Below, piece after piece: positions 1 to 32,000 of a stretch of DNA of 32,000 nt; position 1 is the stretch's first letter; every line of letters starts with the position of its first letter. Under the pieces are notes generated by a model that was not told where the DNA came from, did not search any database, and saw only the letters and a list, made by a program, of their open reading frames with translations. The DNA is taken from contig JBAZOV010000006.1 in the NCBI GenBank assembly GCA_041648475.1, positions 29,503-61,502 on the forward strand, written 5' to 3'. The translations under genes were made by a program, and so were the position numbers. This stretch comes from Candidatus Methanoperedens sp. GTDB lineage: Archaea > Halobacteriota > Methanosarcinia > Methanosarcinales > Methanoperedenaceae.

Positions 1-108
1 ACACAATTCGGGCTCTGTAGAAAGCGTGCAAACATTCTCATAAACAATTTCTGTTTTGTCCCCGGTTTCAGCCTGCGTAAGAGCGATATCAATAGAACGT
101 CCTGTCAT
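1..108 (-). CDS. 5' end of an unidentified CDS running off the left edge (MTGRSIDIALTQAETGDKTEIVYENVCTLSTEPELC...)
   Basis: Hand translation of the minus strand from ATG (complement of 106-108) is stop-free to position 1. It is divergent from pcn. No motif recognised. Confidence 0.3.
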   Translation of the reverse strand, partial: MTGRSIDIALTQAETGDKTEIVYENVCTLSTEPELC

Positions 109-223
109 GTTTTGCAATAAATGCATAAGTTGGATATGAAAGTATCGACGCATTAATAGATAGAATAAAATAGATAGAAATACTTATTAAAGTCAAACAT
201 CATTTTGATAGAGGAGACGTATA

Positions 224-961
224 ATGTTTAAGGCAGTAATAGGCGCAGAAAAACTGAAAGATTCCATAGAATCAATATCAACACTCGTAGATGAAGCAAG
301 ATTCAGGCTTACACCGCATGGTTTATCAGTCAAGGCGGTAGATCCTTCGAATGTCGCCATGGTGAGTTTTGATCTTTCAAAAGATGCTTTTGATTCCTTT
401 GAAGCAACAGAAGGGGAACTGGGTATCGACCTGACGAAATTGAACGGGGTAATGGAAATGGCGGTTAATAGCGACGTTATCGAGCTTGAGCTTGATGAAG
501 CAGCACATAAACTCATAGTCAGGATGCGCGGGCTTGCATATACAATGTCACTTCTTGATCCCTCATCCATACGCAAAGAACCAAAAGTCCCGACCCTTGA
601 TCTTCCCGCCCATATAGTCATTCGCGGCGAGGATATAAAAAGGGCTGTAAAAGCTGCTGAGAAAGTCAGCGATTATATGACTATGGGAGTAAGGGGAAAT
701 GTATTCTTCATGGAAGCGGAAGGAGACACTGATAAAGTGCTTGTTGAATTGAATAAAGACCAGTTAATAGACTTACAGGCAACTGATGCGAAATCATTAT
801 TCTCACTTGATTACCTATCCGACCTTAGCAAGATACTTGCAAAATCCAATGAGGTTACAATAGACCTGGGAAAGGATTTCCCCCTGAAGATCAGGATCAA
901 AATCGCCCAGGGTCATGGAGATGTCAGTTATATGCTGGCACCAAGGGTTGAATCCGAATAA
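224..961 (+). CDS. pcn: DNA polymerase sliding clamp PCNA
   Basis: 245 aa, typical archaeal PCNA length and N-terminus (MFKAVI..AEKLKDSIESISTLVDEARFRLTPHGLSVKAVDPSNVAMV). GAGGAG lies 7 nt upstream of the ATG. Confidence 0.9.
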   Translation: MFKAVIGAEKLKDSIESISTLVDEARFRLTPHGLSVKAVDPSNVAMVSFDLSKDAFDSFEATEGELGIDLTKLNGVMEMAVNSDVIELELDEAAHKLIVRMRGLAYTMSLLDPSSIRKEPKVPTLDLPAHIVIRGEDIKRAVKAAEKVSDYMTMGVRGNVFFMEAEGDTDKVLVELNKDQLIDLQATDAKSLFSLDYLSDLSKILAKSNEVTIDLGKDFPLKIRIKIAQGHGDVSYMLAPRVESE

Positions 962-963
962 GC

Positions 964-1992
964 ATGGATGTTTTCAAATTTGCTTATTTTCCTTTTGTTA
1001 ATGCAGCAGCAAAATACGTAGAAGCACTGGATTTCAAACTTGATGAGCTTTTCACGGAGAGGGCTTTTGAACCTATAAGAGAAAGGGGAAAAAGCCGTGT
1101 ACTTGAAGCTATCGGGGATGGCATCAAGAGAAATGTAAATCCAGACGAAGGCAGCGCTAAAAAAGAACTTCTTTCGTATCCTGTGGCAAGAATTCTTGTC
1201 TCGTGCGTCAACGACAGCTATCTCATAAAACGATATGCACTTTCAGAAGCAAAATCAGCTTTTGAAAAGGTAAAAGAACTCCGGGATGATGAGATCAAGG
1301 AATTAGCGGCTGATTTCAATATTGACTCATCCATGGATAAGAAATTATTCGTCATTCATTTTACGGATTATATAAGATATGCAAATGTCATCCATGAACC
1401 AAAATGGAAGCTCGTTAACCGCAATATGGACCGGGGAAAAGTGTCACTTTCCAGGGAAGATTTCTCCCGTATCATGGAAGAAGCCATCAGGAAAAGGATC
1501 GAATCCGGTTTGCCTGCCGCAGTTCCTCCTGAAATATGCGAGTCACTCCGGCAATATCTTGAAGATATCCGAAATGCCCTTACTGTGCGAAAATCCGAGT
1601 TCAATATTGAGGAATTCAAGGAGATAATGCCCGATTGTTTCCCGCCATGCGTGGTACATGCATTATCAAATGGCCAGGCTGGAGTGAATCTTGCGCACTC
1701 GATGCGTTTCGCTCTTGTTTCATTCCTGCTTAATATCGGGATGAACGTTGAAGGAATTATTGAACTCTTCAAGGTCTCGCCTGATTTTGATGAGGAGCGC
1801 ACGCGATACCAGGTCAATCATATCCACGGAGCCACAGGCACGGCATATACATCCCCGTCATGCGCAACCATGACAACTTATGGTAATTGCTTCGGTAAAG
1901 TTGCGCTCTGCGACAGGATTTCGCATCCGCTTTCGTATTACAGGAAGAAGGCATGGCTATTGAAGAAAGGAAATAAGTCACCAGGCGATTAA
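964..1992 (+). CDS. priL: DNA primase large (regulatory) subunit PriL
   Basis: 342 aa, starts 3 nt after pcn. C-terminal Cys pattern (CFPPC ... SPSC ... NC ... LC) fits the Fe-S domain of archaeal/eukaryotic PriL. Confidence 0.85.
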   Translation: MDVFKFAYFPFVNAAAKYVEALDFKLDELFTERAFEPIRERGKSRVLEAIGDGIKRNVNPDEGSAKKELLSYPVARILVSCVNDSYLIKRYALSEAKSAFEKVKELRDDEIKELAADFNIDSSMDKKLFVIHFTDYIRYANVIHEPKWKLVNRNMDRGKVSLSREDFSRIMEEAIRKRIESGLPAAVPPEICESLRQYLEDIRNALTVRKSEFNIEEFKEIMPDCFPPCVVHALSNGQAGVNLAHSMRFALVSFLLNIGMNVEGIIELFKVSPDFDEERTRYQVNHIHGATGTAYTSPSCATMTTYGNCFGKVALCDRISHPLSYYRKKAWLLKKGNKSPGD

Positions 1993-2044
1993 TTTATATG
2001 CATTGTCTACTTAACTGAGAAAAAAGTTAACAATCGGTGAAAAT

Positions 2045-2677
2045 ATGTCGCAATTCGCAAACGGTTTCAAGGATATTTTTATTAAATACGAATCCGCCAA
2101 ACATGATTTCTTCAAATGGCGGTCTGAATCAAAATTAGTGAACAAACTTGTACTTGCTCTTGGTTTTGCATGTCTCACAGGCATCCTTGCCCAATTGAGG
2201 TTCTATCTTCCCTATACTCCGGTGCCAGTCACAGGCCAGGTTTTTGCGGTTCTCCTTTCAGGGATTGTTCTTGGAAAATGGTACGGAGGCGTAAGCCAGG
2301 GATTATATGCTGCAATAGGCGCTGCCGGAGTTCCATGGTTCACAGGTGGAAAAGCAGGTCTTGAAATCCTTACAGGTGTTACAGGGGGCTATATTTTAGG
2401 ATTCATTGCAGCTTCTTTGATCATCGGCTGGTTTACCGACACTTTCATGAAATCAAGAAACTTTGCTGGCATATTAAGTATTATGATGCTTGGCATTGTG
2501 GTAATTTATGTTTTCGGAGTTGTCCAGTTATCGATCGTACTTGGAGTAAATGCCGAAAAAGCAATTGAACTTGGCGCTTTACCATTCATAGGTGTTGATA
2601 TATACAAGGCATTGATCGCGTCTGCTATGGCTGTGGCAATTTTGCCGGGAAAAGCATCCGGATATTCAAAGAATTGA
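2045..2677 (+). CDS. bioY: BioY-family biotin transporter S component
   Basis: 210 aa polytopic membrane protein with the BioY-like core 'PYTPVPVTGQVFAVLLSGIVLGKWYGGVSQGLYAAIGAAGVPWF'. Confidence 0.8.
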   Translation: MSQFANGFKDIFIKYESAKHDFFKWRSESKLVNKLVLALGFACLTGILAQLRFYLPYTPVPVTGQVFAVLLSGIVLGKWYGGVSQGLYAAIGAAGVPWFTGGKAGLEILTGVTGGYILGFIAASLIIGWFTDTFMKSRNFAGILSIMMLGIVVIYVFGVVQLSIVLGVNAEKAIELGALPFIGVDIYKALIASAMAVAILPGKASGYSKN

Positions 2678-3168
2678 ATCTTATTGAGCCAGATGTTTAT
2701 GAAATCACCAGGCATCGCGCCATTCTGTCAGCATAGCTGTTTGGTGTCACGTCCACCGCATCGTGACGCTCTGGGAATCAAACCGAGTCGATGCGTGCCG
2801 AGGTTTCCATAGAAAAAAGAGTTCTGGCAATTTGAATCCGCAGATTACACAGATTTGCGCAGATACAAAATCCATTCCGGCGCAAATATTTATCGTAAAA
2901 AGCACTCATGCGACGGTGTATAAGTCGCATCGAAGTTCGTTTCAGCCAACCATTTCTTGAACGCCATGTTATCACCATGAAAGAATTAATAGGTGAAATG
3001 AGCTATTATTATTAATATACCAAGAATCAGAGTTGATAATATGTATTATAGTCTCATTCGATCCAACAAATTAATGAAATGTATCTTTGACCATAGTATC
3101 ACTAAATTCAGTATTAGTAAAGCTATCTATCTATAGATTACTACTCTATGAGTACTGATGGCATTAAT

Positions 3169-3744
3169 CTATAGCACGCCTTTTGTGCTGGGGATACCAG
3201 AACCTGTGACTGTGACGGCTTTCTTTAACGCTATCCCGAAAGCCTTGAACAGCGCTTCTGCCTTGTGGTGGTCATTATCTCCTGATACATCAAGGTGTGC
3301 ATTAATTCCAGCATTTGCGGTCAGGGACTCAAAAAAATGCCGCACATTCTGGGATGTAAGACCGCCAATATTCGGATTTGTGAATTTTGCATTTAAAACA
3401 AGAAAACTGCGTCCGCTGATATCGACTGCTGCTGATGCAAGTGCCTCATCCATGGGAACGCAGGCATCTGCAAAACGCTCAATGCCTTTTTTATCTCCAA
3501 GAGCTTTAACGATGGCGCTGCCAAGTGTAATGCCTACGTCTTCAACCGTATGGTGATCATCTACCGTGAGGTCGCCGCGGGCTTTTATCGTAAGGTCAAA
3601 GGAACCATGTCTTGCAAAAGATTTTAGCATATGGTCAAAAAATACTATCCCTGTATTGATATCTGAATTACCTGAACCGTCAAGATTGATCTTTAGTTCG
3701 ATGTCTGTCTCGTTCGTTTTTCTCGATAATTTGGATTCCCTCAT
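3169..3744 (-). CDS. hisB: Imidazoleglycerol-phosphate dehydratase
   Basis: 191 aa with IGPD signatures 'RKTNETDIELKINLDGSG', 'FFDHML', 'DDHHTVEDVGITLG', 'DNDHHKAEALFKAFG'. Confidence 0.93.
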   Translation of the reverse strand: MRESKLSRKTNETDIELKINLDGSGNSDINTGIVFFDHMLKSFARHGSFDLTIKARGDLTVDDHHTVEDVGITLGSAIVKALGDKKGIERFADACVPMDEALASAAVDISGRSFLVLNAKFTNPNIGGLTSQNVRHFFESLTANAGINAHLDVSGDNDHHKAEALFKAFGIALKKAVTVTGSGIPSTKGVL

Positions 3745-3881
3745 GGATGGATTATATTATTTGGGCTTGATATAAAGGTATTGCAACAATGCCGCAACTT
3801 TTTAAAAGGTGAAAGAACAATCCATCACAATACTTATTATAATGAGTTATTATATAGGATAATAAGGACAGAAAGATCAAA

Positions 3882-5390
3882 ATGAAAAAAATTCTTGTTG
3901 TTGATGATGAACCTTTTAATGTTGAAATTCTCAAGGGACTTCTTTCAAAAAATTATTGTGTAGAGACTGCAGCAAATGGGGAAGAAGCGTTTACAAAAGT
4001 AAAAGAGAGTTCTCCTGATTTGATACTTCTTGACGTGATTATGCCGGAAATAGACGGCTATGAAGTTTGCAGACAGCTTAAAAGCGATCAAAAAACTATG
4101 AACATACCGATCGTAATGGTGACCTGCCTGACTGACCGAAATGACCGGATAAAGGCGATCGAGGCAGGAGCGGACGATTTTTTAAGCAAGCCTATAGATT
4201 GGATTGAATTAGGTGCAAGAGTGAAGTCACTGCTTAAGATAAAGCAGTACCTTGAAGATTTAGAAGATAGCAAGAACAGGTACATTAAACTTTATGATTT
4301 TGCTCCGGCCGGGTACTTTACCTTCACCCGTGATGGTTTGATCCGGGAGGTTAACCTCTCAGGTGGTGTGATTATAGGACTTGCACGCCAGGAACTGATG
4401 AAACGCGAATTCAGGACCTTTGTGGTGCCAGAAGATCTTGAATTGTGGGGCCGCCAGATATCAGGCGCATTAAATAATAGGGATGAGCAAAGCTGCGAGC
4501 TTACTCTCAAACGAGAGGATGGTTCCAGGCTATTTGTCCGACTGAACAGTATCTTAATGGAGACCAAGGATGGTACCCCGGAGATCCTTACTGCAATAAC
4601 AGACATCACGCAGCTCAAAAAAACTGAAACTGAACTTAAGAGAGCAGATGAACTTAAAACGCAGTTTTTAAGTGTTATTTCCCATGAGATGCGAACCCCT
4701 CTTACTCCGATGAATGCCCAGCTCCAGATGATGCTTGCAGGATACTTTGGAGAGATTACGGAAAAACAAAGAAACAGTCTTGAGATGATCATGAGAAATA
4801 CAGGACGGCTTGACAGGCTGATCGGCGACGTCCTTGACTTTTCCAAACTCGAATCCGGCGTTATGAAATTCAATATGGTTCCTGCCAGCATGAACGAAAT
4901 AGTTCAAAATGCAGTTGAAACCCTGAAAATCCACGCATTGAATAAGAACCTGAAAATTATATTGAAAGAAGAAAAAATTCCTCCGATAACAATCGATAAA
5001 GATAGGATCACCCAGGTCATCCTGAACCTGATACATAATGCCATCAAATTTACAGACGCGGGAGGAGTAATAGAAGTTGAATTATCATGCAATGCCGAAA
5101 ATGTTACAGTAAAAGTTAAAGATACCGGGATTGGAATTGGAAAAGAGGATATAGATAAGCTATTTAAGCCATTCCAGCAGCTGGATTCAAGTTATGGGAG
5201 AAAATATGAGGGATCAGGCCTTGGGTTGGTTATCTGCAATCGCATAATCATTAACCACGGTGGAAAGATCGGGGTGGAAAGTGAGTTTGGACAAGGCACT
5301 GTGTTTATATTTTCAATCCCATTTATTCATGAAGTCAAAGAAGAGAAGGTTGAGTCAATTATGTTCGAAGATACAAAAAGTGAGGTTTAA
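3882..5390 (+). CDS. Hybrid sensor histidine kinase (REC-PAS-HisKA-HATPase)
   Basis: N-terminal receiver ('ILVVDDEPFN', 'DLILLDVIMPEIDG', 'DDFLSKP'), H-box 'FLSVISHEMRTPLT', ATPase G-boxes 'DTGIGI' and 'GSGLGL'. Confidence 0.85.
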   Translation: MKKILVVDDEPFNVEILKGLLSKNYCVETAANGEEAFTKVKESSPDLILLDVIMPEIDGYEVCRQLKSDQKTMNIPIVMVTCLTDRNDRIKAIEAGADDFLSKPIDWIELGARVKSLLKIKQYLEDLEDSKNRYIKLYDFAPAGYFTFTRDGLIREVNLSGGVIIGLARQELMKREFRTFVVPEDLELWGRQISGALNNRDEQSCELTLKREDGSRLFVRLNSILMETKDGTPEILTAITDITQLKKTETELKRADELKTQFLSVISHEMRTPLTPMNAQLQMMLAGYFGEITEKQRNSLEMIMRNTGRLDRLIGDVLDFSKLESGVMKFNMVPASMNEIVQNAVETLKIHALNKNLKIILKEEKIPPITIDKDRITQVILNLIHNAIKFTDAGGVIEVELSCNAENVTVKVKDTGIGIGKEDIDKLFKPFQQLDSSYGRKYEGSGLGLVICNRIIINHGGKIGVESEFGQGTVFIFSIPFIHEVKEEKVESIMFEDTKSEV

Positions 5391-5393
5391 GAT

Positions 5394-5759
5394 ATGACAA
5401 AAATAATGATCGTTGATGACAACAGGGATATTGCGCAGACTTTAAAGACAATAATGGAGATGGAAAATCATAAAACAGAGGTCGCATACAATGGTGAGGA
5501 GTTCCTGGGTAAAGTTGATGCAGTAAAACCCGACCTCGTGCTGCTTGATGTGATGATGCCTGGCCTGAAAACAAAAGATATCCTCACCAGATTAAAAGAA
5601 AAAGGATTAGGGGATCTTAAAATAATGCTCGTTTCAGTTGTCAGGTTCTCAGATGAGGAAAAACATATATTGAAGAGCGAGTTCAATATTAAAGATTATG
5701 TAACAAAACCATTCGATGTGACAGATCTCGTGAATCGGGTAAGAAATACACTCAGGTAA
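5394..5759 (+). CDS. Single-domain response regulator (receiver only)
   Basis: 121 aa with 'IMIVDDNRD', 'DLVLLDVMMPG', 'DYVTKPF'. Starts 4 nt after the kinase gene. Confidence 0.85.
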   Translation: MTKIMIVDDNRDIAQTLKTIMEMENHKTEVAYNGEEFLGKVDAVKPDLVLLDVMMPGLKTKDILTRLKEKGLGDLKIMLVSVVRFSDEEKHILKSEFNIKDYVTKPFDVTDLVNRVRNTLR

Positions 5760-5763
5760 AATC

Positions 5764-6381
5764 ATGAAAGAAGGTTTTGAAATTGTTGCTGTGAATTACT
5801 GGAAATCTGTAAATAATGAGATCAAGCGAATACTGCTGGATTTCTGGAATACATTTCTGCTGATCCATGATTCAATGGATTTTGCCGACATTGTTGGTTT
5901 TCTTAACAAGATGCCAAATCCCGGGAAAATTATGTATATTTCATTGACAAAATCAAATGATTCAATGAAACCACACCTGAAAGATCTAAAGTCGAAGATA
6001 TTTATTATCGATTGCGTCTCAAGTATGATATTTGAAAAAAAGGCAAGTCAGGATTGCCAATTTGAGCCAACTCCGGCCAGCTTGAATGATATGATGGAAT
6101 TGATCGAAAAATATATACAGATCATAAAGCCAGATCTTATCGTAATAGATTCTTTTTCGCAATTTATTGATTATTCATCAATTTCGATGCACAGGGGAAA
6201 AGAATCACATGAATTCCTGGAGCAATTGAAAAATAAATATGCCAGGACACCTTACAGGTTTCTTTTACTTTATGATAACGTCCTTTCAAAAGATCTTGTA
6301 AATTTACCATTTACCAGTGTGGATGTAATCCTCAAGTATGAACTATTAACAAGGAGAAAGGATAAGATGGACCGCTTTTGA
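5764..6381 (+). CDS. Hypothetical protein, possibly a degenerate KaiC/RecA-like fold without an intact Walker A
   Basis: 205-aa ORF tightly following the receiver gene. 'PNPGKIMYISLTKS' and 'DLIVIDSFSQF' resemble P-loop/Walker B strands, but the GKT/S is missing. Confidence 0.45.
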   Translation: MKEGFEIVAVNYWKSVNNEIKRILLDFWNTFLLIHDSMDFADIVGFLNKMPNPGKIMYISLTKSNDSMKPHLKDLKSKIFIIDCVSSMIFEKKASQDCQFEPTPASLNDMMELIEKYIQIIKPDLIVIDSFSQFIDYSSISMHRGKESHEFLEQLKNKYARTPYRFLLLYDNVLSKDLVNLPFTSVDVILKYELLTRRKDKMDRF

Positions 6382-6481
6382 AAACGTAAAAAACCAACCA
6401 AGCTAAAGCTTTTTATGCTCAGTTGAGAATATATTATTAAAAGAGAAATAAATCAGGATTAATTATATAAGAGTTAAAATT

Positions 6482-7174
6482 ATGCTTCGCCAGAGATTTG
6501 TTCTAGATACAAGCGCCCTTACTGATACACAGACACGAGAGCTTGAGGGAGGAACGCTTGACATTGCAATGGGGGGTATCCTTGATATTATTGCAGAGGG
6601 GCGGCTGCATCTTGGCATTAGCTGCTATATCCCCTATCCTTCAGTTTATACCGAAATGAGGGAATTTGCAAAAAATAACGGATGCGGCGAGGATACACTG
6701 GCCAAGATGGATACATGGCTTGTGAAAAAAACACCTGACCGGTATGAAGTGAAGATCCCTTCAAAGATATTTTACGATTATGTGGATTTCATGCGCGGGC
6801 GCATCAATAAAGGCATGAATGTGGCAGAGGATGCTATATGGGAATCGGCAACCGAATGCCTTTTTAGGACTACAAAAGCAAAGACAAGGCATGAGATTGA
6901 ACCGGAAATTGAGCGCAACGTGATAGGCGGAGTCATAAATTCATTCCGTGATAAGTACAGGAATGCATTGCGTTACGGTATCCTTGACAGCGCGCCTGAT
7001 ATTGATGTGCTGCTGCTTGCTAAAGAGCTTGATGCAGCGGTGGTGGCAAGCGATATGGGTATACAGAAATGGGCCGAGCAGCTTGGACTTCGTTTCGTTG
7101 AAGCAAAATCCTTCCCTGCTATGATGAAAGAATATTTGAAAAGGATAAAGCCTGAAAAAATGAATAGTATTTGA
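6482..7174 (+). CDS. PIN-domain protein of the UPF0278 / HARP (protein-only, RNA-free RNase P) family
   Basis: 230 aa. N-terminal '[10 protein letters not shown]' and C-terminal '[31 protein letters not shown]' are PIN acidic strands. Length and layout match the archaeal HARP family as I recall it. Confidence 0.6.
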
Positions 7175-7190
7175 TTTGGTTTGATATAAA

Positions 7191-7511
7191 ATGATATATA
7201 TTTACATTGCAGCATTTGGATTTATTTCTATAATGTTCCTCACCCTCAGGGATATCCGTATATACCGGCGCACGAAGTTGGATTCATACAGGAAAGGAGC
7301 ACTTCGCGGGATGCTTATGGGCGCACTGGCATTGTTAGGGATGAATTTTACAGGAAATTCCGGGTTTGAATCCGTTGGGCTTACGATCGTTCTTGTCGCT
7401 GTATATTTCAATAATAAAGGCAAACGAGAAGACGTTTTTGGGGATGCACCACTGATGAAGAGGGTGCTTGGTGAGACTACTGTGAAAAAACAGGACACCA
7501 AAACTATTTGA
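7191..7511 (+). CDS. Small membrane protein (about 3 predicted TM segments), unknown function
   Basis: 106-aa ORF with hydrophobic stretches 'IYIYIAAFGFISIMFL', 'GMLMGALALLGMNF', 'VGLTIVLVAVYF'. It fills the gap between the flanking genes. Confidence 0.45.
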   Translation: MIYIYIAAFGFISIMFLTLRDIRIYRRTKLDSYRKGALRGMLMGALALLGMNFTGNSGFESVGLTIVLVAVYFNNKGKREDVFGDAPLMKRVLGETTVKKQDTKTI

Positions 7512-7535
7512 TTCTATAACAACTACAAAAGGGCA

Positions 7536-8354
7536 ATGCTCACCAAACGAATAATCCCGTGCCTTGATGTAACGCTTGATAAAGCTGGCGGATGCGTTGT
7601 AAAAGGCATTGAATTTATTAACCTGAAAGAGGCGGGAGATCCTGTCCAGCTTGCCAAAAGATACAATGAACAGGGAGCGGATGAGCTTGTTTTTCTGGAT
7701 ATCACAGCATCTCATGAGCGCCGTGGAACCATGATCGATGTGATAGAACGCACCGCAGATGAGGTTTTTATCCCCCTCACGGTCGGGGGTGGGATCAGCA
7801 GCACCGATGCTATTCGCAATATCCTGCGTGCGGGCGCTGATAAGGTATCGATAAATACGGCAGCGGTCAAGAACCCTGATTTCATAAAAGAATCTTCAGA
7901 TATTTTTGGCTCCCAGTGTATTGTTACTGCTATTGATTGCAGGCGAAATACCAATATCATGGATAACAAGGACAAGACCATACTAGAGCTTGAAAATGGC
8001 ACAAAAGCATGGTATGAAGTCGTAATTTACGGCGGAAGAACGCCAACAGGTCTTGATACTGTGCAGTGGGCGCAAAAAGTTGAAAAACTCGGTTCCGGGG
8101 AGATCCTGCTCACGAGCATGGATAAGGATGGGACCAAAGATGGCTATGACCTCCCTATCACAAGAACTTTATCTGAAACGCTGGATATACCGATAATAGC
8201 ATCAGGCGGAGCAGGAAATATCGAGCATATGTATGATGCCTTCACAAAAGGAAAAGCAGATGCTGCGCTTGCTGCGAGTATTTTTCATTTCGGGGAATAT
8301 ACGATCGGTGAAGCTAAGGAATATTTGAAGATGAAAGGGGTTGCAGTAAGGTGA
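7536..8354 (+). CDS. hisF: Imidazole glycerol phosphate synthase cyclase subunit
   Basis: 272 aa with 'KRIIPCLDV', '[13 protein letters not shown]', 'PLTVGGGI', '[12 protein letters not shown]', '[18 protein letters not shown]', 'PIIASGGAG'. Confidence 0.95.
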
Positions 8355-8463
8355 GTCTACAACGAACTCAAAACTAACACAAATATTTTTAACTATCCGG
8401 CGCGCCAGGCAGACGTTGGGGCTGCCGCAAAATTATAAGTACAATCAAAACTTATACCAAACC

Positions 8464-8724
8464 ATGACACAAAGATCAAAAAGACCTGGAATAACCGGAC
8501 GAAAAAGCACGGCGCTGAAGAAATGTATTAAAGCGCCGCTTGAGGATATCCCGCCATTTCATATTATGGATAAAAAGGATCTTGAAAAAGAGTTATCTCG
8601 AATTGAAACGGAATTCGGGATGGCACCAGAAGAGTTCCATAAAGCATGGAGAGAGGGTAAAGTACATGGGCATGAGGCTATGAAATTGGGCTGCTATTAT
8701 GAATTCTACAAGGATGAGTATTAA
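8464..8724 (+). CDS. Hypothetical small protein
   Basis: The ORF track starts at TTG 8416; the first ATG is at 8464. The basic N-terminus and helical C-terminus ('EEFHKAWREGKVHGHEAMKLGCYYEFYKDEY') match no family I recognise. Confidence 0.35.
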   Translation: MTQRSKRPGITGRKSTALKKCIKAPLEDIPPFHIMDKKDLEKELSRIETEFGMAPEEFHKAWREGKVHGHEAMKLGCYYEFYKDEY

Positions 8725-8740
8725 TGAGTTTATAAAATAT

Positions 8741-8965
8741 TTAAATAAGTTTGTATAAATCATCAATTGTTATTTCTGAATCTCTCAATAATTTTCTGAG
8801 TAAACCTTTTCCGATCACTTTATGGTTTGGTATGGAAAGCGGATTTTTTGAACTATCTGATTGATGCTTCATTCGAATATGGCTGCCGGTTTGCCTGACC
8901 GTAACATAGCCCAATTTTCCAAATGCCTTTACTGCATCTTTACCAGATATGACAGGTAATTTCAT
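8741..8965 (-). CDS. hicA: HicA-like mRNA interferase toxin
   Basis: 74 aa with 'SGKDAVKAFGKLGYVTVRQTGSHIRMKH' (YcfA/HicA dsRBD-like fold with conserved His). 4-nt overlap with the upstream hicB. Confidence 0.8.
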   Translation of the reverse strand: MKLPVISGKDAVKAFGKLGYVTVRQTGSHIRMKHQSDSSKNPLSIPNHKVIGKGLLRKLLRDSEITIDDLYKLI

Positions 8966-9207
8966 GCTTCGACTGCTACCGTATGGAAACTGAATTCCTG
9001 GATATGTGCAATATTAGAAATTTCGTCCTCGCTCTCTTCTTCAAGACACATTTCTATTACTTCACGTATATTCTTGAGAGCTTCATCAAGAGTCTCTCCT
9101 TGAGAATAACAACCTTTTAAGAGTGGACATTCTACCACATAAAAACCATCTTCGTCTTTTTCAACAATTACAGGTAAAGTGATTTTCGTGGATTTTTTCC
9201 TTGCCAT
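8962..9207 (-). CDS. hicB: HicB-like antitoxin (UPF0150 type)
   Basis: 81 aa with 'LPVIVEKDEDGFYVVECPLLKGCYSQGETLDEALKNIREVIEMCLEE', the typical HicB N-terminal domain. Overlaps hicA. Confidence 0.8.
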   Translation of the reverse strand: MARKKSTKITLPVIVEKDEDGFYVVECPLLKGCYSQGETLDEALKNIREVIEMCLEEESEDEISNIAHIQEFSFHTVAVEA

Positions 9208-9351
9208 AATTGATTTGAAATGCTATTCCAAGATTTAAGGATGTCGTAAACTGGAATTTATCGCCCATTTGAATATAATATTATAATTTTGAACAATTTT
9301 GACATGATAGCAGGATCGACAGGATTTGTTTCGTCCTTTATGTTTTGAGAT

Positions 9352-9491
9352 TAGTTTGAATAGAACACGGATGACACGGATAAACTGAAACCTCAGTTTA
9401 CACGGTATAGGGCATGCTTTGCATGCCCTTCTTTTGATGATTAGACGGATTTTCACGGATAATGTGTATCCGTGTGCCCTTCTCGTGAAAC
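9352..9491. repeat. Structured CGGAT-rich non-coding element, copy A, upstream of cas8b
   Basis: Contains ACGGAT-gac-ACGGAT and ACGGAT-tttc-ACGGAT modules. It also has three perfect hairpins: 9382-9399 (7 bp), 9409-9429 (9 bp) and 9454-9474 (8 bp). Its first 30 nt recur at 15985-16014. Confidence 0.6.
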
Positions 9492-9701
9492 CTGAGCCAT
9501 CATCCCATGCAAGAACACTTTCACACCGCTCCAAAAAGATATATAAGGAAATGGGGCGTTTGGATAGTATCAGGCTGCGAAAGGGCGCGAGGCGTTTGTG
9601 GAATGGCGGTCGGAATATGGAAGGGTGAAAATGGAATGGGATTATGGAAATGAGGGCGCGGAAGAGGGCGGGCGAGTACCTATGAAAGAGGATGATTTGA
9701 A

Positions 9702-11528
9702 TTGATTGAGGCTGTAAAAGAAATAGGAGAATACTCACTTGAAAAGGATGGAAGACGATTAGAAGACCCGACAGATATCGTCATCGAAGATCCAGATAGT
9801 AATGGCACTTATAAACATATTCTTGGTATTAGAGTTAATAAAAATGAAAATGGTTTTGGATATGCTGGTATTGAATTAGAAGAATATAGCAAAAGCAAGG
9901 TAAAGCAATATCTGTATAAACAAGGTGCTTCCAGAGGAACAGATTTAACCCCCACAGGGAGGGTTACTGAGATTGATAAGACATTTACGAATAAAATACT
10001 TCTTTGGTTTACGAATATTACCAAGGAAAATAATGATGAAATTGAATTTCTAAAAGGATTAAATGATTGTATAAAATCTAATAAAGAAGCAATTTTATCA
10101 GATTTAAAGATTAAATATAATAGTCTTGATAAAAAGGATCAAAGTATAATAACTTTGCTCATTTATTCTCCCGTTAAAAAGTATATCGGAGACTTCCCGG
10201 TTTTTAGGAGAATTTTACTTGAAAAGACTTTGAAAGATTATTATAAAAAATATGGAACGGAATCCAAATCTACTAATAGAGTTTGTTCAGTTTGTAGAAA
10301 AAAGTCCGAAGAGGTATATGGTTTTGTCGGAACTTATGAATTCTATACTGTTGATAAGCCTGGATTTGTTAGCGGTGGATTCGATCAATCATTAGCATGG
10401 AAAAATTACCCTGTATGTTTAAAATGCGCGTTAACATTAGAAGAAGGAAAAAAATACATTCATGAAAAATCAAGCTTTAGATTTTATGGGTTCGATTATT
10501 ATGTTATTCCAAAACTCTTCAATGAAAATAAAAGAAATGACATTTTTAGAATTTTAGAGGATTTTAAAGACAAAGATCCAAAGTTTGAACATAAGTATAT
10601 TCGCCTTTTAGATGCTAATGAGGATGACATTCTAAGCATCCTTGCAGAAAAAGAAAATTTTTTCAATAATAATCTAATAATTTATCAAAAAGATAACTCT
10701 GCGTTCCGGATTTTACTATATATAGAAGATATTTTGCCTTCTCGATTAAAGAAACTTTTCCAAGCTAAAAAAAAGGTTGATAATATATCAATTTTCAGTA
10801 GCTATAATGATGGCAAATCGATTGAATTTAACTTTGGAAATATTTATTCTTTCTTTTCCAGACGTAATAAAGAAAATAGAGAACAGGATTTAAGCACATA
10901 TTTCCTTGAAATTACAAATAAAATTTTTACAAATAAGAAAATTGATTATTCATTTTTAATGAGGGGAATAATTAAGAAAATTCGAAGAGAATTTCAAGAT
11001 AAAAAATCAACACAAGATCTCACTTTAAAAGGTTTTCAACTTCTTATTTATTTAAATGAATTAAAACTTCTTGGCAATTTTAATGGAGGAAAAAATATGA
11101 CTGAAAAGAGCATCACAAACCTACTGCAAGGAACAAATTTACAATTAGAAGAGAAAGTAAATATCTTGTTTAACGAATTTCCCGATTTCTTTAATAAAGA
11201 TTCGAAAAAAGCAATATTCTTAGAAGGTGTATTGACGCAATACTTATTGAATATTCAATATATTGATCGAGAAGCTACACCATTTAGAGTAAAACTTCAG
11301 GGATTGAAATTAGATGAAAAACATATTAAAAAATTGTTGCCCGAAATTCAAAACAAACTTGAAGAATATGGGAAAAATTATTATAAAAATTTGGAATTTT
11401 TAATTGGGAAATATATGGTTCAGTCAGGAGAAGGGTGGAAAATGTCTAACGATGAAATCAGCTTTTATTTTGTACTGGGTATGAATCTCTCAAATTTATT
11501 TAAATCATCAACGGAGGAAACAACATGA
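9702..11528 (+). CDS. cas8b: Type I-B large subunit Cas8b (TM1802/Csh1-like)
   Basis: 608 aa starting at TTG. Zn-ribbon 'CSVCRKK...(x)...CLKCA' is typical of Cas8b. First gene of a cas8b-cas7-cas5-cas3 string. Confidence 0.85.
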   Translation: MIEAVKEIGEYSLEKDGRRLEDPTDIVIEDPDSNGTYKHILGIRVNKNENGFGYAGIELEEYSKSKVKQYLYKQGASRGTDLTPTGRVTEIDKTFTNKILLWFTNITKENNDEIEFLKGLNDCIKSNKEAILSDLKIKYNSLDKKDQSIITLLIYSPVKKYIGDFPVFRRILLEKTLKDYYKKYGTESKSTNRVCSVCRKKSEEVYGFVGTYEFYTVDKPGFVSGGFDQSLAWKNYPVCLKCALTLEEGKKYIHEKSSFRFYGFDYYVIPKLFNENKRNDIFRILEDFKDKDPKFEHKYIRLLDANEDDILSILAEKENFFNNNLIIYQKDNSAFRILLYIEDILPSRLKKLFQAKKKVDNISIFSSYNDGKSIEFNFGNIYSFFSRRNKENREQDLSTYFLEITNKIFTNKKIDYSFLMRGIIKKIRREFQDKKSTQDLTLKGFQLLIYLNELKLLGNFNGGKNMTEKSITNLLQGTNLQLEEKVNILFNEFPDFFNKDSKKAIFLEGVLTQYLLNIQYIDREATPFRVKLQGLKLDEKHIKKLLPEIQNKLEEYGKNYYKNLEFLIGKYMVQSGEGWKMSNDEISFYFVLGMNLSNLFKSSTEETT

Positions 11529-12568
11529 GCAATATAATTACAAATAGGTCGGAACTTGTTTTTTTGTACGATGTGAAAGATGCAAATCCAAATGGAGACC
11601 CTTTGGATGAAAATAAACCAAGAATTGATGAAGAAACAGGCATCAATCTAGTAACAGATGTAAGGCTTAAGAGAACTATCCGGGACTATTTATACAATTT
11701 TAAGAAACAAGATATATTTGTACGAGAGATATCCGATGAAGAAGGCCACATTCAGGATGCAAAACAAAGAGCATCAGACTTTTTAAAACATATTCCATCA
11801 GCTGAACGAGAGGGCAAAACACTTCAGCAACAAAAAGAGATTGCTACCTCTGAAATTCTAAAACAGTGTATAGACGTGAGACTTTTCGGAGCAACAATTC
11901 CGTTGGAATTGAAAGTTAAAAAAGGAAAAAAGACCGAAAAGCCTAAAGAAGATATCATTGAACAAACTGAAAGTAAAGAACAGACAAGTTCTTTGACTTT
12001 TACAGGACCGGTTCAATTCAAGATAGGTAGATCACTCCATAAAGTATTTAATAAACACTTTAAAGGTACTGGTGCATTTGCTTCAGGAAAGGATAAGGAA
12101 CGAAAGACATTTCGGGAAGAAGATTTTCTGCCATATTCATTAATCAATTTTTATGGAATAATAAATGAAAACGCTGCAAAACATACTAAACTAACTGATG
12201 ATGATGTTAAGCTTCTTCTAGATGGTATCTGGAATGGTACAAAAAATTTAATATCAAGATCAAAAGTGGGTCAGGTTCCGAGGTTGCTTATAAAAGTGAA
12301 TTACAAAGAGAATAATTACCACATTGGTGACCTCAATAGTATGATTTCATTGATAAAAGAAGTTCCTGATGAAGAGTTGAGAGACATCTCTCAAGTTAAG
12401 ATAAATCTTACAAAAATAATCGATGTACTAAAAAACAAAAAGGATTTAATTCAAAATGTTGAATATCAAATTGATGACAGAGTAAGATTTGAATTAGAAA
12501 GTAAAGAAATCACGATTAATGAAGCCTTGAAAACCACTGGAATTCCAGCGCTGCAGTTATCATTGTAG
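11525..12568 (+). CDS. cas7: Type I-B Cas7 (Csh2 family)
   Basis: 347 aa. N-terminus 'LVFLYDVKDANPNGDPLDENKPRID' and 'DVRLFG' are hallmark Cas7/Csh2 motifs. GGAGGA SD; 4-nt overlap with cas8b. Confidence 0.9.
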   Translation: MSNIITNRSELVFLYDVKDANPNGDPLDENKPRIDEETGINLVTDVRLKRTIRDYLYNFKKQDIFVREISDEEGHIQDAKQRASDFLKHIPSAEREGKTLQQQKEIATSEILKQCIDVRLFGATIPLELKVKKGKKTEKPKEDIIEQTESKEQTSSLTFTGPVQFKIGRSLHKVFNKHFKGTGAFASGKDKERKTFREEDFLPYSLINFYGIINENAAKHTKLTDDDVKLLLDGIWNGTKNLISRSKVGQVPRLLIKVNYKENNYHIGDLNSMISLIKEVPDEELRDISQVKINLTKIIDVLKNKKDLIQNVEYQIDDRVRFELESKEITINEALKTTGIPALQLSL

Positions 12569-12573
12569 GGTAT

Positions 12574-13296
12574 ATGGATAAAATATTGGTATTCGATGTT
12601 TGGGGTGAGTATGCACATTTTAGAAAATACTATACTACAACATCGCCTCTTTCTTTTTCAATTCCACCAAGAACAGCAATTAGTGGGCTTATAGGGGCTA
12701 TCTTAGGTCTTCCAAAAGATGAATATTTGAAATATTTCTCAAAACAACAGGCACAGATTGCAGTTAGAATTCTGAATCCAATTAAAAAGGTCAGATTAGC
12801 TGAAAATCTGATTAACACAAAAGATGATTGTTTCATTCCAATCAAAAAAGGCGCCCACAGCCCTCGAACACAAATAAGGTTCGAATTTGTGAAAGATGCA
12901 AAATATAGAATATATTTCTATCATACAGATCCAAATATATTTAACAACGCAAAATCTATGCTTTTGCATCATAAATGCGTCTATACTCCATGTTTAGGAA
13001 TCACCGAACATATAGCTAATTTTGAATTCATTGGAGAAAAAGCGATTAGAGAAAAATCATCTACTGAGTTTATAAAATTGGATTCTGCTCTCCCTACTGA
13101 CTCGATCAAAGAAATCAAATTGGAAGATGGAGAATATTTTTCTGAAACCATTCCAACGGAAATGGAACTGGATAGATCATTAAAGGAATACAGAAAAGTT
13201 ATGTTTGAAAGAAACGGTGTTCAAGGAAAAGGAATAACAGCAAAAGTTGATAGATATTGGGAATTGGAAACTAATGAATCAATCATCTTTCTTTAA
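12574..13296 (+). CDS. cas5: Type I-B Cas5
   Basis: 240 aa with the Cas5 N-terminal motif 'VWGEYAHFRKYYTTTSPLSFSIPPRTAISGLIGAILG'. Confidence 0.85.
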   Translation: MDKILVFDVWGEYAHFRKYYTTTSPLSFSIPPRTAISGLIGAILGLPKDEYLKYFSKQQAQIAVRILNPIKKVRLAENLINTKDDCFIPIKKGAHSPRTQIRFEFVKDAKYRIYFYHTDPNIFNNAKSMLLHHKCVYTPCLGITEHIANFEFIGEKAIREKSSTEFIKLDSALPTDSIKEIKLEDGEYFSETIPTEMELDRSLKEYRKVMFERNGVQGKGITAKVDRYWELETNESIIFL

Positions 13297-15682
13297 TCTA
13301 AAATCCCATCCGGATAAATTTTTAATTGTTCACCTTAGAAATGTGGGTTTATTTTGTAAAAATACTATACAATCCAAGAAAATCAACTCGAATATTTTCA
13401 ATTTAAACGATGAAATCTTGGCCGATTTTTCATTTATAACAGGGGTTTCACATGATTTTGGAAAAGGAACAATTAATTTTCAAAATTACATAAATGAAAA
13501 AGACGAAAAACGAAAAAGTTCGCTTAAAAATAATCCTGAAACAAGACATGGACTACTTTCTTCGTTATTTACTTACTTTGTTATAAAAGAATCTCTTAAA
13601 GATTTAAAATTAGAATTTTTACCGATGTTAGGTTATTTTGCAGTAAAAAAACATCATGGAAACTTAGGAGATGTAACAGATGAAATCTTAGACTTAGATG
13701 ATAAAAATGTAGAAATCTTAAACCGGCAAATTAATTCTTTGTGTTTAGAAGAACTCAAACTGATTTATTTGGAATTATTACCAAATATTGATATAATTAA
13801 ATTTATTAATACCTATAAAAGCATTATCAAAGAAATCAAAAGCAACAGAAGAACTTTTTCTGATCATCTGCAAAATGAGAAATCCATCCAAGGGGATGCG
13901 CCTGGATTACAATATTATCTTTTGACACAACTTTTTTATTCTATTCTTTTAAATTCCGATAAATTAGATGCTTCGGGTATTCAAGAAATTGACCGTAATA
14001 ATGCGATTCCTATAGATTTGGTTGATAATTATCGAATAATCAAAGGCTATGATAAACCAAAAAGTAAAATGGATATTATTCGAAATGAGATTTATTCAGA
14101 TGTCATAGGAGAATTAAAAAATTTAAGTTTAGATAATAATATTTATTCCTTGAATGTTCCGACTGGAACAGGAAAAACACTTACTGCATTATCTTTTTCT
14201 TTAAAACTGAGGGATAGGATTAAAAATGAAAGACATTTCATGCCTAAAATCATATATTCACTTCCTTTTTTAAGTATTATAGATCAAAATTTCGAAGTTT
14301 TTGAAGATGTTTTTAAAAAAGTTCAGGGATATACTCCAACAACCGATATTTTATTGAAGCATCACCATTTATCTGATATTTTTTATGAAACTAATGAAAA
14401 TGTTGAATACGATACTTCTGAAAGTTTGTTACTAATTGAGGGCTGGAACTCTGAAATAATTGTAACTACTTTTATACAACTCTTCCACTCTTTAATTTCA
14501 AATAAAAATAGGTCGTTAAGAAAATTTCATAACATTATAAATTCAATTGTTATTCTTGACGAGGTTCAATCAATTCCTCATGAATATTGGCTTTTATTCA
14601 AAGAAGTTATCTCATTATTTTCAAAATGCTTCAACACTTATTTTATTTTTGTAACTGCGACGCAGCCATTGATTTTTGATGAAAGCAAGAAAGAAATTGT
14701 TGAACTTGTAAAAAATAAAAAATATTATTTTGATAAATTTGATAGAATTGAATTAATACCAAACCTTCAACCTTTGCTTCTCAATAATTTTAAAGAACTC
14801 ATAAGAAGGGATGTTGAAGAAAATAAAGATAATAATTTTCTTATTGTACTTAATACAATAAATTCTTCAAAAAGTGTCTATCAATATTTAGAATCATTAA
14901 AAATTGCAGGCACAAAATTATATTATCTTTCCACAAACATCACTCCTTGCCAGCGTCTTGATAGAATAAACGATATAAGAAATAATAAAGCACGAAAAAT
15001 AATTGTTAGCACTCAACTTATTGAAGCTGGAGTGGATATTGACGTTGATACTGTTTATCGTGACTTTTCAACGATGGATTCAATAAACCAAGTTTCTGGA
15101 AGATGCAATCGAAATTATTCAGAGGGGAAGAAAGGGCTGGTAAAATTATTTATTCTGAAAGATGAAAATAAAGAATATTATAGGTATATCTATTCACCTT
15201 TTCTGATCGATAAAACTAAAGAAGTCCTCAAAGAAGTTCCTGAAAGAATAAGTGAAAATTACTTTTTAACCTTAAGCAATAAATATTTTAAAAAAATCAA
15301 AGACAGTGGAAGTGATGACGCATCTAATAAGATCCTTTCATTTGTTCAAAAATTAGAATTTGAACAGCTATATAAAAATTTTAAACTTATACAAGATGAC
15401 TACTATAAAATCGATGTATTTATCGAATTGGACTATTTTGCTAAAGCTGTATGGAATCAATATAAGGCAATAAAAGAACTAAAAAATCCACTTGAGAGAA
15501 AAAATGAATTCTTAAAAATAAAAAAAGATTTCTATGAATACGTAATTTCAATCCCCAAAGATAAGGCACCTAAGCCTGAGAATGAAACTGGGATAGCCTA
15601 TGTTTCAATGGAAGAATTAAAATATAGGTATGATTTAGAAACTGGATTCATACCAGGGTCAGGAGGAACCTTACTGTTTTAA
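13247..15682 (+). CDS. cas3: Cas3 HD nuclease-helicase fusion
   Basis: HD motifs 'VSHDFGKGT', 'KKHHGNLGD', 'NSDKLDAS'. Helicase motifs 'NVPTGTGKT', 'VILDEVQ', 'QVSGRCNR'. The real start may be ATG 13274 (MNQSSFF...) rather than TTG 13247. Confidence 0.92.
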   Translation: MIDIGNWKLMNQSSFFNLKSHPDKFLIVHLRNVGLFCKNTIQSKKINSNIFNLNDEILADFSFITGVSHDFGKGTINFQNYINEKDEKRKSSLKNNPETRHGLLSSLFTYFVIKESLKDLKLEFLPMLGYFAVKKHHGNLGDVTDEILDLDDKNVEILNRQINSLCLEELKLIYLELLPNIDIIKFINTYKSIIKEIKSNRRTFSDHLQNEKSIQGDAPGLQYYLLTQLFYSILLNSDKLDASGIQEIDRNNAIPIDLVDNYRIIKGYDKPKSKMDIIRNEIYSDVIGELKNLSLDNNIYSLNVPTGTGKTLTALSFSLKLRDRIKNERHFMPKIIYSLPFLSIIDQNFEVFEDVFKKVQGYTPTTDILLKHHHLSDIFYETNENVEYDTSESLLLIEGWNSEIIVTTFIQLFHSLISNKNRSLRKFHNIINSIVILDEVQSIPHEYWLLFKEVISLFSKCFNTYFIFVTATQPLIFDESKKEIVELVKNKKYYFDKFDRIELIPNLQPLLLNNFKELIRRDVEENKDNNFLIVLNTINSSKSVYQYLESLKIAGTKLYYLSTNITPCQRLDRINDIRNNKARKIIVSTQLIEAGVDIDVDTVYRDFSTMDSINQVSGRCNRNYSEGKKGLVKLFILKDENKEYYRYIYSPFLIDKTKEVLKEVPERISENYFLTLSNKYFKKIKDSGSDDASNKILSFVQKLEFEQLYKNFKLIQDDYYKIDVFIELDYFAKAVWNQYKAIKELKNPLERKNEFLKIKKDFYEYVISIPKDKAPKPENETGIAYVSMEELKYRYDLETGFIPGSGGTLLF

Positions 15683-15812
15683 TTATGATTTTCCACATCT
15701 TCACCCCCGCCCCCTCTCCTCGCTTCCCCCAGGTGCGGTGCATGCGGACAGGCGGCGCAAAGAGCATACGGAGAAAACATATGATCAGGCAAACTTACCA
15801 ACGATTTAATAA

Positions 15813-15842
15813 ATCTGCGTTCATCTGCGTTTATCTGCGGTT
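15813..15842. repeat. Three phased 10-bp tandem units ATCTGCG(ttc/ttt/gtt)
   Basis: Read directly: atctgcgttc atctgcgttt atctgcggtt. The reverse-complement motif CGCAGAT also occurs twice at 2839-2845 and 2858-2864. Confidence 0.7.
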
Positions 15843-15984
15843 TGTTTTAGTCTATATTTTACCGCCATATTTCGCAAACAAACCCGCGCCTGCAAGCGAT
15901 AGCGCCGGATTTTTAACACAGTTAAATGATATATTTTTAAAAATAAACTATGCGAGGAAATATGGAATATAATACTAACCTCCA

Positions 15985-16074
15985 TAGTTTGAATAGAACA
16001 CGGATGACGCGGATCGCGCGGATTTTCGCGGATCCGTGCGCATCCGTGTCATCCGTGCAATCCGCGTTCTATCG
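15985..16074. repeat. Structured CGGAT-rich palindromic element, copy B, downstream of cas3
   Basis: Four [A/G]CGGAT units on the + strand are followed by three inverted ATCCG[T/C]G units. The outer arms are ATAGAAC (15993-15999) and GTTCTAT (16066-16072). Its first 30 nt match 9352-9381 at 29 of 30 positions. Confidence 0.7.
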
Positions 16075-16198
16075 TACGATTTCTCACCTTTTTTTATACA
16101 CCAAAGTTAACAAAACTGATAACTATGGTGCATTAAAATATAAAAATGAAATCCCAGGACAGATTTACAAACAACCATTGATTACCAGAAAACCCCGC

Positions 16199-16249
16199 CA
16201 ACGGCGGCGCACATCCGGGGTCTGGGGGTCGCAACCCCCAGCGCCGTTG
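16199..16249. other. Nested GC-rich hairpin
   Basis: Outer stem CAACGGCG (16199-16206) pairs with CGCCGTTG (16242-16249). Inner stem CTGGGGG (16222-16228) pairs with CCCCCAG (16235-16241) around the loop TCGCAA. Confidence 0.55.
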
Positions 16250-16300
16250 TTGAAGCAGATAAAGAGTGAAAATGTATAAAATAGAAATAAATAGCCATTC

Positions 16301-16308
16301 TTTAAATA
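16301..16308 (+). promoter_or_regulatory. Candidate TATA box (TTTAAATA) for the MNT-HEPN-cas6 operon
   Basis: An AT-rich box lies about 24 nt upstream of ATG 16329/16332. This would give a leaderless or near-leaderless mRNA, which is common in archaea. Confidence 0.3.
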
Positions 16309-16328
16309 ATTATAAATCAGAAGGAATA

Positions 16329-16775
16329 ATGATGAAAAATCAAATTGTTCATGTGCCAAAAATGAACGACCAAAATAAATCGAAAATAGACCTCAACGAA
16401 GTGATCCTTAAACTCAAGAGTTCCAGACTGGTTCACTCCATCATCCTTTTTGGATCAAAGGCAAGAGAAACTGAGAAAGAAAATAGCGATATAGACATAT
16501 GTGTCATTCCAAAACCTGACGTTGAAATTACACTCAAAGAGAGAATATCCATTAACAATTCTGTTCCGGAGAATATCGATATTTCATTCATAGATGAATT
16601 ACCAGTCTATATTCGTAAAAGGATTTTTCTCGAAGGGAAGGTCCTATACACGCAGGACATGTATCATGTACTAACACTTTCAAAGATCAATGACCTGGAA
16701 TATGAACGGTATAAAAGGCTCACCGGGGAGTACCATAAGCATGTAATGGAACGCATTAGAGCCAGATTGAGGTGA
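16329..16775 (+). CDS. Minimal nucleotidyltransferase (MNT), partner of HEPN
   Basis: NTase motif 'LFGSKARETEKENSDIDICV' (GS...DxD). The ORF track start 16266 adds 21 poorly protein-like residues, so I prefer ATG 16329 behind the TATA-like box. Confidence 0.8.
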   Translation: MMKNQIVHVPKMNDQNKSKIDLNEVILKLKSSRLVHSIILFGSKARETEKENSDIDICVIPKPDVEITLKERISINNSVPENIDISFIDELPVYIRKRIFLEGKVLYTQDMYHVLTLSKINDLEYERYKRLTGEYHKHVMERIRARLR

Positions 16776-16780
16776 TAATT

Positions 16781-17203
16781 ATGGATAATGATAGATTATT
16801 GGAAAAGATAGATGAAATGGAAAACTATCTGAGGGAACTTGAGGAATATCTTCCAGAACAAGAAGAAGATTATCTGAATAATGGTCTCAGGAAACGAGCA
16901 TGTGAACGTGCTTTCCAGCTGTCATGTGAGAATTTGCTTGATATATGCAATTTGATCATATCCGAGAAAGGATTTGGAATGCCGTCTGATAGTAAAGATA
17001 GTGTCAGGAAGCTTGCAGAAAATAAAATATTACCAGCGCCACTTTCAACAAGGCTTGAAGAACTTGTCGGATTTCGAAATCTTCTTGTTCATCAATATGG
17101 CCGTGTGGATGATTCGAGGTCATATTCTTTTCTAAACATGGAATTGAAGGATTTTTATGAATTTATAGAAATCATTGACAGGTACATAGAAACTAAAATA
17201 TGA
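16781..17203 (+). CDS. HEPN-domain protein (DUF86 family), toxin of the HEPN-MNT pair
   Basis: Rx4-6H motif 'FRNLLVHQY'. ATG 16781 is preceded by GGTGA (16771-16775), which overlaps the MNT stop codon. The ORF track alternative is GTG 16772. Confidence 0.85.
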   Translation: MDNDRLLEKIDEMENYLRELEEYLPEQEEDYLNNGLRKRACERAFQLSCENLLDICNLIISEKGFGMPSDSKDSVRKLAENKILPAPLSTRLEELVGFRNLLVHQYGRVDDSRSYSFLNMELKDFYEFIEIIDRYIETKI

Positions 17204-17865
17204 ACCTCAAAACCTTCACCCTCACCTTTGCCTCCAATCGTCCCATAGAAGGCACATCAACACAGCTTCGCGGCTTCTTCGCCACGAAATTCAACGAATA
17301 CACCCTTCTCCACCAGCACAACGCCGATAAATTCATTTACAGCTATCCTCTGGTACAATACAAAATGATAAACGGCGCGCCCATGGTCATCGGCATCAAT
17401 GACGGTGCCGAGGTTTTAAAACAAGTTTATGATAAATACGAAGAGATAAAACTTGGGGACGAAGTTTATGAAATCGTTGAAAGGGGCATTTCCGTAAAGA
17501 ACCAGGAATTCGGGCTCTCAGATAAGATATATTCCTATGAGTTCGCTACTCCATGGCTTGCTCTTAACCAGGAGAACTATATGAAATATTATGGTTTGAA
17601 GGATGGCGGGGAAAGGCTTGAGTTCCTGAGAAAAACACTAACTGGAAATTTGCTGTCCATGTCGAAATCACTGGAATACATGGTTCCCGATAAAATAAAA
17701 TGCGATGTACAGGTAAATATCAGGAAACGCAGATTGAAAGACGTGAACGTAATGACCTTTATCGGAGGATTCCAGGCAAACTTCATAATACCAGATTATC
17801 TCGGTTTGGGGAAATCGGTTTCAAGAGGTTTTGGCGCAGTTGTCATGAAAAATGATCTGAAATGA
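17200..17865 (+). CDS. cas6: Cas6 crRNA endoribonuclease (Cas6b-like), copy 1
   Basis: 221 aa with 'LRGFFATKF', 'LLHQH', 'YPLVQYK' and the C-terminal Gly-rich loop 'GLGKSVSRGFGAV'. ATGA overlap with the HEPN stop codon. Confidence 0.85.
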   Translation: MNLKTFTLTFASNRPIEGTSTQLRGFFATKFNEYTLLHQHNADKFIYSYPLVQYKMINGAPMVIGINDGAEVLKQVYDKYEEIKLGDEVYEIVERGISVKNQEFGLSDKIYSYEFATPWLALNQENYMKYYGLKDGGERLEFLRKTLTGNLLSMSKSLEYMVPDKIKCDVQVNIRKRRLKDVNVMTFIGGFQANFIIPDYLGLGKSVSRGFGAVVMKNDLK

Positions 17866-17950
17866 ACTTTAATAATATATACTAAAGCTGACAAATATGA
17901 TAACTCATGATAAAATGAAACAATATTATCAAAATAAAAGTGGCTGATCA

Positions 17951-19263
<1,313 letters not shown>

Positions 19264-19273
19264 GGATTGGACT

Positions 19274-19864
19274 ATGCCGGCAGGAGATACGATAATAACT
19301 ATTTCGGATGTGCTTGAATACCTTTTCTGCCCGCGTTTTATTTATTTCATGCATTGTCTTGACATCCCGCAGAATGAGGGATCAAGGTTCAAGGTCATAA
19401 AAGGCAGAGAAGTGCATGATGAAAAACGAATTACAAACACCGAATACCTGAGAAAGAAGCTTGGCGTTGTCAAAAAAGAAATTAATGTTTTCATAGCCTC
19501 GAAAAACCACCATATCAAAGGGATCGTGGATGAGATCCTTTTCCTGGATGATGGAACTGCGGCACCTTTTGAATATAAGTATGCTGAATTCAAGGATACT
19601 ATATTCCAGACTTATAAATTCCAGCTTGTGCTTCATGCAATGATGATCAAAGAGAACTATAATATCGATGTAAAAAAAGGTTTCATCTGTTTCACAAGAA
19701 GCAATAATCATATAGAAGAAATTGTTTTTACAGAAAAAGACTTCAAGAAAGGCATCGAGATCATTGATGAAATCCTTGAGATCATTGACAAAGGCTTTTA
19801 TCCGGGAAAGTCCAAATATAAGAATAAGTGCATTGATTGCTGTTACAGCAACATCTGTGTCTGA
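19274..19864 (+). CDS. cas4: Cas4 (RecB-like nuclease with Fe-S Cys cluster)
   Basis: 196 aa with N-terminal 'CPRFIYF', D-EYK nuclease core ('VDEILFLDDG...PFEYKY') and C-terminal 'CIDCCYSNIC'. Confidence 0.9.
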   Translation: MPAGDTIITISDVLEYLFCPRFIYFMHCLDIPQNEGSRFKVIKGREVHDEKRITNTEYLRKKLGVVKKEINVFIASKNHHIKGIVDEILFLDDGTAAPFEYKYAEFKDTIFQTYKFQLVLHAMMIKENYNIDVKKGFICFTRSNNHIEEIVFTEKDFKKGIEIIDEILEIIDKGFYPGKSKYKNKCIDCCYSNICV

Positions 19865-19972
19865 TTTTCTTGTCTTTAAATACTAATCTATAATTTTGCA
19901 GCAAGAAATCCAACCGCAAAAACTAAGCCCTATTAACACCTATTTTGCCTTAAACAGGTGAAAATCTGTGGT
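19865..19972 (+). promoter_or_regulatory. CRISPR leader with TATA-like boxes (TTTAAATA 19875-19882, TCTATAAT 19887-19894)
   Basis: AT-rich 108-nt spacer between the cas4 stop and repeat 1. The degenerate terminal repeat sits at the opposite end of the array. Confidence 0.6.
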
Positions 19973-22900
19973 ATTCGAGAGGCACATCCACTAAAACAAG
20001 GATTGAAACACCAATAATTCTTCGATATCATGTTATCATCCCCATATTCGAGAGGCACATCCACTAAAACAAGGATTGAAACCAGTTGAAGCAATAGTTG
20101 TATTTACAACGTTTGAAATTCGAGAGGCACATCCACTAAAACAAGGATTGAAACCAAAGTCGAGTCATTCACGCATAGCGTGGGCTTGATTCGAGAGGCA
20201 CATCCACTAAAACAAGGATTGAAACTTTGTTTCTGGATCTCTTCTATAACTTGAGCTTCAATTCGAGAGGCACATCCACTAAAACAAGGATTGAAACATT
20301 ATGTTCATGCTTTCATACCCCCCTTAAATCAACATTCGAGAGGCACATCCACTAAAACAAGGATTGAAACGTCATAAGTATTTCAAGATGCCTGATGGCT
20401 TTGAAGAATTCGAGAGGCACATCCACTAAAACAAGGATTGAAACCGAGCTAAGGAACCACGGCGACTCAGGAGGATACGATTCGAGAGGCACATCCACTA
20501 AAACAAGGATTGAAACCATACACCCCACACATTTGTGTTTCATGCCAGCATATTCGAGAGGCACATCCACTAAAACAAGGATTGAAACTCGATACCAACC
20601 AATGTCCGGAGTTTAAACCCCTTAATTCGAGAGGCACATCCACTAAAACAAGGATTGAAACTTTGTTTCTGGATCTCTTCTATAACTTGAGCTTCAATAA
20701 TTCGAGAGGCACATCCACTAAAACAAGGATTGAAACCAACGACAGCCAGTGATGTTTTATTGGACTCCGCTATTCGAGAGGCACATCCACTAAAACAAGG
20801 ATTGAAACCGAGCTAAGGAACCACGGCGACTCAGGAGGATACGCGAATTCGAGAGGCACATCCACTAAAACAAGGATTGAAACTCATTCATGCTTTCACC
20901 TCGATCTTAACCTGCTGACATTCGAGAGGCACATCCACTAAAACAAGGATTGAAACATCGGATTAATCCCTCTTTCATTGTTTGTACCTCCAATTCGAGA
21001 GGCACATCCACTAAAACAAGGATTGAAACATCGGGACGGCATGTTGACATGGGTTCGACTCCCAATTCGAGAGGCACATCCACTAAAACAAGGATTGAAA
21101 CAGAGGTTTGTGGCTTGCGTGTGGCCTAAGTCATTCACAGATTCGAGAGGCACATCCACTAAAACAAGGATTGAAACTATCTTCAATGAAGCTAAGAAGC
21201 AACAAGGGGAAGAATTCGAGAGGCACATCCACTAAAACAAGGATTGAAACTAAATTAAATTTACATCGTCTGATAATGATATACATTCGAGAGGCACATC
21301 CACTAAAACAAGGATTGAAACATCTCAAAGAAAGGAAAAAGAAATCGTGAGATTATAATTCGAGAGGCACATCCACTAAAACAAGGATTGAAACCATGGA
21401 TGCAGTCAGGCGATCAGAAGTTTTCATCATATTCGAGAGGCACATCCACTAAAACAAGGATTGAAACTCCCTATACGCCCCTTGTAGCGATGCTGACCGG
21501 GTATTCGAGAGGCACATCCACTAAAACAAGGATTGAAACCATTTGAGCCGTAAACGCTTATGTTTGAAGTTGCGTATTCGAGAGGCACATCCACTAAAAC
21601 AAGGATTGAAACATATTTGGTGTTGAATTGACAAAAAGTAATGATGTATTCGAGAGGCACATCCACTAAAACAAGGATTGAAACATTAGTATCGAGGGCG
21701 GTGCAACTTTAGCTACAAAATTCGAGAGGCACATCCACTAAAACAAGGATTGAAACTTTAACCTCCTCATAATAAGAGTATTTTGCGTTTTAAATTCGAG
21801 AGGCACATCCACTAAAACAAGGATTGAAACTATGGGCGCGACCAGTTGCCAGTATAATCGAACAGAATTCGAGAGGCACATCCACTAAAACAAGGATTGA
21901 AACAGTAATTCCTCTGGGAACAGCGGAGTAAATCCCGATTATTCGAGAGGCACATCCACTAAAACAAGGATTGAAACAACGGATATTGCAGATACCGAGC
22001 GGGAGATCCGGGATTCGAGAGGCACATCCACTAAAACAAGGATTGAAACGAAAAGAACCACGATACACCACCTCCCAAGCCCTCTATTCGAGAGGCACAT
22101 CCACTAAAACAAGGATTGAAACTCAGTATGCTCTTCATGTGGTATTAAGACTGATATATTCGAGAGGCACATCCACTAAAACAAGGATTGAAACCTGATG
22201 ATGTTGGGGATATTAAAGACAAGCTGACAAGATTCGAGAGGCACATCCACTAAAACAAGGATTGAAACTTTATAGCAGTAGCGACTAATAATTCACAGTC
22301 ACATTCGAGAGGCACATCCACTAAAACAAGGATTGAAACTGCCAGTCATGCGCTAACAATGAAGATGCAAGTATATTCGAGAGGCACATCCACTAAAACA
22401 AGGATTGAAACTTCTATTGATAGGGGGCATTCTTGGAACGCTATATATTCGAGAGGCACATCCACTAAAACAAGGATTGAAACCCTGTTGAGCGTTACCT
22501 TCGCTACTAATGCTGTATATTCGAGAGGCACATCCACTAAAACAAGGATTGAAACCTATAATATGATAACGAGGCTGCATCTACTTGTGTTGATTCGAGA
22601 GGCACATCCACTAAAACAAGGATTGAAACTCTGTATATACTAATGATGTGGCCGTAACTTCACTATTCGAGAGGCACATCCACTAAAACAAGGATTGAAA
22701 CTTGATGAGAATTTCGAATTTGATATTGAGGTTGAAATTCGAGAGGCACATCCACTAAAACAAGGATTGAAACTTTGATCTTCTGGTTTCATATTTGCTC
22801 CAAAAATTTATTCGAGAGGCACATCCACTAAAACAAGGATTGAAACAGCATCGTTCGCTGAAGGTGCCTGATAAAATAGAATTCGAGAGGCACATCCACT

Positions 22901-24516
22901 AAAACAAGGATTGAAACACAGCGTATACTCGTATCAGGAGGAATAGAGAATGGTATTCGAGAGGCACATCCACTAAAACAAGGATTGAAACAATATATAA
23001 TACTGATGGAACAAAATATGCTGCGCTTGAATTCGAGAGGCACATCCACTAAAACAAGGATTGAAACTCATGACGGCTCAAATGAAAGATGATTATATTG
23101 TATTCGAGAGGCACATCCACTAAAACAAGGATTGAAACTTGACGGCTAAAATCAAGCTGTCAGTAATCTCTTTTATTCGAGAGGCACATCCACTAAAACA
23201 AGGATTGAAACATTCACTGCGTCAACAGCTTCAACGTGGGTGAGCTGATTCGAGAGGCACATCCACTAAAACAAGGATTGAAACTAAGTAGAGAGGTAAA
23301 TACTCTATGGTAAAATCAATATTCGAGAGGCACATCCACTAAAACAAGGATTGAAACTTCCAAATTCATTATTTCCATCTATATACTCGTCTAATTCGAG
23401 AGGCACATCCACTAAAACAAGGATTGAAACATTATATCTTTGTCTGTATTATATTGTTCTAAACATATTCGAGAGGCACATCCACTAAAACAAGGATTGA
23501 AACAAAAGAAGTTACTTACCTTAGGTGATATTTCTGTTGAATTCGAGAGGCACATCCACTAAAACAAGGATTGAAACCATGGATTATAATGGGACAGCTT
23601 TCCATTTAGTGAAATTCGAGAGGCACATCCACTAAAACAAGGATTGAAACTATCCGATAGCGAAAATAAGACCTAACCCCTCCATGAATTCGAGAGGCAC
23701 ATCCACTAAAACAAGGATTGAAACTAAAAGCGTTTATTCGAGTACTAAAACCACAATGGAATTCGAGAGGCACATCCACTAAAACAAGGATTGAAACTCT
23801 CATCTTGAAAACTATAAATTAAGAAGATTGTAATTCGAGAGGCACATCCACTAAAACAAGGATTGAAACTCGCTATGGAAAATTGGCTTATTAGAGTAAG
23901 GTCATTCGAGAGGCACATCCACTAAAACAAGGATTGAAACATACTTTGTTGTTATCGTTTCCAACTCCTTCCCAGATTCGAGAGGCACATCCACTAAAAC
24001 AAGGATTGAAACTTTAAAATGTAGATTATCGCAAAGGGTAAACATTATTCGAGAGGCACATCCACTAAAACAAGGATTGAAACCCATTTTATTCCTCCTA
24101 ATTTTACCTTGTTTCAGGATTCGAGAGGCACATCCACTAAAACAAGGATTGAAACAATTAAGCATTGTGAACCTGATAATTCAATAATAGGATTCGAGAG
24201 GCACATCCACTAAAACAAGGATTGAAACGTCATATCTTTCGTTTCTTCGGTGTTTTCTTGCCATATTCGAGAGGCACATCCACTAAAACAAGGATTGAAA
24301 CTTAATAGAACGTGATGAGAATGAAAATAGACAGAAATTCGAGAGGCACATCCACTAAAACAAGGATTGAAACCTTCAAGGCTGATATCGTCGGTTGTCG
24401 CTGCTGGTATTCGAGAGGCACATCCACTAAAACAAGGATTGAAACAAAATAGTATATTGCCATCCGTTGCGGTTGGCGTATTCGAGAGGCACATCCACTA
24501 AAACAAGGATTGAAAT
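19973..24516 (+). CRISPR. CRISPR array: 63 repeats of 37 nt (ATTCGAGAGGCACATCCACTAAAACAAGGATTGAAAC) and 62 spacers of 34-39 nt
   Basis: I walked every repeat start by hand. Repeat plus spacer lengths sum exactly to 4544 nt. The last repeat (24480-24516) ends ...GAAAT instead of ...GAAAC. The ATTGAAAC 3' end gives the canonical 8-nt crRNA 5' handle. From memory, the repeat resembles the Methanosarcina 37-nt repeat family. Confidence 0.98.
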
Positions 24517-24603
24517 AATATTAAATGGAAAATTTTAAATATGATGATATGACAATAGTAAAATCTGAAGGTAATTAACCTTTATATTCTTTAATGGGAT
24601 GGA

Positions 24604-26772
24604 TTGATGGTCGAAGATGAATTAATTCCGGAACTTCATGATATTGGAAAGTTGATTGATTGGGAAACAATTAATCCTGATATCAAAGGACATAATTTCG
24701 AAAACGTGAATATGAATAATATTATTCATATTCAAGAACCATCAAACAAAACTTGGAAAGGTATAAAACTACACCACAAGAAAAGTGGAGATATTGATAT
24801 TTTTATATTAAAGCTTGCAGACCATATAGCATCTGGAATTTCAAGAGCACTTCCCGAAGATGTCAAAGATAGAATTAATCGTATATTTAAATGGGATAAA
24901 ATCCCTGGAACAGATGATGATAAACTTCGGCGTTTCCTTATTGATGAATTGAATATCTCTTGGGCAGATGAATCATCATTTATTAAGAGTTCTGAAAATA
25001 AAATTATACTGTCCTCTAAAGGGAAATTTGTCGATATTACAAGAGACGATATTACAAAAAAAGCCATTTTACGAATTCATGATGGTAGAACCTATGAGTT
25101 AAGTATCCTCAAGAATAAAGAAGACGAGATAGAGATTCATAGACAAAAAATCGATAAGTCTTTTCAAAAGCTATGGAATGAACGACCAAAAAATTCTGAA
25201 TTATTCTCAACAAAAGACCAGTTAAAGGAAATAATCGAGTATATTAAAAAAGACAATTCTGGAGAATTATTCCTTGCAAATGATTTGTTCCATAAAAAAT
25301 TATTATCAACACCTGAAGACCAGATGCCTCCCATGAATATTACCAGTTTATATACTCATTCAAAACTTGTGGGAAAACTTTATTATTTCTTCAAACCATT
25401 GGTTACTGACATTAATTGCGAAAATAATTTATTGCAGTTTAGGTCTTCCGATGAATCAATAAATGTCCAAAATGCTGAAAGAAAATGGGATTTGGGTAGG
25501 AATATAAAAAATGCGGAAACAAATTGGGATATTAAATTATTATATTGTAAGATTAACTTTCCTGATTATCAAGCACGAGTTCGAGATTTAAATATTTTTG
25601 AACTACTAAAAAAGGAATTAGAAAAGTTATCTAAAGCTAAAAATGTAATATTGCAAACATCCGACCAATTCTTAGCATTCCTACCTGTGGATAAAAAAAT
25701 TGATGATTTGGTAAAACCATTTATAGAAAAAGGATTCAATATATATGTGGAAGAAGCCATAACCAAATTACAGGAAGCCACTCCCACCCCAAGAGCTATC
25801 AAACAAAGAAAAATGAACACTGGTCTCTCAATAGATGGAAATAGTAATTTTGATGTCCAATTCTCATGCTATACTAAATACAAATATATGGAGCCATTAA
25901 TAGACCCACATATTTGTGAAATATGCCAGTTAGCTCCTGCATCTGAACCACCATGGATTGATGAAGGACTGGTCGAAAATATTTGTGTATCTTGTCGAAA
26001 AATTAGAGAATATGATGAATCCGTAGCCCCACAATTAAAAGATTGGTATCAAAGCGAACAGCTCTCAAAGGTCGCTTGGATTAAAATTTACTTGGATATT
26101 AATTTATTAAGTGATATTCTTAAAAAACTATACAAATCATATAGTGATAAATACATAAAAGATATAGATTTGAAAGCTGAAATTGAACAGAAAGATTTAT
26201 ACGAATTACATTTCTCTGTCCTTACAGAATTTCAGCAAGATTATGATGATTTCCTAATAGATTTCAATAAAAAAATCGAATACAAATTTAAACTTGAAAA
26301 TATTCAGCCGATTCTTAACGATTTTATTTGCGTAAAAATTGAAAGAACAAGCCAAATAAAAGATATACTTGAAATATACAACCAGCTTTTCACAAATTAT
26401 TTTCCACAATTGAAAGACCAAAAATCTCCAGTTACTCTTTCGATTTCAGTGTCCAATGTAAAATTTGCCTTTTTCAGGCATTGGAAAAACTTTGAAAACC
26501 CAAAAAATGATGTGAATGTAAATCTCATTGGAAGGGGCGAAATGCACCTTTCTTTAAACCTGCTCGAAAAACTAATACACGAGTTCAAAATACCTGCATC
26601 CAAGCAACTGCACAAGCTTGCAAAGATTTCTGAAGCCTCAGAAAAACTGGCAAAAGTTCTTGTTTATGACAGAGGAGATTATAGAGTTTATGAATCGGTC
26701 AGAGTTCTGAGCAATAAGATTGATTTTAAAACAATTCTGACATATGCAAAAATCATGGGGGATGAAGAATGA
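24604..26772 (+). CDS. cas10: Cas10-like large subunit: HD domain intact, cyclase (GGDD) motif absent
   Basis: 722 aa. Motifs in order: 'ELHDIGKL' (H12-D13), 'LKLADHIASGISR', 'ITSLYTHSKLVGKLYYF', 'TSDQFLAFLP', 4-Cys 'CEICQ...CVSCRK', 'VAWIKIYLDINLL'. 'PILNDFICV' sits where GGDD is expected. No GGDD/GGDEF string occurs anywhere in the protein. Confidence 0.8.
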   Translation: MMVEDELIPELHDIGKLIDWETINPDIKGHNFENVNMNNIIHIQEPSNKTWKGIKLHHKKSGDIDIFILKLADHIASGISRALPEDVKDRINRIFKWDKIPGTDDDKLRRFLIDELNISWADESSFIKSSENKIILSSKGKFVDITRDDITKKAILRIHDGRTYELSILKNKEDEIEIHRQKIDKSFQKLWNERPKNSELFSTKDQLKEIIEYIKKDNSGELFLANDLFHKKLLSTPEDQMPPMNITSLYTHSKLVGKLYYFFKPLVTDINCENNLLQFRSSDESINVQNAERKWDLGRNIKNAETNWDIKLLYCKINFPDYQARVRDLNIFELLKKELEKLSKAKNVILQTSDQFLAFLPVDKKIDDLVKPFIEKGFNIYVEEAITKLQEATPTPRAIKQRKMNTGLSIDGNSNFDVQFSCYTKYKYMEPLIDPHICEICQLAPASEPPWIDEGLVENICVSCRKIREYDESVAPQLKDWYQSEQLSKVAWIKIYLDINLLSDILKKLYKSYSDKYIKDIDLKAEIEQKDLYELHFSVLTEFQQDYDDFLIDFNKKIEYKFKLENIQPILNDFICVKIERTSQIKDILEIYNQLFTNYFPQLKDQKSPVTLSISVSNVKFAFFRHWKNFENPKNDVNVNLIGRGEMHLSLNLLEKLIHEFKIPASKQLHKLAKISEASEKLAKVLVYDRGDYRVYESVRVLSNKIDFKTILTYAKIMGDEE

Positions 26773-27797
26773 ATTTCTTTAAGTTTGATTTTAGTTCTGA
26801 ATTGCTCATTCTTGGAGAAAGATTTAAAAAAGGACAGTATCGCCCTGTTATCACAACAATTCCTTATAGCCAGATTACAGGCGCGCTTCAGGCGAAATTT
26901 GGAAACAGCAAAAATGCCGATAAGTCAAAGCAAATCCATGCATGTGGACATTTTTTATATAAAGATGAGGATGAATTCAAGGAGAATCACATTAAGACGC
27001 TCACCTATTCCCCTCGAAACAGGTCAACTGATACCAGTATAATTCCTATTTATACCGAATATCTTCATCGTGTAAAAGGCGAGGTATATCTGAAAGAAAA
27101 TGAAGATGTAAAAGAGATATTATCTCAGAAAGGAGAGATAAGTTTCTGGATGGGCGGATTGAAATCCAAAGGTTTTGGGGAGTGTAAACTAATTAATAAA
27201 GAAATTGTTCCCCGTGCTGATTCCAGAGAAGGTGAATTAAATACCAGATTGCCACTTTTTAAGCTTAATGATGCGAATTTTGAAGCTGGAAAAGAGGAAA
27301 TTGAAAAACTTGTTGAAGAAGGCAAGCCAACCAGATTCTTACATGATGTTTTTGGAATTGAACGGGTGAAAACAGCAAATTTCGGATATCTTTTTGAACC
27401 TACATCAGAAACAGATGGTAAGTATGTGCTTTCATTATTTGAAGGCAGCATAGTTGAAGCGCCAGGATTTTTATTGAAAATAAAGGGTGAAAAAAAGATG
27501 GAAGATCAAACAGAGGATGTTGCCGCAAAGGTTATTGAAGAAATTAAGAAAAATGTAAATATTGAATCTATTAAACAGAGATCAAATAAGTTCCTGAATA
27601 CTGTTGGGGATATTTTCGAAAAGGAAGGTCCAACCATGACCAGGGCATTTTTGAAGGAGAAAAAGAGCAGAAGAGGTATGGAGCAACAGGCAGAAACGCT
27701 TCTTCATGTACTTGGAATCATTGAAAAATATCCATCTATAGACAGAAAAACTGCACGGTTTATAATAAAAAGTTTGATAAGTATAAAGGAGGTTTGA
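26769..27797 (+). CDS. Cas5-like RAMP (Csm4/Cmr3/Csx10-like) with a helical C-terminal extension
   Basis: 342 aa with 'IPYSQITGALQAKFG' and the Gly-rich loop 'GGLKSKGFGECKL'. The last ~100 aa are charged and helical. 4-nt overlap with the cas10-like gene. Confidence 0.6.
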   Translation: MNFFKFDFSSELLILGERFKKGQYRPVITTIPYSQITGALQAKFGNSKNADKSKQIHACGHFLYKDEDEFKENHIKTLTYSPRNRSTDTSIIPIYTEYLHRVKGEVYLKENEDVKEILSQKGEISFWMGGLKSKGFGECKLINKEIVPRADSREGELNTRLPLFKLNDANFEAGKEEIEKLVEEGKPTRFLHDVFGIERVKTANFGYLFEPTSETDGKYVLSLFEGSIVEAPGFLLKIKGEKKMEDQTEDVAAKVIEEIKKNVNIESIKQRSNKFLNTVGDIFEKEGPTMTRAFLKEKKSRRGMEQQAETLLHVLGIIEKYPSIDRKTARFIIKSLISIKEV

Positions 27798-27801
27798 GAA
27801 A

Positions 27802-28605
27802 ATGATTGAACAAAAAGAATATGAAATTGAATTGACAACTTTAGAACCTATTCGAATCGGGGGAATAGCAAATCCCTTATCGGGAATAGATAACCCGATA
27901 GCTCTTGTGGGCAATGAGGTGGTTGTTCCGGGTTCTACCCTCAAAGGTGCTTACCGCTGCGAAATTGAGAGATACCTGATTGATACCTATTTAGATCGTG
28001 TTGCAAAAAAATGGTCGGATAAAAATCTTCAACCTTGCATACCTTCAACAAAGCTTTCTCCTGATGAAAATCAGCTTGTGGTGAATGGGTTATATAGATT
28101 CTATAACTTAATCCCTCCGAAAGGAGGAGATATAGGAGATATCAAAGGAGAAGGCTGTCACTATCCATGCCATGGAAAATGCAACGAACTGCATGAGATT
28201 TGTCCGGTTTGTTATTTCCTCGGGGCAAATGGACTTGAAGGATTCGTAAAGGTGCCTTTTTTGTATGCAAAAACAGCAGTTAATGAACTATATTCGGCAA
28301 ATATTGATCGGGCAATCCAGACTGTAAAACAGGGGACAAACAGACCATACCAATTGGTGCCTGACGGTATTAAATTCACAGGTACCTTGACAGTTATTCT
28401 TAAAGACACTATTAGAGATAGGGAACTTGGAAAAGCGAGAAATCTTAAAGAGTATACTGGAGGAGATGCATGGCTTGCAAAGCCACGGTCAAGAGATGAT
28501 CTCATCAAGGAGTTTATTATTGACCGCTTTGTGAATATAAAAACCATTGGTGGTTACAAGTCAAAGGGATTTGGAAAGGTGGATATAAAAATAAAACAAA
28601 AATGA
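27802..28605 (+). CDS. Cas7 of the Csm3/Cmr4 type (single backbone subunit)
   Basis: 267 aa with 'GIDNPIAL' (D30), 'VPGSTLKGAYR', 'CPVCYFLGANG' and terminal 'GGYKSKGFGKVDI'. Strong AGGAGGT SD. Confidence 0.8.
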   Translation: MIEQKEYEIELTTLEPIRIGGIANPLSGIDNPIALVGNEVVVPGSTLKGAYRCEIERYLIDTYLDRVAKKWSDKNLQPCIPSTKLSPDENQLVVNGLYRFYNLIPPKGGDIGDIKGEGCHYPCHGKCNELHEICPVCYFLGANGLEGFVKVPFLYAKTAVNELYSANIDRAIQTVKQGTNRPYQLVPDGIKFTGTLTVILKDTIRDRELGKARNLKEYTGGDAWLAKPRSRDDLIKEFIIDRFVNIKTIGGYKSKGFGKVDIKIKQK

Positions 28606-28671
28606 AATATAATAATTTATAACTATATATGACTTAGGCGCCATATAGGATCAGTGTAGAACACAAAAAAA

Positions 28672-29331
28672 ATGGACATCCAGACTCTAACTCTAATCCT
28701 GAAAACAAAATACCCGGTAACGGAAAGCCCTGAAAAATTGCGGGGCTTCATCGGGAACAGATTCAAAAACCATCCTATTCTGCATCAGCATGCCGAAAAT
28801 GGTAAGAACTATTATCAATATCCAAAAGTTCAATACAAAATAATCGGAGGTACTCCTGTAATATTTGGAATCGAAGAAGGGGTAGAAATTTTGGAAAATA
28901 TATCGAAAGATATTGAAGTTCTCACTATTGGAAGTAAGAATTACATGATTGAAGAAAAACAGGTCATAACGAAAAAACAGGAATTTGGATGTTCTGATAC
29001 ATTTTTCCAGTACAGGTTTATAGTCCCCTGGTTAGCCTTGAATGAGACAAATTATGAGTCATATTTGAAGTCAGACCAAAAAAATAAAGTTGAACTCTTA
29101 CATAAAGTCTTAGCTGGCAATCTTCTCTCAATTTCTAAATCTCTTGGATATGTAGTGCTTGACCAGATCAAAGTTAAAACAAAATTATCTCCCATAAAAG
29201 TTTATTCAAAAGGTATTCCACTAATTGGTTTTGAGGGAGAATTCCAAACAAATTTCAAGATTCCTGATTATCTTGGTATTGGCAGATCAGTTTCACGGGG
29301 CTTTGGAGTTGCTCGTAGATGCAGCCTTTAA
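28672..29331 (+). CDS. cas6: Cas6 paralog, copy 2 (Cas6b-like)
   Basis: 219 aa, collinear with Cas6 at 17200-17865: 'LRGFIGNRF', 'ILHQH', 'YPKVQYK', 'VPWLALNETNY', 'GNLLSISKSLGY', 'IPDYLGIGRSVSRGFGV'. Confidence 0.85.
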   Translation: MDIQTLTLILKTKYPVTESPEKLRGFIGNRFKNHPILHQHAENGKNYYQYPKVQYKIIGGTPVIFGIEEGVEILENISKDIEVLTIGSKNYMIEEKQVITKKQEFGCSDTFFQYRFIVPWLALNETNYESYLKSDQKNKVELLHKVLAGNLLSISKSLGYVVLDQIKVKTKLSPIKVYSKGIPLIGFEGEFQTNFKIPDYLGIGRSVSRGFGVARRCSL

Positions 29332-29384
29332 TAAGTTCTTTTTCCAAATTCTTAAATATCAATAACAGATAAAAAGGCACTCCA

Positions 29385-30593
29385 ATGGATCTCAACAATT
29401 TCATAATCCTCTTCATCTTCAGCATAACCATCCCAATACTTTACATAAAACTTGTTTCAGGCTTTGTGGTTTCAATCATAGACCGACTCATAAATGCCAA
29501 TTTTGAGCTAAATCCAAATAAGTTCATTAATCTTGTAATAGGATACGGTATCGGGGCTCTCCTATTTTCATATATTTTTCATCAGTTCTTCAAGTATGGC
29601 GTAATATCCCTTACAGAAATCTCAAATGCCAGTCTCACAATGCCTTTCCTGGCTCTCACCTTCTGCTATTTCGCTCGAGTCATAACCAGGAGGAATGGGC
29701 GTTTTTCCGGGCGCATTTATGTCAGCGGGGTAACAGCCATTGCATCCCTGATATTCCTGGTCAATACCGCTATCGGATTAAAATCTCTTGGCGAGACACC
29801 TTCCGGTCTTTTCACTCAAATTTTTGCAATTGGTAGTGGACTTGAAAGCAGCCTGATCACAAGGATCGAACTTTCTCTGGAGTTCTTGAAAAGCTGGATA
29901 CCCACCATTACTCTGGGCAGTGTGTTAATGGCAACCTTCGGGGAACTGGCTGTCGTTCATTTCATGAAACCCAATATAAGATCACTCACTGCAGTGCTTG
30001 AGAAATTTCCATCTGACTTTTCGGTGATAACAGGAAATAACCAGATCGAGAATAAAATGAAGGAAATGACATCCCAGGGTGATGTTCTTTCCATCAAATG
30101 CATAACGAATACTTATAAAGCATTTGACACGATCCATTCAAACCTGGAGACACAGTGGAGGATATTATCCGGAAAAAATATCGTACCTGATTACAGGATT
30201 ATCGGGTCATCCCGGCAGGAGATCAAGGAATATTTCAATAAAAAGAAAATCACAAATTTCGGAACGATCCTCGGAAAGATATATCAAAAATTGATGCCTG
30301 GATACTATGCTGGTTATTTGACCCGCGAAGAAAAGGATGTTGAGAAACGAATTTCAAAACTAAGGGAAATGCGTAATGAAGGTCGAATTAAACATCTTGA
30401 TACAAGTTTTGGCAGATTCAAGATGCTTCTTGTTAATGATAATGAAGTAATTTTCACGGTATTGAGTGGAAAAAATGAGACGATAGGACTGTACACAAAA
30501 GAAAAATATATTCTATTTCTTTGTTTAAAATTATTCGATGATACGTGGGAACGTAATCAAACTGCAGATGTGCTTAATAAAAAGACTAATTAA
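29385..30593 (+). CDS. Multi-pass membrane protein with a ~200-aa C-terminal soluble domain, unknown function
   Basis: 402 aa with about 5-6 hydrophobic segments in residues 1-195, followed by a soluble domain with a duplicated '[IV]LSGKN' string. Co-oriented, 53 nt after cas6 copy 2. Confidence 0.6.
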   Translation: MDLNNFIILFIFSITIPILYIKLVSGFVVSIIDRLINANFELNPNKFINLVIGYGIGALLFSYIFHQFFKYGVISLTEISNASLTMPFLALTFCYFARVITRRNGRFSGRIYVSGVTAIASLIFLVNTAIGLKSLGETPSGLFTQIFAIGSGLESSLITRIELSLEFLKSWIPTITLGSVLMATFGELAVVHFMKPNIRSLTAVLEKFPSDFSVITGNNQIENKMKEMTSQGDVLSIKCITNTYKAFDTIHSNLETQWRILSGKNIVPDYRIIGSSRQEIKEYFNKKKITNFGTILGKIYQKLMPGYYAGYLTREEKDVEKRISKLREMRNEGRIKHLDTSFGRFKMLLVNDNEVIFTVLSGKNETIGLYTKEKYILFLCLKLFDDTWERNQTADVLNKKTN

Positions 30594-30819
30594 TACTATC
30601 TTCGATCCTGCCAAAAAGTGGTTTCAACAATAGCTGATCTGAAACGAAAATTATCAACATCAGCAGTACAATATATGCTTCCTTGGCAAGGCTGATAATA
30701 TCTATGGAATACAATATTAATGATACAAATATCAACCCAAAAGCAATGGTTGATAAGCACATATTGCTTAATCCGAATATTTTTTCCATAACTTTATGCA
30801 TATAGAACCTTCTAGCCAT
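30586..30819 (-). CDS. Small hypothetical membrane ORF (2 TM)
   Basis: 77-aa ORF convergent with, and overlapping by 8 nt, the membrane protein gene. It has hydrophobic helices only; coding status is uncertain. Confidence 0.3.
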   Translation of the reverse strand: MARRFYMHKVMEKIFGLSNMCLSTIAFGLIFVSLILYSIDIISLAKEAYIVLLMLIIFVSDQLLLKPLFGRIEDSIN

Positions 30820-30978
30820 GAATATGACCTTTTAAGGATTATTTTCTGTTGATTGTTTATTGATGGTACTAACCCTTAAAGTTTATGGTCATTTCATTTT
30901 GTGGAAAAGTGTCCATAGTGTCAATAAACCGTTAGAGTTACCCTCCAAGCTCTCCACTCCCGTTTCCAATCGAAAGAG

Positions 30979-31015
30979 ATTCGAGAGGCACATCCACTAA
31001 AACAAGGATTGAAAC
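30979..31015 (+). repeat. Solitary CRISPR repeat identical to the array consensus
   Basis: All 37 nt match the consensus, in the same orientation as the array. It lies 6462 nt downstream of the terminal repeat, and I found no second repeat after it. Confidence 0.95.
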
Positions 31016-31044
31016 TTTATATGCCTAACGTTAATGTCCAGGCG

Positions 31045-31587
31045 CTACTTGGAGTTAGAGAATTTTTTGAGGACAGCCAAAAGCCCTTCGTCCTTTGCCT
31101 TTTCGGTTAAATATTCAAAATCGACCCTGCTCTGGTAATATCGAAGCAGGTAATGAGCTTGTTTGCAGTCCGTTTCTGATTTCCATTCATGGCAGGCTGC
31201 CAGCCTATCTATGATCAAGTCCTCGATCCCAATTATATAGAGTTTTAAACCCTCAACAGTCATCGTTGTTATTTTGTCTTTGCTTCCAGCTAAGTAATCC
31301 CCCGGCACTTCTATGAAAATACCTATTGTTTCATCGATCCAATGCCTTCCGCTGCGTTTAAATCCAAACGTATTCTCAAGGATATCACCGATTATTTTCC
31401 GGCTTCCTACAAGGTCTATATCATAACTCTGGAAAACACCGTTCGTATAGAAATCAACTGCTGACCCGCCCACAACGATAGGTTTTATGTTTTTTTTCTC
31501 AGTTTCACGGGTAAGGAGTGACATGAAATACGCTTTTTTATCTACCAGATTTTTGATGGATAATATTTTTTGTAATTCGGGGATCAC
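31045..31587 (-). CDS. Nucleotidyltransferase-fold protein, putative toxin partner of the AbrB antitoxin
   Basis: 180 aa with 'IVVGGSAVDFYTNGVFQSYDIDLVG' (G[GS]...DxD NTase motif). GTG start overlaps the upstream AbrB gene stop (GTGA). Confidence 0.6.
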   Translation of the reverse strand: MIPELQKILSIKNLVDKKAYFMSLLTRETEKKNIKPIVVGGSAVDFYTNGVFQSYDIDLVGSRKIIGDILENTFGFKRSGRHWIDETIGIFIEVPGDYLAGSKDKITTMTVEGLKLYIIGIEDLIIDRLAACHEWKSETDCKQAHYLLRYYQSRVDFEYLTEKAKDEGLLAVLKKFSNSK

Positions 31588-31844
31588 GATAATCGCCGTT
31601 CCATTTCTCTTTTGCCTGTCCAGATCACGTTTTTATCTGCACTTGCTTTCATGATATTGTATAGTCCCTCTATCTCGTCTTTATCCCTTGGCTTGCGCCT
31701 GATCGCCTTGCTGGATGGACGGATTGATAGACAGCCATCGATTATAATCATATCCACTATTTCAGGCAGACCTAATTCTTTTAAAAGGGATTGAGGGATT
31801 ATTACCCCGCTACTATTGCCAATTTTGCGTATTCTTTGTTTCAT
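31584..31844 (-). CDS. AbrB/MazE/SpoVT-family antitoxin
   Basis: 86 aa with 'RKIGNSSGVIIPQSLLKELGL', the looped-hinge-helix signature. Confidence 0.8.
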   Translation of the reverse strand: MKQRIRKIGNSSGVIIPQSLLKELGLPEIVDMIIIDGCLSIRPSSKAIRRKPRDKDEIEGLYNIMKASADKNVIWTGKREMERRLS

Positions 31845-31880
31845 ATATGTTATAACATAGTCATAACATATATAAATATA
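31845..31880 (-). promoter_or_regulatory. Palindromic operator-like sequence plus TATA-like box upstream of the AbrB gene
   Basis: ATATGTTAT (31845-31853) is the inverted complement of ATAACATAT (31863-31871). ATGTTATAACAT is itself palindromic. TATAAATATA at 31871-31880 sits about 27-36 nt upstream of the start codon. Confidence 0.4.
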
Positions 31881-31954
31881 TTTGGGGAACTATAGAACTC
31901 GCACCTCAGAGTCGGCTATGAACTGTGGTTAATAAATGAACATGAAAAAAGCAG

Positions 31955-31998
31955 CGAACTGGTACGAACTAAAACGAACTCCAGTGGCGTGAGTTCGT
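31955..31998. repeat. Three CGAACT units at 10-bp phasing plus an 8-bp hairpin
   Basis: CGAACT at 31955, 31965 and 31975. ACGAACTC (31974-31981) pairs with GAGTTCGT (31991-31998) around a 9-nt loop. The window ends here. Confidence 0.5.
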
Positions 31999-32000
31999 AT

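Follow-up and report, generated by a model that had tools for sequence, protein, structure and literature searches.

A solitary CRISPR repeat beside a type III-F effector module in a Methanoperedens defence island

The type I-B operon, its array and the solitary repeat

The window, a 32,000-nt stretch of a Candidatus Methanoperedens genome, contains a variable defence island from about 8367 to about 32078 (~23.7 kb), situated between hisF and the triose-phosphate isomerase gene. One relative (L143) lacks the entire island, and homology at the right edge resumes at 31759 (L141) or at 32079 (L143, in extended coordinates). The G+C content is 34% in both cas modules versus 41% in the flanking genes. 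Pfam matches identify a type I-B cas operon (9702–19864, + strand) composed of cas8b, cas7, cas5, cas3, two small ORFs, an MNT/HepT toxin-antitoxin pair, cas6b-1, cas1, cas2 and cas4. In L006 and L027 the array is likewise preceded by an orthologous operon; relative to L006, the I-B effector genes are 97–99% identical, whereas cas6b-1 and cas1 reach only 83–87%, and sequence comparison indicates that the island is a mosaic.

A search for the 37-nt repeat ATTCGAGAGGCACATCCACTAAAACAAGGATTGAAAC, allowing up to three mismatches, returned 64 matches, all on the + strand, where shuffled sequences are expected to give 0. The CRISPR array (19973–24516, + strand) comprises 63 repeats and 62 spacers of 34–39 nt. 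Perfect copies account for 62 of these repeats and span 19973 to 24445, and the sole imperfect copy in the window forms the far end of the array, where the terminal repeat (24480–24516, + strand) carries one mismatch, a C→T change of the last base. The leader (19865–19972, + strand) fills the gap from the cas4 stop codon to the first repeat, and the 3' end of the repeat reads ATTGAAAC. The position of the leader after cas4, this repeat end and the imperfect copy at the far end together argue for array transcription on the + strand, the direction shared by the bracketed genes. Position 5 of the repeat is a G in the window, which sets this lineage apart from L006, L027 and L051.

The solitary repeat (30979–31015, + strand) lies about 6.5 kb beyond the array end and is perfect, matching the array consensus at 37/37 positions. 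It forms the right bracket and the terminal array repeat the left bracket of an interval of 6462 nt (24517–30978). The same structure is carried by two further assemblies, which may stem from the same population: L001, a 13.4-kb locus on an 80-kb MEGAHIT contig, is 100% identical from its start within the array, past the solitary repeat, to the housekeeping genes beyond, and a Logan contig (L002) ends exactly at the two bracketing repeats. The lone repeat is therefore not an artefact of one assembler.

Alignment of the repeat to the 120 nt downstream revealed no second copy (p = 0.44), and nothing significantly repeat-like was detected in the 70 nt upstream (p = 0.80); a single copy stands at 30979–31015, rather than the at least two repeats around a spacer that would mark a second array. 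No leader-like sequence precedes it, since no repeat family links 19865–19972 to 30820–30978, two regions that were also compared by eye. The 70 nt immediately upstream (30909–30978) are unique: they have no homology in any fetched locus, and a 22-mer taken from them gave zero exact matches in IMG/VR. The repeat RNA is predicted to be unstructured. On the other side, 30 nt from the solitary repeat and between it and the right edge of the island, lies a toxin-antitoxin-like pair (31045–31844, − strand), composed of a DUF6036 nucleotidyltransferase (31045–31587) and an AbrB/MazE-like protein (31584–31844).

The III-F effector module and the adjoining two-gene module

The bracketed interval opens with a BRE/TATA-like element, ATGGAAAAT[T/G]TTAAATAT (24525–24542, + strand), situated about 10 nt from the terminal repeat and probably serving as the promoter of cas10. 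The element is kept at the same junction in the window, L003, L005 and L006, and the orthologous terminal repeat in these three relatives shares an internal deletion of 11 nt. Being common to four related loci, the junction of terminal repeat and cas10 promoter is ancestral.

Profile and structure comparisons identify 24607–29331 as a subtype III-F effector module. Its first gene, cas10 (24607–26772, + strand), encodes a 721-aa protein with an N-terminal HD domain and without the GGDD cyclase motif. The protein matches the PADLOC model Cas10a|Cas10f (E = 9e-98) over model positions 80–584 of 585; its AlphaFold2 model (pLDDT 79) finds Csm1/Cas10 structures in Foldseek (E = 1e-11), and a profile of its homologues matches the Csm1 HD domain (E = 2.7e-8). 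All 26 homologues keep a PELHDIGK motif and additional His/Asp residues unchanged, and neither GGDD nor GGDEF occurs at the Palm position in any of them. No scanned ORF of the island matched a CARF or SAVED domain. The second gene (26769–27797, + strand) encodes a 342-aa Cas5-Cas11 fusion, recognised by PADLOC as Cas5_IIIf at residues 3–171 (E = 3.5e-42) and as Cas11f at residues 253–341 (E = 1.7e-19), whereas in distant loci a cas5 of ~200 aa is followed by a separate ORF of ~95 aa. A cas7 of the III-F type follows (27802–28605, + strand; 267 aa; PADLOC Cas7_IIIf, E = 2.2e-58; Pfam RAMPs), with an Asp at the residue aligned to the catalytic Asp of Csm3. The last gene, cas6b-2 (28672–29331, + strand), is assigned by Pfam (Cas6b_N and Cas6b_C) as the III-F crRNA-processing endonuclease and is 44% identical to the I-B cas6b-1.

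Subtype III-F, reportedly assigned in the 2020 classification, is characterised by an HD-bearing Cas10 without the cyclase motif, a single Cas7, a Cas5 and a Cas11f-type small subunit, and it lacks its own adaptation genes and any CARF or SAVED partner. The Methanoperedens module shares these absences and presents an HD-bearing Cas10, an inactivated Palm without a cOA-sensing ancillary gene, one Cas7, one Cas5 and Cas11f. It departs from the III-F pattern in the fusion of Cas11 to the C-terminus of Cas5, in the presence of cas6b within the module and in lying at the trailer end of a I-B array. Subtype III-F is named in the 2025 classification update, which also describes subtype III-H, distantly related to III-F and found in archaeal MAGs including Methanosarcinales, with an active-looking HD domain, a dead Palm, Cas5 and Cas7 but no adaptation module; its defining feature is a diverged Cas11 standing in for the C-terminal domain of Cas10 (PMC12669027). 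A III-H identity was considered and rejected: the Cas11f-like domain resides on Cas5, and Cas10 extends to the end of the Cas10f model, the comparison being with the published description of III-H.

Between the III-F genes and the unique 70 nt lies an independent two-gene module (29340–30908, 1.57 kb). It encodes a 402-aa membrane protein (29385–30593, + strand), whose C-terminal domain proved weakly PLD-like by structure prediction and fold search, and a small membrane ORF of 77 aa (30586–30819, − strand). Homology of the module starts 9 nt past the cas6b-2 stop, the spot occupied by a repeat relic in relatives. Other Methanoperedens genomes (L131–L135) carry the module, 96% identical, with a tRNA synthetase gene on one side and RuBisCO on the other. 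In L137 a copy of 85% identity comes after a III-C operon, and further contexts are provided by L136, L138 and L144. Related genomes place it in four or more other settings devoid of cas genes, and no CRISPR repeat accompanies its other copies. By the evidence of these contexts, the pair is foreign to the III-F block.

The preliminary description had reported two repeat copies of the same orientation, the terminal one with a C→T change and the distal one perfect, and the length of the interval between them, and the repeat search bears out both. Its account of the gene content was also correct, except that the membrane gene and the small ORF, which it had counted within the type III block, constitute a separate module. 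The proposal that one effector cassette recombined into the I-B array finds no support, the interval being a composite of the III-F module and the 1.57-kb pair.

Repeats and arrays around III-F modules in other genomes

A decayed repeat is located 6–27 nt past the III-F cas6b stop in four related loci, from Methanoperedens MAGs and metagenome contigs: L005 (p < 5e-4), L003 (p = 5e-4), L052 (p < 5e-4) and L027 (p = 0.03). In L005 the relic is followed 49 nt later by a repeat at 35/37, the best identity among the relatives' relics, compared with 37/37 for the window copy, which stands 1.65 kb from cas6b-2 with the inserted module between. In L003 the cassette has repeat relics at either end and dnaJ and an oxidoreductase gene as neighbours, and the 10 kb fetched per side contain no I-B genes. 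In the relative L053, I-B cas1-cas2-cas4 are followed by the III-F cassette, a 107-nt gap and a full array of at least seven repeats, with no repeat upstream of the cassette. No multi-spacer array was found downstream of a III-F cassette within Methanoperedens itself.

Across the family, arrays are carried by 41 of the 118 fetched III-F loci, a share to be set against the 2025 classification, according to which most III-F loci are without arrays (PMC12669027). Counted by reading the list of loci, the array lies downstream in about 24 and upstream in about 12, and most loci show a downstream array alone, with no bracket. In 13 distant loci, the same-strand array starts between 19 nt inside and 368 nt past the last cassette ORF. 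Identical-repeat arrays on both sides of the same cassette occur in Hydrothermarchaeum (L012/L057) and Caloranaerobacter (L038); in contrast to these, the second array of the window is shrunk to one repeat and split off by the inserted module. In the Nitrospirae locus L043, a unit consisting of the terminal repeat plus a 20-nt trailer is present three times, bracketing a toxin-antitoxin pair and then the cassette.

Because the relics lie directly after cas6b and the arrays of the family after the cassette, the downstream repeat belongs to the cassette's own array position. The bracket had been read as a structural trace of the recruitment of the III-F module to an existing array, a reading that these relics and layouts do not sustain. 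The alternative offered alongside it, an array section replaced so that one repeat was left behind, comes close to what the comparisons indicate. An array running uninterrupted to the distal repeat, or lacking the cassette, was seen in none of the 144 fetched loci, few of which represent close strains, and L143, the sole empty relative, is without the whole island.

Origin and meaning of the solitary repeat

We consider the solitary repeat to be probably a remnant of the III-F module's own downstream array, displaced by 1.6 kb through the inserted module; it is likewise rather likely that the bracket is a by-product of a [cas-array][cas-array] layout and not the footprint of a cassette entering an array. 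The locus would then represent two CRISPR-Cas units in tandem that share one repeat. The first would be the type I-B unit of cas genes, leader and 63-repeat array, and the second the III-F module (cas10, cas5-cas11 fusion, cas7 and cas6b), with its array ordinarily placed directly downstream and oriented alike. This second array would have collapsed to one or two repeats in the Methanoperedens lineage, and at a later step the two-gene module would have been inserted between the cas6b stop and the remaining repeat. The data show the anatomy of the locus, the III-F identity of the effector genes, the foreign origin of the two-gene module, the relics in relatives and the family-wide array position. 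Orthology of the window repeat with the relatives' relics is suggested by its position, as the 70 nt beside it match nothing, and the sequence of collapse followed by insertion is the order that we infer. The solitary repeat would now have no role beyond that of a possible Cas6b site or recombination substrate. Against this reading, a passive relic should have gathered changes, yet the window copy is perfect, a state that needs a recent array collapse, gene conversion by one of the 63 array copies, or selection. The failure to find a multi-spacer array behind the cassette in any Methanoperedens relative likewise speaks against it.

The spacing of the relics after the cas6b stop leaves no room for a leader, and a cassette placed between adjacent repeats fits equally well. 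The III-F module could accordingly have entered the I-B array through homologous recombination of repeats, or may move out of arrays and back in by this route, so that the brackets derive from one ancestral array and the module behaves as a giant spacer. The tight bounds of the cassette on both sides, its occurrence in L003 with flanking relics away from I-B genes and the repeat-plus-trailer copies of L043 all favour such an origin. We nevertheless regard it as unlikely, given that no genome retains an uninterrupted or cassette-free array, that most III-F loci have the downstream array alone, with L053 lacking any upstream repeat, and that some of the sequence between the brackets was inserted later and is unrelated.

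Improbable to a similar degree is a functional standalone repeat, in which selection keeps a Cas6b binding or cleavage site that could set where a read-through transcript has its 3' end, act by titrating Cas6b, or provide the 5' handle of a crRNA-like regulator such as CreA or the mini-arrays of Shmakov et al. The perfect repeat amid unique non-coding DNA, the repeat-like element after cas6b in four relatives and the neighbouring toxin-antitoxin-like pair are in keeping with this, regulatory mini-arrays being common in archaeal composite I-B loci and often found beside toxin-antitoxin genes. As in CreA and regulatory mini-arrays, the repeat stands outside the array within a CRISPR-cas locus; however, the island contains no seed-anchored partial match to a cas or cargo promoter. 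No regulatory target of the flanking 36-mers within the island was better than chance: the best non-self matches covered 20–22 of 36 positions, with a longest 5' seed of 9 nt, and the best scores were equalled in 30/30 shuffles for the downstream 36-mer and in 5/30 for the upstream one. The copy is single, with no second relic (p = 0.44–0.80) and no predicted RNA structure, and its flanks are unrelated to those of the L005 repeat. The decay of the relatives' relics also argues against strong selection.

Published surveys report an enrichment of standalone repeats and mini-arrays around cas6 in I-B loci and on either flank of type III operons; 37% of archaeal composite I-B loci have them. The type III-adjacent repeats were judged degraded and non-functional (bioRxiv 10.1101/2023.03.03.530964); for mini-arrays beside type III operons neither targets nor conservation were seen, a further point against a function here. 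The window repeat resembles the surveyed standalone repeats as a copy outside the array of a composite archaeal I-B and type III locus, near cas6 and with toxin-antitoxin genes nearby. In the surveyed mini-arrays a spacer lies between two divergent repeat-like sequences, whereas the window has one perfect copy; a further difference, from the general type III finding, is that the placement after cas6b is repeated among related genomes. Solitary repeat units are also encoded by viruses and plasmids as RNA anti-CRISPRs termed Racr (PMC10651486). A viral Racr, likewise a CRISPR repeat standing alone, was rejected as an identity for the window copy, which lies in a chromosomal island between hisF and the triose-phosphate isomerase gene and has 0 exact matches in IMG/VR.

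Somewhat less probable still is that flanking repeats are a selected feature of the III-F modules of this clade, allowing the cassette to be excised, lost or moved from array to array by repeat-repeat recombination, or letting Cas6b cut its transcript like a giant spacer from a read-through pre-crRNA, which would explain the perfect window repeat, the two-sided relics of L003 and the brackets of the Nitrospirae locus. We consider least probable a recent ectopic copy unrelated to the older relics, created or refreshed through gene conversion by the main array or in the recombination event that introduced the membrane-protein pair, which accords with the exact match to the present consensus, including the lineage-specific G at position 5, and with the mosaic island, but lacks donor or junction evidence, is not echoed by a repeat at the other copies of the pair, and overlaps with the remnant reading without excluding it.

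Most likely, then, the lone repeat beside the III-F module is largely ordinary, standalone repeats in composite I-B and type III loci being already documented, and it should not be taken as an insertion scar. If this holds, the value of the locus lies in annotation and evolution. Methanoperedens would combine two units with one repeat in common, a I-B unit for adaptation and interference and a III-F effector that bears an HD domain but is cyclase-dead, the III-F array decaying while the I-B array grows. Its islands would be built of separable modules: I-B, III-F or III-C, the two membrane-protein genes and toxin-antitoxin-like pairs, three in number. Selection on the repeat, should it exist, would make this a rare case of a CRISPR repeat delimiting or mobilising an effector operon.

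The repeat array and its genomic island

The window contains 64 copies of the 37-nt repeat ATTCGAGAGGCACATCCACTAAAACAAGGATTGAAAC, all on the + strand, where none would be expected by chance. A run of 62 perfect copies extends from 19973 to 24445 and is followed by a terminal repeat with a C-to-T change of its last base (24480-24516) and by a solitary perfect copy at 30979-31015; the interval between these last two measures 6462 nt, in agreement with the preliminary description. Upstream of the leader and array lies a type I-B system (9702-19864) composed of cas8b, cas7, cas5, cas3, an MNT/HepT pair, cas6b, cas1, cas2, and cas4. Like the bracketed genes, the array is read on the + strand, because ATTGAAAC forms the 3' end of the repeat, the leader (19865-19972) follows cas4, and the sole imperfect array copy is the distal one. 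No self-targeting spacers were found in the main array. Two spacer pairs, 20226-20260 with 20662-20699 and 20445-20479 with 20809-20846, share a common start and differ in length (35 vs 38 nt); in both, the two spacers seem to stem from separate acquisitions of one protospacer that differed at the 3' end.

An assembly artefact was ruled out by two other assemblies, an 80-kb MEGAHIT contig and a Logan contig, which are 100% identical over the junction region. The 13.4-kb stretch fetched from the former begins within the array, crosses the lone repeat and reaches housekeeping genes; the latter ends exactly at the two bracketing repeats.

The organism is Candidatus Methanoperedens. Another Methanoperedens genome (L143) lacks the whole island of about 23.7 kb (about 8367 to about 32078), and its hisF and triose-phosphate isomerase genes are spaced about 0.6 kb apart. 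L141, a closer relative than L143, has other toxin-antitoxin genes at this position, and homology with it resumes at 31759. By these resumption points, the island extends 0.75-1.06 kb to the right of the solitary repeat, and the absence of the whole island in L143 together with the different genes in L141 indicates a hotspot of variable content. G+C content is 34% in both cas modules vs 41% in the flanks. Three toxin-antitoxin-like pairs are present in the island: HicA/HicB at its left edge (8741-9207), MNT/HepT in the I-B operon, past cas3 and ahead of cas6b (16266-17203), and a DUF6036/AbrB-like pair (31045-31844) that adjoins the solitary repeat and separates it from the right edge.

A III-F effector module and a separate two-gene module

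The first four bracketed genes make up an effector module of subtype III-F. The 721-aa large subunit matched the PADLOC Cas10a|Cas10f model (E = 9e-98), the best PDB matches of its AlphaFold2 model (pLDDT 79) were solely Csm1/Cas10 chains (E = 1e-11), and a profile built from 26 Cas10 homologues matched the Csm1 HD domain; the GGDD motif was absent from every large-subunit homologue examined. The 342-aa protein matched PADLOC Cas5_IIIf at residues 3-171 (E = 3.5e-42) and Cas11f at residues 253-341 (E = 1.7e-19) and is thus a Cas5-Cas11 fusion. A profile search of this Cas5-like family against PDB sequences gave no matches. The 267-aa protein matched Cas7_IIIf (E = 2.2e-58), and the fourth gene encodes a Cas6b that is only 44% identical to the I-B copy and therefore not a recent duplicate of it. 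Subtype III-H, considered from the text of the 2025 classification, is defined by Cas11 in place of the Cas10 C-terminus (PMC12669027); it was dropped given the PADLOC III-F matches and the Cas5-Cas11 layout, since a Cas11 domain on Cas5 sets the cassette apart from that description and makes III-F the better fit.

In Methanoperedens III-F modules, Cas5 and the small subunit Cas11 form one 342-aa protein (26769-27797 in the window), while distant family members have a cas5 of roughly 200 aa followed by a separate ORF of roughly 95 aa. Among Methanoperedens-type loci (the window, L003, L005, L027, and L007), Cas10 (24607-26772) shows only 47-55% identity, the adjoining Cas5-Cas11 being 71-85% and Cas7 81-89% identical, and an inserted beta-rich stretch (low confidence) of roughly 85 aa follows the Cas10 HD domain in the window and L003 only. 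These differences point to a large subunit that evolves fast or is mosaic. Residue 30 of Cas7 (27802-28605) aligns with the Csm3 catalytic Asp and is itself Asp in every III-F Cas7 from Methanoperedens; family-wide, Asp occupies this position in 47/94 sequences, the rest having Glu, Lys, His, Asn, or Gln. Judged from these residues, RNA cleavage by Cas7 may have been retained in the Methanoperedens III-F clade and lost in others.

The remaining bracketed genes, encoding a 402-aa membrane protein and a convergent 77-aa ORF (29340-30908), have a different affiliation. Five other Methanoperedens assemblies carry DNA 96% identical to this segment, flanked there by a class I tRNA synthetase gene and RuBisCO, with no cas gene nearby. 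The preliminary description had counted both genes with the type III block; its effector genes hold as III-F, whereas the membrane gene and small ORF belong to an unrelated module, and the 402-aa gene was rejected as a fixed part of the block because copies stand in contexts without cas genes. The module does recur beside type III operons: an 85% identical copy with an unchanged left boundary follows a type III-C operon (Cmr1, Cmr6, Cas10c, Cmr4, Cmr5, Cmr3) at 7955-9509 of locus L137, and three additional contexts hold other copies. It thus follows two distinct cyclase-dead type III operons, III-F in the window and III-C in L137, and has further copies next to an nSTAND NTPase and an integrase as well as among ordinary housekeeping genes. 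The C-terminal domain of the 402-aa protein bears a weak resemblance to the PLD fold (Foldseek E about 4e-3; PADLOC DrmC E = 0.009), and the two genes could be an ancillary or defence pair. In the window, the homology starts 9 nt past the cas6b-2 stop and ends 70 nt short of the solitary repeat; being bounded inside the bracket, it makes the bracketed interval composite.

Array position and junctions across the III-F family

Scans with a Cas10 alignment yielded 43 genomic and 80 metagenomic loci, 123 in all, and 118 of them could be used in a survey of array position. By our own count from the survey list, about 24 loci have an array downstream of the cassette and about 12 have one upstream. 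In 13 distant loci, a same-strand array starts between 19 nt inside and 368 nt past the last cassette ORF, and in L012/L057 and L038 the cassette has identical-repeat arrays on both sides. L053 has the order cas1-cas2-cas4, III-F cassette, 107-nt gap, and array with at least seven repeats, with no repeat upstream of the cassette. Given this placement, the solitary repeat stands at the normal position of a III-F array. In L053, the last roughly 37 nt of cas4 (about 9107-9143) are duplicated about 690 nt downstream (about 9790-9830), the copies flanking a segment inserted between cas4 and the III-F cas10.

The left junction, from terminal repeat to cas10 promoter-like element, is ancestral. In related loci L003, L005, and L006, the upstream array ends in a repeat that carries an 11-nt internal deletion and runs into the shared promoter-like element ATGGAAAAT[G/T]TTAAATAT before cas10, and an I-B operon with an array also precedes the cassette in L006 (5 repeats) and L027 (57 repeats). 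On the right, four loci have a degenerate repeat that begins 6-27 nt past the stop codon of the III-F cas6b: L005 (p < 5e-4, with a 35/37 repeat 49 nt further on), L003 (p = 5e-4), L052 (p < 5e-4), and L027 (p = 0.03). L007 has no such relic. The corresponding site in the window is occupied by the inserted two-gene module, and a second degenerate repeat was undetectable there, after cas6b-2 or beside the solitary repeat (p = 0.37-0.97).

Origin and nature of the solitary repeat

The most economical explanation, and one we regard as fairly probable, is that the locus derives from two tandem units, each consisting of cas genes followed by an array and both using one common repeat type. The second, III-F array would have collapsed, and the mobile two-gene module would then have inserted between cas6b-2 and the surviving repeat. 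The main weakness of the collapsed-array reading is that the window copy is perfect while relics elsewhere are decayed, so that a recent collapse, gene conversion, or selection is required.

Insertion of the cassette into an array, one of the origins envisaged in the preliminary description, appears unlikely. The tight repeat boundaries of the cassette would fit it, as would L003, whose cassette stands between repeat relics and whose fetched 10 kb on each side are devoid of I-B genes, and the Nitrospirae III-F locus L043, in which three copies of a terminal repeat with its trailer surround a toxin-antitoxin pair and the cassette. However, the uninterrupted or cassette-free array that was sought among 144 fetched loci was not found, L143 lacking the entire island. 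A spacer remnant with a viral match was also looked for: neither the repeat nor 22-mers from both flanks had a match in IMG/VR, a weak result since only exact matches were searched. Direct repeats bracketing the cassette were sought across the family as well, and most loci proved negative. The repeating unit of L043, a degenerate terminal repeat plus a 20-nt trailer (CAGTCTAAGAGTCTAAAAGT, a hairpin part), occurs at 6551-6612, 7524-7579, and 12503-12553, its copies enclosing a PIN toxin-antitoxin pair first and the effector cassette next. The bracketing repeats of L028 and L119 resemble intergenic hairpin elements more than CRISPR repeats; in L028, from a WOR-3 bacterium, three copies of a 47-nt hairpin-containing element (9755-9801, 16011-16057, and 17420-17466) enclose the III-F cassette together with the gene after it.

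An empty array with its own leader was rejected, as no leader-like sequence or similarity to the main leader is present at the solitary repeat. A role as regulatory guide gained no support, neither flanking 36-mer having a better-than-chance partial match in the island. RNA structure of the repeat and its surroundings was not significant (z-scores -0.9 to +0.3), and the flanks matched no fetched locus. Shmakov et al. (bioRxiv 10.1101/2023.03.03.530964) reported an enrichment of standalone repeats and mini-arrays around cas6 of I-B loci and at type III operon flanks, with an occurrence in 37% of archaeal composite loci including I-B; those lying next to type III systems were judged to be degraded repeats. 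The solitary repeat of Candidatus Methanoperedens is a further example of this known kind of element.

Follow-up and report, generated by a model that had tools for sequence, protein, structure and literature searches.

Probable subtype III-F CRISPR module with a predicted Cas5-Cas11 fusion adjoining a type I-B array in Candidatus Methanoperedens

Four co-oriented ORFs (24604-26772, 26769-27797, 27802-28605 and 28672-29331) adjoin a CRISPR array in Candidatus Methanoperedens, and raise the question of whether they form a new kind of reduced type III effector or a system that is already classified. All coordinates are positions in the window, the whole 32,000-nt stretch of Candidatus Methanoperedens DNA that was analysed (Table 1). 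An earlier note on this DNA had assigned the ORFs to Cas10, Cas5, Cas7 and Cas6, and had suggested a possible undescribed reduced variant with kinship to III-F or type IV-C, a view to be given up if all genes fell inside one defined subtype of the same gene content. The ORFs and every motif it quoted were found in the translations as stated, and its four assignments were borne out by profile matches. The undescribed variant nevertheless failed by the note's own measure, because all genes (cas10, cas5, cas11 and one cas7) fit a single defined subtype. Judged by sequence, the locus very probably belongs to the known subtype III-F, with cas10f, a cas5f-cas11f fusion, a single cas7f and its own cas6b, a module located in the chromosome where a type I-B CRISPR array has its distal end.

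Table 1. Positions and predicted identities of features in the window
Feature	Position	Strand	Basis or remark
Complete type I-B system	9702..19864	+	Pfam matches
CRISPR array, 63 repeats of 37 nt, 62 spacers of 34-39 nt	19973..24516	+	Repeat ATTCGAGAGGCACATCCACTAAAACAAGGATTGAAAC
cas10f, large subunit	24607..26772	+	PADLOC, Foldseek, residue conservation, structure model
Old degenerate in-frame MITE-like copy inside cas10	24877..25152	+	Module profile match 1.6e-27
Cas5f domain, residues 1-236 of fused gene	26769..27476	+	Cas5_IIIf 3.5e-42 over residues 3-171
Cas11f domain, from M244 of fused gene	27498..27797	+	Cas11f 1.7e-19 over residues 253-341
cas7f, sole Cas7 gene of the module	27802..28605	+	Cas7_IIIf 2.2e-58; Pfam RAMPs
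cas6b, second crRNA-processing endonuclease	28672..29331	+	Pfam Cas6b_N and Cas6b_C
402-aa ORF, hydrophobic N-terminal half, inside repeat-bracketed segment	29385..30593	+	No family match
Solitary perfect CRISPR repeat	30979..31015	+	Brackets the III-F cassette together with the array

Assignment of the module genes

Subtype-specific PADLOC profiles matched throughout the module, at 9e-98 for Cas10a|Cas10f (PDLC01558) and at the values in Table 1 for Cas5_IIIf, Cas11f and Cas7_IIIf, together with a match to Cas6b. The identical III-F profiles also match relatives whose cas5 and cas11 are not fused, and the gene order cas10-cas5-cas11-cas7 is kept across 49 related loci wherever the contig extends far enough. 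Since the best Cas10 model carries the mixed name 'Cas10a|Cas10f', the III-F placement of Cas10 leans partly on its partner genes; this model matches the relatives at 1e-111 to 1e-126, and none of the other PADLOC Cas10 models matched the protein at E<=1. III-F is generally HD-positive and always without cyclase motifs and effectors, and no CARF or SAVED gene is reported from published III-F loci (PMC11229360). An HD that is kept and a GGDD that is absent are thus the published III-F signature, which argues against an undescribed reduced variant. As the earlier note had held, no additional cas7 paralogue (Csm5, Cmr1 or Cmr6) accompanies cas7f, the ORF list and the profile searches having given no second RAMP ORF within the module; nor was a CARF, SAVED, Csm6 or Csx1 family matched among the window ORFs scanned, which were most of those of at least 80 aa not nested in larger genes. 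The searchable literature yielded no experimental paper on a III-F complex, and no solved structure of one was found by sequence.

The 342-aa protein had been described as Cas5-like and the module as having no cas11. The former holds for the Cas5f domain, a beta-rich fold that matches Cas5 chains of types I, III and VII, and does not hold for the protein as a whole, since the C-terminal ~90 residues are, by profile and model, the Cas11 that seemed to be missing; the latter is right in that there is no separate cas11 gene and wrong at the domain level. The Cas11f profile is a short one (87 positions). In the structure model a disordered linker (240-249) is followed by a helical bundle, and the best structural match of the 342-aa protein is the III-Dv fusion chain. 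In relatives, cas5 and cas11 are adjacent separate genes and the fusion junction aligns with both, separate cas11 genes of 90-98 aa being found in the corresponding position in five related loci, and the fused form occurs in about 25 protein clusters. The old cas11 start is retained: the start codons of the relatives' separate genes align with ATG 27498, which lies 7 nt downstream of GGGTGA and is thus a possible internal translation start. With the fusion, each complex would hold a single tethered Cas11. The same is seen in the III-Dv Cas7-Cas5-Cas11 fusion, where a tethered Cas11 is functional (PMC11026444); alternatively, ATG 27498 could additionally yield free Cas11.

Csm3 models matched Cas7f far more weakly (4.5e-13) than did Cas7_IIIf (2.2e-58). 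D30, the candidate catalytic Asp put forward earlier, aligned with the Asp in the 'DNP' of Cas7 chains with solved structures (Csm3 and III-D), and across the window's III-F clade the position is occupied by D in 11 and E in 4 sequences (n=15, including one borderline alignment, L033). The Cas7 of this locus looks RNase-competent. A second, large III-F clade has Lys at the same position, so that RNA cleavage would be dispensable for at least part of III-F, and the split between Asp and Lys clades predicts which III-F systems cut RNA. The 219-aa protein, taken earlier for a second Cas6, is indeed a Cas6b by Pfam and is 44% identical to the Cas6b of the I-B system; cas6b directly follows cas7f in four related loci as well.

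Cas10f and its in-frame insertion

Public annotation starts cas10 at ATG 24607, one codon after the ORF start, giving 721 aa; residue positions here use the 722-aa numbering. The protein is laid out as a compact N-terminal HD (~1-92), a foreign insertion (~91-183) and Palm1, followed by a Cys4 zinc knuckle (438-464), Palm2 with ND (572-573) for GGDD and, at the C-terminus, a short domain of four helices (651-719). Neither Pfam nor NCBIfam recognised it as Cas10, and its sequence matches to solved Cas10s were marginal, while a Foldseek search with the AlphaFold model (pLDDT 77) gave Cas10/Csm1 for all of the top ~40 matches (E ~1e-10). Among 142 full-length homologues the HD residues are well kept (H12 in 137, D13 in 136, H30 in 134, H57 in 120 and D73 in 141), and C438, C441, C461 and C464 of the zinc knuckle are invariant in a 13-sequence alignment; being conserved among homologues, the motifs quoted earlier are not chance matches.

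The GGDD of active Cas10s sits on a beta-hairpin of the second Palm domain. 'PILNDFICV' lies on the Palm2 beta-hairpin of the model, whose strands (567-571 and 574-579) meet in a turn at N572-D573, and none of the 142 full-length homologues has GGDD at this position, in keeping with the earlier description of an HD-intact Cas10 without GGDD. Cas10f has presumably lost all nucleotidyl-transferase activity, but it counts against this that the Palm2 metal-ligand positions stay acidic, with D or E at D573 in 114/142 and at D498 in 107/142 homologues.

The insertion, which had escaped the earlier note, is missing from most Cas10f homologues in the alignment. It sits in the HD-Palm1 linker, is in frame in three diverged homologues and codes for a ~90-aa module in which two short helices are combined with a five-strand beta meander. 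The anatomy of the MITE-like element was defined from 69 metagenome loci: its modal length is 262 bp, the window copy itself being degenerate, its ends GTATTTGTTTAGCT...AGCTAAACATATAC are inverted repeats that match at 13/14 positions, and an 8-bp target duplication, perfect or with one mismatch, was found at 23/53 sites against 4/2000 controls. Copies are 92-95% identical and their flanks unrelated. The element thus has the properties of a MITE, being short and multicopy, with terminal inverted repeats and target-site duplication and without a transposase. Because 262 bp are joined by the 8-bp duplication, each insertion adds exactly 90 codons; either strand of the element has one open frame, and insertion is always in frame. 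It was also found in Cas3, in a STAND NTPase gene, in an Sm protein, in DnaK and in many unrelated genes. The domain that it adds to defence proteins may be put to use, beyond mere tolerance. Tentatively, and as a possibility that we put at somewhat below even, the Cas10f segment would belong to an undescribed in-frame, domain-encoding MITE family of Methanoperedens-like archaea, possibly useful in defence proteins, and the repeat-bracketed cassette would perhaps be mobile. The in-frame MITE is the surprising part of the locus, a transposon-driven insertion of a predicted folded segment into proteins that include two CRISPR nucleases.

Array context, proposed mechanism and alternatives

The I-B genes are ordered cas8b, cas7, cas5, cas3, two small ORFs, an MNT/HepT pair, cas6b, cas1, cas2 and cas4, and the leader side of the array faces cas4. 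Sixty-two array repeats are identical and the sole changed one (C to T) is the last; since the degenerate repeat is the last, the array would be transcribed on the + strand. It has the orientation of the cas genes and ends 88 bp upstream of cas10, the module starting directly after it, as first described. The I-B system supplies adaptation for the shared array, which is presumed to be the crRNA source common to I-B and III-F. Conserved synteny among relatives supports the earlier suggestion that crRNAs are shared with the neighbouring I-B array, in that an array followed by III-F recurs in two related loci (L001 and L003) and III-F lies within or beside I-B operons in six more. Such habitual embedding in I-B loci suggests a general two-tier arrangement on one spacer set. 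Most III-F loci are reported without arrays (PMC12669027). A target search with the array spacers found no match.

The solitary repeat downstream of the module had likewise escaped the earlier note. The bracketing of the cassette by repeats is seen again in L001, with the solitary repeat 94 nt after cas6, and the cassette may shift between arrays via repeat recombination. The 402-aa ORF in this segment had no match in Pfam, NCBIfam or PADLOC and no homologue in the 49 related loci; it is absent from L001, where the solitary repeat directly follows cas6.

In the mechanism proposed for the III-F module, Cas6b would cleave the transcribed array 8 nt short of the end of every repeat, Cas5f would bind the AUUGAAAC handle that remains, several Cas7f would coat the spacer, and Cas10f and Cas11f would complete the complex. 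Pairing with a complementary transcript would activate the HD nuclease of Cas10, which would attack single-stranded DNA close by, and Cas7 D30 would cut the bound RNA in 6-nt steps and so reset the complex; no cyclic oligoadenylate would be made and no accessory effector used. By such a mechanism the module would give I-B a second, transcript-dependent and PAM-independent interference with the same spacers.

III-F might instead be directed at DNA, with the HD nuclease as its one activity and a Cas7 that leaves RNA uncut, as is hinted by the 'DNA?' entered for its target in the 2020 classification (table reproduced in PMC8036902) and by the Lys of the large second clade. We consider this unlikely, given a D or E in 15/15 members of the window's clade, in a 'DNP'-type loop that aligned to catalytic Csm3 loops. 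To our knowledge every characterised Cas10-containing system senses RNA, which also speaks against it. A non-canonical nucleotide-binding or transferase role of the Palm domain without GGDD could be envisaged from D498 and D573, which are metal-binding positions in active cyclases and stay acidic; however, the hairpin is without glycines, and CARF and SAVED genes are absent both from the scanned window ORFs and from published III-F loci (PMC11229360), which makes such a role decidedly improbable.

All four module genes have dN/dS of 0.08-0.27, indicating purifying selection, and cas10 is much more diverged than the neighbouring genes. This divergence, and the interruption of Cas10 by a foreign 90-aa segment, might point to a decaying relic in which transposon insertion and gene fusion were steps of degradation. 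Against this, all ORFs are intact, selection is purifying and the catalytic residues are kept, while the insertion is confined to a linker and kept in frame in diverged homologues, and the fused form recurs across clusters; decay is thus very improbable. Even less credit can be given to an undescribed reduced type III or IV-C-like variant lacking Cas11, a reading that could appeal to the blindness of Pfam and NCBIfam to this Cas10, its marginal matches to solved Cas10s and the want of a separate cas11 gene, but that has against it the strong III-F-specific profile matches for all genes, a fused Cas11f whose junction aligns with the relatives' separate cas5 and cas11, a type IV match that is marginal only, and the different Cas11 placement and Cas7 Asp of III-H (PMC12669027). 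For CRISPR classification the locus is thus, very probably, a III-F and no new subtype. It suits III-F reconstitution, with its own Cas6, a 62-spacer array with the standard handle and only three effector genes.

Comparison with known systems

The locus resembles subtype III-F (Makarova et al. 2020; reference locus Thermotoga lettingae Tlet_0097-0100) in its cas10, cas5, cas11 and single cas7, in the presence of HD, and in the absence of the cyclase motif and of CARF/SAVED effectors. It differs in having cas5-cas11 as one gene, its own cas6b and an adjoining array, in keeping the Asp at the Cas7 catalytic position and in a Cas10 that bears a transposon-derived insertion. The Cas5-Cas11 fusion with the old cas11 start, the Cas7 Asp, the own cas6b and the repeat-bracketed cassette are traits of its lineage.

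Cas5 and Cas11 are likewise joined covalently via a flexible linker in the III-Dv effector of Synechocystis (PDB 8s9t-8s9x), with linkers of ~20 residues there and ~10-15 here, and that complex has a single Cas11 domain, the Cas10 C-terminus being its second small subunit (PMC11026444). III-Dv is, however, a different subtype, in which a Cas7 is part of the fusion as well and several specialised Cas7 genes and Csx19 are present. III-H (2023/2025 classification) is distantly related to III-F and likewise reduced, with an HD, an inactive cyclase and no accessory effectors; in it a diverged Cas11 replaces the Cas10 C-terminal domain, no other Cas11 is present and the catalytic Asp of Cas7 is unconserved (PMC12669027). 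It was rejected for the locus, where Cas11f is recognisable and attached to Cas5, not Cas10, and Cas7 D30 is conserved in the clade. Of the kinships offered by the earlier note, that with III-F stood and that with type IV-C, which combines Csf2 (Cas7) and Csf3 (Cas5) with a Cas10-like HD large subunit, did not: typeIV_Cas7 alone matched, its 25-residue match to the terminal Gly-rich loop having a value of 1.7e-4 against 2.2e-58 for Cas7_IIIf, and the PADLOC profile search of the module gave no match to Csf3. Type III-A Csm offers the closest solved Cas10 fold, a Csm3-like Cas7 and the same presumed logic of the crRNA handle; this subtype has GGDD, Csm5, a separate multi-copy Csm2 and Csm6 signalling, and was rejected because the locus has no GGDD, Csm5 or Csm6 and Csm3 models are the weaker match to its Cas7.

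The MITE-like element recalls the Rickettsia palindromic elements, which are also short and non-autonomous, lie in frame in unrelated genes and add a conserved peptide (PMC10969869). In contrast to those elements of ~150 bp, the element here is archaeal, is 262 bp long, ends in clear inverted repeats of 14 bp, is flanked by an 8-bp duplication and encodes a segment of ~88 aa that is predicted to fold.

Assignment of the module to subtype III-F

The four co-oriented open reading frames lie where the earlier note had placed them, and all the motif strings that it quoted were found in their translations. Databases list the 722-aa protein, with identical sequence, as a 'hypothetical protein' of 721 aa annotated from the ATG one codon downstream. 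Pfam and NCBIfam recognised Cas6b, and RAMP weakly, and gave nothing for Cas10 or Cas5-Cas11; the subtype-specific models of PADLOC were the only library to resolve these two. With PADLOC, the 722-aa protein matched the Cas10a/Cas10f model (named 'Cas10a|Cas10f', 9e-98) and the 267-aa protein matched Cas7_IIIf (2.2e-58), while the 342-aa protein matched Cas5_IIIf over residues 3-171 (3.5e-42) and, separately, Cas11f over residues 253-341 (1.7e-19). Structure modelling used database homologues in place of locus-derived sequences. All of the top ~40 PDB matches to the AlphaFold model of the large subunit (pLDDT 77, pTM 0.79) were Cas10/Csm1 chains, and in the model of the 342-aa protein residues 1-236 form a beta-rich domain, joined through a disordered linker (240-249) to a helical bundle (251-341). 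The PADLOC matches and the structure models thus establish that the module has the gene content of III-F, with cas10, cas5, cas11 and one cas7. The Cas10, Cas5-like and Cas7 assignments first made from the sequence were borne out. The accompanying claim that there is no separate cas11 holds in so far as cas11, being fused to cas5, is not a gene of its own, but a Cas11f domain was found within the 342-aa protein.

All the III-F membership tests run on the locus were passed. III-H, IV-C and III-A were also considered, and were rejected since the locus fails the tests for each. The reading of the module in the earlier note as a possibly undescribed reduced variant falls with this result, as that note had itself named the placing of all genes inside a defined subtype of equal gene content as a refutation. 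What is new lies at the level of the lineage: Cas5 and Cas11 are fused, Cas7 retains its Asp, a cas6b goes with the module, CRISPR repeats bracket it and Cas10 carries an insertion. As neither experimental or structural work on III-F in the searched literature nor a solved structure by sequence was found, the locus is a reasonable candidate for a first biochemical study of III-F.

When one genome per species was scanned, 49 related loci turned up in many archaeal and bacterial phyla, and a census of 1.84 billion cluster representatives gave 677 matches at E<=1e-3 and 112 at E<=1e-30, a few of which are owed to the Cas10 insertion and not to Cas10 proper. The gene order cas10-cas5-cas11-cas7 is conserved among the related loci. 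Separate cas5 and cas11 genes occur in L004, L005, L037, L040 and L041. A single fused gene is present in L001-L003, all from Methanoperedens, and has arisen independently in L007. Of the 120 Cas5 clusters listed, about 25 are fusions, and Methanoperedenaceae also have unfused Cas5 proteins of ~240 aa. The family comprises two clades, both matched by the III-F models: in the clade of the window Cas11f is short (87-position profile) and Cas7 measures 245-272 aa, and in the second Cas11f is long (167-position profile) and Cas7 measures 275-315 aa.

Compared with the Methanoperedens relatives, all four genes of the module gave dN/dS values of 0.08-0.27, indicating that the module is maintained by selection. 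Between the window and L001 and L003, cas10 shows 54-60% amino acid identity and a dS of 1.2-1.7, whereas cas5-11 and cas7 of the same genome pairs show 84-89% identity and a dS of 0.23-0.35. This far greater divergence of cas10 than of the adjacent genes suggests, from sequence comparison, that the cas10 allele may have been replaced by recombination within the operon.

Chromosomal setting and the bracketing CRISPR repeats

The window stems from a Candidatus Methanoperedens MAG. Its left part carries genes for PCNA, primase, BioY, a histidine kinase and HisF, and the region is therefore chromosomal. After the type I-B system comes a 63-repeat array in which the last repeat is the sole altered one, so that transcription of the array is assigned to the + strand, towards the four III-F genes. 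The three newest spacers had no target match in viral contigs, and a promoter and terminator scan of the window, with bacterial consensus sequences on an archaeal host, remained below shuffle expectation. Within the I-B operon lies an MNT/HepT nucleotidyltransferase-RNase toxin-antitoxin pair, whose position is conserved in L003, and beside it are two small overlapping ORFs, with a family match for neither.

Coordinates and setting of the features discussed (L numbers denote related loci)
Feature	Locus	Position	Remarks
Complete type I-B system	window	5' of array	cas8b, cas7, cas5, cas3, two small ORFs, MNT/HepT pair, cas6b, cas1, cas2, cas4
Two small overlapping ORFs	window	15685-16279	95 and 109 aa; between cas3 and MNT/HepT pair
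MNT/HepT pair	window	16266-17203	between cas3 and cas6b
MNT/HepT pair	L003	1788-2665	same place
Insertion copy	window	24877-25152	inside cas10; old, degenerate
D498 codon	window	26094-26096	Palm2 metal-ligand position
D573 codon	window	26319-26321	Palm2 metal-ligand position
ORF402	window	29385-30593	402 aa; inside repeat-bracketed segment; N-terminal half hydrophobic
Solitary CRISPR repeat	window	30979-31015	perfect; closes 6.46-kb segment
Solitary CRISPR repeat	L001	5186-5222	2 mismatches; downstream of III-F genes and cas6
DUF6036 nucleotidyltransferase gene	window	31045-31844	- strand; directly after solitary repeat
III-F genes	L011	1573-12162	between I-B cas7 and cas5
III-F genes	L027	3857-16809	between cas3 and cas6-cas1-cas2-cas4
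~88-aa module in I-B Cas3	L003	1030-1299	clean in-frame insertion
~88-aa module in another Cas3	L107
~88-aa module in STAND NTPase			6-8 copies
~88-aa module in other hosts			GAF protein, pentapeptide-repeat protein, Sm protein, DnaK fragment, many small ORFs, baseplate-J-like protein, subtilase, other unrelated genes

The order of array, III-F genes and cas6b was also found in L001 and L003, where the repeat is identical or nearly so. III-F modules commonly lie within type I-B loci or are joined to them on the same strand, the III-F genes following the I-B genes in L006, L034, L045 and L046, and many of these loci are flanked by arrays whose repeat ends in ATTGAAAC or CTGAAAG on the cas strand. 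In the window, the segment closed by the solitary repeat contains cas10f, cas5-11f, cas7f, cas6b and ORF402, and the same bracket is present in L001. The III-F cassette resembles a giant spacer, in that direct CRISPR repeats lie on both sides of it; possible origins or uses of this bracket are insertion into the array, movement by repeat recombination, or trimming of the cas mRNA by Cas6. Because the synteny of array, III-F and I-B genes and the repeat bracket both recur in relatives, the idea put forward in the earlier note that the III-F module would use the adjacent I-B array is well supported by comparison.

ORF402 was rejected as an accessory gene, as it had no match in Pfam, NCBIfam or PADLOC, no homologue across the 49 related loci, and is missing from the bracket of L001. 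The DUF6036 gene beyond the solitary repeat follows a small ORF that shows a weak MazE-like match, and the two are probably another toxin-antitoxin pair.

A MITE-like element within cas10

Residues ~91-183 of Cas10 are missing from most homologues, and in the census they matched repeated segments in unrelated proteins. This ~88-aa module has no Pfam family. The broad module profile was too diverse for the scan, and 69 metagenome loci with the element were found by a narrower subfamily; no copy was found in viral contigs. In these 69 loci, copies of the element that lie in different genes are 92-95% identical in nucleotide sequence within unrelated flanks, and their modal length is 262 bp. The ends of the element, GTATTTGTTTAGCT...AGCTAAACATATAC, are sharp and constitute an imperfect inverted repeat of 14 bp. 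An 8-bp target-site duplication, perfect or with one mismatch, was present at 23 of 53 sites as against 4 of 2000 controls, and the signal was absent at lengths other than 8 bp. Since 262 and 8 make 270 bp, each insertion lengthens the reading frame of its host gene by exactly 90 codons, and the element consensus has one open frame per strand. No flanking repeats were recognisable around the insertion in the cas10 of the window, an old and degenerate copy. The closest described concept to such an in-frame element is that of the Rickettsia palindromic elements (PMC10969869); a literature search found no published report of one in Methanoperedens.

Catalytic residues and proposed mode of interference

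The HD residues of Cas10 are kept in 120-141 of 142 full-length homologues (H12 in 137, D13 in 136, H30 in 134, H57 in 120 and D73 in 141, numbered as in the 722-aa protein), in line with the HD-intact Cas10 described at the outset, and its four Cys are invariant in a 13-sequence alignment. In the model, 'PILNDFICV' lies on the Palm2 beta-hairpin, the turn N572-D573 falling at the GGDD site of active enzymes, and none of the 142 homologues has GGDD at this position. The description of the protein as cyclase-dead stands as far as the motif is concerned, GGDD being absent throughout the family; however, acidic residues persist at D573 (114/142) and at the beta-1 position D498 (107/142) of the III-F Cas10s, so that the loss of activity is only inferred, and these residues may have a structural or a residual nucleotide-binding role.

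The candidate catalytic residue of Cas7, D30, does align with the Asp of 'DNP' in Csm3 and III-D Cas7 chains of solved structure. This position is D or E in 15/15 sequences of the window's clade (11 D and 4 E, the alignment of L033 being borderline); in the second clade, 15 of 17 sequences have Lys instead. Judged by these residues, RNA cleavage by the clade of the window looks likely, and the split predicts such cleavage in the short-Cas11f, D/E clade only. The 2020 classification gives the III-F target as 'DNA?' in its table as reproduced in PMC8036902.

We propose that the array transcript would be processed by Cas6b, the 8-nt handle (predicted AUUGAAAC) then being bound by Cas5f and the spacer coated by several copies of Cas7f, with Cas10f and Cas11f completing the complex. 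Binding of a target transcript would render the HD nuclease active on nearby single-stranded DNA, while D30 of Cas7 would cut the RNA at 6-nt steps, and no second messenger would be produced.

With Cas5 and Cas11 fused, each complex would hold one tethered Cas11. Free Cas11 could instead be supplied from an internal ATG at 27498, which lines up with the codon at which the separate cas11 genes start, has GGGTGA 7 nt before it and is conserved in 5/5 fused lineages. The Shine-Dalgarno-like motif preceding this ATG is clear in the window and in L002; it is less distinct in L001 and L003 and is missing from L007, and we regard an internal Cas11 start as rather unlikely. A single tethered Cas11 is what the III-Dv complex works with, the C-terminus of its Cas10 acting as a further small subunit (PMC11026444); the Cas10 of the window, as modelled, ends in a short four-helix domain.
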